Notes under the pieces: model-generated
Database searches by the model: none
Told to the model about the DNA's origin: nothing
What the model saw: only the letters and a program-made list of their open reading frames with translations
Translations under genes and position numbers: made by a program
Part shown: positions 1-64,000 of the stretch, in pieces
Numbering within the stretch: the stretch's first letter is position 1
Layout: each line of letters starts with the position of its first letter
Source of the DNA: a virus
Reading direction: 5' to 3' (one strand)
Virus record (IMG/VR): IMGVR_UViG_3300042301_001937
Span: 6,575-70,574 of that record
DNA: 64,000 bases

Positions 1-426
1 AGAAAAGATTTAGAAAATTTTGGATTAATTCCTAATAAAACTATGACTTTAAAATTTCCAAATATACCAGAAATGTATGTAAAAGATTTTATTAGAGGGT
101 TATGGGATGGAGATGGTGGAGTTATTACTCCTTTATCTAAACAAAAAACATCTAAATTATTATGTTCTTATTTTGTATGTGCTAATTATGATTTTATAAA
201 TACTGTATTAAGTTTTTTACCAGTAAAAAAGAAAACTATTCAAACTAAAAAAAGAAAAACAAATTTATATTCTATTTTTTTTAGAGGCTTTGATAGTTTG
301 GCTATTAAAAAATTTTTATATTACGATAATTGCTTATGCATGCAACGTAAAAAAGATTTATTTTTTAGTTATAAACCAAAACGTTCAACGACTATAATAC
401 ACTATCCTAATGGGATAAAGGAATAG
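1..426 (+). CDS. Intron-encoded LAGLIDADG homing endonuclease (5' truncated by window edge)
   Basis: The frame is open from position 1 (RKDLENFGLIPNKTM...). It contains the LAGLIDADG-type helix FIRGLWDGDGG and a C-terminal YYDNCLCMQRK typical of this family. The stop TAG (424-426) lies inside the intron core. Confidence 0.85.
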   Translation, partial: RKDLENFGLIPNKTMTLKFPNIPEMYVKDFIRGLWDGDGGVITPLSKQKTSKLLCSYFVCANYDFINTVLSFLPVKKKTIQTKKRKTNLYSIFFRGFDSLAIKKFLYYDNCLCMQRKKDLFFSYKPKRSTTIIHYPNGIKE

Positions 427-462
427 TCTGATCTTACATGAAAATGTAAGCTAACAAAAATG
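1..462 (+). mobile_element. Group I self-splicing intron, 3' portion (P7-P8-P9 and omega-G)
   Basis: R-like element GTTCAACGACTA (383-394) and S-like element AAGGAATAGTC (418-428), with P7 pairing GACTA/TAGTC. P8 hairpin TATCCT..GGGATA (403-417). P9 hairpin CTTACAT-GAAA-ATGTAAG (433-450) with a GNRA loop. Terminal G at 462, after which the exon reads A-CTA-AAA-CAT-GAA-GCA-CTT-CAT (LKHEALH). Confidence 0.85.
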
Positions 463-1420
463 ACTAAAACATGAAGCACTTCATTTGTGCATGTTCCATT
501 TGATTACTTTAGATGACTATCCAAATCATAAGATGGATAATTATGCTACTGATATGGAGATTAATCAGTATATACCTAAAGCAAATTTACCAAGTTGGGG
601 TATATTTCTAGATGATATGCAACAAAAGTATCCTCAGTTAGATTTGTCACCTAAGAAAGGTAGACATCATTATTATCGTGAACTAAATAAATTATCTGAA
701 GAACAGCAAGAAGAAGCTGGTATATCTGAACAAGCACAACATGCTTGGATAGTTACAGATAAAGACGGTAATGAAGTAGACGGACTTAGTGAAGCAGAAC
801 AGAATGCTATTAAAGCACAGGTAGAATCTACTATTGAAAGTATAGCACAGGAAATTCAAAAATCTCAAGGTAGTGTACCAAGTGAAATTGAACAGTTAGT
901 CAAGAACTTTGTTAAACCTAAACCTAAGTTTAATTACCTAAAGTATATTAGAAACTTTGTAGGTAATTCAAATAAGTTTTTTATTAAAACAAGTAAGGTT
1001 AAAGAAAATCAAAGATTTCCAGGTCAACCTAAGACTGTATTGAAACCAGTAGCTAAGATTTTAGTACTAATTGACGAATCAGGTTCAGTATCTGAAACAG
1101 AATTGTATGAATTTCTTAATGAGATTTACCACTTACAGAAAAAAACAGGTATTGAAATCAGAGCATTTGATACTAAAGTATCTGATATAGTAAAATACAA
1201 AGGTAACAATGAATTCCCTAGAACACGATGTGGTGGAACTTCATTTACTGCTGCTGTAGATTATTACAATGCTTCTCAATATACTACTTGTATTATTTTT
1301 ACTGACGGCCATGCAGAAGAACCACCTAGATGTAACAAGAGATTACTATGGGTAATATCTTCTAATGGTACTGAGTCTAGTATTGAAAATCATTCACAAT
1401 GGGTAAAAATCCCTAATTAG
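463..1420 (+). CDS. 3' exon of a HExxH metallopeptidase-like + vWA domain protein (DUF2201-like, MoxR partner)
   Basis: The frame extends upstream of the track's TTG (485) to LKHEALHLCMFH and is blocked by TGA at 461-463 at the splice junction. It has NYATDMEINQ after the HExxH, and MIDAS-type vWA motifs VLIDESGSVS, GGTSF and IIFTDG. It lies next to a MoxR ATPase. Confidence 0.85.
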
Positions 1421-1422
1421 GT

Positions 1423-1674
1423 ATGAAAAATCATTCAAAAGAAGAGCTTAAAGAGAAAAGAAAACTCTTACCTAGAATGACAGCACAACAGAAAAAAGAA
1501 ATGTTGTCATTTTTAAATGGGGATAGTGCATCTGTAGAGATAGGAAAACAGATGATTAAATCTTATTTAGAAATTTATCCCAAAGAACTACATTTTAAAA
1601 AAAAGTTTATGGCTAAACTTCGATTGTTAGACGCTTATAAACGAGTTAAATATTGGTCTAACATTCCATTTTAA
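1423..1674 (+). CDS. Hypothetical basic protein
   Basis: 83-aa ORF tightly packed in the operon; no recognisable motif. Confidence 0.6.
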   Translation: MKNHSKEELKEKRKLLPRMTAQQKKEMLSFLNGDSASVEIGKQMIKSYLEIYPKELHFKKKFMAKLRLLDAYKRVKYWSNIPF

Positions 1675-1710
1675 AAAAACAAATTAAACAACAAAACAAT
1701 AAATAATATT

Positions 1711-2922
1711 ATGGAAAAAGTAACAACGTATACACCTAATGAAACATTAGGAATTTTGAAAGACATTATTGCTGCTAATGACAAACTTATGGAACAAGGT
1801 AATGTACCTATTTCACTAAGTCTAGTAGGTACACCTGGTTTGGGTAAAACTACTATTTGCAGAGAATTAGCTAGAGATCTTAATAGAGATTTCTACAAGC
1901 TAAACCTAGCACAATTAACAGAACCTTCAGAATTAATCGGTTACTATAGTAAAGAATACGAAGTAGTAAAAAACAATGAGACAAGATGGGTTACTGAAAA
2001 TCTATTACCGAAAGCAACAGATGCAGGTTTTAAATATACCAATAAAACTAGGACTGTACCATGTCCTCCAGATTGGATTGTTAACTTAAAAGATAACGGT
2101 ATCTTATTATTAGATGACTATAGCAGAAGTAATACTTTGTTTAGTCAAGCTATTATGGAATTAATTAATGAGCAAACAATGGTAGGTTGGGATCTTAAAG
2201 ATAAAAAGATTCAAATTATACTAACAGAAAATCCAGATGACGGTGAATACAATGTATCATCTATGGATAAAGCTCAACAAGATCGTATGATGAGAATCAA
2301 TATGGTATGGAGTGCACAAGATTGGTCAGAACGTGCAGAAAAGATCGGCCTTGATGAGAGGTTAATTAACTTTGTATTATGGGCACCTGAATTATTGGAA
2401 CAGAAGAAAGACCAAGGTATCAGTGCTAGTGGTAACGTAACTCCAAGGATGATGGATAAGTTCTTTAGCTTAGTATCTACAATAGAAGATTTTGAGAATA
2501 ATCTAGATAAGATTGCATTATTCGGTGATATCTCAGTAGGTAAACATATTACAGGGCAGTTGATCAATTTCGTAAATAAGAAATTAGATAAATTACCATC
2601 TGTAGAAAAGTTATTGAAAGAATATGATTTAGCTACAGCTAAAACTCAATTGACTATTGCTTGTGGTGATTCTGAATCAGATTCTGGTAACTGGAAAGGT
2701 GCAACAGCAGCAATCTTAACTACTAGATTGTTTAACTACGTAAGACATCACAACAAGAAGTTAAGCAAAGATAACATTAAACAATATCTTGAGTTAATTC
2801 TTCATCCATCGTTTTCAGTAGATCAAAAGTTTTTAATGGTTAAACAAACAGTTTCTTGTGGAAGCAACTTTGCTACAATTTTAGCAGGTGACCCTAGATT
2901 CTTAAAATACATGATGTCATGA
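1711..2922 (+). CDS. MoxR-like AAA+ ATPase
   Basis: Walker A GTPGLGKT, Walker B ILLLDDYSR, sensor ILTENP, MDKAQQDR arginine-finger region and TPRMMDK sensor II; vWA gene upstream. Confidence 0.88.
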   Translation: MEKVTTYTPNETLGILKDIIAANDKLMEQGNVPISLSLVGTPGLGKTTICRELARDLNRDFYKLNLAQLTEPSELIGYYSKEYEVVKNNETRWVTENLLPKATDAGFKYTNKTRTVPCPPDWIVNLKDNGILLLDDYSRSNTLFSQAIMELINEQTMVGWDLKDKKIQIILTENPDDGEYNVSSMDKAQQDRMMRINMVWSAQDWSERAEKIGLDERLINFVLWAPELLEQKKDQGISASGNVTPRMMDKFFSLVSTIEDFENNLDKIALFGDISVGKHITGQLINFVNKKLDKLPSVEKLLKEYDLATAKTQLTIACGDSESDSGNWKGATAAILTTRLFNYVRHHNKKLSKDNIKQYLELILHPSFSVDQKFLMVKQTVSCGSNFATILAGDPRFLKYMMS

Positions 2923-3743
2923 GAATAATAATAACTTCAAATGGATCTAAATATATAGATCAAGAATTAAAAGATGCAATAGTTCTTATTAATTCTACTT
3001 ACAATATGGTCATTCCAAATGACAAAAACATTTTCTTTTTAAAGAATACTACTGTACCTAGATTAGTAACTGATTACCTTGGAAAAAATATTTCCAGGGT
3101 AATCAAAAAAGAAAAAGCAGATTTCTGTATCATTAAAAAGATAGAAATTAATGATTATCCGTTATACTATGATGCTGTGTATAATTGTACAACTAAAGAT
3201 GATACTAAAGAAGTAGTGTATTCTACAAGTAATCTAAAAATAGAAGATATATTTACATTAGAACAGATTGTAGATTTTAACAACAGACAACAAATAGTAG
3301 GATTTATTAATCAGGATATCTTAAATGAAAGTTTTAATAATGGTTTTGTTATTGACAAAGAAAATTATACTACATTAAAAGAATTAATTGATTCTAGAAA
3401 TCCTGATAATTTAACTATTGCTGCTAACATGGTTATTAATTCTGATCTAAATGCTAATTGGCAATGGTTATGCTATTTATATCTTAATAATTCTAAATTA
3501 TTAACATACTATGATAAAAACGATATTGTAGATAAATATTTTGAAACTAAACTTAATCTGTATTTTGACAACACTGTAAGTAATATAGATAGAATATTAA
3601 GTAAAGTTACTGATCAAGATGTTAAAGAATGTGTAATTCAACATGTTAGGAATTTATTCCATGAAGGTATAGAAACATACCTTAGAAGTTCAATACAAAC
3701 CAGTTCTTTCGTTTTAAATAATTTCGAATTAAACCTTAAATAA
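2919..3743 (+). CDS. Hypothetical protein (paralogue of 3745..4656)
   Basis: ATGA overlap with the ATPase; shares KADxxxI and TLxELxxSRNxDN motifs with the next ORF. Confidence 0.75.
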   Translation: MRIIITSNGSKYIDQELKDAIVLINSTYNMVIPNDKNIFFLKNTTVPRLVTDYLGKNISRVIKKEKADFCIIKKIEINDYPLYYDAVYNCTTKDDTKEVVYSTSNLKIEDIFTLEQIVDFNNRQQIVGFINQDILNESFNNGFVIDKENYTTLKELIDSRNPDNLTIAANMVINSDLNANWQWLCYLYLNNSKLLTYYDKNDIVDKYFETKLNLYFDNTVSNIDRILSKVTDQDVKECVIQHVRNLFHEGIETYLRSSIQTSSFVLNNFELNLK

Positions 3744-3744
3744 T

Positions 3745-4656
3745 ATGAATGACAATATAAAAAATTTTTATGCACCGTATTTGTTAAATAATCCATTAAA
3801 TATTCCTATTCCTACTAATGTAAATGAAGTAGAAGATGCATTGTCGAATAGATATCGTTATAATCATTATACTGAATTTCATGCTCAGGAGTTTACTGAT
3901 TTTATAAACAAGTTAACAGATACTACTAATCTTACTTTTAAACCAGGTCAAAGTATTTATTGTTATGCAACAAAAGTTTCTCAAAATAAGTTAAGAGAAG
4001 CAGAATTTAAAATAACAAGAGATCCATTAAAAGCAGATATTATTTTAATAGATGATCCTTCACATAAAAAACAATATGGGTATAATGAAAAGTATACTTT
4101 TTATGACACAAAAGCTGAAGAAGAAGTAATACCATTTATGGAATTTATTGATAATGTAGCTAAAAAGAATCTTACTGGTAGATTTGTTTTTGTAAAAGAT
4201 ATTTACAAAACTCTTTATAAGTACGAAGGTAATCAAACATTATTTAATACCTTAAATGAATTACTTGAGTCTAGAAACAATGACAACGTAATATTGGCAA
4301 TGGAAACAATGACTAATGCTAATTGGGAAGATAACCAAGTGTATCTAGAAGAATTATTTAGTAGATTTTTTAACACAATAAAAGATTCTAATTATTACAA
4401 TACTATCAGTTTTAAAGGTTTTCGTGATTCTTTAGATTTTGCTTATAAACAGCAATATAGATTGAGAGATTCTGAAGATTATAGAGATATTTGTAAAACT
4501 AGAGAACACCATGAATTTGTCTATAACTTGTACAAAGATAAGTTACAAGAGGCATTAAATAAATTAAGTGAAAAATTTAAAATAGCTATTACAGACTTAA
4601 AAATTGAAATTGATGAAGCAACAGAATATGATGAAACAAAAGGATTTAAAATTTAG
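3745..4656 (+). CDS. Hypothetical protein (paralogue of 2919..3743)
   Basis: 303-aa ORF with KADIILI and TLNELLESRNNDNVILAMETMTNANW. Confidence 0.75.
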   Translation: MNDNIKNFYAPYLLNNPLNIPIPTNVNEVEDALSNRYRYNHYTEFHAQEFTDFINKLTDTTNLTFKPGQSIYCYATKVSQNKLREAEFKITRDPLKADIILIDDPSHKKQYGYNEKYTFYDTKAEEEVIPFMEFIDNVAKKNLTGRFVFVKDIYKTLYKYEGNQTLFNTLNELLESRNNDNVILAMETMTNANWEDNQVYLEELFSRFFNTIKDSNYYNTISFKGFRDSLDFAYKQQYRLRDSEDYRDICKTREHHEFVYNLYKDKLQEALNKLSEKFKIAITDLKIEIDEATEYDETKGFKI

Positions 4657-5257
4657 TCTTGTATTAGATCAATATCCAACGTCTGCAATTACTTCTAAGG
4701 CAAAAAGACCAAAGTATTATTCTACAACATCAGGTAGAGGTAGAGTTAAAAAACTACCTAAAACCTTAGAAAAGAAAGGTTATAGTGTAGATTTAGAAGA
4801 TTACTATGTAGACATGAATGGTGAAAGAATAGTAGCTAATTCCAGAACAGTAGGTAAACCAGGTACATTACCAATTAATGCACAGATATTCTATGTAGGT
4901 AAACCATTTCAACGTATGGCTATTAAGAATTTCTTGACTGAATATCTAACTCCATTTGTTAAAGCTATGCCTGTAATAGATTATCCACTATACATTGAAT
5001 CTGAAGTTCATGCTCCGTATGAGCATAGATTGATGGACATGAACAATATAGGTTATGTATGGGATAAAATCTTAACAGATATTATGGTAACAGAAGGTAA
5101 GTTAGTAGATGACGATCCATTGTATGTAACTAGACCAGGTTCTGCTCCTATGTATGTCCCTACGGACAACTTTGAAAATAGAAAATTAGTATTTAATTTC
5201 TATCAAGACAACAGACCTGAGATTTTAAAATTAAGACAATTAAAATTAAAAATATGA
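4628..5257 (+). CDS. RusA-like Holliday junction resolvase
   Basis: C-terminal DMNN...DKILTDIMVTEGKLVDDD resembles the RusA DxDN..K...D......DD pattern. ATG at 4628/4631 is more likely than the track's TTG at 4604. Confidence 0.6.
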   Translation: MMKQKDLKFSLVLDQYPTSAITSKAKRPKYYSTTSGRGRVKKLPKTLEKKGYSVDLEDYYVDMNGERIVANSRTVGKPGTLPINAQIFYVGKPFQRMAIKNFLTEYLTPFVKAMPVIDYPLYIESEVHAPYEHRLMDMNNIGYVWDKILTDIMVTEGKLVDDDPLYVTRPGSAPMYVPTDNFENRKLVFNFYQDNRPEILKLRQLKLKI

Positions 5258-5598
5258 ACATGTCAGAATTTGATTTAGTTTTAGAAGCTAGGCTTCAGAA
5301 AACTAAAGATGTATTGTATTCTAAATCAAAAGAATATTCTAGTGATTCAGATAAACTGCATAACTTTAACAAAGGTGCTATGATGTCTGGTCACAGTAGA
5401 GAAGATGTTTTATGGGGTTTTCTTCTTAAACATTTGATATCTGTATCAGATATTGTAGAAGCTACTAATCAAGGTAAGTTTCCAAATATGGAAACAATTA
5501 ATGAAAAAATAGGTGATTGCATCAATTATTTTGTATTACTAGAAGCTTGTTTAGTAGATAGATTAAAACAAGAAGAACCTAGAAAATTACCTTTTTAG
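5254..5598 (+). CDS. DUF1599/nucleotide-modification-associated, all-alpha NTP pyrophosphatase-like protein
   Basis: The KSKEY..D.LHNF ... KH ... EKIGDCINYFVLL pattern is typical of these helical phage proteins. Confidence 0.55.
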   Translation: MNMSEFDLVLEARLQKTKDVLYSKSKEYSSDSDKLHNFNKGAMMSGHSREDVLWGFLLKHLISVSDIVEATNQGKFPNMETINEKIGDCINYFVLLEACLVDRLKQEEPRKLPF

Positions 5599-5600
5599 TT

Positions 5601-6053
5601 ATGATTATCAGAGATTTATATCGGGAAGTAGTAAATAAAATACTACTTCCCTATGAAACTTGTATTGAAGAGTTAACAGAAGAATATGATTTCTATGATA
5701 ATGGTAATGTTAAAATAGATGGTGTTTTTTGGTATGATTATTTTCAAGTACCAGAATTTTATCTTGATTATTTAACAGAACAATACAACTATAAAATTTC
5801 TGTAATAATGATATTACAAAATTTTAGGAAGAAAAATTTATTTCCTATGAAAATGAGGGATTTAGACCAAATTAAAGATTGGCTTTTATTAAAAGATGTA
5901 ATTTATGAAAAACTTGACAAAAGTATGGCTGAAGGATGTCATGATCGTTTTGGTAATCTTCACATTAGGAATTCTGACTGGAATTACGTTGAGAACAAAA
6001 GATCAAATAATAAGAATCCAAGAGTCAGTAGCACAGCAAAATTGTTTAGATGA
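5601..6053 (+). CDS. Hypothetical protein
   Basis: 150-aa ORF starting 2 nt after the previous stop; its 3' end overlaps the next gene. Confidence 0.6.
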   Translation: MIIRDLYREVVNKILLPYETCIEELTEEYDFYDNGNVKIDGVFWYDYFQVPEFYLDYLTEQYNYKISVIMILQNFRKKNLFPMKMRDLDQIKDWLLLKDVIYEKLDKSMAEGCHDRFGNLHIRNSDWNYVENKRSNNKNPRVSSTAKLFR

Positions 6054-6417
6054 TAGTACACTGAGTATAGAATGTGTCAAACATCATTTAAACAAACACA
6101 AGGTTAAATTTTCACATATAGTGTTAGCCCAAGCTAAGTTAGAAAGTAAAGGATTGAAATCTAGTTTGGCCAAAGTAAACAACAATATATTCGGAATGAA
6201 AGTAGCTGCAACTAGATTTACATTTGCCGTAAATTCTTATGATTACGGTAATTATGCTAAATATGAAACTATAGAGGACTGTATTACAGACTACAAGGCA
6301 TGGCAGATACAAAATGCCTTGCATATTACAGATCCAGATAGTTATTTTGCACTACTGAAACAGCAATATGCTGAAGATCCGATGTACGTGGAGAAATTAA
6401 AGAAACTGATTAGATGA
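5905..6417 (+). CDS. GH73 glucosaminidase/muramidase with N-terminal membrane anchor
   Basis: IVLAQAKLES (catalytic Glu), NNIFGMK and YAEDPMYVEKL motifs; hydrophobic IVLVIFTLGILTGITL near the N-terminus. Confidence 0.85.
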   Translation: MKNLTKVWLKDVMIVLVIFTLGILTGITLRTKDQIIRIQESVAQQNCLDDSTLSIECVKHHLNKHKVKFSHIVLAQAKLESKGLKSSLAKVNNNIFGMKVAATRFTFAVNSYDYGNYAKYETIEDCITDYKAWQIQNALHITDPDSYFALLKQQYAEDPMYVEKLKKLIR

Positions 6418-8273
6418 TTTACTACATAAGTAAGAACAAACAACTATTTACTATACCGAACATAATTTCTGCCGAAATAGATGTGGTTTTTAATTTCTTT
6501 GACAAGAATAAAGTTATTGGATTTGATACTGAAACTACAGGTTTTGACGTTTACACATGTGAACTATTATGTTACCAATTTGGGAACAGACAAGATCAAT
6601 TCGTTGTAGATTCAACTTCTTATCCAATAACCTTGTTTAAGAAATATTTTGAAGACCCTAACTATTTATTTCTGGCCCAGAATTTTAAGTTTGACGGTAG
6701 ATTTTTACTGAAACAAGGTATAGACATTTGGAAGATGAACGTGTATGATACTTTCTTAGCTGAGTGTATTATTACTACTGGTCTGGAAAACAGAGGTTTA
6801 GGACTAGATGATATTGTTTGGAAGTATTGCAATGTAAAATTGGACAAAACTGTTAGAGGTGAAATCAATAGAATAGGTATGAGTTCTAGAGTCATTAAAT
6901 ATGCTGCAGATGATGTGGTGTATTTACAAGACGTAATGAATGATCAAATGATTAAAATCAAAGATTATTCATTAGAAAATGTACTTAAACTAGAGAATGA
7001 GGTATTGAAGGTATTTACTTTAATGGAATACCACGGTGTTAAATTAGACGTTGAGAAATGGAAGACGGTAATACAAACTGTTGACGTAGAATCTGATAAG
7101 TTACATAAGCAATTGGACAACATTGTAGAGACAGATAATTTGTTTATTCCTTTTAGACCTAAATATACACAAATGCAATTGTTTGGGTTTTCAGATGGTC
7201 TAAAGATTAACTGGTCTAGTAATCAGCAGAAACTAAATATCTGTAAAACAGTAGAGCCTAGTCTAGAATCTGTAGGAGATAGAGAGCTACAGAAGATTAA
7301 AGCTAAACATCCATTGATTAAGGTGTTAATTGACTACAATAAGTTTAAGAAATTACAATCTGCTTTTGGTAAGAACTTTCTTGACTTTGTAGGTGTCGAT
7401 GGTAGAATACATCCTAATATATGGCAAATCTTATCTACTGGTAGAATCAGTGTATCGGAACCAAATCTAAATCAGATCCCGTCAAAAGGAGAATTGGGTA
7501 AGGTGATCAGAAGCTGTTTTATTCCTGAAGCAGGATACAAAATAGTAGGTGGTGACTTTAGTGGTATGGAACTTAGGATTATTGCTGAATTCAGTAAAGA
7601 TGAAGTCTGGTTAAATGCATTTAAAGAAGGTAAAGATTTACACAGTGTATTATGTGCAATGACTTTTGATATACCTATTACAGATGTAAAGAAAGAAACA
7701 CCGTTTAAGAAAGGGGTTACCTACAGAGATGTACAAAAGACAATTAACTTTGGTTTAGCTTATGGTATGTCAGAATTTAAATTGGCCGATACTATGGAAA
7801 TTCCTGTTAGTGATGCTAAAAATATTATTAACAAATTCTTTAAAGCTGTGCCTAAAGTAGAAAAGTTTCTAAGATCCCTGGGTGAATTGGGTAAGAAAAG
7901 AGGCTATATTAAAACTTCACCACCGTATCAACGGATTAGATGGTTTGAACAATGGCAATATGCTGTTGAACATGATGATTTTAAGATAATGGGTGAAATA
8001 GAAAGAGCATCTAAAAATAGTCCTATCCAAGGTAGCAATGGTGATATTATTAAACAAGCCTTAATTGATGTACAACAAGAAATTTATACTAACAATTGGG
8101 ACGTTAAAATAATTTTGGCGGTTTATGATGAGATACAAACCGAGGTAAAAGCTGATCAAGCTGAAGCTTGGAAAGTTAAACTAGATGAGCTTATGGTTAC
8201 AGCAGCTAAAAAAGTATTGACGGAAGTACCAGTTGTAGTAGATTGTGGTATACACGATTATTGGCAAAAATAA
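6414..8273 (+). CDS. polA: Family A DNA polymerase with 3'-5' exonuclease (no 5'-3' exo domain)
   Basis: ExoI GFDTETTG, ExoII QNFKFD, ExoIII YAADD; TGRIS..PNLNQIP; motif A DFSGMELR; motif B KTINFGLAYG; motif C VYDE. Confidence 0.95.
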   Translation: MIYYISKNKQLFTIPNIISAEIDVVFNFFDKNKVIGFDTETTGFDVYTCELLCYQFGNRQDQFVVDSTSYPITLFKKYFEDPNYLFLAQNFKFDGRFLLKQGIDIWKMNVYDTFLAECIITTGLENRGLGLDDIVWKYCNVKLDKTVRGEINRIGMSSRVIKYAADDVVYLQDVMNDQMIKIKDYSLENVLKLENEVLKVFTLMEYHGVKLDVEKWKTVIQTVDVESDKLHKQLDNIVETDNLFIPFRPKYTQMQLFGFSDGLKINWSSNQQKLNICKTVEPSLESVGDRELQKIKAKHPLIKVLIDYNKFKKLQSAFGKNFLDFVGVDGRIHPNIWQILSTGRISVSEPNLNQIPSKGELGKVIRSCFIPEAGYKIVGGDFSGMELRIIAEFSKDEVWLNAFKEGKDLHSVLCAMTFDIPITDVKKETPFKKGVTYRDVQKTINFGLAYGMSEFKLADTMEIPVSDAKNIINKFFKAVPKVEKFLRSLGELGKKRGYIKTSPPYQRIRWFEQWQYAVEHDDFKIMGEIERASKNSPIQGSNGDIIKQALIDVQQEIYTNNWDVKIILAVYDEIQTEVKADQAEAWKVKLDELMVTAAKKVLTEVPVVVDCGIHDYWQK

Positions 8274-8280
8274 ATACAAT

Positions 8281-9258
8281 ATGAATTATAGAGAGATTAA
8301 TGCAGTTTCAGCATCTGCTTTAAAAAAGTTTGAGACTAGCCCTAAATTATACCATGATATAGTTACAGGACAAGCTAAGTCGGTTACAACAGAGGCATTA
8401 TCTTTTGGGTCGTTAGTACATGATTTAGTACTAACCCCAGAAGTTGCCAGGACTAAATATGTTATTGCTAATGTACCTAAACCTACAGGTCAGATGGGTG
8501 ATTTATGTGATGCATTATTTAGAAATTGTTTATGGGATGATTTAGCTGACAAAGATGATGTATGGCAAAGATCTTATGATGAGGTAGGTTTCAAACAAAA
8601 GAAACTTGAGACAATCAAAGAAGATTTTAAAACTAAAGGTCAACCGTATTACGATTTATTGTTAGAATCTAGAGGTAAGATTTTAGTTAGTCAGGAAGAA
8701 TACAACAATGCTTTCTCATACAAAACTAGATTGATGACTCATAAAGGTTCTCTTAGACTTTTGTTTCAAAAAGATGAAGACTTTGAAGACTTTAATGAGT
8801 TAGAAATACTTTGGAAATGGAGAAACTTAGATGCTAAATCAATGTTAGATAGAGTTAAGATAAACCATAAAGACAAGATAATTAAGTTAATAGATCTTAA
8901 AACAACTTCTAAACCTGTATATGGTAAACAATTGTTAAGAGAAACAAATCCTTATCTAAATAGATTTACTGGGTTTTTATCTGATATAATTTATTATGAT
9001 TATCTTCTTCAAATGGAATTTTATAGACAAGCATTAAAAAGTTTGTACTTAGATTATGACATTGAAGTTTATCTTATACCTATTAATGATTTTCAATGCA
9101 CAGTATATCAGATTCCAGAAAGATGGTTGTATTATGCTAAAATGAAATTAGATAGAATGAAATCTGAAATTCAATTTCACCTAGATACAAATCAATGGGA
9201 ACTTAGTAAAGACGATTATTACCACGGATTTATTTGTTTAAACGAAATAATGTTATAA
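8281..9258 (+). CDS. PD-(D/E)xK exonuclease (RecE/DUF3799-like)
   Basis: SASALKKF, FGSLVH, ELEI, KSMLDRV, IDLKTT and YLLQMEFY motifs; likely start ATG at 8281. Confidence 0.85.
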   Translation: MNYREINAVSASALKKFETSPKLYHDIVTGQAKSVTTEALSFGSLVHDLVLTPEVARTKYVIANVPKPTGQMGDLCDALFRNCLWDDLADKDDVWQRSYDEVGFKQKKLETIKEDFKTKGQPYYDLLLESRGKILVSQEEYNNAFSYKTRLMTHKGSLRLLFQKDEDFEDFNELEILWKWRNLDAKSMLDRVKINHKDKIIKLIDLKTTSKPVYGKQLLRETNPYLNRFTGFLSDIIYYDYLLQMEFYRQALKSLYLDYDIEVYLIPINDFQCTVYQIPERWLYYAKMKLDRMKSEIQFHLDTNQWELSKDDYYHGFICLNEIML

Positions 9259-9261
9259 GAT

Positions 9262-9462
9262 ATGACAAGATATAGTGTTAAGTATAGTGTTACAATTGAT
9301 GATGTTGAAACTAACTATTTTAAAATGGTAGAAACATCTGGTAACAGACGTGAAAGCATAAAAGCTATGCTTAAAACTATGCATGTTGGGTCAAAAGTTA
9401 AGTTAATTAAGATTAAAAAAGCACAAAATGCTCAAGGAAGATTAGATGGAGGAGAGGATTAG
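9262..9462 (+). CDS. Small hypothetical protein
   Basis: 66-aa ORF ending in the terminator hairpin. Confidence 0.55.
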   Translation: MTRYSVKYSVTIDDVETNYFKMVETSGNRRESIKAMLKTMHVGSKVKLIKIKKAQNAQGRLDGGED

Positions 9463-9475
9463 TCCTCTCCTTTTT
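9450..9475 (+). terminator. Intrinsic terminator at the convergence of the two gene blocks
   Basis: GGAGAGGA-TTAG-TCCTCTCC hairpin (9451-9470) followed by TTTTT, between convergent stop codons. Confidence 0.85.
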
Positions 9476-12400
9476 AGTCTTCTGCAGTTTTAACCACTAC
9501 CTCATCAATAAATCTTAATGGTTGAGATACTGTTGGTATTATCCTTACTAATTTTTTACCTAATTTCTTTTTAATTTTTTCAGCTTCTTCATCATTAGCT
9601 ATTGTAAGCTTACCTAAATCTGTAGTTAATTTCATCCAAGATTCAATTGTACCAATTGTAGGAGCTGGTGAAATCAAAATCTTGTATTTACTTTCAATTT
9701 CAAATGGTGAGAAGAATGTTAATTCAGCTAGATATCTATCAGATATTCTTAGGAAATAAGCTAATTGCTTTTTCTTTTCTGGATCATCGTCTCCTGCTCC
9801 TTTGATAGCTAGGTACAGTAAATAAGCACCACCAATAGCAAATGTTTCTGCTAATAATTCTTTTAGATTAGCTTTTTCAATTTCATCTAACGAACTCCAT
9901 TTTAAAGATTTTTTAGCTATAAAAGTAAACAAAGAATTAAATCTACCTTCTACGTAGTCTTGTAACATGTAGTCATATTTTCTATCAGAAAGATGGGCTT
10001 CTAACATAGCAGGAATCCATCCCCTGTGTTGAATTACAGCACGGCCTAAAAAGTATTTTTTTAATGCAATACGATCATCAGGATTCATGTTACCAATAGA
10101 TCTACCATTAACGTGAATTGCTTTTTGTCTAAAAGCTTCTTTAATTTCATCAGTCATTTTACCTTGACCTTTATAAACCAATTTACCTTTTTCAACTTCC
10201 CATTCATTCCATTTTATTTGATGCTTATTTGATTTGATTAATGCTAATAATCCAGCATTTTGTAAATGTTCTTCAGACCATTTCATTGCAGTAAATGGTT
10301 TAGGTATATTTTGATATAATCCAGTACCACTTTGCAATTTGTCTAATTCTTCTTGCATCATTTCTGATGAATAAGTACTAAACATTTTAAGGAACAAATT
10401 ACCTTTTTCAATGTCTTTAGAAGATTTACTAAATGGTCCAGCTGTAACTACTGCTGTAGCAAAACCATAATCTCCTGGAGAATACCATTTGTTACCTACA
10501 CCAGTTAACAATTGCATTGTTTTACCACCTAACAAGTTGGTTACAGGAGAATACAAACTATAACCCAAGTTATTTAATCCTGTATATTTTAACAATAAAT
10601 CTAAAGATTTAGACCATGAAATCATAGCTTTATCACCTTTGGCCAAAGCACCAATTGCTTCAGTAAAACTATTACCTTTTACTTCAAAACCTGATTCTTT
10701 ATCTTCGGTTTTACCATAAATAGCATGGTTTATAAAATCATTAAATTGAGCTACGGTATTTTCTAAACCTTTAGATAATTTAACCATGTTAAATCCTCCT
10801 TGAGCTTGTTCACCTTTTAAGTTAAGAATCTGTTCTTTTTGATTCATTAACATATCTCTAGCAATTTGAGCTGTTTTTTCTAACTCTATTAATTCTTTGT
10901 ATCTATAAGCAGATTCAAAAAATACAGCTAATGATTTACCTAAATCATAAGATTTTTCTTTTTCATTAAATTCAGCTCTTTCTTTAGCATCAAGTACTTT
11001 TCTTCCTGCAATTGGAATCTTTCTAATAAATTCTCCAGTAAAAGCATCTACTTTATTTACTTCAGCTTCGTCTACAGGTATAGATAAACTTTCTACTAAA
11101 GATCGACCTAATTTCATATTACCAATACCACTATTTATGACTCTATCTAAAAATGATTTTCTAAAGTCAGCAATAAAATTAGAACGGATATCAAAAGGTA
11201 AAAGCACATCATTTTCAAGAGATTCCATGGTTTTTGTATAAAGGTCATAGAATTTTTCTACAGCAGTACCTTTATATTTACCTTCTTTAATATCTCTCCA
11301 TTTAGGATCAATCCATTTATCTTTAGGTTTATTGAAAATTACAATACTATTGTTTTGTTCTTTCCATTTTTTAATGTTAGAGTCATCGTTTTTCTTTTGC
11401 AGTTTTTCTGCAATTTCATCTATTTTATCTTCAGCATAAGTGCCCTGGTCTTTTAGATATTCTTTTAATTTAATTAAATTAGATTTATAACTAAACTTTA
11501 ACATTTCTTCATAACGTTCTAATGCTTTGTTATATCTTTCTTCATCAAATTGAGCGTTTTCTCTAAACCAAGCCATGTCAACTTCAGCTCTAGCTTTTTT
11601 ACGTTTATCGTAAAATTCAGGAGAATATTTATCTACAACGTAACCTGTAGGTTTACCTTTATAGTATTGTATTAAAGGCTGATAAATTTTTTCTCCTGTT
11701 GCACCAGTGTATTGCTCTAATTCCTTAACTGCTTTTTTAATTTCAGTTGCCAATTCTAATGTTTTATTTCTAATTTTATTAATAGCTGTAGTATATTTTA
11801 AATACACACCAGCTACAATAGGATTAGAACTATAAGAAGAACCTTTAAATAATCTTTGATAAAGGTTAGTATCTAATGCAGGTTTTAAAATATCTTCTGG
11901 ACTTTGTATAGGGCTACCTTCAAATATTAAATTTTCTGCTATATTTTCAGCTACTTTTTCACTAGATTTATCGTATAAATCAGTGTATAGTCTAGCAGCT
12001 TTACCTTGTATTTTATCAAGTAAATCTATATCTGATTTATTTTCAGTTTTTATATAAGCTCTTAATTTTTTATACAATTCTAAATCACCACGAAATTCTA
12101 TGTAGTTATTTATGTAATCAGAATTATTTAAATATGATTCAATAGCATACAAGTCATAAGATGCGTTTTTAATAATTTCACTATCAGATTTATCTTCTTG
12201 TAGTTTAATCATTAAATCTCTTTTTGCTTTAATCAAAGCATCTACTTTGTCTGCATTTTCTTTATTATAAGAATTAGATAATTTTTCTATTTGCTTGTAT
12301 AATATTTCAAGCATTTCATCTCTTTTCTTATTTTTAGAAGTTTGAAAAATAATAGGAACAGTTTCTTGCACTTTAAATTGTATAGTTTTAGTTTTCTTAT

Positions 12401-14639
12401 TATAAAAACTAAGTATATTTAGCAATGATTGATAAGTTATTTCTAAACCTCTTCTTCCTAATTTTTCATCATCTTTAGCTAAAATTTCTTTATACAAAAT
12501 TTGTTGTTCAGAGTTACCTACTAATTTTTTATATTTACCTTTAACAGTACCTTTAGACATAGACGTTTTATAATCTAACATTTTAGCTTTACCGTTTTCA
12601 GTAAGTTCTAATAAGTCTAAAGTACCAGCTATTTTAGTTTGAGTGTTAGCTACAGGTAATTCAGCAATTAATACTGAACCATCTTTCATAGCTTTATCAA
12701 TTAAAGGTTGTACAATACTATGTACATTTTTAATTGTATCTTCATCTATTTCTATTTCAATAGCTTTAAAATGCTTATTAAATTCAGGAAAAGTCTGTTT
12801 AATTTTGTTAGCCGCTATAGCATGAAAAATATCTCCTAATTGTTGAGCTGTAGATGTACTTAAATTACCTAGATTAAAAGTCTTTCTAACCATTTCAGTA
12901 ACACGTTTATAACCAGTTTCTCCTAATACAACATAGCCAGCTTCACTTTTACTAATTTTACCTATAGGATTTAACATAGCATAAGTTTGCTTTTGTTTTA
13001 ATAAAGTTTCTTCAGATTTAGTTTTTTTGTTAAAACTAACTTCTTCAGTTTCTGATCCTACAAATTCTTTGAATCCTTTTATATCTTGTTTAGAACCTAA
13101 TATGTGAATTTGTTCTGGTTCAAACACAGCTATTGTTTTACCTTCTTTTTGCCCAGCATCAGTACCAACTACAGAATCATAACCTTTTGTATTACTTTTA
13201 ATTATTCTAGGATTAGTAAATTGATCAGTAACATGTATTTCTTTTGGTACATCTGCTAATTCTGATTGTGCATTAAATGGACTTTTTATATTTATTACAG
13301 CAGATATTATTTTTCTATTTATAGGAAATCCAAATGTTTCTGCATAATTTTTAAAATCAGTAAAATAAGTAACATATCCTTTGAACTTACCATCTTTAGG
13401 AAGCAACTGTTCCATTGCTCCATGATAAACAATATCTTTTACTTTACTATCAGGAAATACACTATCAAGATATTGAGAGTATAGTTGTTGAGCTTGTTGT
13501 TTCTGTTCTTCAGAAATATTCATCAAGTCTATAACTTGATATTTATATCTTTGAGTTGTATCTAATAAACCCATTGTTTCGTATACAGCATTAGCTAATT
13601 CAGGATTAGATTCAAATAGTTTTTCTACTCCTGGTTTAACATTAGTTTCTGTTTTAGGAGTTTTTAAAATTTCACCTACATTTATAGATCTTTCTTTTAA
13701 AGAAAAAATATCTGCTAATTGTTGTAAAGATGTTTCTACAGGAATAGTAGCTATTCTTAAATCTTGTCTATTAAATAAATTCTTTAATAACGTAGTTAAA
13801 TACGTCATTAATTTTTGCATTGCTGTTTTAAATGGAGTACCTGTTTCTTTATCTATATTTTCTTTAGCTAATACAGTTAAAGCTCTAACACCTACTTCTT
13901 CAAGTATTTGATTTTCAGAATAATTTAAAGCTGTAACTTCTTTTAAAATCTGCTGTCCTTCTGGGGTGGCCAGTACTTGTTTCATTATAGATTCAAATAA
14001 AGGACGGTTAGATTTAGAAATAGCTCTAATAAATGCATGACCAAATTCATGGATAGTAGTATCAAAATCAATACCTTGACCTGCATCTACTACGTAAACT
14101 TTGTTTTTGTAAAAGAATCCAGGTTCATCACCATAAGGTTGATTAGTATTTTCTAAAATACCAGCTGCTTGTGGAGGTGTAACTATCTCATAATTAATAC
14201 CTAAACGTTTTTTAAACGTATCAAGTATTTTAATAGCAGCTATGTTGGAAATAGTTTCTGATGGAGTTGTGTTGTAAACAACAAAACCTTCACTTCTACT
14301 CATCAAACTGTAGTTACCAGAGTTATTTCTCATTAAATAATAATCAGTTCTAAATAAAGCATTATTTCTTTTAATGATTTCTCTGACATTTAATTCTGTA
14401 CCATCTGATAGTTCTCTACCTTGAGTATCTATAAAACCAGTTCTACTGATAGTTAAACCAGTAGTTCTTCTGATTTTTTCAATAATATCTTGGTTTTGAT
14501 TAAAGATAGGATTATCTCCGTAATATTGCAAAGGAACATTACCTTGAAATTTATTCCAAAGATATAAAGCTGTATCTTCTCCATTTATAGAAGATAATTC
14601 TTTCCATTGTTGTGTATTTCTATTTGGACAAGTTATCAT
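9474..14639 (-). CDS. Giant polyvalent virion cargo protein (zincin HExxH, ART-like, PD-(D/E)xK nuclease, helical C-terminus)
   Basis: TIHEFGH (~14037-14051); IVYHG...YFTD...GYDSV...AVFEPEQI (13095-13433); GDIFH...ELPV...GTLDLL...DYKTS (12560-12840). Lies directly downstream of the virion RNAP, as in crAss-like phages. Confidence 0.75.
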   Translation of the reverse strand: MITCPNRNTQQWKELSSINGEDTALYLWNKFQGNVPLQYYGDNPIFNQNQDIIEKIRRTTGLTISRTGFIDTQGRELSDGTELNVREIIKRNNALFRTDYYLMRNNSGNYSLMSRSEGFVVYNTTPSETISNIAAIKILDTFKKRLGINYEIVTPPQAAGILENTNQPYGDEPGFFYKNKVYVVDAGQGIDFDTTIHEFGHAFIRAISKSNRPLFESIMKQVLATPEGQQILKEVTALNYSENQILEEVGVRALTVLAKENIDKETGTPFKTAMQKLMTYLTTLLKNLFNRQDLRIATIPVETSLQQLADIFSLKERSINVGEILKTPKTETNVKPGVEKLFESNPELANAVYETMGLLDTTQRYKYQVIDLMNISEEQKQQAQQLYSQYLDSVFPDSKVKDIVYHGAMEQLLPKDGKFKGYVTYFTDFKNYAETFGFPINRKIISAVINIKSPFNAQSELADVPKEIHVTDQFTNPRIIKSNTKGYDSVVGTDAGQKEGKTIAVFEPEQIHILGSKQDIKGFKEFVGSETEEVSFNKKTKSEETLLKQKQTYAMLNPIGKISKSEAGYVVLGETGYKRVTEMVRKTFNLGNLSTSTAQQLGDIFHAIAANKIKQTFPEFNKHFKAIEIEIDEDTIKNVHSIVQPLIDKAMKDGSVLIAELPVANTQTKIAGTLDLLELTENGKAKMLDYKTSMSKGTVKGKYKKLVGNSEQQILYKEILAKDDEKLGRRGLEITYQSLLNILSFYNKKTKTIQFKVQETVPIIFQTSKNKKRDEMLEILYKQIEKLSNSYNKENADKVDALIKAKRDLMIKLQEDKSDSEIIKNASYDLYAIESYLNNSDYINNYIEFRGDLELYKKLRAYIKTENKSDIDLLDKIQGKAARLYTDLYDKSSEKVAENIAENLIFEGSPIQSPEDILKPALDTNLYQRLFKGSSYSSNPIVAGVYLKYTTAINKIRNKTLELATEIKKAVKELEQYTGATGEKIYQPLIQYYKGKPTGYVVDKYSPEFYDKRKKARAEVDMAWFRENAQFDEERYNKALERYEEMLKFSYKSNLIKLKEYLKDQGTYAEDKIDEIAEKLQKKNDDSNIKKWKEQNNSIVIFNKPKDKWIDPKWRDIKEGKYKGTAVEKFYDLYTKTMESLENDVLLPFDIRSNFIADFRKSFLDRVINSGIGNMKLGRSLVESLSIPVDEAEVNKVDAFTGEFIRKIPIAGRKVLDAKERAEFNEKEKSYDLGKSLAVFFESAYRYKELIELEKTAQIARDMLMNQKEQILNLKGEQAQGGFNMVKLSKGLENTVAQFNDFINHAIYGKTEDKESGFEVKGNSFTEAIGALAKGDKAMISWSKSLDLLLKYTGLNNLGYSLYSPVTNLLGGKTMQLLTGVGNKWYSPGDYGFATAVVTAGPFSKSSKDIEKGNLFLKMFSTYSSEMMQEELDKLQSGTGLYQNIPKPFTAMKWSEEHLQNAGLLALIKSNKHQIKWNEWEVEKGKLVYKGQGKMTDEIKEAFRQKAIHVNGRSIGNMNPDDRIALKKYFLGRAVIQHRGWIPAMLEAHLSDRKYDYMLQDYVEGRFNSLFTFIAKKSLKWSSLDEIEKANLKELLAETFAIGGAYLLYLAIKGAGDDDPEKKKQLAYFLRISDRYLAELTFFSPFEIESKYKILISPAPTIGTIESWMKLTTDLGKLTIANDEEAEKIKKKLGKKLVRIIPTVSQPLRFIDEVVVKTAED

Positions 14640-17600
14640 AATTGTTTACAAAATTTGTTTATAATTTCCATTGCGTCTTCTTGACTATATTTTAGATCTA
14701 TTAACATTTCTTCAGTAATGTCTTTAACATTATATTCTTTACCATCACTAAGTTTAATTTTACTAATAGCATAAGATGCAGTAGTTGTAGGTTCAGCAGC
14801 AGGTAACCCTTTAACTTCAGGTATAACTTCTACATAATCAATATCTGTGATGTCTTCATCTAAGTTAGTAACATTTATATTGCTGTTAATCAACGTATTA
14901 TAAAATTTTAAATTTGATTTAATAGGAATTTTTTCAAATACAAAAGTATCTTTATTTTCTCCTTTTCTTTCATATAAACCTATTTTATTTTTAGACTTTT
15001 TCAATAAATAGTTAACATCATAATTAAACTCATTAGGAACTTCAATAGAATCAGGTAACCCTGATTTTTCACCTATAATGTCATTATATCTTACTGATTT
15101 AACTACACCTTTTAATGTAGGTAAGTTTTGATAAATCTGACTTAAATAAGTTAAAGTGTCTATTCGAGATTGTCTTTTAACTAATGGCCCTACTACATTT
15201 ACAAAATCATCCACAGGAATGTATTTGTAAAATGATACAGGAGATTCAATTACACCAGTTTGAAATAAACTTGCTTCAATTATTTTCCTATACATTTCAG
15301 GATTTAAGTTACCAAATGATTTAAATGATTCGTAAATTACTTTTTGCAAATCATTGTCAATTCTTACAGTATTATCAATACGTATAATATCTGGTTCATT
15401 TGGAGTTAAAGCATAATCTATAGTTAATAAATTTTGGAATAAGTAGTTATCTTCTAACTCTTTTGAATTAATCATTTTAGAAACTTGTAATGCAATAGAA
15501 TTAGAACTTAACATGTTTACATTCCACCATTGTTCTTGATTAGTAGTAACTAAATTATTTTGTAAAATAGTGTTAGTAATAAGACCATAAATCTTATACA
15601 TATTTTCTGGTTTTAATTGTTTAGAGTTAAACAATTTTTCCATAACTATATATAAAGCACTTTGAGCATCAGGTGTTCTTTCAACAATAGTTGAATTAGC
15701 ATACATCTGTAATGTTAAATCTAAAACATTAGTTTTAAATGCACTCAAGAAACTATTTTGTACTAATTCGTTTAGACCAGAAAAGAATTTTCTTTCAATT
15801 ATTTTGTAATATCTAAAATTAATAATTTTACTTTCAGGTAAATTTTTACCAGAACCTTCAGTATCAAATTTAATAGCAGCAATCTGATCACGTCTTTGTG
15901 AAGCAAATTGTTTGTAGAATAAAAAGTCATCTAAAATATTAATTTGTTGTTGACTATATTTAGTAGGGTTTTTCATAAACTCAACTAATTCTTCTTCTGT
16001 ATATCTTCTATTTTCATCAGAAGCAGTTGGTATTCTTAACCCATCGTCATCTAATTGAGATGTAAAATATTCAGATACATCATAAGGTCTACCGTATTTA
16101 GATTTTAATTTTTCAAAAACTGCTTGTTCATTATTATAGATATTAAATAAAGCTCTTCTTCTTTTTGCAACTATACCTTTGTTTTGCTCCATTTCATTAA
16201 CGTAATCAATAATAATAGGTTGAGTTAAAAATTTATTTACCCAAGTATCAGGTACAGTAGCAGCTATTAAATAATAGTGCACATCGTTAGTAAGTAAGTT
16301 TGCATTTAATTGGAATACAAATGGTTTACTTGCAGCATCCACGTTTGCAGATACGTGTTGGTTAGCAATTAAATCTATGATTGATTTATCAGCAGCATTG
16401 TTAATTCTACCAAAAACAATTTTATTGTCTTCAAGTATAATTTGATCTTTAGGTATGAATAACCTGTTTGAATATTTTTCTTGTACAATAGGATATAATT
16501 GAGTTAAAGCTGTAAATACAGATTGAGATGCTGCTTGACCTACCCCTGCTTTAGCTGACCAGAAGTTTTTAGCTACTTTAATATTAGTACTTGTCAAAAA
16601 TTGTCTGTAGCCTTTATATTCAGTAGTCTTTTTATAAGGTGCAGTTTGAATTTGATTAATTTCTTTAGCTTGATTTTCAAGATTCTCAGCAGAGTTTGGA
16701 TTAATGTAGTCAAACATCATACTAGGATCTGTAAGCTTTTGATACATAATATCAAACAATTGTTCTTGAAGTTTAAGTTTTTTGAACTTTTTAGTTTCTT
16801 TTTCTTTTAACTCTTCAATTTTTTTATCAAGTTTTTCAGTATCTATATCTTCAAGAGTTTCAATTTCAAGATCTTCAAGCTCTTCTAAGGTATAGTTTTC
16901 TAATACTAAGCTATCACGTTTGTCAATTAAATCAGTTAAAAGTTTACTATAAGTAATTTCTTTTTCTTCACTAATAGGTTTTAACTCTTCATTTTGAAGA
17001 ATGTAATTTCTTAAAAACGTATTTAATTTATCCACGTCAAAGTCAGATCCTGATTGCATTGTAATTTCATAAGGAACTGCTACTAACTGGTCAGTAGATT
17101 TAGGTAAAAATCCTACAACTTTAAATGCCAACATTGAGTTAAGACCCTGAGTTGGAATACGATAACCTAATGCTTCTAATAATTTAGGATTAATATTGTT
17201 AATATCAAAACCTGCTTCTTTAAAATAATAAGGTAATAGAATTTCAGCTGTTACAATTTTATCTTCTTTAACATGTACAAATCCAAGTCTAGCTTCAGTG
17301 CTATCAAATTTACCATCAACAAAATGACTACGGTAAAATTCAGAATCTTTTAATACGATACCTTTTTTAACTGCTGCTTCTAAATCTTTTTCTGTACTAT
17401 ATTCAAATCCTACAGAAGAACATTGTACATAAGCTCTACCTCTCATGTTTTGCTTTAATATCTTATTATTGATAAAAGCGTTCATAAGATTTTGAACTTT
17501 ATTTCTATTAGGCAATACGTCAATAGTAAGGTCTTCTTGTTTTAAGTAATCTAAACCAATGATTAAGTTATCTGATTCTTCTCTTTCAATAGCAGATTCT

Positions 17601-20600
17601 TTAAACATGTCTATTAATTTTGACCAACTTTCATGAGATATGATACCTGATTGTAAACTTGTTAAATCTTCACCTAATTTATCAGCTAACATTTCAGCTT
17701 CTAATTGAATTAAGTCTTTAACAGTTTGTTCGTAAGAATCAATTAGTTCTTTATTTTTAACATTTTTACCAGCATCAGCACTATTTTGATTAATAAGTTT
17801 TCTGATCTGAGTACCTAATAACAATGAGAATTTATCGTATTTAGGATTGATATCTACTTGAATTTTTAAATCTTGTAAATTTAAATGGTGCATAGATTTA
17901 GGATCTACAGTATCTGTAGATGCATCATCTAATACTTTAGGGTTACCGTCTTTTACACCACTATCAAATATGTATAAACCTGCACCTGAATCTAATAATT
18001 TCTTATTGATTTTTTCAAGATTTCTGCCTTTAATCATTGAAGGAATTAAAGGATAAACTGAAAATTTATAAAACACAGGTACAAATTCATTTTCTAATAA
18101 TTGATTACCGTAATGCACCAACTTTAATGGTGGAAATGGATAATTAGAACTTAATCCTTTTAATTCTGCTTCTACTGCTTTTTCAAATTCTTTACCGTAA
18201 AGTTGTCCAGTACGAATACCGTATTCTAAATAAAAATAGAATGTAGACATACCTTGACCATCAACAGGATTAATTTGATCGTTACCGTAAGCATCTTTAC
18301 CTAAAATTTCTTTATATTCTTCTGCATATTTAGAAGAAGCCATTTTATCTTTACCTATAATTGATTTATAGGTACCATCAATAGGCATTGCATTTTTTTG
18401 TTCTTCTGTAATGTCATATTGTTTTCTAAATTCTAAAATAGTTTCATTTACAAAATCATCTACAGATGGAACCCTACCATTAGCTCTTACTTCTGGTGTA
18501 CGTTTAAATAAAGCTTTATAGAATATAGCATTACCAAAAAACACATTCATTTGGTCTAAGTTATTTACAAATTCAGTTGTTACTACAGCTGCTACTATTT
18601 GTTTAACTTGATCAATAACGTCTACTTTATCAGATAAAGATAAAATATTATCTGGTATAATAGATTTAACATTATCTCCTTTTTTACCTATAAAATTATT
18701 TGCAAAAGGTAATGTATCTAACATACCTTGAGTTACAATTAAAGATATGCCTTTAGCAAATTGATCTATATTCTCGTAAGGTTTATTGTTATTTACTTCT
18801 TCAAATACATCTACTGCTTTACCGTAAGTTTTTATGTTGTCTAAGACATCTGTATTTTTATCAAGTTCTTGATAATTTTTATACATATCCCATAATCTTT
18901 TTACAGCCCTGTTAGCTGAACTAAGACTTATTGTACCATCAGGAGTTATTGTAATTTCAGAAGGATTGTAAATTAAATTTCTACTTGTATTCTTATTAAC
19001 TGTCAAACCAGGTACAGATTTTTTATCTGCCATTTGTAGAAATTGAATTGTTCCTCTAGTTGGGTCGTTAAAAAGATTTACAATTTTATTATACAACATA
19101 TCTTCTTCGGTAAATTGAGATATATGAATACCTTCTTCACCTTGGCCGTTGTATTTACCACCATCTATTAAACTTACATCAATAGCATTATCTTCAATAG
19201 CTTCCCATAATACTGAGTTATTTGCAGTATTGTATTTAGCTATACCGTCTTTAATTCTTTTAATTTGTTGGAATATAAATGACGGTTTAGAATAAGCATA
19301 AACTGTTTCACCTTCTGTATTTCTAGATTGTGCTTCAATTGTAGAATTATAATAAGGTACCTCAAGAGCTACTAAATTTTTAACTGCGTCTTTAATACCA
19401 GCTATAGCTGTAAATAAAGATTTCTTTTCAAAAGCATCAGTTAAAGTACTTAAATAATCGTCATAGTATGAATCTACTCCAAATAAAACTGGAGTTCTAA
19501 CAATTACTTCTGTGTCTTTATTATCTTTTAAAAGAGTTATTCTTTTTTGAGGTAACTTATTTAAATGATTTTTTAATAATGCTACTAACCCCATTACACT
19601 TGGAGTTATTTGCCCACGAAATTCTATACCTAAAGATTCAAAAAAAGTTTTAGGATCTTGAGCAAGTAATACATTCCAATTAGCTTCAGATATAAATCTT
19701 AATCCTTGTACGTTAGTAATATAATTAGATCTCATTACACTATTAGCCCAAGAATCTTTTATTCTTTTTTCAATAACTGATTCCATACTATTAACCACTA
19801 CTGCATTACCAGTAGACGTTTTACTAGGAGCATAGTGTATAGTGGTAAGCATAGCTTGTTTTACTAATGATAAGCCTTCTTGAAATTGTATTCTAAAAGC
19901 TGTAGCACTAGGGCCAGTATCTGTACCTTTTAATTGATACAATATTTGTTTTGCTATACCTGCATTTCTTTTTTCAAATTTTGAATTATCAGTTGAAGTT
20001 TGATTAGCTTTTTCAGTTAAAATATTAATCATTTCTTTATAGCTAAATACATCATGTAATATATCAGCCAAATAAGCTTTTACTTCAGATTTAGGTATAA
20101 TTTTAAATTGATTAGTATCAGGATCTCTTTTAGAACTAACATCACTAATAATTGAAAACATTACATTAACGTTGTCATTTATTTTAGTAAATGCAGATAA
20201 CCTATTAGATTCACTGTAATTTTCTCCTGAATTTTTACCTCTTTCTTCTTCAGGTAATTCTACTTCAAAATCAAATTCTGGTTGAGCTAATAAATTTTCT
20301 TTAAATCTTTTTAAAAAATATTTAGGATCTACATTGAAAACTGAATTAGTTAAAGCTAATTGTTCTTTAGCGTATGTTTCAAAATTAGCAATTGATTCTT
20401 TAACGTCAAGATTGTATAATCTTAACTTATTAGTTTTTAAATATACTGAAAATAAAGAATTTAGAGTTTCATCTGTTTTAAACGTTTCAGATGGAGAAAA
20501 AATATGAGCAGCATCTCTACCGAACATATCTGTTTTACCATTGTTTATTTTCTGAATATATTTCTTTTGGTTATAATAACCTTGATTTATTTTACTAAAT

Positions 20601-23600
20601 AACTCATTAACTGTCAATGGTTTAGCACCAAAAATCCATTTAACAAAATCTAATAATTTTTGAAAAATGTTTTTTTGAACTTCAGGATAAACTACTTTAC
20701 CATCAGTCATTACGTATTCTCTGAAATCTTCAGCTAATATTTCTTCAGCTTGTTTATCAGTTAATTCTTTACCTTCTCTTTTTCTTACTTCATTGTATAA
20801 TGATTGTCTTTGACTTGGAGTCAAATACATTCTTGAAACTAAATGGTAAGCTTCATGGTATTCTGTACCTTCTTCTAAGATATCAGATAAAGTAATAGCT
20901 CCTTGATAAAAATAACCAAATAAACCATTATCAAAACCAGCTACTCTAATTATACCTTCAGCAATTGAAGGAGTAACTCCTAATGTTTTTTGTAACCAGT
21001 TCGATGCTGAATTAACATCACCTACTTTATAAGGTAATCCTACATTTTGTCTAGCATCAATGTCATCATCCCAATCAACTGATTCTGGTTTTTTAGGCTC
21101 TTCTTCAGGTTTAGGTTGTTTTACATCGATTGGTTGAATTTCTACATTATCAGATTTTTCAGTTTCTTTTTCAGTAGATTCTATATCTTCAACTAATTCA
21201 TTAATTTCAGAATCTACGTCTGCTAAATTATCTGGTAATTTTGCATCAAAATCTGCATTAGTTTTAAAAGGTGAAGTTAAATCTACTACTTCTTGTTCAA
21301 CGTATATTTTTTTAGCGTCTTCTTTGCGTTTAGCTATTTGTTCTAAAGCATCATCGATAATACTTTTTCTTAATATTTTTCCAAAACTAGATTTTTTAGA
21401 TTTTGTTTTATTTTCATAAACATTTTTACCTTCAAAATTTATAATTCTAGATTCACTTGTTACAATAAATCTAACAGAAATTTTATTATTTTTATTTGTT
21501 CTAACTACAACAGGATATGCACCAGTTACTTTTAATTCATTGTCAATTGCAGTATCAAGATCAGCATTTACAGCAGATCTTAAATAAACTTTAGTACCAT
21601 CTATACCGTAGACAATAAATTCTTTTTCTACTTCTTTACCATCTATTGATACAAGTTTTAATACCTTACTGCCTATTTTAAGATTAGTATCAGTTTTGTC
21701 TAAAAACTGAGCTGATTTAGATTTACCTTTAGGTTTAGCACCAAACTGAGCACTAGATGTTCTAGTGTAACCTAAGAATTTTTTATATTCTTCTTCAGTT
21801 AAATTTTCTTTAGCAAATTCTAATAGGCTTGGGTAAGAAGAATCACTTTTACTTGCTTCAAATATTACATCATCATGTTTAGCCAATAAATCAGCAAATT
21901 CAGGAACAGGTGTACCAATTATATATTCTTTTCCATACTTAGGATTTTTAAGCATGTTTTTATAATATTCAGTTTTATCTTTATCACTTAATAATCTAAA
22001 CTCAATAGTATTCATTGGTTCAGTTAAAGATATTTGAAACTCTTCTGTATCTGTATCTTCGTCTGTTTTCTTAACAGGTTTTTGAGATTGTCTGGTTTTT
22101 AATGAAATTGTAGTATTAGCTTTTCCTTTAATAACAGGATCAAATACTGCATATTGATTTAACAATATATCTTTTTCAGATAACCTAGTTGTTAAAGCTG
22201 GTTCAAAAGTTGAATTAGTACCTGAAATTAAATCTAAATAACTTAATTCCCTTAACACTGCACCACTACCTGTAAATACAGGTATAAATAAATTCTGAGA
22301 TATGTTAATACTACCTTCAGTATATTTTCTAGAAATAGCACGTTTTTTAGTTTTTAAAAATTCAAGTAAAGGAGCTGTAAGTTGGTCTATGTTACTTTTA
22401 TTCATTACTAACTTAGTACCATCTTCATTAGCACCAAAACTTAAAACTCTAGTTTGGTTACCTTTACCAAAGAATATAGAATTTGCATGGTTACCAGTTT
22501 TACCAAAATATAAAAACATATCTAAAATAGATGGTGTATTTGGGTTGTAAGATAAAATCTGCATTTCCTTACTATCTACTGTAACAGTATCATTACCATT
22601 AATGTAATTTACAATTAACGGCATAATAATGCTTTCTATTTCAAAATCATTTAAGTTTCTAGTACCTAATTCTTCATAGGTATATATTGGATTACCTGTT
22701 TCATTAGTACCTGTTTTAACTCTTAAATAAGGTCTACCTGACCATTTTACGTTAGCTACTTCTTTACCATTTTCTACAATAACTGGTTTTCTAGTATTCG
22801 GACTAATTACAGAAGTTTTAATTGTAGGACCATTAGCTTTAACAGATTTTAAGCCTAATACATCTTTTAAAGGTCTAGCTGATTCAGTTATATTTAAAAA
22901 TCCATTAGAGATTTCTGTAATATCAACATAAGATTCTAATCCAGAACCTTCTCTAGATATAACTGTATTTCTAAGAGTTTTTAATAACTCTAAATCTTTT
23001 TCAGGATTTGTTGAAGCAAACTGATGATTAGATTCATTATGATGTATAACATTATAAGCACGTATACCATTTTCAGTTACAGGTTCTGCTTCATCATTTT
23101 TTGTAGCTTTATATAAATAACCTATAATTACAGGTAAAGTTTTAGGATTAATATCTTTTTTATCTATAGGATTTCCTTCATCATCAGTAAATAATTCAGG
23201 ATACATTCCTTCAGGAGCAACTTCTAACTTTAAACTTAATTTTCCTTTAGCATCTTTAATTGTTTTGTAAAACAATTTTCTGCCTAAAGACAATCCTAAA
23301 TTTTCTCTGTCTCCATTTGAATTAAAAGTATTTGGAGCTGTAGAGCTTCTACCTGCTGACGTAAATATAGTTGTTTTTTGAAACTTCCAAGGTTCTTCAT
23401 CTTGTACAAAAGAATCATCTTCAATTTCTTCTTCTTCAGAATTTTCTGAAATATGACTTATTTTAAAGTCTTCTTTAGCTAATCTATAAGTAACGTCTTT
23501 TCCTGCACCATTACGTAAAATAGTTTCACCTTTAGCATTTTTAGCTATAAACAAAGGTTCATTGTAAGCGGACATTAACTTATATTCTTCTGGTATTAAA

Positions 23601-25813
23601 TTATCAGCAGCTGCTTTTTCTTTAATATCATTTTCATATTTAGCTAATTTATTTTTAATTATAATCTGTTTTTGTTGTTTTTCAACTTCTTTATCTACTT
23701 GTGCAACTTCTTCATCTTCAGCTACAATATCTGCAGCTTTAGGATCTTTAGCATATCCTTTTAATTCTTCATTAATAGCAGCATATTGTTTTTCAATAAT
23801 TTGTTTTTTCCTATTTAAATCATCTAACTTAGCTTGATCTAAAGCACTATATGTTTCTTTAGTTTCAACTGGTTGACTGATTACTTCAGGATTCATTTCT
23901 AAAGGATTTTTACCTTCAGTAGGATTTTCATTTAATGCTGTTTCAATAGGTGCAATTGAAGGTGCAGATACTTGAATATCAGACGGTTTAATTTCTGAAA
24001 TCTTTTTATTTAAATCTACATATTGTTTTTTTAATACGTCTTGATGTACAAGTCTATTTGCAATATGACTTTTACCAGCAGCACTTAAATTAGCAAATTC
24101 TTTCATTTGAGAAAGACCATCTATAGCTTTAGCTATACTTCTAGCTTCTTCAATTTTTTGTGAAGCTATTTCTGATGGAGTCATTTTCTCATTAGTAATA
24201 GGATTTAAAGGAGCTTCACCAAAAAAGTCTTCTACTTCTTTAGGGTTCATATTACCAATAGATTTAATTTCATCAATTAAATCATTTAACCTACCAGCTT
24301 GATGACGTGATGCAACTAAATCTGCAAATTGTAATTTTTCTGCTAAATCATAACTATCTTGATCGTTTGTTTCTTTAGCAGCTTGTTTAGCAGCTTCATA
24401 CATAACAAACTTTTCAGTACTGTTAGCAAATTCAGGATTGATTACTCTTTTACCTTCTGCATTAATAATATACCTATCTTTAATATCAGGGTTAGCATTT
24501 AAGTTATCTACTAATGCATTTAATCTATTTTTTCTTTCTTTACCATTTAAAGCACTAAATGCTGCTCCTGCACCACCTCCAAGTAAAGCACCAAGTAACA
24601 TAGATTTTTGACCTTCGACTGTAGTAAAAAGATCATTAGTAGCTTTGTTAAATTCACCTAAAAAGTCTTTATTTTGAGCTGCATTTTCTGCACCTTTTTG
24701 GGCTAAGAATTGAAATCCTTCTTCACCAGCTTCTTGTAAAGCTTCTTTAAAAAAATCTTTTAATAATTCACCTTTACCTCTTTCAGCTATTGCATATTTT
24801 AATCCTTGTTTTTGTATATCTTTTAATAATGGATTTTTACCAAACCATCTTCCAGCTTGCATAAAATCGGATACAGCTAAGAACATATTAGCACCAAAAA
24901 CATTATTTCTTTGTTCTTTAGCTAATTGTTTAATTTGATCATCTGTAAGACTTGCATCTTCTAAGTTGTCAGGTGTTTCTCCTAACATTAATTTTTGTCT
25001 AGCTTCTTCTCTTTTTTGAGTTAAATTTTGTATAATTGTACTTTCAGCATCATTAGCTTCAATTGCAGTTTCTCCAACTCTACCTAAAATAGCACTTGTA
25101 ACATCTCCTGTTTTTTCAAGACCTTTAATTAAACTAGAATATTTACCAGCTTCTGCAGCTGTAATTAATTCAGCATCTACTGCTGCTTGTAATTCAGTGG
25201 TTAATAATCCTAATTTACTTTTAGTTATAGCATTACTTAAACGTCCAACACCTTTACTTATAATACCACCAGGTACTAAATTTGATAATAAAAATCCTAC
25301 ACCATTAACAAGATCTGTACCTGTAGCAGCAGATAATAAACTATTTTGTTGTTCTTGAGTATAATAGGTAGGTAATAAATCTTCTTTAATGTATTTATCT
25401 AGTTGAGAAAACCCTTTAACAACAGGGTTAGCTATAACATCATCTAATTGACTTTGATCACCATCTTCCCAAGCATGAATTGCAGCATAAGGTATTCCTC
25501 CTAATACACCTATTGTTGATCCTACGGCTGTACCAAAAGTACCTATTCCTTGTCCTACACTTCTATAAAGTTTTTCAAATCCTGATTGTCTTAATGCTCT
25601 TTTTTCATCCCAAGATTCTGGAGAATCTGAAATAACATCTTGCCCATAGTTAGATAAATATTTAGCATATTTATCATATTCCATAGGTAAAACAGAAGAT
25701 GCTCCTAAATTAGATTCATCAGAATTTTCAAATGTAGGTAAAACAGGTACATCTAATAATTCTACATTAGATCTTTCTTTTAATTGATCTATAAAACTTT
25801 TTTTCTTAGCCAT
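14636..25813 (-). CDS. Virion-packaged single-chain double-psi-barrel RNA polymerase fused to a zincin and a large N-terminal region
   Basis: GYRIPTQGLNSM and catalytic GSDFDVDKL (DFDVD at 17030-17044), DGQG motif, EYHEAYH...EEILAEDFR zincin (~20730-20860) and Gly-rich hydrophobic N-terminal helices. This is the hallmark of crAss-like phages (phi14:2 gp66 family). Confidence 0.93.
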   Translation of the reverse strand: MAKKKSFIDQLKERSNVELLDVPVLPTFENSDESNLGASSVLPMEYDKYAKYLSNYGQDVISDSPESWDEKRALRQSGFEKLYRSVGQGIGTFGTAVGSTIGVLGGIPYAAIHAWEDGDQSQLDDVIANPVVKGFSQLDKYIKEDLLPTYYTQEQQNSLLSAATGTDLVNGVGFLLSNLVPGGIISKGVGRLSNAITKSKLGLLTTELQAAVDAELITAAEAGKYSSLIKGLEKTGDVTSAILGRVGETAIEANDAESTIIQNLTQKREEARQKLMLGETPDNLEDASLTDDQIKQLAKEQRNNVFGANMFLAVSDFMQAGRWFGKNPLLKDIQKQGLKYAIAERGKGELLKDFFKEALQEAGEEGFQFLAQKGAENAAQNKDFLGEFNKATNDLFTTVEGQKSMLLGALLGGGAGAAFSALNGKERKNRLNALVDNLNANPDIKDRYIINAEGKRVINPEFANSTEKFVMYEAAKQAAKETNDQDSYDLAEKLQFADLVASRHQAGRLNDLIDEIKSIGNMNPKEVEDFFGEAPLNPITNEKMTPSEIASQKIEEARSIAKAIDGLSQMKEFANLSAAGKSHIANRLVHQDVLKKQYVDLNKKISEIKPSDIQVSAPSIAPIETALNENPTEGKNPLEMNPEVISQPVETKETYSALDQAKLDDLNRKKQIIEKQYAAINEELKGYAKDPKAADIVAEDEEVAQVDKEVEKQQKQIIIKNKLAKYENDIKEKAAADNLIPEEYKLMSAYNEPLFIAKNAKGETILRNGAGKDVTYRLAKEDFKISHISENSEEEEIEDDSFVQDEEPWKFQKTTIFTSAGRSSTAPNTFNSNGDRENLGLSLGRKLFYKTIKDAKGKLSLKLEVAPEGMYPELFTDDEGNPIDKKDINPKTLPVIIGYLYKATKNDEAEPVTENGIRAYNVIHHNESNHQFASTNPEKDLELLKTLRNTVISREGSGLESYVDITEISNGFLNITESARPLKDVLGLKSVKANGPTIKTSVISPNTRKPVIVENGKEVANVKWSGRPYLRVKTGTNETGNPIYTYEELGTRNLNDFEIESIIMPLIVNYINGNDTVTVDSKEMQILSYNPNTPSILDMFLYFGKTGNHANSIFFGKGNQTRVLSFGANEDGTKLVMNKSNIDQLTAPLLEFLKTKKRAISRKYTEGSINISQNLFIPVFTGSGAVLRELSYLDLISGTNSTFEPALTTRLSEKDILLNQYAVFDPVIKGKANTTISLKTRQSQKPVKKTDEDTDTEEFQISLTEPMNTIEFRLLSDKDKTEYYKNMLKNPKYGKEYIIGTPVPEFADLLAKHDDVIFEASKSDSSYPSLLEFAKENLTEEEYKKFLGYTRTSSAQFGAKPKGKSKSAQFLDKTDTNLKIGSKVLKLVSIDGKEVEKEFIVYGIDGTKVYLRSAVNADLDTAIDNELKVTGAYPVVVRTNKNNKISVRFIVTSESRIINFEGKNVYENKTKSKKSSFGKILRKSIIDDALEQIAKRKEDAKKIYVEQEVVDLTSPFKTNADFDAKLPDNLADVDSEINELVEDIESTEKETEKSDNVEIQPIDVKQPKPEEEPKKPESVDWDDDIDARQNVGLPYKVGDVNSASNWLQKTLGVTPSIAEGIIRVAGFDNGLFGYFYQGAITLSDILEEGTEYHEAYHLVSRMYLTPSQRQSLYNEVRKREGKELTDKQAEEILAEDFREYVMTDGKVVYPEVQKNIFQKLLDFVKWIFGAKPLTVNELFSKINQGYYNQKKYIQKINNGKTDMFGRDAAHIFSPSETFKTDETLNSLFSVYLKTNKLRLYNLDVKESIANFETYAKEQLALTNSVFNVDPKYFLKRFKENLLAQPEFDFEVELPEEERGKNSGENYSESNRLSAFTKINDNVNVMFSIISDVSSKRDPDTNQFKIIPKSEVKAYLADILHDVFSYKEMINILTEKANQTSTDNSKFEKRNAGIAKQILYQLKGTDTGPSATAFRIQFQEGLSLVKQAMLTTIHYAPSKTSTGNAVVVNSMESVIEKRIKDSWANSVMRSNYITNVQGLRFISEANWNVLLAQDPKTFFESLGIEFRGQITPSVMGLVALLKNHLNKLPQKRITLLKDNKDTEVIVRTPVLFGVDSYYDDYLSTLTDAFEKKSLFTAIAGIKDAVKNLVALEVPYYNSTIEAQSRNTEGETVYAYSKPSFIFQQIKRIKDGIAKYNTANNSVLWEAIEDNAIDVSLIDGGKYNGQGEEGIHISQFTEEDMLYNKIVNLFNDPTRGTIQFLQMADKKSVPGLTVNKNTSRNLIYNPSEITITPDGTISLSSANRAVKRLWDMYKNYQELDKNTDVLDNIKTYGKAVDVFEEVNNNKPYENIDQFAKGISLIVTQGMLDTLPFANNFIGKKGDNVKSIIPDNILSLSDKVDVIDQVKQIVAAVVTTEFVNNLDQMNVFFGNAIFYKALFKRTPEVRANGRVPSVDDFVNETILEFRKQYDITEEQKNAMPIDGTYKSIIGKDKMASSKYAEEYKEILGKDAYGNDQINPVDGQGMSTFYFYLEYGIRTGQLYGKEFEKAVEAELKGLSSNYPFPPLKLVHYGNQLLENEFVPVFYKFSVYPLIPSMIKGRNLEKINKKLLDSGAGLYIFDSGVKDGNPKVLDDASTDTVDPKSMHHLNLQDLKIQVDINPKYDKFSLLLGTQIRKLINQNSADAGKNVKNKELIDSYEQTVKDLIQLEAEMLADKLGEDLTSLQSGIISHESWSKLIDMFKESAIEREESDNLIIGLDYLKQEDLTIDVLPNRNKVQNLMNAFINNKILKQNMRGRAYVQCSSVGFEYSTEKDLEAAVKKGIVLKDSEFYRSHFVDGKFDSTEARLGFVHVKEDKIVTAEILLPYYFKEAGFDINNINPKLLEALGYRIPTQGLNSMLAFKVVGFLPKSTDQLVAVPYEITMQSGSDFDVDKLNTFLRNYILQNEELKPISEEKEITYSKLLTDLIDKRDSLVLENYTLEELEDLEIETLEDIDTEKLDKKIEELKEKETKKFKKLKLQEQLFDIMYQKLTDPSMMFDYINPNSAENLENQAKEINQIQTAPYKKTTEYKGYRQFLTSTNIKVAKNFWSAKAGVGQAASQSVFTALTQLYPIVQEKYSNRLFIPKDQIILEDNKIVFGRINNAADKSIIDLIANQHVSANVDAASKPFVFQLNANLLTNDVHYYLIAATVPDTWVNKFLTQPIIIDYVNEMEQNKGIVAKRRRALFNIYNNEQAVFEKLKSKYGRPYDVSEYFTSQLDDDGLRIPTASDENRRYTEEELVEFMKNPTKYSQQQINILDDFLFYKQFASQRRDQIAAIKFDTEGSGKNLPESKIINFRYYKIIERKFFSGLNELVQNSFLSAFKTNVLDLTLQMYANSTIVERTPDAQSALYIVMEKLFNSKQLKPENMYKIYGLITNTILQNNLVTTNQEQWWNVNMLSSNSIALQVSKMINSKELEDNYLFQNLLTIDYALTPNEPDIIRIDNTVRIDNDLQKVIYESFKSFGNLNPEMYRKIIEASLFQTGVIESPVSFYKYIPVDDFVNVVGPLVKRQSRIDTLTYLSQIYQNLPTLKGVVKSVRYNDIIGEKSGLPDSIEVPNEFNYDVNYLLKKSKNKIGLYERKGENKDTFVFEKIPIKSNLKFYNTLINSNINVTNLDEDITDIDYVEVIPEVKGLPAAEPTTTASYAISKIKLSDGKEYNVKDITEEMLIDLKYSQEDAMEIINKFCKQL

Positions 25814-27795
25814 TATTTTTTCTTAGTTTGATTATTAGCACCATAAAATTTAGGAAGTAATTTATACATACTGCTATTTTGATTTATTACTTTTCCATTA
25901 GGATCTAACATAACATAGCTACCGTCATCTTTTAACATAATAGAATTGTTTCCATAAGATTTTTTTACAGTAGCAGCAAATCTAGAATCTTCTATTTCGT
26001 CTGCTAAATCTGCTAGTTTAACTGGAATATTTGGATAAGCAATAGGAGTAATGCCTTTGTATATATTAGTATTTAATACATCTGAATCAGGTACTAATTT
26101 AGCTATTTCTCCTAAAATAGCTGTTTCATGTTGTTTTTTAGGCACCATTCTTACAGAACGGCCTTTACTATCTCTACCTTCAAAAGTAATACCTAGACCT
26201 CCACCATAAGGCTCTAATGTAAAATTAGTAAGTGCGTCTAATTTTCTATTTTCTCCATCTTCCCACTTACCTTCAATTATATCAAATTTATCTATAGTAA
26301 AATCTTCTCTTAATTTGTTAAATAATTCACGTGATTGTGGATTAGTTACACTCCAACTATAAGTAGGAGTTTGTCTAGTTTGTTGCTTTTGAGTTGTAAA
26401 TTGTTCAAATTGATCTTCAAAATCAGAATCTAAAATTCCTGAATTAGCAATTTTACCATAACGTTCTATTAATTTACCGACTGCATTACCAACTTTAGGA
26501 TTACCTTTACCTTGAGCAGCTATTCTTAACCCATCAAGTACATTCATAACATCTTGAGCACCAGATGCTAAAAACCAATCTGATCTTCCTGCTGTAGATT
26601 TATTTAATATTGATGCATATTCAGGATATTCTTGAGAAAATTTAAACATATCATTAGTTAAAGCTACTACTTCTTTAGCTTTAGGATCTTTTGCAGCCAT
26701 AGCATGTAATGTAGACATTAATTTAACTTTAGCTCCTTTATCTCCTAATAATGCAGAATTAAACATTACAGGAAATTCAGATCTACCTTCTGCTCCAAGA
26801 GGTTGATATTGATCTGTTGGACTATATACACCACTTTGATTTACATTACCATTACCTGCTCCTAAATTAAAATTAGTCCATGGAGTAACATCAGCTGTTC
26901 TATCATCTTGATATTGTCTTAATAATCCAGCAGATGCATGTATTGATGGAATAATATCGTTTTTATAAATTTTTTGTTTTACAGCTTTACCTTCTTCACT
27001 TTCAGGATCTAAATTATATAATTGTTGTACTTCTCTATTAAGATAAGCTTGAATAGTAGTATCTTCTTTTAAAGCAGGATCTAAAGCTTCTTCAATTTCT
27101 TTTTCAGTTAATTTTAATATTTTACCTGAATAAGTTTTTTTAGCAAGAATAGCTCCTGGAACTTGATTTACTTGAGTTCTAGATATTTCTTTACCTTCTG
27201 GACTTAATCCAATAATATCATAATCTTTACCTTTTGTACTAGTAGGTTTCATTACAGAACCATAATTTAAAGCTAATTTTAACGGTTCAATATCTGCAGC
27301 AGCATCGTGCATAGGAACATTTAATCCTGTAATGACTCTTTTTTCAGGGTCGTAACCTAATTTAGGAAGATTTTTTAAAAAATAATCCATTTGCCTATCT
27401 CTTGTTTTAAAGTATATAGGGTTTTTAGCTATTTCTTCTTTACGTTTTTCAATTAATTCATTTTTCTTAGCAATAGCAGTGTAGTTATTAGCAGCTTCTT
27501 GTGCTAAATTAAGAGTTTCCCATCTCATATTGTGATAGTCACCTCTGTCGGCTACGTCTTTTAATTGATTTTCGTATTGTGAAAATATTTGTTGAGCAGC
27601 TTCTTTATCTGCTTCATTTGCTTGTGAAAGCATTTGCCTTTGGTATTCTTGGGCTTTAGTGTAGTTTTCTTTTGATTTATCATACCTGTCTTGTAAAACA
27701 TCAGAAGTTTTTACAAGTGCTTCTAAGGGCAGTTGCTCAGGAGTAATTTCTATATTTGGGCTAACGTACCCAGCAAGATTCCAATTTATGGCCAT
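25813..27795 (-). CDS. Putative virion cargo/ejection protein
   Basis: 660 aa with a coiled-coil N-terminus; stop/start coupled (TAATG) to the RNAP gene. Confidence 0.6.
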   Translation of the reverse strand: MAINWNLAGYVSPNIEITPEQLPLEALVKTSDVLQDRYDKSKENYTKAQEYQRQMLSQANEADKEAAQQIFSQYENQLKDVADRGDYHNMRWETLNLAQEAANNYTAIAKKNELIEKRKEEIAKNPIYFKTRDRQMDYFLKNLPKLGYDPEKRVITGLNVPMHDAAADIEPLKLALNYGSVMKPTSTKGKDYDIIGLSPEGKEISRTQVNQVPGAILAKKTYSGKILKLTEKEIEEALDPALKEDTTIQAYLNREVQQLYNLDPESEEGKAVKQKIYKNDIIPSIHASAGLLRQYQDDRTADVTPWTNFNLGAGNGNVNQSGVYSPTDQYQPLGAEGRSEFPVMFNSALLGDKGAKVKLMSTLHAMAAKDPKAKEVVALTNDMFKFSQEYPEYASILNKSTAGRSDWFLASGAQDVMNVLDGLRIAAQGKGNPKVGNAVGKLIERYGKIANSGILDSDFEDQFEQFTTQKQQTRQTPTYSWSVTNPQSRELFNKLREDFTIDKFDIIEGKWEDGENRKLDALTNFTLEPYGGGLGITFEGRDSKGRSVRMVPKKQHETAILGEIAKLVPDSDVLNTNIYKGITPIAYPNIPVKLADLADEIEDSRFAATVKKSYGNNSIMLKDDGSYVMLDPNGKVINQNSSMYKLLPKFYGANNQTKKK

Positions 27796-27820
27796 AAAGT
27801 TAATTTAAATTACAGTGTTA

Positions 27821-27828
27821 CAAATTTA
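27821..27828 (-). promoter_or_regulatory. Bacteroidota sigma-A -7 promoter element (TAAATTTG)
   Basis: Matches TAnnTTTG on the - strand, 25 nt upstream of ATG 27795, in an intergenic gap. Confidence 0.7.
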
Positions 27829-27856
27829 TAGATTTTTATTTAAATAAAAAAGCTGG

Positions 27857-29239
27857 TTATTTACCAGCTTTCTTTTTTAGTGTTCTTTTAGGAGAAGATT
27901 TTATCATACCTCCGTATTTATTTTTTTCAGTTCCTTTAACTCCTGCTTCTGTATCTTCTTTAACTCTTTTACCTTCTAACCTATTAGCATAAGCTTTCCA
28001 TGATTCTAATTGATTGTTATAAGCAGTTAAGTTATTGAAAATATTAGCAACAGATTTAGACGTATCAGCAGTTACAGCATTTTTAGCTCCTGTTTTCCAA
28101 AGATTGTAATTATACAAAGCTTCTCTGTTAGCTTGGTCTATAGCTGCATTTGCTTTTGATGTTTCATTAGCAGCAGCGGCCATTTGTTTATTATACTCAT
28201 TCATAGCTTGAGTATTTAAATTAGTTTCGTTTTGGAAGCTTTCACCTTTTTTCTGCATTTGTAAATTCCTCATTTTCTGGTAGTTACCAGCTTGAGTTGA
28301 ATAACTACCTCCACCTAATCTAATACCCATATTAGCTGCAGCAGTATCAGCATCAATTGCTTGACGTTGTGCAGACAAATCATATCTATTTGGAGATACA
28401 CCTGCAGTAAATCCAACAGCATCAAATGGTGTTGGAGCTTGTGTTTTATTAATACGATCTTGTTGAATTAAAGCTTGAGTTAAGTTAGTAGCTAAAGCAT
28501 AAGGAGAATAAGACATTTCATCATTAAGTTCAGCAATAGCATTTGAATTTTTTCTAGGTTGTACATAATCAAATTCAGGCATAGGTAAATCATCAGGAGG
28601 AACCATTCTACGTATAGGTTGTCCAATCATACTTTTAGGCTGAATTGTATTCATTACAACTGGAGCCATATTTCTAGAATAATTAGTTAACGTACTTTCT
28701 TGAGTTTCAGGAGCTTGCATTGTATTAACAGGAAAATAATTTGATTTACCCATTATACTTCTTGGTTTTAATGCTACAGATCCAGACATAGAATTTAATT
28801 CTTCTATTGGAGCATAATTAGGATCACCTTCCATTAATGCTGGTCTAGGTCTTACTAAATCTGCTAAACTAGCAACAGGTGCAGTTTGTCCAACATAAGG
28901 ATATGGACTTACTAATGGATCATTATTATACATTAATGATCTGTAAGGATCGTTGTTAGCAAACATAACTTCTTGATCATTAGTAATAGGTGAAACTGTA
29001 TTTCCGTTTGCATATTTTACCAATCCACCATTACGATGCATTGATAAATTCATATTGTTGCTAGGATATAATGCTCTAGGTACATTCATTTCTGCCCCAA
29101 ATTTAGGAAATTGAACTGCTCCACCTTCTGCCATTACTGACATAGGATCTGTACCAGCATTAATTGCCTGTCTTACAGACGATTCTAAATGTTTAGGTAC
29201 TTTAATTGTTTTACCTGTTTTTGAATGTTTTATTTTCAT
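27857..29239 (-). CDS. Putative virion cargo protein with xxGG motifs
   Basis: Pro/Met-rich N-half and Ala/Gln/Asn coiled C-half; MAEGG, HRNGG and NKYGG motifs. Confidence 0.65.
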   Translation of the reverse strand: MKIKHSKTGKTIKVPKHLESSVRQAINAGTDPMSVMAEGGAVQFPKFGAEMNVPRALYPSNNMNLSMHRNGGLVKYANGNTVSPITNDQEVMFANNDPYRSLMYNNDPLVSPYPYVGQTAPVASLADLVRPRPALMEGDPNYAPIEELNSMSGSVALKPRSIMGKSNYFPVNTMQAPETQESTLTNYSRNMAPVVMNTIQPKSMIGQPIRRMVPPDDLPMPEFDYVQPRKNSNAIAELNDEMSYSPYALATNLTQALIQQDRINKTQAPTPFDAVGFTAGVSPNRYDLSAQRQAIDADTAAANMGIRLGGGSYSTQAGNYQKMRNLQMQKKGESFQNETNLNTQAMNEYNKQMAAAANETSKANAAIDQANREALYNYNLWKTGAKNAVTADTSKSVANIFNNLTAYNNQLESWKAYANRLEGKRVKEDTEAGVKGTEKNKYGGMIKSSPKRTLKKKAGK

Positions 29240-29240
29240 G

Positions 29241-32200
29241 TTAGTCTTCGATTATTTCCCAAGAACCTATAGTACCACCTTGAGCAAACTGTTGTGCAAA
29301 GTTAGCATCTCTTTGTGATTTATACTCTTCTTGAGTGTTAAATAAATTATTTAATTGTTGATTGAACAACATTTCAGTATTAGCTTTAGCTACACTATCA
29401 GGTTTTCTATCTAAACTTCTAATTTTATTGTTAATCTTTTTAGCATGTTCAGCATAAGTTTTACCGTTTAATTTTAACCTGTCACTAAATACTTTAGTTC
29501 CTTCAGGTAAAGCTACTTCTATACCACCTTCATCGTGACTAGGACCATTAACTTGTCCTACTTCACCACCAGGTAACATAAACTGTTCGTTTAATTCTAA
29601 TTCTGCATTAGCACCTTCTTGATCAGTATTGATAGAACCACCATAAGGATATAATTGTGTACCCATTGTTTGAGTTAAACCAGCAGATTCATTAGCTTTT
29701 CCTCTAATACGTTTTAACGAAATTCTATTGTTAGATTCTACTTGAGCTTTTTTAGCTGCTTCTTCTTCTTCTGCAGAATTAAAATAACCCATAGCTCCTC
29801 CTATAACTGCACCAGCAAGAGCACCATAAGGTCCTAAAGCAGCACCAGTTGCAGCACCTTGAGCAGCACCTTTACCTATACCTGCCCAAGTATTAGTAGA
29901 TGAACCTACAACATTACCTTCATCATCAGTATATTCGTTATTTGGAACTTTACTTAAAGCTAATTCTGCAATTTGAGCACCAGCACCAATACCAGCTGAA
30001 GCTAAATTAGGATTTTTCCAACCTTTACCTTTACCTACTACTTCAAACATTCCATTACTAGTAGTTTGAGGATTTGTAGCATCACCAGCAGTAGTTACTG
30101 TACCAGCATCACCATATTTTTTTAAACTTCTACCTATAGTTCCACCCATAGCTTTAGTTGCTAAAGGTACTCTTCTTGTTAACATATCATTTGCTAATGT
30201 ACTAGCTACTGCAGAACTATCTGCTTTTTTAGGTAAAACTTTTACAGTTCCGTCTCTACCTGTTAATACGGTATTACCATTAGCGTCTATACTTTTAGTC
30301 CATGTTTGACCGTAACCATTAGGTTTAGAAGGATTTGCTATGTTGTCATTTTGAATTAAATATTGTGTTCTAGCACCTAAAATACCATCATCATATTTTC
30401 CTGCTTTTGTAGCTCCAAAAGTACTATTCATTTTATCTAACAATGCTTGTCCTTGAGGAGTACCTTGTAACATTTTTAATTGAGCACTTTGGAAATTTGC
30501 ATTATTATCTGTAGGTAAATTGTGTTGTTTAGCATAATCAGTTACTAATTTATCAGTTAAGTTAAATTGATTATTAGAAAATGCATTGCTTTGACCTGTT
30601 GGAGTTTTTTGCATTCCTCCTTGATATGTAGTTAATCCTGTTTTTGGAGTAGTAGTAGCTGGGGTTGTAACTTTTGCAGCTTCAATATCTTTAAGTGTTG
30701 GTCCACCCATATCATATTTCATCAAACCTCCTTCGGCAAAATCTAATCTACCGTAAGATTTATGTTTAGGTCCTCTTCCACAACCATTAGTGTTACCACC
30801 ATCTCCAATATTATATCTTACACCAGCATTAAAATAAGGTTGATCATTAACCATATCATATCCACCTTCACCTGAAAATCCAAATTTACTTCTATAGCTA
30901 GGTTTTAAATTAACGCCTAACCCAGCTCTGCCCATAACAGCTGAAGCATTTGGATCCATTAGATTTTTTTCTAAAGCAGCCATTTGATTAGGATCAGCAT
31001 AGTATTTACCTGCAGCTACACCATAAACATTTCCTTGAGGTCCTCTACGAGATCCAAAAGAACCTAAACTTGGAGTTATTTGACCTTCAAGAAAAGGCAT
31101 ATCTTTACCCATCATATTACCGTAACCTACACCTAACATTACAGGATTTAAATTTAAACCTGCACTTGCATTATAACCAAGACGGTTAACATCACCTTTT
31201 AAATAACCTCCACCAAAAACACCCCCTTTAAAACCAGGTCCTCCTTGACTATCGTAATAAGATTGTAATAGACCTGTAGATCCACCGTCAGGATATTGAA
31301 CCATTCCACCTACAGCAAATTTTTTCTTATAACTAACTTCAGCGTTAATACCTTGATTCATAGGATTATAGTTAAAGTTACCACTAAAGTTACTATTGTT
31401 TCTATCGTAGTTTAAATTTAATCCTACATTAGCATCAGGACGAATCATAGGAGCACCATTAAATCCATCAGTATTTAAAGGTAAAGTATGGTTAAATCCT
31501 AAGTTAGCATTTAAACCAGCATTAAAATTACCAAGTTTTCTTTGGTAATCAGCAGCTAATTTATAGTTAGACTCTACAGCTTTAGGATTAGGGTTTCTAG
31601 AATAGTTACCTGTTAAACCAAAAGTATTATTAGGTTCAACTTCACCACCTTCTGCATGTTTAAACTTAGCAGCATTTTTAGCAAAGTTAGCACGTTTAAC
31701 TATGGTAGAAGAATATTTACCTTTATTAGCCATAACATGACTAGCAGCTTCTTGCACACCCATACCATGAGATTTTGCCCAAGCTGTAAATTTACCTTTG
31801 TTTTCAGGTTTAATGTGGATACCACCGTATTTATATTCTTTAAAGTTTTTCATCATTGGAGCTATTTCTTTATAATGTTGTGCAAAATATTCTGCATCTT
31901 CAGGAGATTCAAACCTCATATCTTCTTTAGATGGAGTCATACCGTCTACTAAACGTAAATTAGCATCTCCAAAATCTTGTAATAATGGAATTGCATAATT
32001 ACCCATACTAGTCATATAATGAGTACCTATACCTTCTGGTGTCATTCCTGTTTTAGGATTAGCTGATACCATTCTTTTAGCAGCAGGATTACCAAAATGA
32101 GCATCTAAAGCCATACGTGCTTTCATCATTCCAGTTTTACCTCCATCGGCATATTGATCAAATTCATCATCAATTTCTCCACCTTCAGCCCAAGTCTTTC

Positions 32201-33077
32201 TAGCAAATGCTCTAAAGTAAGGATTGTTAGCTAAGTTATGTTTATGTCTAGCATAGAAAGCTTTCTTTCTTTCTGGATCATTAGGATGTTGACCTAAATT
32301 ACTATCACCAAAATATTTCTTAGTGCCATCAGGACCAATAACGACATGGGTTTTACCTTTACGTTCACTTGAACGTTTAACTACATAACCACCACCACCG
32401 TATTCATTTGAAGTTGAATCCATTTCATCATGCATATCATCTAAAATAGGTAATACTCTTCCTATAGGTACATTTTTTGTAGTTTTTAAACTTTTAATTC
32501 CTTGACCAAATTTACCTACCATTGGTAAACTACCTAATATTTCAATAGGTAAATTATTCCAATCTTTATTTTCAATAGTTTTAATTAAATCAGGATAATT
32601 TGTTGTTCCAGTAGGATCTAACCATGAGATTAAATTAGCAGAAATGTTTGAACCTCCATAAGGAGAATTTTTAACACTAGTATATGAATTTAAATTATCA
32701 GAATTAGGCCTAATAACTTCTGTATTTAATTTTATTTTTTTAGAGTTTTTAGGTGGTTTAGTGCTATAATTATTTTTGTCTAAAGATAAATCGTCAGTAA
32801 TATAACCTCCTTCTTCATGTTGAGCTTTAATCTTAGCTTCTTGTTCTAACATTTGTTTAGTAGGTTTCTTTCCAGAACCACGATTAGCACGAATATTATC
32901 CCAAAGACCACGTTGAGAATAACTACCATCTGCTCTTTTAATCATACCACCATTTTTGTATTCATGCAATGCATTGTAATCTTCTGGATGGGCAGCAGCA
33001 AAAGATTCTTCTGTTGGGTATTTTTTATGGAATTGATCCATAGTTAACCCGTGTTTTTTTAATATTTTATTTATCAT
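29241..33077 (-). CDS. Modular cargo polyprotein-like protein with ~14 [FYHW]xxGG motifs
   Basis: Motifs such as YKNGG, HEEGG, WAEGG, YADGG, YKYGG, HAEGG, FAVGG, YPDGG, FAEGG, YDMGG, YPYGG and FAQGG separate distinct modules. Also has a glycine zipper and a GPSHDEGG motif. Confidence 0.75.
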   Translation of the reverse strand: MINKILKKHGLTMDQFHKKYPTEESFAAAHPEDYNALHEYKNGGMIKRADGSYSQRGLWDNIRANRGSGKKPTKQMLEQEAKIKAQHEEGGYITDDLSLDKNNYSTKPPKNSKKIKLNTEVIRPNSDNLNSYTSVKNSPYGGSNISANLISWLDPTGTTNYPDLIKTIENKDWNNLPIEILGSLPMVGKFGQGIKSLKTTKNVPIGRVLPILDDMHDEMDSTSNEYGGGGYVVKRSSERKGKTHVVIGPDGTKKYFGDSNLGQHPNDPERKKAFYARHKHNLANNPYFRAFARKTWAEGGEIDDEFDQYADGGKTGMMKARMALDAHFGNPAAKRMVSANPKTGMTPEGIGTHYMTSMGNYAIPLLQDFGDANLRLVDGMTPSKEDMRFESPEDAEYFAQHYKEIAPMMKNFKEYKYGGIHIKPENKGKFTAWAKSHGMGVQEAASHVMANKGKYSSTIVKRANFAKNAAKFKHAEGGEVEPNNTFGLTGNYSRNPNPKAVESNYKLAADYQRKLGNFNAGLNANLGFNHTLPLNTDGFNGAPMIRPDANVGLNLNYDRNNSNFSGNFNYNPMNQGINAEVSYKKKFAVGGMVQYPDGGSTGLLQSYYDSQGGPGFKGGVFGGGYLKGDVNRLGYNASAGLNLNPVMLGVGYGNMMGKDMPFLEGQITPSLGSFGSRRGPQGNVYGVAAGKYYADPNQMAALEKNLMDPNASAVMGRAGLGVNLKPSYRSKFGFSGEGGYDMVNDQPYFNAGVRYNIGDGGNTNGCGRGPKHKSYGRLDFAEGGLMKYDMGGPTLKDIEAAKVTTPATTTPKTGLTTYQGGMQKTPTGQSNAFSNNQFNLTDKLVTDYAKQHNLPTDNNANFQSAQLKMLQGTPQGQALLDKMNSTFGATKAGKYDDGILGARTQYLIQNDNIANPSKPNGYGQTWTKSIDANGNTVLTGRDGTVKVLPKKADSSAVASTLANDMLTRRVPLATKAMGGTIGRSLKKYGDAGTVTTAGDATNPQTTSNGMFEVVGKGKGWKNPNLASAGIGAGAQIAELALSKVPNNEYTDDEGNVVGSSTNTWAGIGKGAAQGAATGAALGPYGALAGAVIGGAMGYFNSAEEEEAAKKAQVESNNRISLKRIRGKANESAGLTQTMGTQLYPYGGSINTDQEGANAELELNEQFMLPGGEVGQVNGPSHDEGGIEVALPEGTKVFSDRLKLNGKTYAEHAKKINNKIRSLDRKPDSVAKANTEMLFNQQLNNLFNTQEEYKSQRDANFAQQFAQGGTIGSWEIIED

Positions 33078-36000
33078 CTTTTACCTAATAAATTAGTTTG
33101 CATAGGTTCAGGTGTTATAAATACACTATCTCCTACATTTATGTTAGCGTCATTTTTATCTAACCAACCAGTTGGAATGTTAATACAGCCATAAGAAAAT
33201 AACTTTTGTTTAATTTTAGGGTCATTAAGAATAGCCATTCTTCTTGCATATTCTTCATCGTCATTTCCTTTACCCCAAGCATCATGTAAAGCTGTAGCTG
33301 TACCTGCTTCATTAGGTTGACCGTATATATAAGTTTTGTTACCGTAACCTGATTTTGGACTGTTTTTTCTTTCTTCCCAAATAGCATAAGAACCAGCTGG
33401 AGTAGTAGCTTTTAATTTATTACTTTTTGCCGATTTATGTGCATCAGCTGTATTAGGAAAATCACCTTTAGCCATACCTCTACCTGCAACAATTTGATCA
33501 ACTAATTTATGGTTGTTGTCAAATAAATATAACGTACTATTTTCTTTAGAATAAATACTATACTTACCTTTAAAACTTGCCCAAGCTGGATTTTTAGATT
33601 TTTCTTCTAATACTTGTAAAGCATCCGAAGGTAATTTAGAAGTAGATTTAGTAATATTAGTTACAGTACTTTTTTGCAAAGGTTTAACAGGTGTAGATTC
33701 TATTTTAGTTTCTACTTTATGTGCTGACTCTACAATAGGTTTAACTGTTTTAGGTAAAGTTCTTTTATCAACTGCAGATGGTGCCGCAATATGAGTACCA
33801 CTAGTAGTATTTAGTAAAGGTTGTTTTACAGGTTTTGCAGATGGAGCAGTTGGTATTGGAGCAGCAATAGTAGGTTCAACCATTTCTACAGTTGGATCAG
33901 GTAATCTACTTGGTGCCATTTCTGGAGCAACTTCTGTATTATTATCAGTACTATATAAAGGAACTTGGTTAGCCATAAATTGAGGAGGTCTTTGAGATAT
34001 CAAAGGTCTACCTTGTATTCCACCTTCATCAAATTTATTTAAATGAGTTAATAATTCTTCTTCATCATTAATAGATGTAAGATAATCACTAACTTCTTTA
34101 TTAAAGTTACCTAAATTTAAATTTTCATACAACTGCATAACATGATTAGATGTTGCTTTTTCTTTAGGTTTTAAATTTAATTGAGACCTTAAATTAGATA
34201 CAACTCCACCTTTAGCATAAGTATCTAAATTTGGATTGTTTGATATATAGCCTCCAAACGGTTTCATTACACCATATACAGTTTTTGGATCACCATAATA
34301 ACCAACTGCTCTACCTGAATTAACAAAATTTTCCCATGCTCCTTTTGAAGACGATGTTTGAGAATTAAAACCAGGTTTTACTCTACCTAAATTTAATTCT
34401 TTAAGATACTCATTTATAGATTCATAAGCTTTTGTACCTTTTCTTGGAGTTCTATCTGCAAATACAGTTCCTGTAGTATTAGTCATTTCTAAACCAGGTA
34501 TTTGTTGAAAATAACTTTGATTAGCAATATCTTCTACATCACCTTTCCATTGTCCAGGTTTTAATCTAATTCCCCAATTAGAAGTACCTGCATCTAATTT
34601 ATATTCAGGAGATAATTTTTGATATATAGTAGCTTTTAATACATCTTCAGCATGTTGTCTTTCATTAAATCTTGAATTATTTAAACTTATATCTCCAGTA
34701 GTAAATCTCCATTTACCGTCTTCTTGTTTTAATCCTAAATGATTATTAATATAATTATCATAATCATTATGATACATATCCCAATGTTGTTGTTGAGAAG
34801 GAGTTAAATTTCTTTTTAAAGTTTGTTCTGGTGTTTCAAAAATTAAGTAACCATGTTCGTTTGATCCTTTTTGTAATCCTTTTATTTTATATTGTACCCC
34901 TGATTTGTTATTTTTAGCTACTATTTCATTTAGTTTATCTACATTTTGATTAAATAAATCAATATATTCTTCATTAGTTAAATCAGTTAAATTATCTAAT
35001 TTATAAGAATTATTTGGAATGTAATTTACAATATCTCCGTTAGGTTTTAAAACTGTATTTTTAAATTCATTTTCTGACATTTTAGAAACAACATCTTTAT
35101 TTTTAGATAATGTTTTTTCTAATAGTTCTTCTTTAGTTAACCCTGATTTATTAATTAATGCAGGTTTTACTAAAGTTTCTGTTCTTGGAATTAAAACATT
35201 ATTATAACTAGGTTGATTTGCTATACGTGAACTTAAACCATTTAAAAAAGTTTGTATTCTACTAGAATTATCAATATTTCTAGGAATATTTTGAATAGCG
35301 TAATCATTAATATTTCTATTTACAAGTCTATTTCTAGCATAACTATTATCAGCAAGTCTATTTCTTGTATAATCAGAAGCATTTTGAAGGCTATTAAATG
35401 ATGATGGATAATCATCAATATTACCTACCCCATGTAATTTTAATAAATTTGCTTCTTCAAGATTTAATCTATCGTCCGAAGTATGGTAAATATTTCTTGC
35501 ACGTTCTAACGGTAAATGTTCAGGATAAGGTATTTGAACATCATCTGCAAAATCACTAATAAAATCTCTTACATTTTCAGTTCTTTGTCTTTTTAAAAGA
35601 TTTGGATTATACATATTAAGGTTATATATATCTGATCTAACGGGTATTTGAGTTAAAGCATTACCTGCACGTTCATAATTTTGTGGTAACCCTGCTCCAA
35701 ATTCTGTTAAAATTCTTTTTTCAGGACGAGTTAATAATCTATCAGAATTATGATAAATATTTCTAATTTCTTCTAAATTATTTGAAGCTTTATTTTTTAA
35801 TAAATTTGAAGCAGTTTTTTTAAATGCGGCTTTACCTAAAACTTTACCTACAGTTAAAGGTATATTTAATGCTTCTATAGCATCTAGTACTTCAAGACTT
35901 GCGTCTTGTAATCCACCTCTACCAGTAGTTTGACCAGTTTTAGAATTTATTTCATACTGCTCAGGAGACGTAGCAAAATTTCTACCTTGAAGAATATCTT

Positions 36001-36100
36001 TAGGTTTTTGAAAAGTAGGTGTATAATTAGTCCTTGTTGCATCTTGTGGTGCAGTAGTAGAAGGATATTTAGGACCTTTAAATTTCTCTAACCAAGCCAT
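33074..36100 (-). CDS. Modular virion protein with C-terminal L,D-transpeptidase (YkuD-like) domain
   Basis: SKENSTLYLFD...GRG...TPAGSY...ALH...SYGCINI catalytic His/Cys pattern; Pro/Thr linker; KPFGG, YAKGG and FDEGG motifs. Confidence 0.75.
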   Translation of the reverse strand: MAWLEKFKGPKYPSTTAPQDATRTNYTPTFQKPKDILQGRNFATSPEQYEINSKTGQTTGRGGLQDASLEVLDAIEALNIPLTVGKVLGKAAFKKTASNLLKNKASNNLEEIRNIYHNSDRLLTRPEKRILTEFGAGLPQNYERAGNALTQIPVRSDIYNLNMYNPNLLKRQRTENVRDFISDFADDVQIPYPEHLPLERARNIYHTSDDRLNLEEANLLKLHGVGNIDDYPSSFNSLQNASDYTRNRLADNSYARNRLVNRNINDYAIQNIPRNIDNSSRIQTFLNGLSSRIANQPSYNNVLIPRTETLVKPALINKSGLTKEELLEKTLSKNKDVVSKMSENEFKNTVLKPNGDIVNYIPNNSYKLDNLTDLTNEEYIDLFNQNVDKLNEIVAKNNKSGVQYKIKGLQKGSNEHGYLIFETPEQTLKRNLTPSQQQHWDMYHNDYDNYINNHLGLKQEDGKWRFTTGDISLNNSRFNERQHAEDVLKATIYQKLSPEYKLDAGTSNWGIRLKPGQWKGDVEDIANQSYFQQIPGLEMTNTTGTVFADRTPRKGTKAYESINEYLKELNLGRVKPGFNSQTSSSKGAWENFVNSGRAVGYYGDPKTVYGVMKPFGGYISNNPNLDTYAKGGVVSNLRSQLNLKPKEKATSNHVMQLYENLNLGNFNKEVSDYLTSINDEEELLTHLNKFDEGGIQGRPLISQRPPQFMANQVPLYSTDNNTEVAPEMAPSRLPDPTVEMVEPTIAAPIPTAPSAKPVKQPLLNTTSGTHIAAPSAVDKRTLPKTVKPIVESAHKVETKIESTPVKPLQKSTVTNITKSTSKLPSDALQVLEEKSKNPAWASFKGKYSIYSKENSTLYLFDNNHKLVDQIVAGRGMAKGDFPNTADAHKSAKSNKLKATTPAGSYAIWEERKNSPKSGYGNKTYIYGQPNEAGTATALHDAWGKGNDDEEYARRMAILNDPKIKQKLFSYGCINIPTGWLDKNDANINVGDSVFITPEPMQTNLLGKR

Positions 36101-36498
36101 TACTTCAAGTTTTTAAGTTTATATAAAGCAGCATATATTTCTTTTTGAATAGTATCAAGTTCATTTTGAACCCAACTATCTGGAAACATAGTATAGCTAT
36201 CTTCTACAAATTTAGCTAATTCTTCTAAAAAAGTCACTATGGTATTGTATTCACTTTGAGGAACAATGATTTCTACTATACCATATTTACCTTGCCATGA
36301 TTCAATTAATCCGTCAGTTAAATCCAATAATTCGTCATAAAGATCGTTTAAAACCTTATGTTCCCATCCAGATCCTAATTGGCCAGGACTTGTAGGACGT
36401 AAATGACGTGTATGTAAAATATCACGTGCTTGAAATAATTTGCCAAAAAACATGCTTGGGGTACTTTTTGGTGTTGATTTTTTTAATAGAATTGCCAT
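36100..36498 (-). CDS. Ferritin/Dps-like protein (DUF5856-like)
   Basis: HTRH...EHKVLNDLYDELLDLTDGLIESWQGKYG...QNELD...YKLKNLK four-helix di-iron-type pattern. Confidence 0.75.
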   Translation of the reverse strand: MAILLKKSTPKSTPSMFFGKLFQARDILHTRHLRPTSPGQLGSGWEHKVLNDLYDELLDLTDGLIESWQGKYGIVEIIVPQSEYNTIVTFLEELAKFVEDSYTMFPDSWVQNELDTIQKEIYAALYKLKNLK

Positions 36499-39400
36499 TA
36501 TCTTATATTTTTAATTTTAATGCCTGAAATATCTAATAGATTTAATTTAGGTTTTTTAGTTACAATGCTAGCTGCTGTTATAGTAGTATTAGTACCTAAA
36601 CTTGCAGAAGTAAAAGGTAAAGTATTATAAAATTTCATACCGTAACTACTACCTCCTCCATAAATTACAACACCATAAATTACAAAATCTTGTCCTAATA
36701 AATCACAACTAAATTTTAAAACGTCTCCTATATTTATTGTTTCAGCTATATTTAAAACTATATCTGAAGTAGAACTAATGTTATCTTGAGCTACATCATT
36801 TGGTACAATATAAGAAGAAGACATTATAGTTAATGGTGTTTCTTTAGACAAAACATATTTAAATCTAATTCCAAACCAGTAATCTACCAGACGTTTTAAT
36901 TTAGTCCAATGTTTATTAACAACTATATTAGCATCTATAAACGGTCTGTACCAAACATTATTATTGACCACTTTAGTAGAATTGTTTAAAGTATAATCTC
37001 TAAAATCGTTATTAGACCAATAACCTTCTACGTTTCTAGAATTACTTTGATTAACGATATTTGAGATTTTACTTATTTGATAACTATCATAAGCTTGTAA
37101 AGAATCAAATGTTTGTAGCACTTCTTCATTACTTGCAATGTCTAAAGCTTTAGTTTTCCATTGTACAGACATTAATCTGCTAACTTCTTTACCGTTTATA
37201 ATAGGTTCAATAGTTAACGTGCCTCTAGAATCAGTAATGTTTTCTAATGCTTTGCTACCACCGTAACTTAATAAATAAGGATACTCTTTCTTGTTTTGTT
37301 CAAAAGCTACTTTATTGTGTTGAGACCAAAACTTCAATTGATTAGAAAAATAGGTATCTTGAGAATTTTCATACCAGCTTACAAAACCATCATATTCAGG
37401 ATAATAAGCTAAAGTAAATCTATCTTCTGTAAAATATGTAGGGTTGTTAAAATATATTTCACTTCCATAACATAAAGTAGTACCGTCAGTATAAAATTGT
37501 ACGATATCTGTACCTGCACCTGCAGCTTTAGCATATAGTTTTCCTTCAAACATAAACAAAGCTCCTACACCCCAATCATTTTCAAAATTATCAATATCAA
37601 AATAACCATAGAAATTTGTAGTAAATGTCGATGTTACAGTAATATCTTTTTTAGTCAACAAAAACCTTTTGTATAAAGGATCAAATCCAGATATGTAACC
37701 ATAAAATATAGAATCTTGACCATCAAAATAAAAACCATCGTAATTATATATTTTAAGCCAATTGTCTGAATTAGTAGGATTAGCTGTATTGGCATTTACA
37801 AGTGATAAATAAATAGCATTATTATAGACAACAGAAGAACCTTGAATATAAGTAGATCCTGAAACATAATTACTGGTTAAAGTAAAAATCCGATCTCTTA
37901 AATAATTTTCAAAATTTAATTTAATGTTAGTTAAAGAAAATATTTTAACACCATTATTCGAAATAGCTGAAACTTTTTCTCCGTAAAGTATAATACTTGC
38001 TGAATTTACGTCAACATAAAATACCCCGTATTGGTTGGTAATAGAAGAAAACTGATGTTTTAATCCTGCATAACCAGTATCAGTTAAAATAACATCTTTA
38101 GCTGGATAGTCAAATAAATCTCCTGCACCTAAATAAGCTTCAGAAGAATCTGTTTTCATCCTATCTTTAGTAGCTGTTCTTTTTAAAGTATGGCTATGTT
38201 GAATAACTAAAGCGTTACCAAAATTAGTAATGTTATTAATTTCACCTTTAGATTTTTCTACATCCGTATATTCATTAGGTAAGAAAATCCTAAGATTATC
38301 TTGTACAGATTCTGGATTGTCTACTGCAGATCTAGCTATTCTGGTAGGAAAACTGTCTATTTTAGTAGATAAAAATGAATGAATAATAGGAGCACGTAAA
38401 TCGTTAACTGAAGTGTAATCTCTATTATAACCGTAGTAGTTAGCAAAACCGTTAGGTAATAAAGGTACTCTTAAAACTGAAACATAATCAGATTTAGGAT
38501 AGTAAATATCGTAAGTACCTGTTCCTTGATGTTTATAATTAACATTTGAAACTGTTTCTAAATATGCTGAATACAAAGTAATAAACTGCATAGAAGTATA
38601 AATAGTACTAGGTGTAAAATATCCTTGATTATAAGCATATACTAAATCACTAGCAGATCTGTAAGAATCTAATGATTGAAATGTATCTCCACCATAAAAA
38701 TGACTTGATGGATCAAATCCTGTACTAAAAGCAGATGCGTCTAATGTTTCAATGTATCCAGTATCTACTAATTCTTGAGTATAATAACTAGGATACATAT
38801 TTGGTTTTAATGAACAAATATTACCTTTTAAAATAGAAGAATCATAAGGATCTTCTGAAGGAAGTGTAAAATTTAATTGTTGATTACCAGTATAACAATT
38901 TGCTTCTATGTTATTTGCCGTTTCTATACTTACACAAGTTTCTCCAAGATAATGAGTTGTATCATAAGTAAAATCTAATAAACCTGCATTAGGGGGATGA
39001 TGTCCACTACCTGTAGTCCAAGTAGAATCTGGATTATATATAGGTAAGCTTTCAGTTAATTTAGCATTAGTAAATCTTCTAATGTAAGAAGATTTTTTCT
39101 GATCAGCTACTGATTCTTCAAAACAATAAAATCTAGCATCTGCTGCTCTAGGATCATTACCTATATTATTATTCCAAGCTGAAGTTCCTACAGATCCCCA
39201 ATAATCTAATTGTGTAGATACATTTTTAAATGCTTTAAAATGTGTAGCTGAAGATACATCTAAATTAGAAGAAGAAATATCAAAAGGACTCATTCTAAAT
39301 CTATTTAACCGTCTATACATAAATCTACTAACTGAAGGAGAGTAATCAGAATAAAACTCCATTGAATTATTAAACGATAAACTAAATACACCTTCTTCAA

Positions 39401-41588
39401 GTCTATCTTGTCCATCATAAGTTAAATAAAAATCATGTATTATTAATGATTGTCCTAAAACACTCCTATTTAAATTAGTTCTTTTAGCGTAATATATTTT
39501 AATTTTATCTATTTCATTTTCAAGTTCTGCAGGTAAAATTATATTAGAAATCTTTAATCCTAAATTAGCTGTTTGATAAATTTGAGCTGATTGCTGAATG
39601 TTTTCAGGACCAGGCATTTTATGATGTCTAATTTTTTGATTTTTAAAAGAAGCTGTATTACTACCACTTGAATTTTTTACATCCCAATCAGTAGTGTTGT
39701 CATAAGTTTCATCAGCATTTTCCCAAAACCCTAATTTTAAAGGAAGTGATAAAAGATTACCTTCTCCACAATCAAAAGCATGAAATACTTTAGAGTCAGA
39801 ATTAATACTATATATTTCTCCAGCAGGTGAAATATCAGTAGAAGTTAATCCGTTAGTTACGTAATCATCTATAATAGGAGGTACGTAAAAAATACCAGGT
39901 AAATTATAACCTGATGAAATATTCCATAAAGTTATAACTCCTAAATTAGCACCATTTACATATTTAACTGCTTCTACAGTATGAGTGTATGTAAAAAGTG
40001 GGGCTGTACCTGTTATATCAGTACTTAACACTTTTACGTAATAATACGATTCTGTACCTGCTAGATCATATTGTTTTAATAAAGCAATATCATTAGTAGC
40101 TAAACCACTACCATTAGCTGCATTTACGTTATAAATTAATTGCAACGTAGTAGTATTAAAGGTGCCCCCTTCATTAGAAATATCAGTTAAACTACTAGAA
40201 AATCCTTCATCTTCATTTAATCTGTAAGTAGCTTGAATTGTATCAAGTCTTTCATCTTCATCAAACCTAAGTCTTATTCCAGCTGAATCACGTGCTATTA
40301 CTCCACCTGTAATATCAGGTGCAGAAGCAGTTCCATCATAACTAACTCTTTCAGCTTGACGGCCTGGAATATGAAATGCTTCACTTTCCGTACCATCTTT
40401 ATAAACTAATGTAGCATAAAGAGCATATACCTCATCATATTGAAAACAACGTTTAGTAAAGATTGCAGTTTCTGAGTGAAATGAAGTATTAAAAACACTT
40501 CTATCTTGAATTTCAATATAAGGTTCTACTTGAATATTGTTAATCCAAGGTTGAAGATTAGTTTTTAATTGTTCTTTTAAATTACCAATATATAATCTAT
40601 TGTCTAATTGAGTAATAGTTTTAGCTACCCAAGTAATTTTATTAATTAAAATATCTGTACTTGTTGTAGCTGCATTATCTAAAGATATAATTTCTCTAGT
40701 AAAAGTTCCAGTTGTATTAGGAAAATACCCTAAATCATAAGCAGCTAAAACTTGATTAATTTTAGTTATAACGTATAATTTTACATTAGGAAAATTAATG
40801 TCTGAACTAAAACTAATAGTAAAACTTTTACCTGTTAAGGTATTTGGTGGGCATCCATCATAGTTTTCAAGAGGAAATGGAGTTAACTCATTAACTATAG
40901 AAATAGGGTTAGATGGAAATGAAAGGTTAGTTTCATTAAAATTCTCATCTGCATAAGATGCTAATACGTAGTAAACTCCTGATTTTAAGTTACCTCCATT
41001 TTGAACTGAATCTAAATTAATCTTAAATTGTTCAAAAGGTTTTAAAACGTATAATTTATTAAACTCATCAATGTCTGTACATTGAAAGTTAAGATCTACA
41101 ACAGGTTCTGGAATATCAACATTTATATATCTTAATGGGTTTCTAAAATCTACCCAATAAACGGAAAATGTATTATCCGAGTTAATTTTATAACTACCTT
41201 GTATTTGTGTATTAAGATTCCAATTAAAATCAGTAACTCCTACTTTGTCTCTAATTAATACTCTGTAAGAATTGTCTGATGATATTACTCCAATTTCTCC
41301 TCTACAAAATCTACCTACAAGTTGTGTAGTTGGATCATTAGGGTCATAAAATTTAGATTCCCCTTCAATTACAGAAAATAATACCACAGAACCATTGCTA
41401 AGTGGAATTTTACCAATGCATGTAGCACCTGGAGTTATTAACGTAGGATAATTAAAAAGTGGATAATTACCGTCTTCATTAGTAATACTTCCAACTTCTG
41501 AATTAATGTTTACATTAATATTCAACCTTGATGTTTTATCAGGTTGATTTTGTGGATCACCATCTGTATTTAATAAAAAAGGCTGCAT
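36498..41588 (-). CDS. Tail stabilisation/muzzle protein
   Basis: 1696 aa, beta-rich; VYWVDFRNPLRYINV, GGNLKSGVY, NRLYIGN and FHIPGR motifs of crAss-like tail stabilisation proteins; positioned after the tail ring gene. Confidence 0.8.
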   Translation of the reverse strand: MQPFLLNTDGDPQNQPDKTSRLNINVNINSEVGSITNEDGNYPLFNYPTLITPGATCIGKIPLSNGSVVLFSVIEGESKFYDPNDPTTQLVGRFCRGEIGVISSDNSYRVLIRDKVGVTDFNWNLNTQIQGSYKINSDNTFSVYWVDFRNPLRYINVDIPEPVVDLNFQCTDIDEFNKLYVLKPFEQFKINLDSVQNGGNLKSGVYYVLASYADENFNETNLSFPSNPISIVNELTPFPLENYDGCPPNTLTGKSFTISFSSDINFPNVKLYVITKINQVLAAYDLGYFPNTTGTFTREIISLDNAATTSTDILINKITWVAKTITQLDNRLYIGNLKEQLKTNLQPWINNIQVEPYIEIQDRSVFNTSFHSETAIFTKRCFQYDEVYALYATLVYKDGTESEAFHIPGRQAERVSYDGTASAPDITGGVIARDSAGIRLRFDEDERLDTIQATYRLNEDEGFSSSLTDISNEGGTFNTTTLQLIYNVNAANGSGLATNDIALLKQYDLAGTESYYYVKVLSTDITGTAPLFTYTHTVEAVKYVNGANLGVITLWNISSGYNLPGIFYVPPIIDDYVTNGLTSTDISPAGEIYSINSDSKVFHAFDCGEGNLLSLPLKLGFWENADETYDNTTDWDVKNSSGSNTASFKNQKIRHHKMPGPENIQQSAQIYQTANLGLKISNIILPAELENEIDKIKIYYAKRTNLNRSVLGQSLIIHDFYLTYDGQDRLEEGVFSLSFNNSMEFYSDYSPSVSRFMYRRLNRFRMSPFDISSSNLDVSSATHFKAFKNVSTQLDYWGSVGTSAWNNNIGNDPRAADARFYCFEESVADQKKSSYIRRFTNAKLTESLPIYNPDSTWTTGSGHHPPNAGLLDFTYDTTHYLGETCVSIETANNIEANCYTGNQQLNFTLPSEDPYDSSILKGNICSLKPNMYPSYYTQELVDTGYIETLDASAFSTGFDPSSHFYGGDTFQSLDSYRSASDLVYAYNQGYFTPSTIYTSMQFITLYSAYLETVSNVNYKHQGTGTYDIYYPKSDYVSVLRVPLLPNGFANYYGYNRDYTSVNDLRAPIIHSFLSTKIDSFPTRIARSAVDNPESVQDNLRIFLPNEYTDVEKSKGEINNITNFGNALVIQHSHTLKRTATKDRMKTDSSEAYLGAGDLFDYPAKDVILTDTGYAGLKHQFSSITNQYGVFYVDVNSASIILYGEKVSAISNNGVKIFSLTNIKLNFENYLRDRIFTLTSNYVSGSTYIQGSSVVYNNAIYLSLVNANTANPTNSDNWLKIYNYDGFYFDGQDSIFYGYISGFDPLYKRFLLTKKDITVTSTFTTNFYGYFDIDNFENDWGVGALFMFEGKLYAKAAGAGTDIVQFYTDGTTLCYGSEIYFNNPTYFTEDRFTLAYYPEYDGFVSWYENSQDTYFSNQLKFWSQHNKVAFEQNKKEYPYLLSYGGSKALENITDSRGTLTIEPIINGKEVSRLMSVQWKTKALDIASNEEVLQTFDSLQAYDSYQISKISNIVNQSNSRNVEGYWSNNDFRDYTLNNSTKVVNNNVWYRPFIDANIVVNKHWTKLKRLVDYWFGIRFKYVLSKETPLTIMSSSYIVPNDVAQDNISSTSDIVLNIAETINIGDVLKFSCDLLGQDFVIYGVVIYGGGSSYGMKFYNTLPFTSASLGTNTTITAASIVTKKPKLNLLDISGIKIKNIR

Positions 41589-42313
41589 TATCTATTATAT
41601 CTTAAATTAATAAAGTGTTCACCAATTGAATCTGAATAGAAGAAATCTCTTGCTGTAGAAATATTAGGAATAAGTCTAACCCATTGATTCTTAAATGATT
41701 CCATTCTTGGAATGTCAAACATAGCCAATAAGTTTTCAGCTTGTCCTCTGTATCTCATGTAATGGTTTTCAGCATAACTTAAAGTCATTTCTCTATTAGG
41801 ATGTTCAAAACCTCCTAACATTAACATGTAAGTTAACTTCCAAAATAAACATTGAGTTACTGCTTCTTTGTCTGGAATTAAAGGAAACCCTTCTTCATCA
41901 ACAGGAAAAGCTTGATAAGATACACATATAATCTCATCATCAGGCACATTGGTATTGATATAGTTAGGATTAACAGTGTAGCTATAATCTGTATGCAAAA
42001 TAGATGTATTAATACAATCGTCACAATGCATGTCGTAGTTAAAAGTTTGAGATCCATATCTTAAAAAAGTGCTTTTATATGCTACCGATTTAATTAAATA
42101 TAAATCACATGGTATTACGGCTTTACCATTTTTAATAGTTAGAAATGCAGTTTTATCTAATAACTGTTCTGTACAACCAATAGCTTCAAGTGCATCTCCA
42201 ATCCAATCAACAGCTTCTCCAATAAGTCTATCAGAATGCTGAGATAGCAAAGTACCGTATGCTCCAAAAGCTCTGTTTATTATTCTTTTACAAGAAACTG
42301 ATCTATAATTCAT
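41588..42313 (-). CDS. Tail tubular/ring protein
   Basis: WIGDALEAIG...IPCDL...SYQAFPVDEEGFPLIPD pattern; directly upstream of the muzzle gene, matching crAss synteny. Confidence 0.75.
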   Translation of the reverse strand: MNYRSVSCKRIINRAFGAYGTLLSQHSDRLIGEAVDWIGDALEAIGCTEQLLDKTAFLTIKNGKAVIPCDLYLIKSVAYKSTFLRYGSQTFNYDMHCDDCINTSILHTDYSYTVNPNYINTNVPDDEIICVSYQAFPVDEEGFPLIPDKEAVTQCLFWKLTYMLMLGGFEHPNREMTLSYAENHYMRYRGQAENLLAMFDIPRMESFKNQWVRLIPNISTARDFFYSDSIGEHFINLRYNR

Positions 42314-42328
42314 GTTTTTAGCTTTGTA

Positions 42329-42835
42329 TTACAAAGATACTGGAATTTTATCAAATCTTAGATAATATTCAGAATCCGATTTAAGTCGTTCAGTAAGTTT
42401 ATTCTTAGCTCCAGATTTACATTTAGTACCATTTGTCCTAGAAGAATCAAACTTATACATAGTGCTACCTTTTATATTACAATTTTTCTTATTCCAATGA
42501 AACCCTACGTAATATTTATCGGTATAGTATATAAACTTGTTATCGTCTAATTTACCTTCTTTTCTTAACTTCTTAGTTTGACCCCAATTTACAGGTGCTA
42601 TTAAACGGTCATTTTTAACCTTAAAAGATCTGTCAAACCTAAGTACCTGAATTTCACCTAGATGAAAAGGCACTTTAAATTTACGGTTTCCTCCTAAAAG
42701 AAGATAATCCACAACGTAGTTGTTTAATTCAAGGATTATCTTTTTATACAGTTTAAAAGGAATCTGTTTTTCATAATTAGCATTATACCAATTATGACTG
42801 TTGGTTAATGTTGTTGTTGTGTGACACTGCGTCAT
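42329..42835 (-). CDS. crAss-type IHF/HU-like basic protein of the tail block
   Basis: Helices followed by FKVPFHLGEIQV (HU-like strand/turn) and VNWGQTKKL; conserved position between ring genes. Confidence 0.55.
   Translation of the reverse strand: MTQCHTTTTLTNSHNWYNANYEKQIPFKLYKKIILELNNYVVDYLLLGGNRKFKVPFHLGEIQVLRFDRSFKVKNDRLIAPVNWGQTKKLRKEGKLDDNKFIYYTDKYYVGFHWNKKNCNIKGSTMYKFDSSRTNGTKCKSGAKNKLTERLKSDSEYYLRFDKIPVSL
42332..42339 (-). promoter_or_regulatory. Bacteroidota -7 element (TATCTTTG)
   Basis: TAnnTTTG 18 nt upstream of ATG 42313, overlapping the end of the previous gene. Confidence 0.5.
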
Positions 42836-43472
42836 TTTCTTTATCTTCAGTTGTTCCTAATAAGAATTTCAATTCTGTTCCTAATATATCTTTTGTAATC
42901 AAATCTAGCAAATCTGCTGTCAACGGGTAATCTGAATTGTCAGTGTAACATAAACCGTCATCACAAGTAAAAGTCCTTGCATCTTCTGGTTCTTCTAAAA
43001 TTGCCCTAACATTAATTACTTTAAGATCCAAGGTAGTCGGAAAATAAAGATAATCGTTTAAAAAATAAAACGGTAATGTCATTCCAGGATATTTTCTTTC
43101 TGAATAAAATGGACTTCTTTCAGGAAGAATTAAACTGAATCTAGATTGTCTATCTATAGCAGATACTTTTAAAGCATATCTTTCTTTGAATCTAATAGTT
43201 TTAGGAATAGTAAATTCAGTTCTAAGAATGTCACAATCCACATTAAATTCACAACATTCAGCTTTATCTACTTTAATTAATGGAATACAACCTAAATCTT
43301 GATAAAATAGATCGTTGTCAAAATAGTTTTTATTTTGATCTTGACGTATATATTGAGCACGTTTATAGTCTATAATAAACGATAACTGTGATACTGAAGG
43401 TGCAAAGTCGTCATTAATACGTCCAGCCGACATTAAGTTCAGTAAATTATAGACTATCTCATTTTTTGTCAT
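42792..43472 (-). CDS. Tail ring protein
   Basis: MTKNEIVY...RAQYIRQD...YLYF...INVRAILEEP...DYPL pattern of crAss ring proteins. Confidence 0.7.
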   Translation of the reverse strand: MTKNEIVYNLLNLMSAGRINDDFAPSVSQLSFIIDYKRAQYIRQDQNKNYFDNDLFYQDLGCIPLIKVDKAECCEFNVDCDILRTEFTIPKTIRFKERYALKVSAIDRQSRFSLILPERSPFYSERKYPGMTLPFYFLNDYLYFPTTLDLKVINVRAILEEPEDARTFTCDDGLCYTDNSDYPLTADLLDLITKDILGTELKFLLGTTEDKENDAVSHNNNINQQS

Positions 43473-43674
43473 TTCTATCTGTTTTAAAAAATGTATGATT
43501 ATGGCATAACTTTACATTATTACTATTGTAATGTTTTATAGATCCATCTTCCTCTAAAGCTACAACAAATATCAAATTTTCATGTGGGCCGTAATCTATT
43601 AAAAATAGAACTTGTCCGTGACCATGAGGAGTTGTAACCCAAAGAAAGTTGTTTACTTCTTTAATGTCAGCCAT
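43459..43674 (-). CDS. Small hypothetical protein
   Basis: Likely start MADIKE (43674); WVTTPHGHG..LFLIDYG..EN motif. Confidence 0.6.
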   Translation of the reverse strand: MADIKEVNNFLWVTTPHGHGQVLFLIDYGPHENLIFVVALEEDGSIKHYNSNNVKLCHNHTFFKTDRNDKK

Positions 43675-44099
43675 AATACCAATACAAAGATAGCAATTAA
43701 TACCCAAAAATACCATACAGGGTATCCTTGTTTTATCTCAATAGTTTTAGGAACGTCTATCTTTACAGTATCTACAATGTTAACCAGAATAGAATCACGT
43801 ACATAAATGGGCCTCCTAACAACCGTAGTTTTGACTTTATTAAGGCTATCAATTGACTGATATACAGTCGTAAAGCTATCACTAAATACCTTGTTGAAGG
43901 AATCACGATAAAATAAGGTAAATTGAAAACTACTATCACCAGGTATAGTATCGTATATCTTAATAAGAGTATCTTTTTTAAAAATAACTGTTTTATATGT
44001 GCTGTCACCGTATTTAGGGTTTTTCTTTATTGCTTGTTTTAAATGCCACTCTGCTGTGCAAGAGGTTATTAAAAATAATATAAAAATTAAATATCTCAT
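43653..44099 (-). CDS. Putative unimolecular spanin
   Basis: N-terminal lipoprotein signal MRYLIFILFLITS-C, beta-rich middle and C-terminal TM WYFWVLIAIFVLVLWLTL-KK; located in the lysis cassette. Confidence 0.65.
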   Translation of the reverse strand: MRYLIFILFLITSCTAEWHLKQAIKKNPKYGDSTYKTVIFKKDTLIKIYDTIPGDSSFQFTLFYRDSFNKVFSDSFTTVYQSIDSLNKVKTTVVRRPIYVRDSILVNIVDTVKIDVPKTIEIKQGYPVWYFWVLIAIFVLVLWLTLKK

Positions 44100-44389
44100 C
44101 TTAGTCCTTCATAAACAGCAATGAATACTATATTGCCTATAGTGTATAATAATAACGTTCCTACTATAGTACCTGAAGCTAACCAAGCTACCATTAATAC
44201 CTGCAATGTAGTAGATAAATGCCACATGTCATAAAACATTGGAAAGTACTTTTGCAGAAACGTACGTTTAGGTCCTTCTGCAGTTTCTCTCCAAAAGAAC
44301 TTATGACAACCTAGTTTTTTAAAACTATCATGATGAGAAATCGAATCCATCACGGCTTTTAGAACAACAAAGACAATTACATATATCAT
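44096..44389 (-). CDS. Membrane protein of the lysis cassette
   Basis: 2-3 hydrophobic segments and a DMWH motif. Confidence 0.6.
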   Translation of the reverse strand: MIYVIVFVVLKAVMDSISHHDSFKKLGCHKFFWRETAEGPKRTFLQKYFPMFYDMWHLSTTLQVLMVAWLASGTIVGTLLLYTIGNIVFIAVYEGLR

Positions 44390-44394
44390 CGGTA

Positions 44395-44538
44395 TTACTG
44401 ATTAGATTGTTTAGTTTTCTTTTTAGAAACAGCTTTACGTTTTTCGTTAATTTTCTTAATTTGTTCATGACTATCATACTCTAAGTAGGCAATTAATAAT
44501 GCTACAAAAATACTGAAAATTACGATTAACTCTTTCAT
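44395..44538 (-). CDS. Small TM protein with basic tail (47 aa, not in ORF track)
   Basis: Hand-translated as MKELIVIFSIFVALLIAYLEYDSHEQIKKINEKRKAVSKKKTKQSNQ*; fills the gap between the endolysin and the next gene. Confidence 0.6.
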   Translation of the reverse strand: MKELIVIFSIFVALLIAYLEYDSHEQIKKINEKRKAVSKKKTKQSNQ

Positions 44539-44557
44539 GCTATTTATTTTTATTTAA

Positions 44558-44962
44558 TCATTTTATCACTAAAACTTGTTTTCTATTTCCTGCAGATTTA
44601 TATGAGATATGTATCCATGAAAAATCGTACTCATTAATCAATTGATCATAATCCAAAGTCTTTGCCAATTCAAACAACTTTTTATTCTCTTCTTTATTTT
44701 TACCAGTAATATCAATAGCTTGACCTTTTGTATGTTGACTTCCTTTTTGGCCTTTAACAAGTTGATTCAATTCTTCTGACCTGAAAAATGAATTCACCTT
44801 GATTGGTTTTCCATACATTTTCCTCAATGGTTCAAATATATTCTCAGCTAATTGCTGCATATTATGCAACTGCTCTTCATTTGGTTGATTACTTATACCA
44901 TTTCTTATAGCAGTAGGAGATAATGTAGCTTCTTCATAGCTAATATGTTTACTTATTTTCAT
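44558..44962 (-). CDS. Endolysin, peptidase M15 family
   Basis: NSFFRS..LN, SQHTKGQAIDI and WIHISY zinc-binding motifs. Confidence 0.9.
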   Translation of the reverse strand: MKISKHISYEEATLSPTAIRNGISNQPNEEQLHNMQQLAENIFEPLRKMYGKPIKVNSFFRSEELNQLVKGQKGSQHTKGQAIDITGKNKEENKKLFELAKTLDYDQLINEYDFSWIHISYKSAGNRKQVLVIK

Positions 44963-45183
44963 ATATTCTCTTGTTTACCTGTATTTCCGTTGCCAAAAAA
45001 ATTAGATAGAAACATACCAATTACTCCGATAATACCTATAACCATGGCTACTTTTTCTTGTTCAAAATATACAAATGTACCAGCAGCTGCTGAACAGGTT
45101 GTAAATAAAGCTAACCCAAACCTAGCAATATTTTTAGGTGTGGGTTTAAAGAACTGATTTAAGCCATAGCTGTACTTTTTCAT
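44959..45183 (-). CDS. Putative holin
   Basis: 74 aa with two TM helices; ATGA-coupled to the endolysin. Confidence 0.6.
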   Translation of the reverse strand: MKKYSYGLNQFFKPTPKNIARFGLALFTTCSAAAGTFVYFEQEKVAMVIGIIGVIGMFLSNFFGNGNTGKQENI

Positions 45184-45371
45184 TTTAAGAATCTTTTAAT
45201 TAGGGTAATTACTTTGGGTAGTCCTAAGATGATACTAATAAGAGAACTTACAATTGCCAAGAAAACGGCAAATACCTGAAGTTCAGGTAAAAAATGAGCC
45301 ATTTTACTGATTAGCAAGAAAACCCAGCTAACCAAAGCAACTCCAAATTCAGATTTTAATTCATGTGTCAT
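45180..45371 (-). CDS. Putative holin/antiholin
   Basis: 63 aa with two hydrophobic segments and a basic C-terminus. Confidence 0.55.
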   Translation of the reverse strand: MTHELKSEFGVALVSWVFLLISKMAHFLPELQVFAVFLAIVSSLISIILGLPKVITLIKRFLK

Positions 45372-45389
45372 AGTTATATTTACGTTTTA

Positions 45390-45521
45390 TTATTTGCCTT
45401 GACCACGGTATTCTTTTACCGATTCATGTTTATTTCTTTTTTTCTTCTGGACACCTTCTTTTTTTCTTCCAAAAGATGTCTTTTTTATTGCCGAGTTTTT
45501 ACCTGTTACTTTTACCATCAT
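45390..45521 (-). CDS. Small highly basic protein ending YRGQGK (43 aa, not in ORF track)
   Basis: Hand-translated as MMVKVTGKNSAIKKTSFGRKKEGVQKKKRNKHESVKEYRGQGK*; TAATG-coupled to the upstream gene. Confidence 0.65.
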   Translation of the reverse strand: MMVKVTGKNSAIKKTSFGRKKEGVQKKKRNKHESVKEYRGQGK

Positions 45522-46366
45522 TATAACGAATTAAAATAAATAGTCATTGCAGCATCAAATCCAAGTGATTGGTCACTAGTAAAACTTTCACCTGCAAAAA
45601 AACTTCCAATACCTCCTAAATATGTACTAGGCAATGCTCCTGCTATTGGAGCATAAGCAAAAACACTATAATTACCTGATGTTAAAGCTTCGTTTTCAGT
45701 ATCTCTAATTTGATATGCTCCTCCAGAATAAAAAGCAAAATTATTAGTACCTCTAACTGTAGGTGATCCAGTGTTATTTAATTTATTAGCAATCAATAAT
45801 CCAGTAGCTTGATTATTTACACCTGTTTGCACTGCACCAACAAAAGTATTAAATGTCATAATTCTTACAGCTGCTGATGCTCCACTATCACCTGGAGTAT
45901 TATTAAACGATCCTGAGTTTCCGTACATAAACTTTGTTGCAGTATTATTGTTTAAAAACTTCCAAATACCAGCAGAAGCACTATCTGTTTTATATTTTAC
46001 TCCGTTTGTAACAGGATTATAATTTGTATCTATATAACTACTTGCAGCACCTGTAAATCCAAGATTACCAAAAGTTAAACTACCTGTAATTGTAGATAAA
46101 GAAACATTAGGGTTTTTCCAATTTATTAAAGCAAAATTACTACTTGCAGCTCCATTACCATAGATATATAATACATCTAATTTATCCCAAGTTCCTGCTG
46201 CTTTTAAATTAAAAACTAATTGATTTTGTTTAATTTGTGTATCAGCACTTGGTAAAGTATATCCAAGAGCTGTTCCTCTTGCTAAAATAGCCTGATATTC
46301 TGTAGTAAATGCTGCAGATAAACTAATTGTATTATCAATACCTAACCCTAATCCTAATTTTGGCAT
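45521..46366 (-). CDS. Putative tail fibre/receptor-binding protein
   Basis: MPKLGLGLGI N-terminus, GTWDKLDVLY, LINWKNP and SYIDTNYNP; Gly/Asn/Thr-rich lectin-like composition. Confidence 0.55.
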   Translation of the reverse strand: MPKLGLGLGIDNTISLSAAFTTEYQAILARGTALGYTLPSADTQIKQNQLVFNLKAAGTWDKLDVLYIYGNGAASSNFALINWKNPNVSLSTITGSLTFGNLGFTGAASSYIDTNYNPVTNGVKYKTDSASAGIWKFLNNNTATKFMYGNSGSFNNTPGDSGASAAVRIMTFNTFVGAVQTGVNNQATGLLIANKLNNTGSPTVRGTNNFAFYSGGAYQIRDTENEALTSGNYSVFAYAPIAGALPSTYLGGIGSFFAGESFTSDQSLGFDAAMTIYFNSL

Positions 46367-46368
46367 AA

Positions 46369-46701
46369 TTATATAGTTGTATTGATTCCACCATATAGTC
46401 TTACTGTAGTACTACCTCCAAGAGTTATACTAGTAATTTGACCATATATAATTACTCCTTGATTTAAAGTAATAGTACTTAATGAAGTAACATTTGTAAC
46501 TCCATCTAATGTCATTGAAGCAATAGTACCTGTAGGAGATAATATTTGAACTGCAGTCCAGTTACCTGTTGTAAGATTTGTAGTATTAAGGATTAAATTA
46601 GGTGAACCTTGTCCTAACGAAGCTGCTCTAAGAAAAGTTGAAAGTCTTGAAGTACTTAACAACGAATCCATTAAACTTTCTAATTTTGAAAAACCTGACA
46701 T
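46369..46701 (-). CDS. Putative structural protein
   Basis: Thr/Ser/Gly-rich beta protein ending IYGQITSITL..GSTTVRLY. Confidence 0.55.
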   Translation of the reverse strand: MSGFSKLESLMDSLLSTSRLSTFLRAASLGQGSPNLILNTTNLTTGNWTAVQILSPTGTIASMTLDGVTNVTSLSTITLNQGVIIYGQITSITLGGSTTVRLYGGINTTI

Positions 46702-46705
46702 AATT

Positions 46706-46954
46706 TTAGTATTTTTTAGTTATTTGTTGAACATTAATATAAATAGCATTGTACTGATCTTCAGTAAGAAATTCATTTTCGTCAAAAGTTCTTTCTTGAA
46801 GAACACGTTTGTAAAGATACAATAATTTTCCTTCACAACAATCACAGCAACCGTTGATAAAACCAAACACTAATTTATTAGCATAGATATTACTTATCTT
46901 TTGCAGTACTAAATTAATGTTTTCTATTACTATTTGATTTTGTTCGTTAGTCAT
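46706..46954 (-). CDS. Putative tail hub protein (Cys-rich)
   Basis: GCCDCCEG motif; adjacent to the larger hub-like gene. Confidence 0.5.
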   Translation of the reverse strand: MTNEQNQIVIENINLVLQKISNIYANKLVFGFINGCCDCCEGKLLYLYKRVLQERTFDENEFLTEDQYNAIYINVQQITKKY

Positions 46955-47777
46955 TGCATTTACAATCTGAATCTGTACAGTAATTGGTTAAGATATCAAA
47001 AATATATTGAGCTTTAGTAGGGTTACCATTTTCTGCATTAATCATCATTCCATCATAAAGCATACACATGTTCATTAATTTGTTTACCTGTTTTTCTTTA
47101 CAAGGACAATTTGAATTAGGTAATGCAGCTATCTTTTCATCTAAACAATGTCTAATAGCTCTAGCTGAAACAAAATATTTAACAGCTGAATATCCTACTC
47201 TGTATTCAGTATAGGTTTTAACGCCACTTAAATCAAGCCCAGATAAATAAATTTTATTTGAACTCATTGTTACAGGAGTAGTTATTGGAAACAATTTTGT
47301 AGCATCAAAAGATCCTCCAAAAGTTGTAGCTATATATAAATAACCTGTATTAGCAAATTTTAAATAATCAGTAGGAGCAGTATAAGTTGCATAACCATTA
47401 GTACTGTCTAAAGTAATAGACACTCCTGAAGGGTTAGCAAAAAATGTAATATATTCTGATTTCCATACACCATCTTCAATAGGGTCATCTGTAGCCGCTT
47501 CTCCTAAATTAGTATTAAGAGTAGTCCAAGTTTGAGCTGATAATATATCTGTATAACAATCAAATGGAGTAAGATTAAACGGATATTCAGCTAAAGAAGG
47601 AGAAGTAAATATTAATCTTCCTCCTAATATATCAGTACCGACACCATTTGCTTCTCTATAACCTGCAGGATCTTGATTATTACCGTATCCAGTAATTCCT
47701 GTTCCAGTAGTGTCAGATGATACTACGGATTTATAATCAGAAGCTACTATGGTTTTTAATTTCGTTATTAAAGCCAT
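46947..47777 (-). CDS. Putative tail hub protein
   Basis: DTTG..TGYG, IEDGVW..EY and a C-terminal Cys cluster (CLD..CPC..C..CKC); crAss synteny after the auxiliary capsid gene. Confidence 0.55.
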   Translation of the reverse strand: MALITKLKTIVASDYKSVVSSDTTGTGITGYGNNQDPAGYREANGVGTDILGGRLIFTSPSLAEYPFNLTPFDCYTDILSAQTWTTLNTNLGEAATDDPIEDGVWKSEYITFFANPSGVSITLDSTNGYATYTAPTDYLKFANTGYLYIATTFGGSFDATKLFPITTPVTMSSNKIYLSGLDLSGVKTYTEYRVGYSAVKYFVSARAIRHCLDEKIAALPNSNCPCKEKQVNKLMNMCMLYDGMMINAENGNPTKAQYIFDILTNYCTDSDCKCND

Positions 47778-47794
47778 ATTTTAAATATTATCTA

Positions 47795-47802
47795 CAAATA
47801 TA
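47795..47802 (-). promoter_or_regulatory. Bacteroidota -7 element (TATATTTG)
   Basis: TAnnTTTG 17 nt upstream of ATG 47777, immediately after a terminator. Confidence 0.7.
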
Positions 47803-47804
47803 AT

Positions 47805-47833
47805 AAAAAAGGGAAGTATTTTTATACTTCCCT
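47805..47833 (-). terminator. Intrinsic terminator after the auxiliary capsid gene
   Basis: AGGGAAGTA-N6-TACTTCCCT hairpin with an A6 on the left, which is the U-tract on the - strand. Confidence 0.85.
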
Positions 47834-47859
47834 AATTTATTTAATTGTTTAAGTTAAGA

Positions 47860-49206
47860 TTAAGCTATATAAGCGGCTAAACCAGTTCTTACAGCAGCAA
47901 ATCCAGTTAAACTTCCTGTTAAACCAAAAACAATTAATTCATGGTCTTCTTCTCTTCCATAACCTGCATTTGCAGCATCAATTGGAGAAGATTTGTATTT
48001 AACAGTAAAACCTGAATAAGTAGCAGTTGCAGAAGCATAATATTCTACAGGATAAGGTAAGAAACTTCTATTAGTATTTCCAATATAACCTTGTGATTCA
48101 AATTCTTGTTTTTGTGCTTGCCATCCTTGACCATAACCTACTTTGGCAACACCACTAGAAATAGTAAGACCTGTGCTATATGATTGAGCAGTTACACCAT
48201 TATGAACAATAGGAGTTCCAATAGGACCTGTACCACTTACACCAGCAGCAATTGAATAGTTAGGATACTTTTCTTTAAAAGCAGAACCGTTAAACCAGTT
48301 ACCAAAACTAGTCAATCTTACACCTGCAAGAGTTGAACTTGTTACACTAGCAGCAGCAATGTAAGTAATTTGAGAATTAGCAGTAGTTGCACTACCTGTA
48401 AAAGTAGTTGTAGCACCTATAGCTAATGATGGGTCTACAAATGGAGTGGTTAAAGTAATTTGAGTTGTTGAATCAAAACTTGCAATTTTGTAAACTGGAG
48501 TTGTAGTATTAGTTGCACCTGCAGGTCCAAATCTAATATAATTACCTGCTGCGTAATTTGTTGCTCCTAAAGTAGCACTTGTAGTTACTATAGTACTACC
48601 ATTAGTAGTAATTGCAGTTTCAGCACCAGGAGTACCACCACCAGCAGCAGTATTAAGTAATACTTGAGCCATTACAAATCTGTCATAAGGTTGTAATGAA
48701 GAATTTAAAGTTTTAGAATTAATTGCTCTAGTCCAATCTAAAGCTACAGCAGCTGGAGTTGCAGCAGCATTTGTAGTATAAGATAAAGAAGCAAAATTAA
48801 AAGGTAATGGAGGAGCAGTTTTACTAGTGTTAGTTGCAGTTAAATTGTAAGTACCAGCAAGGTTGGCAAGAATAGTACTATTATCACCACTTGCACCAGT
48901 GTAACCTACAATATCAACATTAGGTACAGGAGCAACAGTTGCTTGAGTAGCTCCTACTAAATAAGGAACAGCTCCAAAATTAGAATTTTTAGGCTGGAAA
49001 ATAAGTGTACGTGGATTGCCACTTAGGCCACCTACAGCTACCATTAAAGGTAATGCAAGTTGACCTGAAGTAGGAGAACCAGTTAATACGGTAAGTGCAC
49101 CATTTGCGGCAATTGAATACATACCAATTTGACCATCAGATAAGTTTTGAGGTAAAGTAGCAGTACCAAGAGCATCTACGTTTGCGATTAAAACGGTTTT
49201 AGACAT
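47860..49206 (-). CDS. Putative auxiliary capsid/decoration protein
   Basis: Ala/Thr/Gly-rich 448 aa with GYGQGWQ..KQEFESQGY..N; located two genes after the MCP-adjacent gene and followed by its own terminator. Confidence 0.6.
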   Translation of the reverse strand: MSKTVLIANVDALGTATLPQNLSDGQIGMYSIAANGALTVLTGSPTSGQLALPLMVAVGGLSGNPRTLIFQPKNSNFGAVPYLVGATQATVAPVPNVDIVGYTGASGDNSTILANLAGTYNLTATNTSKTAPPLPFNFASLSYTTNAAATPAAVALDWTRAINSKTLNSSLQPYDRFVMAQVLLNTAAGGGTPGAETAITTNGSTIVTTSATLGATNYAAGNYIRFGPAGATNTTTPVYKIASFDSTTQITLTTPFVDPSLAIGATTTFTGSATTANSQITYIAAASVTSSTLAGVRLTSFGNWFNGSAFKEKYPNYSIAAGVSGTGPIGTPIVHNGVTAQSYSTGLTISSGVAKVGYGQGWQAQKQEFESQGYIGNTNRSFLPYPVEYYASATATYSGFTVKYKSSPIDAANAGYGREEDHELIVFGLTGSLTGFAAVRTGLAAYIA

Positions 49207-49243
49207 TTTGTTTTTTATTTATTTGTTATTAATTAAGAAAAAT

Positions 49244-50353
49244 TTATTCATTAGTTAGTACCATTTCTGTTTGAGTTTTAAATCTATCACCAGCTTGTGT
49301 TACCTCAAGTAAATAATTAGCTGACATGCTAACAATTTCTTGATGAGTAGCGTCTGGTAAATCACAATCTTGTTCTAGATAATAAGACACAACATTTGGT
49401 TTACGAATATAAGATAAAATTACATCAGTTACAACAAAATTAAAATTTCCTGTTTTTTGATAGTAAATATTAAAATGATTTTCTGAGAAAAAATACAATG
49501 GAAACTCAGCCGATGTTTTATTAAACGGATCAGCCTGCATTGCATAGATATCATCTTCTTGTGTTAATTTACCAGAAGTAGTTAAAGTTGTTCCATTACT
49601 ATAAAAAGAAATATTATATTCTTCATTAGTTAATTCTGTAGGCCCTTCTTCAGTTTCATCTAATAACTTATACTCGTACTCAAAAACATAAGAAGGATTT
49701 GTTTCTTTAATTAAAATTATAATAGAATTTTGGAAATAAAGATCTTTATACGATTCCCAGAAAAATTCTATTAACGGATAATTAGCAAATGCTTTAGTTA
49801 ACTTTTGCATTAAAATACTAGCTATTAAACTAGTATCTTCAGGAAAAGAATAATTTACACCTGCAGCAGGAAACTCTACTGTAATATTAGTATCCTCTGT
49901 TTCAGTTATTTTAATTGTTCCTATATCAGTATTAGAAGGAAAATCACTCATATTTAATACAGCGTAGTTATACAACTGTGTAGTTGCTGTAGGTACAATA
50001 CTACCACATTGATTATGAGCTACTCTAAATCTAGCAGCTACAGCATGGTAATAATTTCCAGGTAATTCAAAATTAACTTTTTCATTTACATCTGGATCTG
50101 TACTTGGAGGAATAGTTGCTTTTCCAATATAATTAGATACGACAAGTGCACGTAAGTCGTCAATACGTTTTTGACTCATCTCAAATCCTCTCTTCATAAG
50201 ATTAGATTTAGATGAATATTTTTGGTTTAAAAATCTTAGAATACTCCTATTAATAGCAATGTCAACTTCTTGACGAGAAAAGGTATCAAACAAAAATGAA
50301 TTCATTTTATTCATCTCAGCTTGAATCTCTGTATGCATTTGTGTTATATTCAT
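49244..50353 (-). CDS. Head-tail connector/ring protein
   Basis: GFEMSQKRIDDLRALV and SYIRKP...CDLPDATHQEIV motifs of crAss ring proteins. Confidence 0.75.
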   Translation of the reverse strand: MNITQMHTEIQAEMNKMNSFLFDTFSRQEVDIAINRSILRFLNQKYSSKSNLMKRGFEMSQKRIDDLRALVVSNYIGKATIPPSTDPDVNEKVNFELPGNYYHAVAARFRVAHNQCGSIVPTATTQLYNYAVLNMSDFPSNTDIGTIKITETEDTNITVEFPAAGVNYSFPEDTSLIASILMQKLTKAFANYPLIEFFWESYKDLYFQNSIIILIKETNPSYVFEYEYKLLDETEEGPTELTNEEYNISFYSNGTTLTTSGKLTQEDDIYAMQADPFNKTSAEFPLYFFSENHFNIYYQKTGNFNFVVTDVILSYIRKPNVVSYYLEQDCDLPDATHQEIVSMSANYLLEVTQAGDRFKTQTEMVLTNE

Positions 50354-50359
50354 ATTTTT

Positions 50360-50388
50360 AAAAGTAGGGGGCTATTAACCCCCTGTTT
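50360..50388 (-). terminator. Intrinsic terminator-like hairpin
   Basis: AGGGGG-CTATTAA-CCCCCT flanked by A/T tracts, right after the stop at 50389. Confidence 0.7.
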
Positions 50389-51261
50389 TTATTTAGCTTT
50401 TTTAACTTCCTTAGTTTTCATACCAAGGTCTAATTGTTTCAATTTTGCCAACATAATAGCATAAGATTCAGAGTTATTAGGACTCTTTAAGTATGCAATT
50501 GTTTGGTTTAATTCTCCAAGTGGCTCAGAACCATAGATATAGTTATTACCTACTTTTTGAATTATTTTAGCTTCTACAAATGAAGCTATTTGTGCTTTGT
50601 ATTCAAGATCTGGATCAGATACGATTTCTAGTAATAAACCAGGTTTCTTTTCGTAAGCTTCTTCCATTTTCAAATCTTTTTCTTGTTTTTTCAGATTTGA
50701 AAGAGAAGTAACTGAACCAAGTTCTGGCATTTCTACTGTTAATCTTCTTAATACCCAATCTTGTTTTACTTCGTCTTCAAGTAATTTAGCAAATTCCAAC
50801 ACAGCTTTAGTTTTAGTCATAAGCTTTTTGCTTCTGTTGTCTAACTCTAATTGCTCATCTTCAATGTAATACATCTTAGTTTGTGTTGAATCTGAAGTTA
50901 TTTTATTCTCTGCCACTAAAGGATGAGACATTGCAAACTTGTATTTAATGTAATCCATGAGGTCATAAGGCTCATTTAATTCTTCATCAAATCCAATGTT
51001 CAATAACTTTCCTTCGTAAGGAATAGGGATTGCAATGTTGTTAAAATACTTTTCAACTTCCAATCTAAATTTAGGGTCTGTAGGTTCTACTCCAATAATT
51101 GATGGCATCCATTTTTTGACTTCATCAAATGTTAAACCTGTTCCTACTGAACCACTTCTTGTCAAATAACTACCTAAAGTAGCTGTTCTTTCTTGTGTTA
51201 AAGAAAGATGTACTCCGTGTCTACGGACTTCTTTTCTGTGAATTTTAATCTTTTTTTCCAT
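50389..51261 (-). CDS. Conserved crAss-like protein downstream of the MCP
   Basis: 290 aa; TGLT.DE and DYIKYKF..HP.VA motifs; synteny. Confidence 0.65.
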   Translation of the reverse strand: MEKKIKIHRKEVRRHGVHLSLTQERTATLGSYLTRSGSVGTGLTFDEVKKWMPSIIGVEPTDPKFRLEVEKYFNNIAIPIPYEGKLLNIGFDEELNEPYDLMDYIKYKFAMSHPLVAENKITSDSTQTKMYYIEDEQLELDNRSKKLMTKTKAVLEFAKLLEDEVKQDWVLRRLTVEMPELGSVTSLSNLKKQEKDLKMEEAYEKKPGLLLEIVSDPDLEYKAQIASFVEAKIIQKVGNNYIYGSEPLGELNQTIAYLKSPNNSESYAIMLAKLKQLDLGMKTKEVKKAK

Positions 51262-51293
51262 GTCTTTATTCTATTAATCAATTTTTTTAATTT

Positions 51294-51330
51294 AAAAAAT
51301 TAAGGGTAGTGTATTTCAACTACCCTTAAT
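51294..51330 (-). terminator. Intrinsic terminator after the MCP
   Basis: ATTAAGGGTAGT-N8-ACTACCCTTAAT perfect 12-bp stem with an A-tract on the left. Confidence 0.88.
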
Positions 51331-51340
51331 CGTAATATTA

Positions 51341-52789
51341 CTACAAACCAGCAGTACAAGCTAAGTCGATAGAAGTGTTAAATCTTCTAAGAACAACTTG
51401 TCCAGCTTTCAAGAAGTGTACTGAACTACCATCTTTATCAGTTGCAATGATATCGTTAGCAGTAAAGTCAGTTCCTGATGGTGCTTCGTTAATACCTTTT
51501 ACCATACCACGTAACATTGCACGGCCTTTCTTAGAAACCATAGACAAGTTACTCATACCATCATAAGTAGATGTATCTACAAATGCCATACGGAAAGATT
51601 CCAATGGAAGGTTAGGGTAGTTAGGGTGTTTAGGAGAAGCCAAAGCTTGAGGACCGTTATCAAAAATAGAAGCAGTTTTGATAATCACCTTGTAACCATC
51701 AACGTGTTGATAAGTATCAAAGTATCCACCTAATCCCAAATTGTATCCATCACCAGTAACGAATTTGTTATCTGATAATTTGATGTACTGTTTAGAACTA
51801 AGTTCATTTTTCATAGCTTGGTCAAACATTAAACGACCACCAATACCTGTGAACAAAGTGATAACTTTATTTTCAGCATCTGACATACCATAAAATACGT
51901 CACGAATGGTTTGATCAATTTTATCAGCTGTTAATGCACCATAGGTATCTTTGTTAGTGATTTGTTCGAACAAACCAGATCCACGTACAATTGGATTACC
52001 TTGTTCATCACGTTCGTTGATAACACCATAAGCATCACGATTTGATTTAGAATACCAGTAGTTAGTTTCACATTCTACACGGAAACTTAAATTGTGTTGG
52101 TATTCTTCGTAAGGCCAATACATTTCACGGTTACCTCCACCTTTGGTGTCTAACTGTACAGTTTTAGCTTTACGATATTTGATGTTACCTTCGTAAGCAT
52201 AACCTTTACGAATAGTACCTACGTCACCACGAACTTTAACTGGAGCAGTTGAAGTAGACAAGCTACCAAAAGATCCAAATGAAGCTACCGAGTTCCAACC
52301 CAATGCATACAATGAACCAGCAGCAACTTCACTTGCAGGTAAAAATTCAGATGCATTTTTAGCAACTAATCTTACACTGTAAGCCCATTGACCGTTAGTT
52401 TGAATACGGTTAGTAATACGTAATTGGTAACCTTGAGGTGACAAGATAGTGTAACCTACAGGGAAAATACCTTCAGCAAAATACAAAGTAGCTTCTGAGT
52501 AACCAATACCGAAGTTAGCTGCATAAGAACCTGAAGGAGGTGATTGAAGAGATACTGCCTTGAACAAACGTCCAATTACATCATACTCGTATTCGTCACC
52601 ATCAATTTCTTGAATAGCGTTCATACCTTCTGAAAGGTACATTAAAGGAAAACGAGAAGATTCATTACCCATCATACGAGTAAGAACTGGTGCGATTTTG
52701 TCAGGCTGTGCATTAATCAGACGAGAGAAAGAAGCATCATTACTTTTCATGCTTTCATTCCACACTTGATCCATTAAAAATTGTGCCAT
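51341..52789 (-). CDS. Major capsid protein (HK97 fold, crAss-type)
   Basis: 482 aa downstream of portal and scaffold; GSGLFEQI, LFTGIGG..MFD and HP..P.LPLES motifs; codon usage of a highly expressed gene (frequent CGT/TTC/TAC); strong terminator. Confidence 0.88.
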   Translation of the reverse strand: MAQFLMDQVWNESMKSNDASFSRLINAQPDKIAPVLTRMMGNESSRFPLMYLSEGMNAIQEIDGDEYEYDVIGRLFKAVSLQSPPSGSYAANFGIGYSEATLYFAEGIFPVGYTILSPQGYQLRITNRIQTNGQWAYSVRLVAKNASEFLPASEVAAGSLYALGWNSVASFGSFGSLSTSTAPVKVRGDVGTIRKGYAYEGNIKYRKAKTVQLDTKGGGNREMYWPYEEYQHNLSFRVECETNYWYSKSNRDAYGVINERDEQGNPIVRGSGLFEQITNKDTYGALTADKIDQTIRDVFYGMSDAENKVITLFTGIGGRLMFDQAMKNELSSKQYIKLSDNKFVTGDGYNLGLGGYFDTYQHVDGYKVIIKTASIFDNGPQALASPKHPNYPNLPLESFRMAFVDTSTYDGMSNLSMVSKKGRAMLRGMVKGINEAPSGTDFTANDIIATDKDGSSVHFLKAGQVVLRRFNTSIDLACTAGL

Positions 52790-52819
52790 AGTTTATTTGT
52801 TGTTTTTTTAGAGAATTGT

Positions 52820-53941
52820 TTATTTAATTGAGAAATCAATATCATCTTCTGCTGAACTTGAATAGCCTCCACCACTTTTCATCTTTGGTGTTACTCCTTT
52901 AAGTTTATCCCTTAAAGTTGAAGCTTTCTGACTTGCAGCAGCAGTTGATATGTATTTATTTAAGTTACCTTTATTTTTTAAGAATATAGCTAAAGCAACT
53001 CTGTCTTCTACACTAAGATTTTTTAAATCTTCTTGCATTTGTGAAGCATTGTTTTTAGTTGGTCTAGACATATAGTCCATTATTGCTCTTTGCTCAGTAG
53101 TTGGAATGTTAAAGTTTTGTACTCTACCTTTTTTAATAGTAGTATCAACTTCACCCCAAAATCTTTGCAATTGTTGTCTTCTTTGAATATCAGCTGCTCT
53201 TTGTTGTTCTAACAATACAGCACGTTGACGATCTTGCATTTTAGTAAGTTTACCTGCTGCAATTTGTGCTTGTTTTGCTAAAGTACCAGAGATTTCTAAA
53301 TCTTCTAAAGACTCTTTAATTTCTTCATCCGTGTAATCCATTTCTCTGTATAATGTTCTCATTACAGATTTTTGTACTGATTCATCTTTCAAATCAATAG
53401 TTGAAAAGTCAACTTCTGGATTAGCTGTAGTAAAGAATTGTTTAATGTTTTCTTCTGTTGCATCGTCACCTAGCATTTGAAGATAATCAAAAAATTCTCC
53501 TGCAATTGGAGGAAGAGATTCAAAGTATCCATTCAATTTTGCGTCAGCAACTTTATCCGAAGCATTGGTAATAAACTGTGCAAGTCCATCCTCTGTTTCT
53601 TCATAAGTTTCATCTTCATCGAATTGATAACCTAATTTTTCTGCTAATGTTTCAAAGAGCGTTGATTCAGATCCTTCACCTTCTAAGTTTAATTCTTCTT
53701 CAGGTTCTGGTTCTGGATCAGGTTGTTTTTTAGATGTTTTTTTAGGCTCAGGTTCTGGTTCTAAAATGTCATCTACAGGTTCAACCTTTTTTTCCTTTCC
53801 AACTTTTTTCTTTTCAGGTTGTGGTGTTGGTTCCACATCATCTACCACAATATCTTTTGTGGTTTCTGTTTGAGTTGATTCTCCGACTTTAGTTAAGTCA
53901 AACTCTAATTCCTCAAATCCTGCTTCTTTTTCATTACTCAT
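52820..53941 (-). CDS. Acidic putative scaffolding protein
   Basis: Very Glu/Asp-rich with PEPEP repeats; between portal and MCP; likely start ATG 53941. Confidence 0.7.
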   Translation of the reverse strand: MSNEKEAGFEELEFDLTKVGESTQTETTKDIVVDDVEPTPQPEKKKVGKEKKVEPVDDILEPEPEPKKTSKKQPDPEPEPEEELNLEGEGSESTLFETLAEKLGYQFDEDETYEETEDGLAQFITNASDKVADAKLNGYFESLPPIAGEFFDYLQMLGDDATEENIKQFFTTANPEVDFSTIDLKDESVQKSVMRTLYREMDYTDEEIKESLEDLEISGTLAKQAQIAAGKLTKMQDRQRAVLLEQQRAADIQRRQQLQRFWGEVDTTIKKGRVQNFNIPTTEQRAIMDYMSRPTKNNASQMQEDLKNLSVEDRVALAIFLKNKGNLNKYISTAAASQKASTLRDKLKGVTPKMKSGGGYSSSAEDDIDFSIK

Positions 53942-53950
53942 ATTCAATTA

Positions 53951-53958
53951 CAAATTTA
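53951..53958 (-). promoter_or_regulatory. Bacteroidota -7 element (TAAATTTG)
   Basis: TAnnTTTG in the portal-scaffold intergenic gap. Confidence 0.65.
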
Positions 53959-54007
53959 AAATGTTATTTAATAACTTTATTTATAGATTTCGTTCTTTAA
54001 TTGTATA

Positions 54008-56353
54008 TCACTTACTTGATGGCTTTTTAGCTGCAGTTTTCTCACGTGATTTAATTTCCATTTCTTTCATCTTCATTTCAGCTGCTTTCATTTCTTTTTC
54101 ATGATCCATTCTCTTATTATCATTAAACTGATTAGCTTGCATTTCCTGCATTTTTAAATTAGTAGTGGTAGCCAATTTAGTTTGTTCAAGAGATAATTTA
54201 GCTTGATCTAAAATAGTATCTGCATTAGGACCTTCATCAATAGCTAAAGCTGTAAGTTCAGTACGTTTAATATCCCACATACCTTTTCTGTCAATTTGCT
54301 CTAATACATATTGTTGTTGAAGATGTAAAGCTTCTTGTTTCTTATCTTCTAATTGTATAGCAGCTTGGTTCTGACTTTGTTGTTGTGCTTGTTGATATTC
54401 TTGTAATTTCTTTTCAGCAACTTTTAATTTAGTTTTAGCTTCAGCAATTGTATTAACATCTAAAGCATCAACTACAGCAGAAGCTGGAGTACCATTTTGC
54501 AACATAGGTTGAGTCAAAGAATGAATTAATTGTAATCTTTCTTGTTCCCTGTTACTATCAGATACAGCAATACCATATTCAGTTTCCATGTGAGTAAGTA
54601 CATCCATATCCATATAAATTACATCAGTAGAATTAGGCATAACAAACGTAGCTGCTTTACCGTTAATCCAAGCTAATTTAGAATAATCTATAATTCCTTC
54701 GTACTCACGTTTTCTAAATTCATCAAATTTAGTAAAATACATTTCTGTAATAAGTGATGATTGTAATACAGATCTTTCAACTCCACCTACAGTTTCTGAT
54801 GATGAAATCTGACCTTCTCTTTGTTTAGAGATACCACATACCTCATCCCATTCTGATTTGATGAAACCTAAAAGATCAATATACATCTTAATAGTCTGTG
54901 ATGCTAATTGTAATCTAGTTTGATGGGTAGCATTCATTTTAACAGTATCTTTTGAATAGTCAACAAACATCATACTTACCTGATCAGCATATAATAACCA
55001 TTTATCCATGCTCCAACCTTGAGGTTTCCAGTTAATGTCAATTAAAGCCATATCATCTTTCATTTTAGCCATAGCTAATTTAAGACGATGGAATGTAGCA
55101 TTATATAATACCTGGAAAGGAATACCTCTTGAAACTAAAGATACACTCTTTGAGTTAATGTTAGACATAATCCTACCATTATAAGGTAACTTACATTTTG
55201 ATGGATTATCTAAACTACCTCTTTGTGTTGGTACAGGACGCATTCTTTTATATAATGCAGTACCTAATTTATAACCTTCCCATACTTCATTAACCCAATA
55301 CCATTCTATTTTCTGTCCTTTTTCTGGAGTATAAGTTTCATCTACTTCTAAAGTTTGAGTCATACCCATTTCGTCTACAAAATCGACAAAACCGATTTTC
55401 TTCCTTGACTTCCAAACAACGTGCATTACTTCTATTAATCTAGACCATTGTTTAAACCCTACACTTCTATCGTAATAAACGTTAGAGTTAGAGTTAATAG
55501 CTGGACCTTGAATAGCTAAAGAATCAATTAATTTAATTTCTTTTTCATCTAGCTCATCATAGAACATGTCAATGACAGTAGACGGATGCATATATTTTCT
55601 TCTAACTACCCAGTCACCGTCTTCTACAAACTGAACATCTGGGTCTTTATCAAAATCTATGTCAAGTGGATTTACTACTTCTACAACAGGTTCGTTATGT
55701 TCTATTCCTTTTAATGTATAAGTTTCTCCTGTAACTAACCAATGGAAAAAAGCTAAGTTATATTTTTCATCTAATTTTTGAGTAGACTTAATATAGTCTA
55801 TTGCTTTTTGACCAGCAATAGCTCTTTTATCTCTATAAGTAGCTTCAAATTCTTCTTTAACTTTCTCAGGTACAGGTACTTCTTCTGAAGCTACACCTGT
55901 CTGAACACCTTGAGCATTAAGTTCATTAATAAACATTTGCTCTAAGGTCTGGTTAATTTTTTGATTTAACTCTTCATCTTTTTTAGTAACAACATCATCA
56001 TTTACTACGTACACCATTTCTTTCTTAGGGCGTTTAGCATATTCTGATGATAAAAGATCTACTTTAGTATTAATGATAGGATAGTTCTGAACATCTGACC
56101 AATCTCCTTCAATAGGAGTACCGAATGGTTCAGTAATTAGTTTATAATCTTCTAAGAAGATATTACCGTTATAGTAATCGTAAAGCTTTTTTAATTTAAG
56201 CTTCCAAGTGTTAGTAGTAAAAGTAGATCTAGCTATGTAAGCGTTCATGGTGAACTTTACCATAGCATAATCATTTCTTATCTTATCTTTATACGATACG
56301 TTTTGATTTGGAATATCAAAAGTCATATCTACTCCTGCTGCTGGATTACTCAT
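54008..56353 (-). CDS. Portal protein
   Basis: 781 aa after TerL; YDYYNG, NYPII..KVDLL..E..KRP, WVNEVWEG, KLPYNG and GISKQREG motifs; Gln-rich coiled C-terminus. Confidence 0.9.
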   Translation of the reverse strand: MSNPAAGVDMTFDIPNQNVSYKDKIRNDYAMVKFTMNAYIARSTFTTNTWKLKLKKLYDYYNGNIFLEDYKLITEPFGTPIEGDWSDVQNYPIINTKVDLLSSEYAKRPKKEMVYVVNDDVVTKKDEELNQKINQTLEQMFINELNAQGVQTGVASEEVPVPEKVKEEFEATYRDKRAIAGQKAIDYIKSTQKLDEKYNLAFFHWLVTGETYTLKGIEHNEPVVEVVNPLDIDFDKDPDVQFVEDGDWVVRRKYMHPSTVIDMFYDELDEKEIKLIDSLAIQGPAINSNSNVYYDRSVGFKQWSRLIEVMHVVWKSRKKIGFVDFVDEMGMTQTLEVDETYTPEKGQKIEWYWVNEVWEGYKLGTALYKRMRPVPTQRGSLDNPSKCKLPYNGRIMSNINSKSVSLVSRGIPFQVLYNATFHRLKLAMAKMKDDMALIDINWKPQGWSMDKWLLYADQVSMMFVDYSKDTVKMNATHQTRLQLASQTIKMYIDLLGFIKSEWDEVCGISKQREGQISSSETVGGVERSVLQSSLITEMYFTKFDEFRKREYEGIIDYSKLAWINGKAATFVMPNSTDVIYMDMDVLTHMETEYGIAVSDSNREQERLQLIHSLTQPMLQNGTPASAVVDALDVNTIAEAKTKLKVAEKKLQEYQQAQQQSQNQAAIQLEDKKQEALHLQQQYVLEQIDRKGMWDIKRTELTALAIDEGPNADTILDQAKLSLEQTKLATTTNLKMQEMQANQFNDNKRMDHEKEMKAAEMKMKEMEIKSREKTAAKKPSSK

Positions 56354-56371
56354 TAATTTTAATTATTATTG

Positions 56372-56379
56372 CAAATTTA
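56372..56379 (-). promoter_or_regulatory. Bacteroidota -7 element (TAAATTTG)
   Basis: TAnnTTTG overlapping the TerL stop codon, 18 nt upstream of the portal ATG. Confidence 0.55.
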
Positions 56380-58452
56380 ATGGAACAATTTGTTAATCCC
56401 AAACTTTGTGTCCATCCGAGTAAAGAACTCCTCATCATAAGGTGAGGTTCTTTTTTCTTCTGGGGGTGGCTTTAAAAGAAGTTCTTTCTTATAAAGCATA
56501 GCTACAAACATAGCTGAAACCCTATCAAAGTTTCCATCATAACTAAATTTGATCAATTCCTCTAACAAAGGTACGGAATAAATTTTATGTAAATTCAATA
56601 ATTGTTCTCCGTCTTCTGTTACTTCCCTTTTTTGTAACAACCAGTCTCTGAGATAACTAGCTGCTTGTTTTTTAGTTTCTATACTAGACATAGATACACC
56701 GTAGCTTCTACCTAACTTTCTTTTAGGAGCATCATTCATATCGTACACCGTTACCTCTTCTTCTAATCGATGGAATAGTTTATGTATTCTAGCATAAGCT
56801 AAAATGTCTCCGTCCCTATCATTTTCAAATACAATCTTAGCATTATAATAATGAGCTAACAAAAATAAATTCTTGTTGTAGTCATCTTGAAGATTAGGTC
56901 TGCCTACATATTCAGCTACAATCATGTCGTAAGGCTTTGAAAAGTTATTAACACGTTTAAATACAAAAGTAGCACCTAAAGAGTCACGTTTAGTTATTTT
57001 CTTATCTTTACCTTTATCTATAGCATAAGGGTCAGTAGCTATAAAGTACAGATTATCAGGAGCTACGTCATTAATCTGAAAGGGTTGCTGATAAATAATA
57101 ACAGCACCTTCTCCGTCAACATCTGGTTTTAAAGGAAAGTTATTAATAGGTTTAACGTCATCTCTAGGTTCAAATTTTACCTTACCGTGACTATCTGTAA
57201 ATAAGATTCCTGGTGTACCCAAATACTGTAAGGCTTTTTGAGATCTAATGTTATTGATCTGTTGGTTTAACTCAGCTTTAGGAAATATATTAGTACCTAT
57301 CTTAATAAAAGCTTCTGATGGTTTACGTGGAAATTCAGCTAAATAAGCATCAACCTCATTTGGATTTTTAGATTTACGTTTTAAATTCTCTACTTGTTGT
57401 TCAATAAATAACTCAGCTTCTGTTGTAGCAGAAGTTCCACCTCCAAGTCCAGTTTCTTTAATAAAACCACCCTTAGAATAATAGTCAGGTAAGAAGTAAC
57501 CCATTTGAGTATGCTCCATACCGTCATCAAATATATTCTGATACGGTCTAAAGTTATAAGTTTCAGGGTCGTAAAACATTCTTTCAAAGTCTACTTGCCC
57601 TCCAGTAAAGTCACCACCAGTTCCATATACAAATATCTGACCTGTAACGTCCACACTTTCTTCTACTGTAGCTCTAGTTACACGGTAAGTAGCTAATAAG
57701 TTGTTAAAAGAACCTGCTTCTTCAAATAGAATTACGTTAGCATCTTTACCCCTTACTACGTCTGGGTTGTTTAAAGCAGTAAATCCCATGATCCTAGATT
57801 TAAAACCTTGGACTATCTCTCTACCATCAGGAGTTTTTTCTATAAACGAAGCCATTACCTCTTCGTATCTTCTATTAGTCTGCTGTCTCTGTTTACCAAA
57901 GTCAGTATATTTCAATAGAAAATCCAAGTAATCTACAGCCATACCCATAGTTTCTTTAGTATATTTCTCTTGTTCAGATAATATTAAAGATGTTGATTTC
58001 CTAACAAAGGTATAGTTATAAGCAGCCTTAGCAGCATTCTTAAAAGAATAACCTCTACGTCTTGGCTTAACTATAATCATGTGTTGACCTTCTTCTCTAG
58101 CTTTTTCACATTCCGTAAAATAATACCAATCAGAATCCCAGAAAGCTGGAAACGTAGTTTTCTTTTCAACCTTTCGTTTCTTAGATATATTCTCTTTTAA
58201 AGCTACAGCTTCTTTTAATTGTATTTGGCAAAAGTTTAAATAAAAGTAATGTTCTCCTGTGATTCTTACACCACCAACAGAGTAACCGTTTTTACAATAA
58301 TATTCTTGTTCATCCCAATATTCTTTCCATTCTAAACTTCCTCTAGGAGCATTAATATAACCGTCAAATCCACGTAAAGCATTGATTTGGAACCGTTTAG
58401 ATTCAGGACTAAACTCTTCTGTGTTTATATGTGATATATCTAAAATAAACAT
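56377..58452 (-). CDS. terL: Terminase large subunit
   Basis: ITGEHYFYLNF, Walker A KPRRRGYS, Walker B ILFEEAG, YGTGG, and nuclease motifs ATDPY and GNFDRVSA. Confidence 0.93.
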   Translation of the reverse strand: MFILDISHINTEEFSPESKRFQINALRGFDGYINAPRGSLEWKEYWDEQEYYCKNGYSVGGVRITGEHYFYLNFCQIQLKEAVALKENISKKRKVEKKTTFPAFWDSDWYYFTECEKAREEGQHMIIVKPRRRGYSFKNAAKAAYNYTFVRKSTSLILSEQEKYTKETMGMAVDYLDFLLKYTDFGKQRQQTNRRYEEVMASFIEKTPDGREIVQGFKSRIMGFTALNNPDVVRGKDANVILFEEAGSFNNLLATYRVTRATVEESVDVTGQIFVYGTGGDFTGGQVDFERMFYDPETYNFRPYQNIFDDGMEHTQMGYFLPDYYSKGGFIKETGLGGGTSATTEAELFIEQQVENLKRKSKNPNEVDAYLAEFPRKPSEAFIKIGTNIFPKAELNQQINNIRSQKALQYLGTPGILFTDSHGKVKFEPRDDVKPINNFPLKPDVDGEGAVIIYQQPFQINDVAPDNLYFIATDPYAIDKGKDKKITKRDSLGATFVFKRVNNFSKPYDMIVAEYVGRPNLQDDYNKNLFLLAHYYNAKIVFENDRDGDILAYARIHKLFHRLEEEVTVYDMNDAPKRKLGRSYGVSMSSIETKKQAASYLRDWLLQKREVTEDGEQLLNLHKIYSVPLLEELIKFSYDGNFDRVSAMFVAMLYKKELLLKPPPEEKRTSPYDEEFFTRMDTKFGINKLFH

Positions 58453-59054
58453 TATCTTTCTCTATCTGAAATGTAAACTCCACCTTTAACTCTACTTGCT
58501 ACTTTAGATCTTTCTGATTGTAGCTTTTCGTATAACTTTTCTAATTGATCTATATGGGATGGTATTTCTTTTGATACCTTTAATAATGACGTTAAATCAT
58601 TAAGCATTAATTCTACACCAGAAACAATCTGACCACGTTTATTATTAATACCCGTTTTATGTTTACCTGCTTTTAAATCTTCTTTTAACTGTTTAGTTAT
58701 TTCAGATACAATATCATTACATTCATGTAACGAATTTAACATAGTATCTACTACGTGTAAAGACGGAGTTTTAATATTATCTTTGTACACCTTAATAGCT
58801 TCTTCAATTAAACTATCTGGTTTCCAGTCTTTTACAACTCCTTCAAATAAATCTTTAATTAATTTACCTTGTCTATCAGACTCGGAATAGTTATAATACG
58901 GAGAAGATGGGTTACACATGTGATATATGTAAGCTATCTCTTTAATAGGAACATTGCCTTTTTTACGTTTTGCTATCTTGTTAAAAACTTCAATCGTTAA
59001 TACCTCTGCAGGTATCATTATCTCCAGATTCTCTTTTACTTGTAATACATTCAT
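58452..59054 (-). CDS. Conserved helical protein upstream of TerL (terminase small subunit candidate)
   Basis: TAATG-coupled to terL; KEIAYIY...SPY N-terminus, coiled coil and RVKGG tail. Function inferred from position only. Confidence 0.5.
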   Translation of the reverse strand: MNVLQVKENLEIMIPAEVLTIEVFNKIAKRKKGNVPIKEIAYIYHMCNPSSPYYNYSESDRQGKLIKDLFEGVVKDWKPDSLIEEAIKVYKDNIKTPSLHVVDTMLNSLHECNDIVSEITKQLKEDLKAGKHKTGINNKRGQIVSGVELMLNDLTSLLKVSKEIPSHIDQLEKLYEKLQSERSKVASRVKGGVYISDRER

Positions 59055-59358
59055 ATTCTTTCGTTATTTCAAATTGATGTAACAAACCTCCTACTGCATC
59101 AACTAACTGTTCATCTAACCATAGATCTTGATGACCTGTATGATATAATAGACAATGAGTCAATTCATGATAGAAGGTATGCTCTACAATACTTTCTTTA
59201 TACTTTACCCAATTCTTTTTAGCTTTATACTTATCGGCTAAAACTATTCTATTCTCGTAATATAAAAATCTACCTAAACATTTGTTTTGATGACAATATT
59301 CATTATCTATCTCAACAGATATTTCGTGACCTAAGATATTAAATTGTTTGGGTATCAT
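58990..59358 (-). CDS. Small HExxH metallopeptidase-like protein
   Basis: TFYHELTHCLL...DEQLVD zincin motif. Confidence 0.7.
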   Translation of the reverse strand: MIPKQFNILGHEISVEIDNEYCHQNKCLGRFLYYENRIVLADKYKAKKNWVKYKESIVEHTFYHELTHCLLYHTGHQDLWLDEQLVDAVGGLLHQFEITKEYECITSKRESGDNDTCRGIND

Positions 59359-59626
59359 CTAACAAAGATACAATTTTTTCCACAGGTTCGTTAACTATGA
59401 AAGTTCTTGTATCAAACAACTCTAACACACTATGGTCTTTGTTAGATTTTCTAGATGATATACAATATAATTCTTCTTTAAACATCTCAACATTAAAATA
59501 CATATCCATCCAAACAGTATCAACTGTTTCTTCTGGTTCAAGGTTAAGCTCTTTTAATACTGACTTGTAAGAATCCATTGATATTTCTTCGGCCACACAC
59601 ATTACTGGTAATTTTATAAATTTCAT
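59339..59626 (-). CDS. Hypothetical protein
   Basis: 95-aa ORF in the operon. Confidence 0.6.
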   Translation of the reverse strand: MKFIKLPVMCVAEEISMDSYKSVLKELNLEPEETVDTVWMDMYFNVEMFKEELYCISSRKSNKDHSVLELFDTRTFIVNEPVEKIVSLLDDTQTI

Positions 59627-59838
59627 AACTCTATATTATATTTTTTAATTGTTTTTTCTCTTATTCTTTTAGACGCTTTAAACGAATTAGCTGCTTCTTC
59701 AAAAGCTGGTTTAGATTCCATATTAATTACACCTCTATTATAACAATATTTGTCATAAATAAAATATGTTACCATATCATCAGTATTATTCTTGACATAT
59801 TGTGCTAGATAAGCAGGTAAGGTATATTCAGGTTTCAT
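59623..59838 (-). CDS. Hypothetical protein
   Basis: 71-aa ORF, ATGA-coupled to the next gene. Confidence 0.55.
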   Translation of the reverse strand: MKPEYTLPAYLAQYVKNNTDDMVTYFIYDKYCYNRGVINMESKPAFEEAANSFKASKRIREKTIKKYNIEL

Positions 59839-59840
59839 AA

Positions 59841-60608
59841 TTAAACTTTTGCTTTGTTTTCTTTATCGGCCATTAATTTATTATAGTGAGTTACAGCTAT
59901 ATTGTAAAACTTACTACATTTTCTACATTGTAAAATACGTTTTTTAACTCCAGCAGCTGACACTCTAGTGCCATTTAATCTAACATCGTCACTTCCACAT
60001 TCAGGGCATTCAAGTTTTGTATTTCCCTCAAGCACAGCTCTATGTGTTTTATGTTTAATAAAAGGATTCATTTTTTCAAATACCTTTTGTGTCAACACTA
60101 CATCCTTTTTACAATACTTAACCATCTGATTCATAGCCTTTTCGTCATTGTTTAACACAATGTCTTTCCAAAGATTATAACCCGTGTGAAGTTTGTTGCC
60201 AAATCCCATAAAGCTTGACATGTAGTCTAGTTTATTTGAATTAAATCTAAAATATTTTTTGGCTAACTTATAAGTATCAACAGATTGATATTCTGGATAT
60301 GCAGGTATGTTATGTTTTAAACATCTGGTTCTCAGCCATTTAATGTCAAAGTTATCAGAATTCTGCCCTATAACCTCATCAGCTGAGTTCATAATTTGCA
60401 TGAATTTTTCCAATAATTGCTTATCGTCACCCTTATCCCAAGTTAAATATTGAACCTGTTTTTCATGAGCCCATTTATAACATACACATATTACAGCTCT
60501 TTCCTGTATTATGTTTTCAGGGGATATGTTTAATTTATACCCTGCTGACCAAAAGAAACCTATATTCGGTGAGGTTTCAATGTCAAAAAATAATCTTTTG
60601 AATTGCAT
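59841..60608 (-). CDS. RNase H-fold DEDD 3'-5' exonuclease (YprB-like) with C-terminal Zn ribbon
   Basis: FFDIETSP, GQNSDNFD, VDT and YCKKDV motifs; CPECGS...CRKC. Confidence 0.85.
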   Translation of the reverse strand: MQFKRLFFDIETSPNIGFFWSAGYKLNISPENIIQERAVICVCYKWAHEKQVQYLTWDKGDDKQLLEKFMQIMNSADEVIGQNSDNFDIKWLRTRCLKHNIPAYPEYQSVDTYKLAKKYFRFNSNKLDYMSSFMGFGNKLHTGYNLWKDIVLNNDEKAMNQMVKYCKKDVVLTQKVFEKMNPFIKHKTHRAVLEGNTKLECPECGSDDVRLNGTRVSAAGVKKRILQCRKCSKFYNIAVTHYNKLMADKENKAKV

Positions 60609-60853
60609 TACTCTTCAATTTCAAAACTAACTAAATCAGCTGAATAAGGTCTTCTTTCTGCAACAGTTAACGTATCTAGTTGTTGCAAATAACGTAATAA
60701 AATGTTAGAGGCATGATGTAAAATAGCTTCTTTAGTTGCTGATTTTTCCATCAAATTACTGGTTTGAATTGAGTCAATACATATCTTCATTAACTCAAGT
60801 TCTTTTTCAATTTTCGGCAGTGGTCGTAACCACACCTTTTTTTCTGTATTCAT
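60608..60853 (-). CDS. Hypothetical protein
   Basis: 81-aa ORF, TAATG-coupled. Confidence 0.55.
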   Translation of the reverse strand: MNTEKKVWLRPLPKIEKELELMKICIDSIQTSNLMEKSATKEAILHHASNILLRYLQQLDTLTVAERRPYSADLVSFEIEE

Positions 60854-61070
60854 GTAATTCGTTTACTTTGTTAGCTTTTCTTTTATTAAATTTAAATGTA
60901 CCTATTCCTTTGATTTTTACAGATCTTCTTTCGGATACATCTTTAATTGAATCTTCAGCCATAACTTTAGCAGTAAATTTAAATTGTGAATTAAATATAT
61001 CTTGAACCTGACTTTGTGTTAAGTCATGTTCTAAAGCTAAGGCTATTATTTTATCTTTTAAAAACTTCAT
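60807..61070 (-). CDS. HU/IHF-like DNA-binding protein
   Basis: LALEHDLTQSQVQDIF helices and VKIKGIGTF strand motif. Confidence 0.75.
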   Translation of the reverse strand: MKFLKDKIIALALEHDLTQSQVQDIFNSQFKFTAKVMAEDSIKDVSERRSVKIKGIGTFKFNKRKANKVNELHEYRKKGVVTTTAEN

Positions 61071-61738
61071 TAATTTATTTTGGTAACAGTTGTAATAACT
61101 GAAGGTGTAGCAGGAATAGGATCAACAGTAGGATAGGTTATTAACCACACTTGTGTATTAGTACATTTCCAATATAATTCATATTGTTCTCCTGATATTG
61201 CGTTAATTAAAAAATTCCAAGCAGCTACAACTTGACCGTAATTACCACCATTAGATTTTGGTATTTCAATTCTAGTATTAGTGTTATCTACGTGAGCACT
61301 GTTTTTTACTAACCAAATATCAATATCATGTTCTGCACTGTGCCGATTTTCATATTGAGCTGAAAACTGTAAGTTATAAATACCTGTATCAACTATTACA
61401 ATTTTAGTACCAGCTTGAAGACTTAAATTTTGTGAAAAATCTACTGTTCCTAAATTCATGGCTTGAGGGTTACCAGTAGCTTGTTGAGCAGTATTACTAT
61501 AAGCTGCTAAATAAGTAGCAGTTAAAGAAGTATTAATATTATCAATTTGAGCTTGTAACCCTTGATCAATACCTTCAAGATCAGCTATTTTATTATTATA
61601 AACAGTGGAGTTTACAAAACTATTAATAAAATATTGATAATCTACTTTATAAGTATTATTACCTATAGCTACAGGTAAATAACTACCTGATTGTAATTGA
61701 GCAGTTTCAGTTAATTCACTAATTTTTTTATTTGCCAT
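61070..61738 (-). CDS. Fibre-like structural protein (short coiled coil + beta-sandwich head)
   Basis: MANKKISELT fibre-type N-terminus; GIYNLQFSAQ...IWL.KN...VAAWNF...PATPSVI C1q/TNF-like head. Confidence 0.6.
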   Translation of the reverse strand: MANKKISELTETAQLQSGSYLPVAIGNNTYKVDYQYFINSFVNSTVYNNKIADLEGIDQGLQAQIDNINTSLTATYLAAYSNTAQQATGNPQAMNLGTVDFSQNLSLQAGTKIVIVDTGIYNLQFSAQYENRHSAEHDIDIWLVKNSAHVDNTNTRIEIPKSNGGNYGQVVAAWNFLINAISGEQYELYWKCTNTQVWLITYPTVDPIPATPSVITTVTKIN

Positions 61739-61740
61739 TT

Positions 61741-62061
61741 TTATAATATTAAATACCCACCATCTTCTAGCAAAATACTACAACCTTGTTCTTGTAATAA
61801 ATGGCTACAGTTTTTAGATGCAGCTTTCCATCTAAGTAAATTCTTTTTGATTTTAGTCTTATAATCTTGTATGCTAGGTATAACATTAGTATATACTAAA
61901 TTACCACATAGATCATAAACAAAAAGTCGTAGATAGAAATCATTCCTTCTTACATTAATACTCATACCACTAACTAAATACCATCCGTATGGGGCTTTAC
62001 ATAAATCTAAAGTCCATCCTTCATATTTTAGTGCATAATCTACTGTAAAAAGTGTTTCCAT
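61741..62061 (-). CDS. Hypothetical protein, possible fibre-associated
   Basis: Ends in LLQEQG.SILLEDGGYLIL, a motif often seen in phage fibre-adjacent proteins. Confidence 0.5.
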   Translation of the reverse strand: METLFTVDYALKYEGWTLDLCKAPYGWYLVSGMSINVRRNDFYLRLFVYDLCGNLVYTNVIPSIQDYKTKIKKNLLRWKAASKNCSHLLQEQGCSILLEDGGYLIL

Positions 62062-62067
62062 CTACGA

Positions 62068-62075
62068 CAAAGATA
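62068..62075 (-). promoter_or_regulatory. Bacteroidota -7 element (TATCTTTG)
   Basis: TAnnTTTG in the 19-nt gap just upstream of ATG 62061. Confidence 0.55.
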
Positions 62076-62080
62076 AACTT

Positions 62081-62392
62081 TTATTTTATTTTTTCACCTT
62101 TTCTATAATGTTTTAAGCTGTTCTTTAGTACCTTTTGCCTATATTTGTACTCAGGATACGTTTCTAACAACTGTCTTTCATTACTTAATGAGGCAAATAA
62201 CCTAAATCCAGGTTCAACTTCTACAGAATCAGACTCTAACCTTTTCAATTCAAAATCAATTGTAGTATTTTTGATCAAATCATACTGATCTTTAAACTGT
62301 TCAGGTAACTTTTCAAGTCTTTTTTCTACCATAAGAACAACCTTTTCTTCTGGTGTTAACTCAACTTCTTGATTCTCAGTACTTTCCATCAT
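62081..62392 (-). CDS. Hypothetical protein
   Basis: 103-aa ORF in the operon. Confidence 0.6.
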   Translation of the reverse strand: MMESTENQEVELTPEEKVVLMVEKRLEKLPEQFKDQYDLIKNTTIDFELKRLESDSVEVEPGFRLFASLSNERQLLETYPEYKYRQKVLKNSLKHYRKGEKIK

Positions 62393-62804
62393 TATCTAGA
62401 TTAATTTGATCTTCAATTCTGTAAGAATATTTGTACCAAATAAAAGTTTCGTACAAAACAACACAAGGATGGCCTTCTACAAAGTCGACTCTAGGAGGAT
62501 AAGGTTGACCATTTGGCCCAGGAGGAAAATCTGATAGCTTTAACATCACTACATCACCTCTTTTAAAAAACGAATCCTTATGTGCTCCTATAACTGCACA
62601 TCTAAATTCACCATTTAAACTCTCAGGAAGAATAATTCCATTTAATTTCTTCTCTTTTGCAGGTAATGGCTGAAGAACAATCCTATCCTTCATTACTTCA
62701 CCTGAAATCTTAGCTAATTTGTCAAACTTTGTGACATCTAACTCATTTGTGTCTACCAATAACCCGTTATTGTCGACACCTAATCTACCATTTGTTTTAC
62801 TCAT
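62376..62804 (-). CDS. GroES-like co-chaperonin
   Basis: KDRIVLQP...EKKLNGIILPES (mobile loop GIILP)...AVIG...FKRGDVVM. Confidence 0.7.
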   Translation of the reverse strand: MSKTNGRLGVDNNGLLVDTNELDVTKFDKLAKISGEVMKDRIVLQPLPAKEKKLNGIILPESLNGEFRCAVIGAHKDSFFKRGDVVMLKLSDFPPGPNGQPYPPRVDFVEGHPCVVLYETFIWYKYSYRIEDQINLDNDGKY

Positions 62805-62909
62805 TTTACTCTGTTTTTAATATGTACGTATTATTAGGACCTATATAGATAGTATATTCCGTTTTTATAACAGATAACTGTGAAGCTATTACTAATAGGT
62901 CCTCTAATC

Positions 62910-63437
62910 TCATTTTTTAAACGTTAAATTGTTTTTTAAATCCATACATTTAGAACGTTCTCCCTTAAAAAAGAACTTAGGATTTATCCAAAACCAACCT
63001 TTATAGGCTGTAGCTGAAATAAACCCACTATCTAATAAAGATTTCTTAGCATTCCAGACTGTAGTTCTAGACGATATTCCATATACCCTCATAAAATCAG
63101 TAGTATCAATAGCACAATATAGGGTATCTTGTCTAAGACAATACAACAATATATATTCTAACAATATCCTACCTTCTTTACTTAGCTTTAAAAAATACGG
63201 TTTTAAATCTACACCATTATTCTCGTAATATAAATGAATACTCCTATCTTTTTCTAAGATATAGCTTTTCTTCAATTGATCTGTGTGACCTAAAGAAGTA
63301 ACTATACCATCTTGTACCTTAATATTCTTAGGATCTACTCTAGTCTCGTACTTATTTAATATTACTACAGGAATTTCTAAAGTCTCAATAAATGGATTAA
63401 TAGCATTTTTTAAGCCTTCTGGTGTGTGCTTGCCCAT
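62910..63437 (-). CDS. RepL-like winged-HTH DNA-binding/replication protein
   Basis: YGISSRTTVWNAKKSLLDSGFI HTH followed by WFWINPKFFFKG, the RepL-type signature. Confidence 0.7.
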   Translation of the reverse strand: MGKHTPEGLKNAINPFIETLEIPVVILNKYETRVDPKNIKVQDGIVTSLGHTDQLKKSYILEKDRSIHLYYENNGVDLKPYFLKLSKEGRILLEYILLYCLRQDTLYCAIDTTDFMRVYGISSRTTVWNAKKSLLDSGFISATAYKGWFWINPKFFFKGERSKCMDLKNNLTFKK

Positions 63438-63661
63438 AATTCAGCTGCCTTTCTTAAAGCTACCACATATTCAATATACCCTTCTTTGTTAGTGTCAATA
63501 ATAGGACCACCTTCTCCAAAAGGACCAATGTGATAAGAGCCTTCTCCTACTTCTTCTTGTAGTTGTTCTCTAAATTGTTCTTCATTAAACACGTATTCAG
63601 TGTTCTCATGTACAGAGATAGAACCTTGTTCATCTGCTGTGTTTATCGTTGTTTCTTCCAT
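63410..63661 (-). CDS. Acidic hypothetical protein, first gene of the late block
   Basis: 83-aa ORF preceded by a TAnnTTTG element. Confidence 0.55.
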   Translation of the reverse strand: MEETTINTADEQGSISVHENTEYVFNEEQFREQLQEEVGEGSYHIGPFGEGGPIIDTNKEGYIEYVVALRKAAELWASTHQKA

Positions 63662-63968
63662 GGTTCAAATATATGAACATTTATATTAAAAATGAACAAT
63701 GTTCAAAAGTCCGAAGCTTAACTGTCTGAATATCAGGGAGAAATCTTCTGAAAATATAGATATATATATACTATAGTTTTATATGTTAAATCACTGCTAA
63801 TCATATAGTTACATGTTGGGAGAATGAACATTAGTAAAAATACCCCCCCCCATAAGTAAGCCTTTAAAAACAACCCCCCCCTACCATTTTTATTATAAGT
63901 ATCGGGGGATGTGCCAGGTCAATTAAACAGCCCCGACCTATGAGGACACACTTTGTGTATCCCCACTT
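63662..63968. other. Non-coding divergent control region (candidate origin/terminus region)
   Basis: The only non-coding stretch over 200 nt in the window; contains TGAAC repeats, C9 and C8 tracts, an (AT)n run and a TCGGGG/CCCCGA inverted repeat. Confidence 0.5.
63666..63673 (-). promoter_or_regulatory. Bacteroidota -7 element (TATATTTG)
   Basis: TAnnTTTG immediately upstream of ATG 63661, embedded in a GTTCA/TGAAC inverted repeat. Confidence 0.55.
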
Positions 63969-64000
63969 ATGGAAAAAATTAAAATTTCTTCAATTGAAAG
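63969..64000 (+). CDS. Possible start of a divergent gene (MEKIKISSIE..., truncated)
   Basis: ATG followed by an open frame to the window end; only 10 codons are visible. Confidence 0.3.
   Translation, partial: MEKIKISSIE

Follow-up and report, generated by a model that had tools for sequence, protein, structure and literature searches.

An aromatic-x-x-Gly-Gly connector at the module borders of predicted ejection cargo proteins in crAss-like phages

The best described counterpart of the genes analysed here is gp45 of crAss001, the crassvirus cargo protein 1 (PDB 7QOG and others; Pfam PF25725, crAss_CARG1), which its authors read as one chain spanning tail and capsid, and in which FAEGG 260 and FAYGG 559 follow pieces resolved by cryo-EM (214-245 and 425-552). 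Polyvalent proteins likewise carry many unrelated domains, in mosaic arrangement, on each virion-delivered chain (Iyer, Burroughs, Anand, de Souza and Aravind 2017; PMC5512222). The available text of that paper contains neither 'glycine' nor 'linker', and thus describes no common connector motif; a zincin-like metallopeptidase in the same protein is, according to this text, frequent but not obligatory, whereas none is present in the three cargo proteins described below. The podovirus ejection proteins (T7 gp14/15/16, P22 gp7/16/20, N4 gp51/gp52) also resemble crassvirus cargo in that, in the accessible parts of PMC10172136 and PMC13434306, they are stored in the head or tail, exit ahead of the DNA, thread a narrow channel in an at least partly unfolded state and comprise membrane-active and peptidoglycan-active parts.

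Double-glycine leader peptides consist of a single N-terminal leader with a C39 partner, whereas the motif reported here is internal and repeated 14 times in one protein, and the virus record searched (70.6 kb, ~80% complete) contains no match to the C39 peptidase PF03412. Virion precursors are matured at glycine pairs by the adenovirus protease, adenain (consensus (M/I/L)xGG-X), and by pS273R of African swine fever virus (GG-X). The likeness to the present case lies in the position of Gly-Gly at junctions, and small basic products, were they released here, would resemble DNA-associated core proteins. The setting differs in being a tailed phage with a bacterial host, in which cleavage is a candidate reading.

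The window, a 64,000-nucleotide stretch of the record IMGVR_UViG_3300042301_001937, carries a crassvirus virion module in which the major capsid protein (profile match to crassvirus MCP within the window, E 2e-58) is followed by the muzzle protein, three cargo genes and a giant RNA polymerase. From the muzzle gene onwards the order is a 132-aa gene, P0003, P0001, P0002, a 660-aa gene and a 3725-aa protein, which matches the gene order in crAss001, cr108_1 and 'Rudgehvirus jaberico'. The main genes are as follows, motifs of the class [FYHW]xxGG being termed strict.

36498..41588, minus strand: muzzle protein gene (PF25731, E 5e-18), the context marker directly upstream of the cargo genes
33074..36100, minus strand: cargo gene A, P0003, 1008 aa
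29241..33077, minus strand: cargo gene B, P0001, 1278 aa, C1-type, 14 strict motifs
27857..29239, minus strand: cargo gene C, P0002, 460 aa, matching the C-terminal part of the fused C1-type proteins of relatives

P0001 occupies the position of cargo protein 1, with the muzzle gene upstream of it and the virion RNA-polymerase genes downstream. Its C-terminal domain aligns to residues 447-574 of crAss001 gp45, including the terminal FAxGG (BLASTP, E 0.002). PF25725 scored 15.9 bits against the whole protein and 19.2 bits against the segment, below the gathering cut-off of 27, and is carried by P0001 homologues such as P0063 and P0069. Homology of P0001 to crassvirus cargo protein 1 is supported by these sequence comparisons. 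The parts of the three cargo genes are listed below.

34019..34219, minus strand: P0003 mini-module, YAKGG (residue 628) to FDEGG (residue 690)
33104..33688, minus strand: P0003 C-terminal YkuD-like (L,D-transpeptidase fold) domain, from Pfam YkuD and BLAST
32805..32960, minus strand: P0001 module M1, residues 40-91, YKNGG to HEEGG; basic, pI 9.9
32178..32402, minus strand: P0001 module M2, residues 226-300, YGGGG to WAEGG; pLDDT >90, pI 10.2
32139..32192, minus strand: paired connector WAEGG-(8 aa, acidic)-YADGG, P0001 residues 296-313
31644..31835, minus strand: P0001 module M3, residues 415-478, YKYGG to HAEGG; pLDDT 82-97, pI 10.2
31281..31319, minus strand: paired connector FAVGG-MVQ-YPDGG, P0001 residues 587-599
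30702..30740, minus strand: paired connector FAEGG-LMK-YDMGG, P0001 residues 780-792
30141..30155, minus strand: KAMGG, P0001 residue 975, a loose motif that does not belong to the strict class, away from predicted order/disorder borders
29778..29894, minus strand: Gly/Ala-rich hydrophobic stretch, P0001 residues 1062-1100
29274..29678, minus strand: CARG1-like domain, P0001 residues 1134-1268, with YPYGG at its start, HDEGG within the fold and FAQGG at its end
29024..29038, minus strand: HRNGG, P0002 residue 68, matching the [M/H]xxGG with which the C-terminal part begins in fused relatives
27872..28498, minus strand: P0002 residues 248-456, a domain common to the C-terminal ends of fused C1-type relatives

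P0003 comprises an N-terminal domain (residues 84-613), a KPFGG/YAKGG pair, the 58-aa mini-module, a Pro-rich linker and the C-terminal domain, which matches Pfam YkuD over profile positions 5-145 of 146 (E 0.0014; 19.7 bits, cut-off 23.4) and, by BLAST, the YkuD part of P0085. M3 belongs to a family of 2496 clusters, and orthologues of P0001 carry an extra module of ~95 aa at the FAVGG/YPDGG site. The Gly/Ala-rich stretch, which matches phrog_6056 'internal virion protein' (E 2e-4) and, weakly, Gly-zipper_YMGG, is likely to be a membrane segment or glycine zipper. In P0002, YGG and then a basic tail come after the C-terminal domain. Like P0001, crAss001 gp45 is encoded downstream of the muzzle gene and has a Gly-rich hydrophobic segment and a portal-binding-type domain followed by FAxGG; its FAEGG comes after a tail-bound helix, and an M3-like remnant lies at about residues 398-429. 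Unlike P0001, gp45 has few modules and only three motifs (1.45 expected, with M added to the class), whereas P0001 is expanded by M1, M2, M3 and further beads. The present phage also differs from crAss001 in that cargo protein 1 is split into two genes (P0001 and P0002) with the modular P0003 before them. As in polyvalent proteins, several unrelated domains occur in mosaic architectures, and homologues contain ART-PolyVal, SLT, LysM and YkuD domains. As judged from sequence and gene context, P0001, P0002 and P0003 are ejected cargo genes of a crassvirus that encode C1-type 'polyvalent' proteins.

The 14 strict motifs of P0001 compare with 2.03 expected from composition (Poisson p 3.5e-8), a count reached in none of 10,000 global and none of 10,000 local (60-aa) shuffles. 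It could be argued that the motif is a composition artefact, as P0001 is 12.5% Gly, or a DNA repeat that drives recombination, as all motifs contain GGTGGW. We reject this explanation as extremely improbable. The total of GG pairs in P0001 is near expectation (27 versus 20), indicating that what is in excess is the context of GG rather than GG itself; indeed F, Y, H or W stands at position -3 in 14 of the 27 GG sites (background 0.10, binomial p 7e-8). At the DNA level the motifs have only these 6 nt in common and their Gly codons follow gene-wide usage, showing that the constraint acts on the protein, and the motif is conserved among proteins of only 30-60% identity. The first-pass annotation had counted ~20 motifs of the [F/Y/H/W] class in the three genes. 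Seventeen are strict, while KAMGG, MAEGG, NKYGG and KPFGG fall outside the class; all 14 sites that it had listed in P0001 lie where it had put them, with one strict site, HDEGG at residue 1181, omitted. The excess over Gly-rich composition on which its reading depended is evident in P0001 but not in P0002 (one strict site, p ~0.12) or P0003 (two strict sites, p ~0.05-0.07), whose three strict motifs are not significant alone. The remaining 47 scanned ORFs contain seven motifs in total (the scan covered 50 of the 55 window ORFs, five overlapping or antisense ORFs being left out).

Beyond the window, P0001 and 120 homologues among the matches listed, one of them near-identical to P0001, contain 1185 motifs against 146 expected (121 proteins). 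Across 80 other viral loci, 80 M3-bearing ORFs hold 394 motifs (56.7 expected), whereas the other 558 ORFs, with 291 (187.9 expected), are near background. Position -2 before GG is A in 31%, E in 15% and K in 13%. In 250 M3 copies the four glycines are 93-99% conserved, level with core residues, and the -3 residue is Y or H in 73-79%; small M3 proteins (87-200 aa) keep the C-terminal GG in 17 of 18 cases and the N-terminal GG in 14 of 18. The aromatic-x-x-Gly-Gly connector is a real, widespread design rule of crAss-like phage cargo proteins. Podovirus ejection proteins are not known to have either a repeated connector motif or a bead-like mosaic.

The motif also lies at the edges of modules. 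Of 596 BLAST HSP ends, 49.2% fall within 6 aa of a motif GG, compared with a null of 13.4% (0/5000 permutations) and with 9.3% near GGs that lack the aromatic residue. In an alignment of four orthologues, 14 of the 24 edges of large gaps (15 or more columns) are no more than 3 columns away from a motif GG (null mean 2.4; 0/2000), and module order varies among homologues. The P0001 stop and P0002 start fall between two motifs which, in P0017, P0021, P0024 and P0048, are joined; by this alignment the gene split sits inside a connector that is continuous in the fused relatives. The AlphaFold2 (AF2) model of P0001 residues 30-500 places all seven motif GGs within 4 aa of a pLDDT-50 border, and that of residues 780-1278 places FAQGG, YDMGG and YPYGG at such borders, mean pLDDT being low in both (59 and 53). 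Thus the earlier proposals that motifs fall at module borders, as confirmed by the ends of alignments, the edges of indels and the predicted transitions between order and disorder, and that gain and loss of modules in homologues break at the motif, were borne out, as was the existence of close pairs (WAEGG/YADGG, FAVGG/YPDGG, FAEGG/YDMGG and KPFGG/YAKGG). The one clear exception to the border rule is HDEGG 1181, which, like the looser MLPGG 1167, lies inside the C-terminal domain fold. The cargo genes encode beads on a string, in the form of small mini-domains of about 25-180 aa that fold independently and are often basic. Each begins with Y/F-x-x-G-G and two hydrophobic residues, ends with F/H/W/M-A/E-x-G-G and is separated from the next by a spacer of 2-12 aa. 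The cassette idea of the first-pass annotation likewise holds: comparison of close orthologues and of hundreds of phage proteins shows that modules are gained or lost, exchanged, placed in a different order and divided between separate genes at the connectors.

What the connector does is a matter of more tentative judgement. The explanation that we prefer, with somewhat less than even confidence, is that it is a standard capped hinge, retained in the chain, linking mini-domains that are autonomous units of a polyvalent ejection protein and permitting in-frame module exchange. The C-terminal version of the motif would cap the last helix of a bead, and in the AF2 model M1, M2 and M3 each have a helix directly before the C-terminal motif. 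A glycine helix C-cap would be consistent with the pattern hydrophobic-A-E-G-G-hydrophobic. The N-terminal version would begin the first strand of a bead, and the two glycines would act as a hinge that decouples the folding of adjacent beads. Such a chain could be densely stored and, in the manner that has been proposed for gp45 of crAss001, unfold bead by bead on its way through portal and tail. As one frame-neutral connector recurs at all junctions, nearly every recombination event between two of them would yield a viable protein. It should be emphasized, however, that a plain hinge needs less conservation than the four M3 glycines show, and that retention of the motifs in most small M3 proteins exceeds the need of a linker between neighbours. 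Unrelated modules also carry the motif at their start as well as at their end, often in duplicate, which means that capping of a helix leaves the N-terminal copies unexplained. In the models the aromatic residue of these copies falls in a low-confidence part, and no packing role is seen for it.

These same features bear on a second, rather unlikely, reading, that the connectors are cutting sites at which a phage protease, possibly an HExxH domain, or a host protease processes C1-type cargo in the head, yielding small basic DNA-associated proteins, membrane-active and wall-active pieces and released short spacers. Both glycines are near-invariant and located in segments predicted to be flexible and accessible, which fits the hinge equally, and the motif flanks both module ends and is kept in small module proteins. 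Modules M1-M3 are basic (pI ~10) while the WAEGG/YADGG spacer is acidic; the parts flanking one connector are separate gene products, P0001 and P0002, in this phage; and a cut at FAEGG 260 of crAss001 gp45 would part the tail-bound from the portal-bound piece. Processing of polyvalent proteins by metallopeptidase domains was proposed by Iyer et al. 2017 (available text of PMC5512222). Known families of Gly-Gly protease were, however, not found: the 70.6-kb record (~80% complete) contains no C39, C48, C5 (adenain) or M23 match, with no clan CE cysteine protease (PF00770, PF02902) at E <= 1, and no peptidase family occurs in the precomputed Pfam hits of the 120 homologues among the matches listed. 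HExxH motifs, from which the first-pass annotation had drawn its candidate proteases, are indeed present in three window proteins, but P0001, P0002 and P0003 have neither HExxH nor a peptidase Pfam hit, and the three candidates were detected in only 10/44, 13/44 and 26/44 other motif-bearing records (6/20, 5/20 and 11/20 of those at least 90% complete). Thus none was found in every motif-bearing phage, although these counts come from single-sequence searches and are weak evidence. The resemblance to the adenain consensus does not extend to the hydrophobic residue, which is one position further from GG (P5, at -3 from the first G) than the P4 of (M/I/L)-x-G-G, and HDEGG 1181 lies within a fold. 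On crAss001 gels, in the accessible data, RNA-polymerase cargo runs at about full size; 'cleav', 'protease' and 'proteoly' are absent from the text of the crAss001 structural paper, and the available parts of the crassvirus literature examined, including that on crAss001, report no processing of these cargo proteins. The earlier suggestion that the chain is cut at GG thus finds no support in these searches.

It could also be argued that the aromatic-GG motifs are multivalent tags, or 'stickers', that bind a shared partner (the capsid interior, the portal or tail lumen, or DNA) or each other, concentrating cargo in the procapsid cargo zone with an avidity set by tag number. Each protein carries 10-18 copies in disordered segments, M, Y, V and I are over-represented in the spacers of 398 unique connectors, the motif is confined to cargo genes adjacent to the muzzle gene, and the gp45 motifs are not resolved by cryo-EM although the adjoining pieces are. 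In contrast, the RNA-polymerase cargo is packaged too, yet the 3725-aa protein has no motif (0.99 expected) and the 1721-aa protein one (0.65 expected), and in crAss001 the portal is bound by a folded domain and the tail by a helix, not by the motif. We regard this reading as improbable, and no result supports the earlier proposal of a capsid-targeting tag.

With the connector as a hinge retained in the chain, the exchangeability of connectors would explain the fast mosaic evolution of these cargo proteins. If instead the connectors were protease sites, they would constitute a system by which tailed phages mature polyproteins at double glycines, and recombination of a module into the space between two connectors would suffice to add a new effector.

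The IMG/VR record is 70.6 kb long and about 80% complete, and the 64 kb of it that form the window encode a crassvirus virion module on the minus strand:

51341-52789, minus strand: major capsid protein (Pfam Crass_capsid, E 2e-58)
36498-41588, minus strand: muzzle protein (crAss_MUZ, E 5e-18)
between the muzzle and cargo genes, minus strand: 132-aa DUF5856 protein
33074-36100, minus strand: P0003, cargo protein of 1008 aa
29241-33077, minus strand: P0001, cargo protein of 1278 aa
27857-29239, minus strand: P0002, cargo protein of 460 aa
next in order, minus strand: 660-aa protein
after the 660-aa protein, minus strand: 3725-aa and 1721-aa proteins, read as virion RNA-polymerase proteins from size and position

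Pfam matched no family in the 3725-aa or the 1721-aa protein. The order muzzle, cargo 1, cargo 2, RNA-polymerase proteins is common to the window and crAss001, the C-terminal 300 residues of P0001 give a sub-threshold match to crAss_CARG1, and its C-terminal region aligns with the portal-binding region (residues 447-574) of gp45, the cargo protein 1 of crAss001 (E 0.002). On these three grounds we uphold the assumption of the first-pass annotation that the genes encode ejected cargo; by position and weak homology, P0001-P0003 belong with crassvirus cargo protein 1 and would work like it. Crassvirus ejection proteins are still called structurally unresolved in a 2026 N4 paper (PMC13434306). The C-terminal domain of P0003 (residues 805-999; window 33104-33688, minus strand) resembles the YkuD L,D-transpeptidase fold; it aligns with positions 5-145 of the 146 in the Pfam YkuD profile (E 0.0014; 19.7 bits, cut-off 23.4) and with the YkuD part of the homologue P0085, and contains S-Y-G-C-I-N. 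An ejected protein with a head that acts on peptidoglycan would be consistent with wall breaching.

Every [FYHW]xxGG-like site that had been listed in these proteins was recovered where the first-pass annotation placed it, and the motif is indeed commoner in P0001 than composition predicts, with 14 copies against 2.03 expected, a count reached by none of 10,000 global and none of 10,000 local 60-aa shuffles. The number of GG pairs is itself 27 against 20 expected, and 14 of the 27 have F, Y, H or W at -3 (background 0.10; p 7e-8); the excess thus sits in the residues preceding GG, not in GG itself. These shuffles, together with a DNA-level comparison of motif sites, exclude both an artefact of composition and a repeat at the DNA level as the source of the motif. 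P0002 has one strict site (p ~0.12) and P0003 two (p 0.05-0.07), neither being significant alone, and the other 47 scanned ORFs of the window hold seven motifs in total, the 3725-aa protein none. Outside the cargo genes, a 691-aa ORF (56377-58452, minus strand) without a Pfam match contains YSVGG, YGTGG and YSKGG, three strict sites against 0.44 expected, which may reflect chance or an unrelated feature of its fold. Among homologues of P0001 the consensus extends to [Y/F/M/H]-[A/E/K]-x-G-G-[Y/M/E/T/I]-[I/V/M].

A search of 5.8 billion proteins with P0001 gave 143 matches; among the 120 listed are one near-identical copy and three collinear orthologues, while most others are 40-90% identical over 4-25% of the length. 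BLASTP of P0001 against 119 of the listed homologues yielded 322 HSPs, which fall into blocks whose order and combination vary from protein to protein:

P0001 residues ~40-93: module M1
P0001 residues ~220-305: module M2
P0001 residues ~414-480: module M3
P0001 residues ~918-1270: C-terminal block

Internal HSP ends lie within six residues of a motif GG in 49.2% of 596 cases, compared with 13.4% for random positions (0/5000), and unique end positions in 30.2% compared with 13.7% (0/5000), the value for GGs without the aromatic residue being 9.3%; it should be emphasized that local alignments tend to extend up to a shared motif, an effect from which the gap test on orthologues is free. In the latter test P0001 and its collinear orthologues P0005, P0006 and P0007, which are 68-83% identical in their best local alignment, display 12 internal gaps of at least 15 columns. 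The expectation that gains and losses of modules break at the motif was borne out, as a motif GG stands no more than three columns from 14 of the 24 gap edges (null mean 2.4; 14 was reached in 0/2000). In P0007 the first motif is joined straight to the GG that opens M3, with the loss of ~375 residues; in P0006 M3 follows YADGG immediately, and its end runs straight into the GG after FAVGG. An additional module of 65 aa stands between two motifs in P0005 and P0006, and P0001 is without a ~95-aa module that the three orthologues have between two GGs. At the level of loci, P0001 found no relatives among viral and metagenome contigs, and P0006 found two; one, L086, was compared at the protein level, since the orthologues have diverged too far in their DNA for junctions to be resolved below the GG codons. 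In the other, the metagenome relative L087, the CARG1-like domain runs on in another reading frame at ~3150-3170, which is an apparent frameshift if not an error in sequencing.

The predicted structure of P0001 is consistent with this layout. An AlphaFold2 model of residues 30-500, built on 50 aligned sequences, has a low mean pLDDT (59) but contains confident islands at M2 (229-299, >90) and M3 (419-473, 82-97), with M1 (44-88) at 56-76, set apart by segments below 50; all seven motif GGs lie within four residues of a pLDDT-50 border. In the model each of the three modules finishes in a helix that abuts its C-terminal motif, and M1 and M2 start with a strand directly behind their N-terminal GG. 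The model of residues 780-1278 is likewise of low mean pLDDT (53), and in it the last helix ends exactly at FAQGG, and YDMGG and YPYGG lie near borders of order and disorder. HDEGG 1181, however, is predicted inside the beta-rich CARG1-like fold and belongs to a conserved block shared with Flavobacterium phages and phrog_15413; thus not every motif is a connector. The modules are basic (net charge +4, +9 and +8 for M1, M2 and M3; pI ~10 for all three), and the WAEGG-YADGG spacer is acidic. Residues 480-779 (window 30741-31640, minus strand) form a long Asn/Gly-rich region of alternating hydrophobic residues that ends in K-K-K-F just ahead of a connector; it has no Pfam match at E <= 10 and, from its sequence, may be a beta-rich, membrane-inserting part. 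Known folds were of little help: P0001 matched no PDB chain at E <= 1 by sequence, Foldseek of the first model found nothing in the PDB at E <= 0.001 (polo-box domains, at E ~0.9, were dismissed as noise), and eight P0001 segments gave, in Pfam at E <= 10, just a weak match of M2 to DUF5754 (E 0.49) besides the sub-threshold CARG1. In the ESM Atlas M3 (scores 0.83-0.85) and M2 (0.82-0.91) match unnamed viral clusters of 73-129 aa, which are leads only.

The pattern extends well beyond this phage. M3, for which neither Pfam nor PHROGs has a match at the thresholds applied, recurs in 2496 clusters (50% identity) at E <= 0.001 among 1.84 billion representatives, anywhere in proteins of 87 to ~1900 aa. 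In 250 copies from 235 proteins its N-terminal motif has Y in 73% or F in 13%, with the glycines at 93% and 96%, and its C-terminal motif H in 79% or K in 19%, with the glycines at 99% and 98%. Further motifs (G 59-76%, preceded by Y, F or W) lie beyond M3 on both sides in most copies; the usual layout is thus motif, short spacer, motif, module, motif, short spacer, motif. Distances of 5-10 residues account for 299 of 1977 between motifs, and the spacers of 398 distinct paired connectors are rich in M, Y, V, I and E. Across 80 IMG/VR loci with M3, the 80 M3 ORFs contain 394 motifs against 56.7 expected (5.85 per 1000 aa), an enrichment that is partly circular since homologue sets are gathered via shared modules; the 558 other ORFs of these loci, a control that like the orthologue indel test is not subject to the circularity, contain 291 against 187.9 (0.78 per 1000 aa), and the seven of them with an enrichment of their own are all encoded on the strand of the M3 match, no more than ~2 kb away from it. 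Among GenBank phages M3 is limited to Crassvirales, in 15 records representing eight phages that include the cultured 'Rudgehvirus jaberico', whose gene49 (L085 8758-11031; 757 aa), adjoining a muzzle-type gene, has seven motifs against 0.26 expected; neither megablast of 10 kb nor tblastn of M2 found anything in phages. Five of eight gene49 motifs (HRLGG, FRLGG, MRLGG, HRNGG, YRCGG) carry R at -2, where the window phage has A. A residue at -2 that is specific to a lineage would suggest that whatever reads the motif is lineage-specific too, the per-protein overdispersion (chi2/df 1.3-2.1) being confounded by relatedness and module content. In GenBank the M3 genes of cr118_1, cr10_1, cr50_1 and cr127_1 are annotated three times as 'transcriptional regulator' and once as 'putative endolysin/lysozyme', names that probably describe a single module within a mosaic cargo protein.

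Borders between genes, too, fall at the motif. Residues 248-456 of P0002 share 43-46% identity (E 1e-34 to 1e-44) with the C-terminal ends of P0017, P0021, P0024 and P0048, single chains of 748-808 aa with a CARG1-like domain, three of which also contain M1 and M3. In these fused relatives the CARG1-like domain is followed by an F-x-K-G-G and, ~10-20 residues later, by an M-x-x-G-G; the P0001 stop and P0002 start map between the two. Judged from sequence, P0001 and P0002 (27857-33077, minus strand) are the outcome of gene fission or fusion at a connector; the claim is based on these closer relatives, since BLASTP of P0002 against gp45, gene49 and cr108_1 gp056 was not significant (best E 0.3-1.8). 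An N-terminal piece of 34 aa, ending in MAEGG, has been added to P0002. The N-terminal domain of P0003 (84-613) matches P0071 and P0081 up to KPFGG, where the match stops, and its C-terminal domain is found again within P0033, P0044, P0062 and P0133. Because borders across fused and split relatives follow the connector rule, the three genes are best described, at the sequence level, as one variably fused and split cargo 'super-gene'. P0002 (window 27857-27919), gene49, P0017, P0021 and P0024 end alike, in Y/K-x-G-G, a hydrophobic residue and a Lys/Arg-rich tail of 7-16 residues, which looks like a conserved C-terminal signal.

While the modular architecture is observed, what the motif does we infer. 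The reading we lean towards, tentatively, is that the motif stays in the chain uncut and its GG would act as a hinge between modules. Hydrophobic-A-E-G-G-hydrophobic after a helix would fit a glycine helix C-cap, and a uniform connector would make any connector-to-connector recombination in-frame and harmless. This requires no unknown enzyme and agrees with the thread-through-tail model proposed for gp45. Of the three motifs in gp45, FAEGG 260 stands just after the tail-bound helix 214-245 and FAYGG 559 just after the portal-bound domain 425-552. Residues ~398-429 of gp45 (L001 5988-8516) are a remnant resembling the second half of M3, ending F-G-G right where the cryo-EM-resolved portal-binding domain begins. 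That the motif is a multivalent tag, the packaging alternative in the first-pass annotation, appears improbable, as the RNA-polymerase cargo is without it and the known gp45 contacts are made by folded pieces.

It could be argued that the connectors are instead protease sites, as in the double-glycine polyprotein first proposed. Both glycines are near-invariant, unrelated modules have the same motif at both ends, and small M3 proteins keep it (C-terminal GG in 17 of 18, N-terminal GG in 14 of 18), all of which points to recognition by something; the predicted placement in flexible segments would also suit cleavage. For the 11 small ORFs of the 80 loci, a reading as pieces of genes with recoded stops finds little support, as in-frame extensions past their stops are at most 33 aa, the exceptions being three ORFs cut by the locus end, among them L081, with 495 open in-frame codons just upstream. 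Against processing, the virus record, ~80% complete, has no member of the C39, C48, C5 or M23 families, P0001-P0003 and their listed homologues contain no peptidase domain, and the crassvirus literature examined, as far as its text was available, mentions none. Three HExxH candidates exist, detected in 10, 13 and 26 of 44 other motif-bearing records, which is weak evidence since single-sequence searches miss divergent relatives. One of them, a small 122-aa protein (58990-59358, minus strand) upstream of the head genes, is weakly SprT-like (E 0.009); six of the 44 M3-bearing records have clear homologues of it (E <= 1e-7), and another four have weaker matches. The predicted complex of the HExxH region of the 3725-aa protein, Zn and P0001 280-335 scored 0.00 in a run without controls, and weighs neither for nor against cleavage. 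P0001-P0003 lack the defining features of adenain-type and C39-type Gly-Gly systems. We regard cleavage as unlikely, if less so than a tag, and leave the rest of the probability to mixtures or to something not thought of.

P0001-P0003 fit the 'polyvalent proteins' of Iyer et al. (PMC5512222), and their homologues have ART-PolyVal, SLT, LysM and YkuD domains; the words 'glycine' and 'linker' are absent from the text of that paper. The accessible literature on crassvirus cargo and virion-protein processing contains no description that we found of a shared connector motif, or of the motif as a breakpoint of module exchange.

No phages of the human gut are more abundant than crassviruses. The connector pattern in their cargo is robust, general and testable, and provides a sequence rule that divides large 'hypothetical' crassvirus proteins into units, accounts for their mosaic evolution and delimits many uncharacterised mini-domain families, M3 among them. 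With crAss001 and 'R. jaberico' in culture, the rule makes it testable whether cargo proteins are kept intact in storage, pass through the tail as a thread or undergo processing. Connectors would also be natural sites at which to add cargo to engineered phages of laboratory strains, if insertions are tolerated as freely as natural variation suggests.

Follow-up and report, generated by a model that had tools for sequence, protein, structure and literature searches.

The long cargo-like protein of a divergent crassvirus contains a cassette, module 1, that may be a self-assembling set of β-hairpins forming an oligomeric outer-membrane barrel pore during ejection. This reading draws on structure models, and we put its probability at about 0.4. 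The cassette lies in a 64,000-nucleotide stretch of DNA (the window), inside a 1278-aa ORF, hereafter P0001, whose product is, by profile comparison, a distant homologue of the crassvirus cargo protein C1. The following parts of this ORF are considered here.

29241..33077, minus strand: P0001, the 1278-aa ORF from the ORF list and its translation, putative distant homologue of cargo protein C1
31644..31820, minus strand: GG-bounded module of about 60 aa before module 1 (IHIKPENKGKF...KFKHAEGG), residues 420-478
31305..31643, minus strand: module 1 (E479...KKKFAVGG), residues 479-591
30795..31304, minus strand: module 2 (MVQYPDGG...YFNAGVRYNIGDGG), residues 592-761, 20% Gly
29295..29909, minus strand: Gly/Ala-rich hydrophobic segment followed by a CARG1-like domain, residues 1057-1261

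The genome has about 30% G+C, and the phage is known from metagenome alone. Its neighbourhood around P0001 contains recognisable crassvirus genes.

51341..52789: capsid (PF23898, E 2.2e-58)
42792..43472: Ring 2 (PF25702, E 9.4e-30)
41588..42313: Ring 1 (PF24228, E 7.2e-42)
36498..41588, minus strand: crassvirus muzzle protein (PF25731, E 5.2e-18)
27857..29239, minus strand: 460-aa ORF, starting 2 bases past the stop of P0001

The genes run in the order Ring 2, Ring 1, muzzle, DUF5856, a 1008-aa ORF, P0001, and then ORFs of 460, 660, 3725 and 1721 aa. P0001 is located downstream of the muzzle gene and upstream of the giant RNA-polymerase-associated genes, that is, in the position of C1. In the human-gut crassvirus cr108_1 the order is muzzle, C1, C2, with C1 directly following the muzzle gene, whereas here two ORFs separate the muzzle gene from P0001. 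What corresponds to the C-terminal part of C1 seems to be encoded by an ORF of its own in the window. In longer homologues the sequence of the 460-aa ORF is fused to the C1-like protein, and the consensus of alignment A1 runs on into ...YNYNLWKTG... beyond the QGG end of P0001; BLASTP yields no similarity between the 460-aa ORF and cr108_1 C1 (best E 0.88). P0001 has 11 homologues of 972-1848 aa, and 16 representative clusters among 1.84 billion proteins contain its relatives. Residues 822-979, suspected to carry a peptidoglycan-binding motif, have no Pfam match at E<=1.

The relationship to C1 is that of a distant homologue, not of a Pfam-level member. We use this label since a profile-level match to a bona fide C1 is seen despite sub-threshold scores of the C1 family profile. 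When a 17-sequence alignment is used as the hhalign query, residues 1057-1261 match residues 69-282 of cr108_1 C1 (96.1%, E 3.1e-9, 195 columns), the latter protein itself matching PF25725 with E 2.9e-58. The same profile gives 15.9 bits (E 0.014) on the whole of P0001 and 19.2 bits (E 0.0013) on residues 980-1268, both below the curated cut-off of 27 bits, and reaches E<=0.01 in one of 22 members of the P0001 family. Further, phrog_15413 matches the C-terminal region with E 1.2e-11. P0001 and C1 share the location of the gene after muzzle and a Gly/Ala-rich hydrophobic segment that precedes a CARG1-like domain; CARG1 is the portal-binding domain of C1. With cr108_1 C1, P0001 also shares the GG-bounded IHIKPENKGKF module. 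It differs by about 1050 additional N-terminal residues made of cassettes, and modules 1 and 2 are absent from cr108_1 C1.

As P0001 occupies the crassvirus cargo slot and is apparently homologous to C1, the protein is probably carried in the virion and ejected. This agrees with the suggestion of the original prediction that the modules would have to be delivered from the virion. In the description of PhiCrAss001 (Bayfield 2023, PMC10172136), C1 gp45 is found in the tail and the capsid, is expected to be ejected first, with its N-terminus leading, and to contribute to a transmembrane channel, and is taken to be in part unfolded while it is extruded; segments of it, in 12 copies, bind the portal as well as the inside of the tail barrel wall.

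The N-terminal region of P0001, about 1050 residues, is a string of GG-bounded cassettes. The signal is in the context and placement of the GG pairs, not in their number: there are 27 of them against a shuffle mean of 19.9 and a maximum of 37, which is no excess in a Gly-rich protein. On the other hand, an aromatic residue stands three residues before GG at 59% of the 304 GG sites in the P0001 family, compared to 9% in the background. The junction motif is [FYHW]-A-x-G-G, and putatively helical modules end in it too. Close relatives, about 90% identical, differ by insertions and deletions exactly at the GG junctions, and the module layouts are helical-m1-m2 in P0001, helical-m1-X-m2 in P0004, and helical-X-m2 in P0006, all with exact GG joints. 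The putatively helical module of about 60 aa that precedes module 1 is present in 20 of 22 compared proteins. It matches cr108_1 C1 with an hhalign probability of 97%, and residues 418-460 show 62.8% identity to cr108_1 by tblastn. The full-text literature search for the junction motifs FAEGG, YADGG, HAEGG and WAEGG found no relevant mention. The junctions may double as processing sites, making the cargo protein a polyprotein.

Module 1 is a discrete cassette. The minus strand of 30800-31643, inside P0001, translates without stops into 281 aa, EVEPNN...RYNIGD (residues 479-759), and the peptide strings quoted in the original prediction are present where it placed them. The part at 31317-31643 encodes E479-F587, between HAEGG (G477-G478) and FAVGG (G590-G591). 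All 20 copies that retain the upstream end have GG at most 12 residues before it, with differing flanks, and all 20 that retain the downstream end close with F-x-x-G-G. The module is absent from P0006 and cr108_1 C1, so the C1 family can do without it. Scans of viral contigs with the single module and with alignment A2, and of genome contigs with P0002, produced no wider relatives; such scans detect close relatives only and may leave out the record from which the window comes.

The alternating amphipathic strands described earlier for both modules are above chance. The mean hydrophobic moment, taken at 180 degrees in 9-residue windows and compared with 500 shuffles, is 1.34 for module 1 against 0.77 +/- 0.13 (z 4.3, with none of the shuffles reaching 1.34), and 0.96 for module 2 against 0.72 +/- 0.10 (z 2.5, with eight of 500 reaching 0.96). 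Four other parts of P0001 yield z from -0.1 to 1.6. When the strands of the AlphaFold2 model are used, 29 of 41 positions on one face of module 1 are apolar or aromatic, versus three of 41 on the other. The split is retained in 19 relatives at 33-80% identity, where 64-71% of cells on the first face and 6-8% on the second are apolar across three identity tiers. Thus the hairpins are amphipathic and conserved, with one lipid-compatible face, as expected of an oligomeric β-barrel pore. The oily face is only moderately hydrophobic, consisting of Ala, Tyr, Gly and some Arg and Pro, and the opposite face is rich in Asn and Gly. The total Asn content is 22%, which is in part due to the low G+C content of the genome. 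In an alignment that is shallow (22 rows, many of them close relatives), there are 31 invariant positions, Tyr 583 is invariant, and the two-face pattern persists down to 33% identity. Of the 20 complete copies, the 16 closer ones end the last strand in [KR][KR][KR]F and the four most distant ones in TKKF.

The AlphaFold2 model of module 1 features six antiparallel strands of 10-16 residues (483-496, 500-515, 518-533, 544-559, 562-571, 576-585) within 111 residues, the pLDDT of the block being 65-84. In this model the strands are too few for the module to close a barrel alone. Since their number is even, both ends would be on one side, as an internal cassette requires. In the same putative topology, six of the 11 basic residues (R513, K514, R559, K584-K586) are situated at strand ends on the side of both termini.

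Among the matches listed in the wide VIA-align search, 34 of 50, by our reading of their titles, are transmembrane β-barrels or β-pore formers. The PapC usher barrel heads the list (Z 8.0, rmsd 2.1 A, 77 aligned residues), followed by OmpT (Z 7.8, rmsd 4.2 A, 98 aligned); C5b8 (Z 7.5, rmsd 6.5 A, 82 aligned) and the perforin pore (Z 7.2, rmsd 3.6 A, 78 aligned) are also seen. All these scores fall in the range of 6-8, which is the usual best VIA-align score for models without a true match. The same list contains soluble sheets, namely a fatty-acid-binding protein variant (Z 7.0) and a chitin-binding domain (Z 6.6), and pieces of phage baseplates and spikes (Z 6.3-6.7). Foldseek provides no PDB match at E<=0.001, the weak ones being OmpX and NspA (E 0.2-0.45). 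In BFVD, weak matches to proteins named 'cyanophage outer membrane protein-like beta-barrel domain' are observed (E 2e-3 to 5e-2). The Atlas feature search yields insect attacin and gloverin clusters at 0.83-0.84, where scores under 0.9 are leads only.

Sequence profiles do not identify either module as an outer-membrane protein. At E<=10, Pfam has no outer-membrane or pore-former family for modules 1 and 2, the only row being a chance Kringle match of module 1. In the whole record, PF13505 has no match at E<=10, while the same profile has matches in five of 14 control genomes. Against PDB sequences, the single-protein query produces only a methyltransferase row (E 1.7); against PDB profiles, alignment A3 produces no rows and A2 chance rows only (best E 0.054). 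In the model, module 1 looks like the wall of an outer-membrane barrel, given its long amphipathic antiparallel strands and mostly outer-membrane-barrel neighbours. An oily face of this type could equally be covered by a second sheet within a soluble assembly.

The edge strands of the sheet are predicted to pair between copies. With four copies of module 1, ESMFold2 gives a score of 0.60, and the best of three controls has 0.00. Of 30 proteins solved as same-chain pairs, 20 reach this mark, as does one of 23 solved as single chains; the counts are approximate here, as our own alignment was used and the calibration was done on two copies. At least 96% of contacts are common to the four-copy runs, and the pLDDT of the partner is at least 82. 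In module numbering, residues 2-18 of the scored copy contact residues 96-111 of one neighbour, and its own residues 96-111 contact residues 2-18 of another, in the antiparallel orientation. The contacts between copies (13-102, 11-104, 10-105, 14-101) join polar residues to polar and apolar to apolar. This modelled pairing of strand 1 with strand 6 of the adjacent copy supports binding, but does not show it. Edge-strand pairing is readily produced by structure predictors.

The mechanism we propose is as follows. P0001 would be the version of C1 in this crassvirus. The virion would carry it, and at infection it would pass out through the tail with its N-terminus leading; its N-terminal extension would present independent cassettes strung together at [FYHW]-A-x-G-G junctions. 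Module 1 would fold into three β-hairpins with an oily, Tyr-bordered face and a polar face lined with Asn and Gly, unable to close on itself. Several copies would join at their edges, strand 1 of one copy lying next to strand 6 of its neighbour, until one large barrel is formed whose oily outside meets the lipid and whose lumen is lined with Asn. Like β-pore-forming proteins, this barrel would enter the host outer membrane unaided, and there it would form the outer-membrane segment of the ejection channel or anchor it. We infer the closure of the ring, the copy number, the membrane insertion and the role in ejection. For example, four copies would provide 4 x 6 = 24 strands, and six or 12 copies would provide 36 or 72. 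A more general version is less probable: the first-ejected cargo protein would use a self-assembling hairpin cassette to build a large outer-membrane barrel, and would carry interchangeable envelope-crossing modules that phages swap with one another at [FYHW]-A-x-G-G.

Module 2 may be another element of this type. It ends with FGFSGEGGYD...YFNAGVRYNI, followed by GDGG (G760-G761), and has homologues only in P0004, P0005 and P0006. The four carriers are 79-95% identical in this region, hence its conservation says little either way. AlphaFold2 yields pLDDT of about 30 in context and 30.7 for the module alone (four sequences), so the check suggested for the separate module gives no confident model, and the ten strands drawn in it are unreliable. 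The Atlas leads are OMP_b-brl at 0.90 (114 of 256 features) and PagL at 0.89 (100 of 256 features). There is no detectable relation between modules 1 and 2 (hhalign 3%).

The ends of the two modules were initially compared to the BamA β-signal. The end consensus of outer-membrane proteins is G-x-x-aromatic-x-hydrophobic, and the β-signal ends in a C-terminal aromatic residue. In module 1, the final Phe is the aromatic residue at position -3 of the general GG junction, shared with the putatively helical modules; AVGG and another 687 residues come after it, and its distance from the preceding Tyr is that of Y-x-x-x-F. The comparison is thus not supported for this module. The end of module 2, G-V-R-Y-N-I-G-D-G-G, fits the pattern, yet it is not a C-terminus. 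Both modules lie inside the protein (residues 479-761 of 1278) and have no N-terminal signal peptide.

Several other explanations should be weighed against an oligomeric pore. The most probable of these, though unlikely, is that module 1 is a soluble packing or spacer cassette that never enters a membrane, its oily face lying against another sheet. That sheet may come from other copies of module 1 or from a different cassette, or the face may rest on the inside of the tail barrel or capsid wall, and the module would store, order or space the cargo. The moderate hydrophobicity of the face, the soluble sheets among noise-level fold matches, the 12-copy segments of crAss001 C1 bound to the portal and tail-barrel wall, and the gain and loss of cassettes between close relatives, as for dispensable spacers, are consistent with it. 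However, a single meander sheet with strands of 14-16 residues and no second sheet would be an unusual soluble domain, membrane barrels and pore formers dominate the fold matches listed, and in the four-copy model the copies are paired edge to edge rather than face to face. The idea that the cassettes have no stable fold, being Asn/Gly-rich low-complexity linkers of an AT-rich genome kept extended for threading through the portal and tail, agrees with the composition of both modules, with the pLDDT of module 2 in two runs, and with the partial unfolding proposed for C1 during extrusion (PMC10172136). It is very unlikely; module 1 speaks against it with its invariant positions, its two faces retained in distant copies, and the pLDDT of its block.

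Two further explanations place the modules at the envelope. A basic, Tyr-rich sheet could bind the outer membrane or LPS and disorder the outer leaflet for the passage of the tail or cargo, with no defined barrel. The basic cluster at the end of the last strand, the invariant Tyr 583, and the attacin and gloverin neighbours point in this direction, but the latter score below the meaningful level, and the regular six-strand pattern with the predicted pairing of strands 1 and 6 argues for a defined assembly, which makes this option quite unlikely. The least likely is the original prediction, according to which the modules are small outer-membrane barrels that act as an ejection channel, in superinfection exclusion, or as receptor mimics; spelled out, each would be a self-contained barrel freed at GG and inserted by the host BAM via a C-terminal β-signal. 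Amphipathic strands are indeed present in both modules, and the strands and fold neighbours of module 1 do resemble those of outer-membrane barrels; further, module 2 is long enough for 8-10 strands and has a suitable end and neighbours in the Atlas. At the same time, module 1 with its six strands, whose edges are predicted to pair with other copies, is not a self-contained barrel, its closing Phe belongs to the junction, module 2 is not confidently modelled, and neither module matches a Pfam outer-membrane family. No protease gene was recognised among the scanned ORFs, and the substrates of BAM come chaperoned from the periplasm. Superinfection exclusion and receptor mimicry would require expression in the infected cell and a signal peptide, and an internal cargo module has none.

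An oligomeric hairpin pore formed by module 1 would have analogues among multi-chain barrels and β-pore formers, such as TolC, trimeric autotransporters, CsgG, secretins, alpha-haemolysin and MACPF/perforin. In these, each chain contributes a few amphipathic hairpins and the barrel is closed by the oligomer only, as proposed here. They have two or four strands per chain, compared to six in module 1, and are not homologous to it. The β-pore-forming toxins insert without a signal peptide or BAM. Single-chain barrels (PF13505, OmpX, PagL, the cyanophage proteins) are similar to module 1 in the strand length, the two faces, and Tyr at the strand ends. Unlike them, module 1 is internal, has six rather than at least eight strands, and lacks a signal peptide, a Pfam match and the canonical C-terminal signal.

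The T7 gp14, P22 gp7, DEV gp73 and N4 gp52 proteins perform a job similar to the one proposed for module 1: they are carried in the virion, exit first, and open the outer membrane for DNA. In the DEV study (PMC11445570), the known outer-membrane pores of phage ejectosomes, DEV gp73 for example, are helical; gp73 forms pores in bilayers, and its basic residues are proposed to bind lipid A phosphates. The podovirus proteins are small and helical, gp73 being a 17.7 kDa protein with a predicted transmembrane helix that forms a nonamer, whereas module 1 is a predicted all-β cassette within 1278 aa. No sequence or fold relation between the podovirus ejectosome pore proteins and module 1 was found.

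Crassviruses are among the most abundant phages. How they pass DNA and a giant RNA polymerase across the Gram-negative envelope is an unsolved problem. According to a 2026 paper on phage N4 (PMC13434306), structures of crassvirus ejection proteins are still needed. The module 1 cassette is small, 113 residues, and easily tested. The swaps of cassettes at the GG junctions provide a handle on the adaptation of ejection proteins to different host envelopes. If the proposed role of module 1 is true, this would be the first β-barrel outer-membrane channel of a phage ejectosome. A phage-delivered hairpin pore that forms without a signal peptide or BAM would solve the problem in another way, more like bacterial pore-forming toxins.

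The minus-strand interval 30800-31643 is open throughout, with 281 residues from EVEPNN to RYNIGD and no stops, and corresponds to residues 479-759 of a 1278-aa ORF (29241..33077). All strings quoted in the original prediction of two small outer-membrane barrels were found in this translation. The modules are as follows.

Modules of the 1278-aa protein
31317-31643, minus strand: E479-F587, bounded by HAEGG (G477-G478) and FAVGG (G590-G591)
31305-31643, minus strand: module 1, residues 479-591
30795-31304, minus strand: module 2, residues 592-761

The alternating amphipathic pattern reported for module 1 exceeds chance: none of 500 shuffles reaches its mean hydrophobic moment at 180 degrees (z 4.3), and four other parts of the protein yield z from -0.1 to 1.6. 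AlphaFold2 with a 22-row alignment (block pLDDT 65-84 over residues 1-110 of the modelled piece) predicts six antiparallel strands, 483-496, 500-515, 518-533, 544-559, 562-571 and 576-585, connected by one loop of 10 residues and otherwise by 2- to 4-residue turns. With the strands taken from this model, apolar or aromatic residues occupy 29 of 41 positions on one face and 3 of 41 on the opposite one. The first face is apolar at 70%, 71% and 64% in 12 close, three intermediate and four distant relatives, the second at 8%, 7% and 6%, respectively. The strand-end tyrosines 505, 557, 570 and 583 and the polar-face asparagines 519, 523, 525, 550, 563 and 571 are invariant in the 20-21 aligned sequences.

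A Foldseek search of the PDB with the module 1 model produced nothing at E<=0.001. The wide VIA-align search gave Z of 6-8, the usual best value for models having no true match; within this noise-level band are the PapC usher (Z 8.0, rmsd 2.1 Å, 77 aligned), Vibrio OmpT (Z 7.8, 4.2 Å, 98 aligned) and a perforin pore (Z 7.2, 3.6 Å, 78 aligned). Judged from titles, 34 rows of the 50 listed represent beta-pore formers or transmembrane barrels; soluble sheets and parts of phage spikes or baseplates are among the other 16. The matches in BFVD are weak (about 110 columns, E 2e-3 to 5e-2, rmsd 7-10 Å) and fall on small proteins of cyanophages that carry the name 'outer membrane protein-like beta-barrel domain'. 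The predicted geometry is that of a piece of barrel wall, with no demonstrated homology to barrels. The barrel assignment of module 1 holds in part: the modelled sheet is barrel-wall-like, but six strands are too few for an OMP-type barrel.

Since six strands cannot close such a barrel, the joining of copies was modelled. ESMFold2 gave four copies of residues 479-591 a score of 0.60, the best of three controls scoring 0.00; among proteins solved as same-chain pairs 20 of 30 reach the 0.60 mark, and among those solved as single chains one of 23 does, counts that hold only roughly here, as a custom alignment was used and the calibration was made with two copies. Three runs agreed in at least 96% of contacts, with partner pLDDT of at least 82. 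In the scored copy, both edge strands are paired, strand 1 with the strand 6 of a first neighbour and strand 6 with the strand 1 of a second, in antiparallel orientation (13-102, 11-104, 9-106) and in a register matching polar faces with polar and apolar with apolar (L10-Y105, Y14-A101). Such pairing would yield one continuous two-faced sheet, and four copies closing on themselves would make a ring of 24 strands. The four-copy model supports binding between copies, without demonstrating it.

The GG pairs of the 1278-aa protein are not overabundant (27 vs. the shuffle mean of 19.9). Their context is biased: at 304 sites in 23 proteins, which are related and hence do not provide independent sites, F, Y, H or W stands at position -3 in 59%, against a background of 9%, Ala at -2 in 42%, against 8.8%, and Ile or Val at +2 in 39%. 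The junction motif in 29241-33077 and the homologues P0004-P0025 is [FYHW]-A-[EDN]-G-G-x-[IV]. It also closes non-beta modules (KFKH-AE-GG, KTW-AE-GG, LDF-AE-GG, QQF-AQ-GG), and therefore the last Phe of module 1 (KKKF-AV-GG) provides no evidence of the BamA beta-signal suggested for this end: it is the junction aromatic, is internal and has the spacing Y-x-x-x-F. Module 2 ends with G-V-R-Y-N-I followed by GDGG; this fits the OMP end pattern, a single match being weak evidence. The GG junctions may be linkers, docking motifs or cleavage sites; no protease gene was recognised in the scanned part of the window's ORFs.

Module 2 is a different case, unrelated to module 1 by hhalign (3%). Its amphipathic pattern is only modestly above chance (z 2.5, the observed moment being reached by 8 of 500 shuffles). 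It contains 20% Gly, is 79-95% identical among four carriers, and has AlphaFold2 pLDDT of about 30 when modelled in context and 30.7 when modelled by itself. The Atlas feature search gives, as leads, unnamed clusters (0.91-0.92), followed by OMP_b-brl (0.90, 114 of 256 features in common) and PagL (0.89, 100 of 256).

By its protein sequences, the virus is a divergent crassvirus. Pfam matches identify the major capsid protein (E 2.2e-58), the muzzle protein (36498..41588, minus strand, E 5.2e-18) and tail ring proteins 1 and 2 (E 7.2e-42 and 9.4e-30); the capsid protein shares only about 28% identity with any phage record, and the genome G+C content is about 30%. The minus-strand order is Ring 2, Ring 1, muzzle, DUF5856, the 1008-aa ORF, the 1278-aa ORF, and then ORFs of 460, 660, 3725 and 1721 aa. 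In the human-gut crassvirus cr108_1 the order is muzzle, cargo protein C1 (PF25725, E 2.9e-58), C2 (PF25712). The 1278-aa ORF is in the crassvirus cargo block.

Several neighbours deserve mention.

Other genes of the window
36100-36498, minus strand: 132-aa DUF5856 protein between muzzle and cargo genes (PF19174, E 3.6e-14), also phrog_858, 'starvation-inducible transcriptional regulator', an odd location for such a gene
33074-36100, minus strand: 1008-aa ORF lying after the muzzle block and before the C1-like gene, with the last 209 residues weakly matching full-length YkuD, the L,D-transpeptidase catalytic domain (E 0.0014, 19.7 bits, cut-off 23.4); it may be a peptidoglycan-acting cargo protein
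27857-29239, minus strand: 460-aa ORF starting 2 bases past the stop of the C1-like gene; in longer homologues the two are joined in one polypeptide (consensus of alignment A1), which could be fission in the window or fusion in the homologues
14636-25813 and 9474-14639, minus strand: giant ORFs of 3725 and 1721 aa with no Pfam match at E<=0.001, whose position would make them the crassvirus proteins associated with the virion RNA polymerase
485-9258, plus strand: opposite-strand block with a VWA-like DUF2201 protein, a MoxR-type AAA ATPase, a PD-(D/E)XK nuclease, a glucosaminidase-domain protein (PF01832, E 1.3e-17) and a family A DNA polymerase with 3'-5' exonuclease

Residues 1057-1261 of the 1278-aa protein align with residues 69-282 of cr108_1 C1, a Gly/Ala-rich hydrophobic segment plus the portal-binding CARG1 domain (hhalign 96.1%, E 3.1e-9, 195 columns, using 17 aligned C-terminal sequences from the family). 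The Pfam CARG1 profile applied to the protein yields 15.9 and 19.2 bits, under the 27-bit cut-off. Because hhalign matches C1 but Pfam CARG1 is below the cut-off, we classify the protein, on profile grounds, as a distant C1 homologue with about 1050 additional N-terminal residues. According to Bayfield et al. 2023 (PMC10172136), C1 of crAss001, gp45, has one segment in the tail barrel and one domain on the portal, is expected to exit N-terminus first, and together with gp46 is expected to share in the formation of a transmembrane channel. Given this order of exit, the extension with both modules would reach the host outer membrane early.

The extension is built of cassettes. Homologues are few. 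They were sought with residues 470-770, so that each contains module 1 or module 2 by construction. A word-indexed search limited to proteins of 702-2237 aa yielded 11, and a search of 1.84 billion proteins without a length limit yielded 16 representative clusters, all at least 408 aa long. Module 1 is present in 19 of 22 compared proteins, and module 2 only in P0004, P0005 and P0006. F-x-x-G-G closes module 1 in all 20 copies retaining the C-terminal end, and GG lies at most 12 residues upstream in all 20 retaining the N-terminal end. The sequence upstream of module 1 differs in P0008, P0009, P0013, P0017, P0018 and P0019. In P0017 and P0021 the putatively helical IHIKPENKGKF module is downstream of module 1, not upstream. 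Among close relatives, about 90% identical, the layouts are helical-m1-m2 (window), helical-m1-X-m2 (P0004) and helical-X-m2 (P0006), with all junctions exactly on GG. Cassette X (KIDEVYATSMQ...NRSRSLSGG; P0004 727-838, P0006 about 327-438), placed between the modules or instead of one, is likewise Tyr-, Asn- and Gly-rich. The helical module itself (about 60 aa, ending in KHAEGG; 31644-31820, minus strand) is GG-bounded in cr108_1 C1 as well (L002 5101-6930), with 62.8% identity over 43 aa and hhalign 97%, capsid identity between the two phage groups being under 30%. Its occurrence in distant crassviruses suggests strong constraint or cassette exchange.

In the best-supported mechanism, to which we assign a probability of about 0.4, the C1-like protein is ejected and its module 1 acts as a hairpin cassette that forms a pore. 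Edge-to-edge pairing of copies would build a large barrel whose Tyr-bordered oily face meets the lipid and whose Asn-lined face points to the lumen, and this barrel would insert from outside without BAM, as beta-pore-forming proteins do. The even number of strands would place both flanks on the same side, and in this putative topology six of 11 basic residues are at strand ends on the flank side. This parallels DEV gp73, whose basic residues are proposed to bind lipid A phosphates (PMC11445570).

The main rival, a soluble packing or spacer sheet, seems rather unlikely; soluble sheets among the VIA-align rows speak for it, the modelled edge-to-edge pairing of copies against it. An LPS-binding or membrane-perturbing element, favoured by the basic residues closing the last strand of module 1 and disfavoured by the same pairing, is improbable. 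The absence of a stable fold has a still smaller chance and concerns mostly module 2, with its low pLDDT, rather than the six-stranded module 1. Least probable are the single-chain BAM-inserted barrels of the original prediction, favoured by the end of module 2 and disfavoured by the strand number of module 1.

The ejectosome outer-membrane pore proteins T7 gp14, P22 gp7, DEV gp73 and N4 gp52 are helical or predicted to be helical, as discussed in PMC13434306 and PMC11445570. Full-text searches on phage ejection proteins with outer-membrane beta-barrels (judged by title or abstract), on crAss-like cargo and on ejectosome beta-barrel pores brought up no account of an ejectosome pore built as a beta-barrel, and the four uses of 'beta-barrel' in Bayfield 2023 (PMC10172136) all refer to capsid and muzzle proteins. 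If the pore-forming reading fails, module 1 is an unusual yet ordinary structural cassette; if true, it would be a novel variation on an established kind, the phage ejection proteins.
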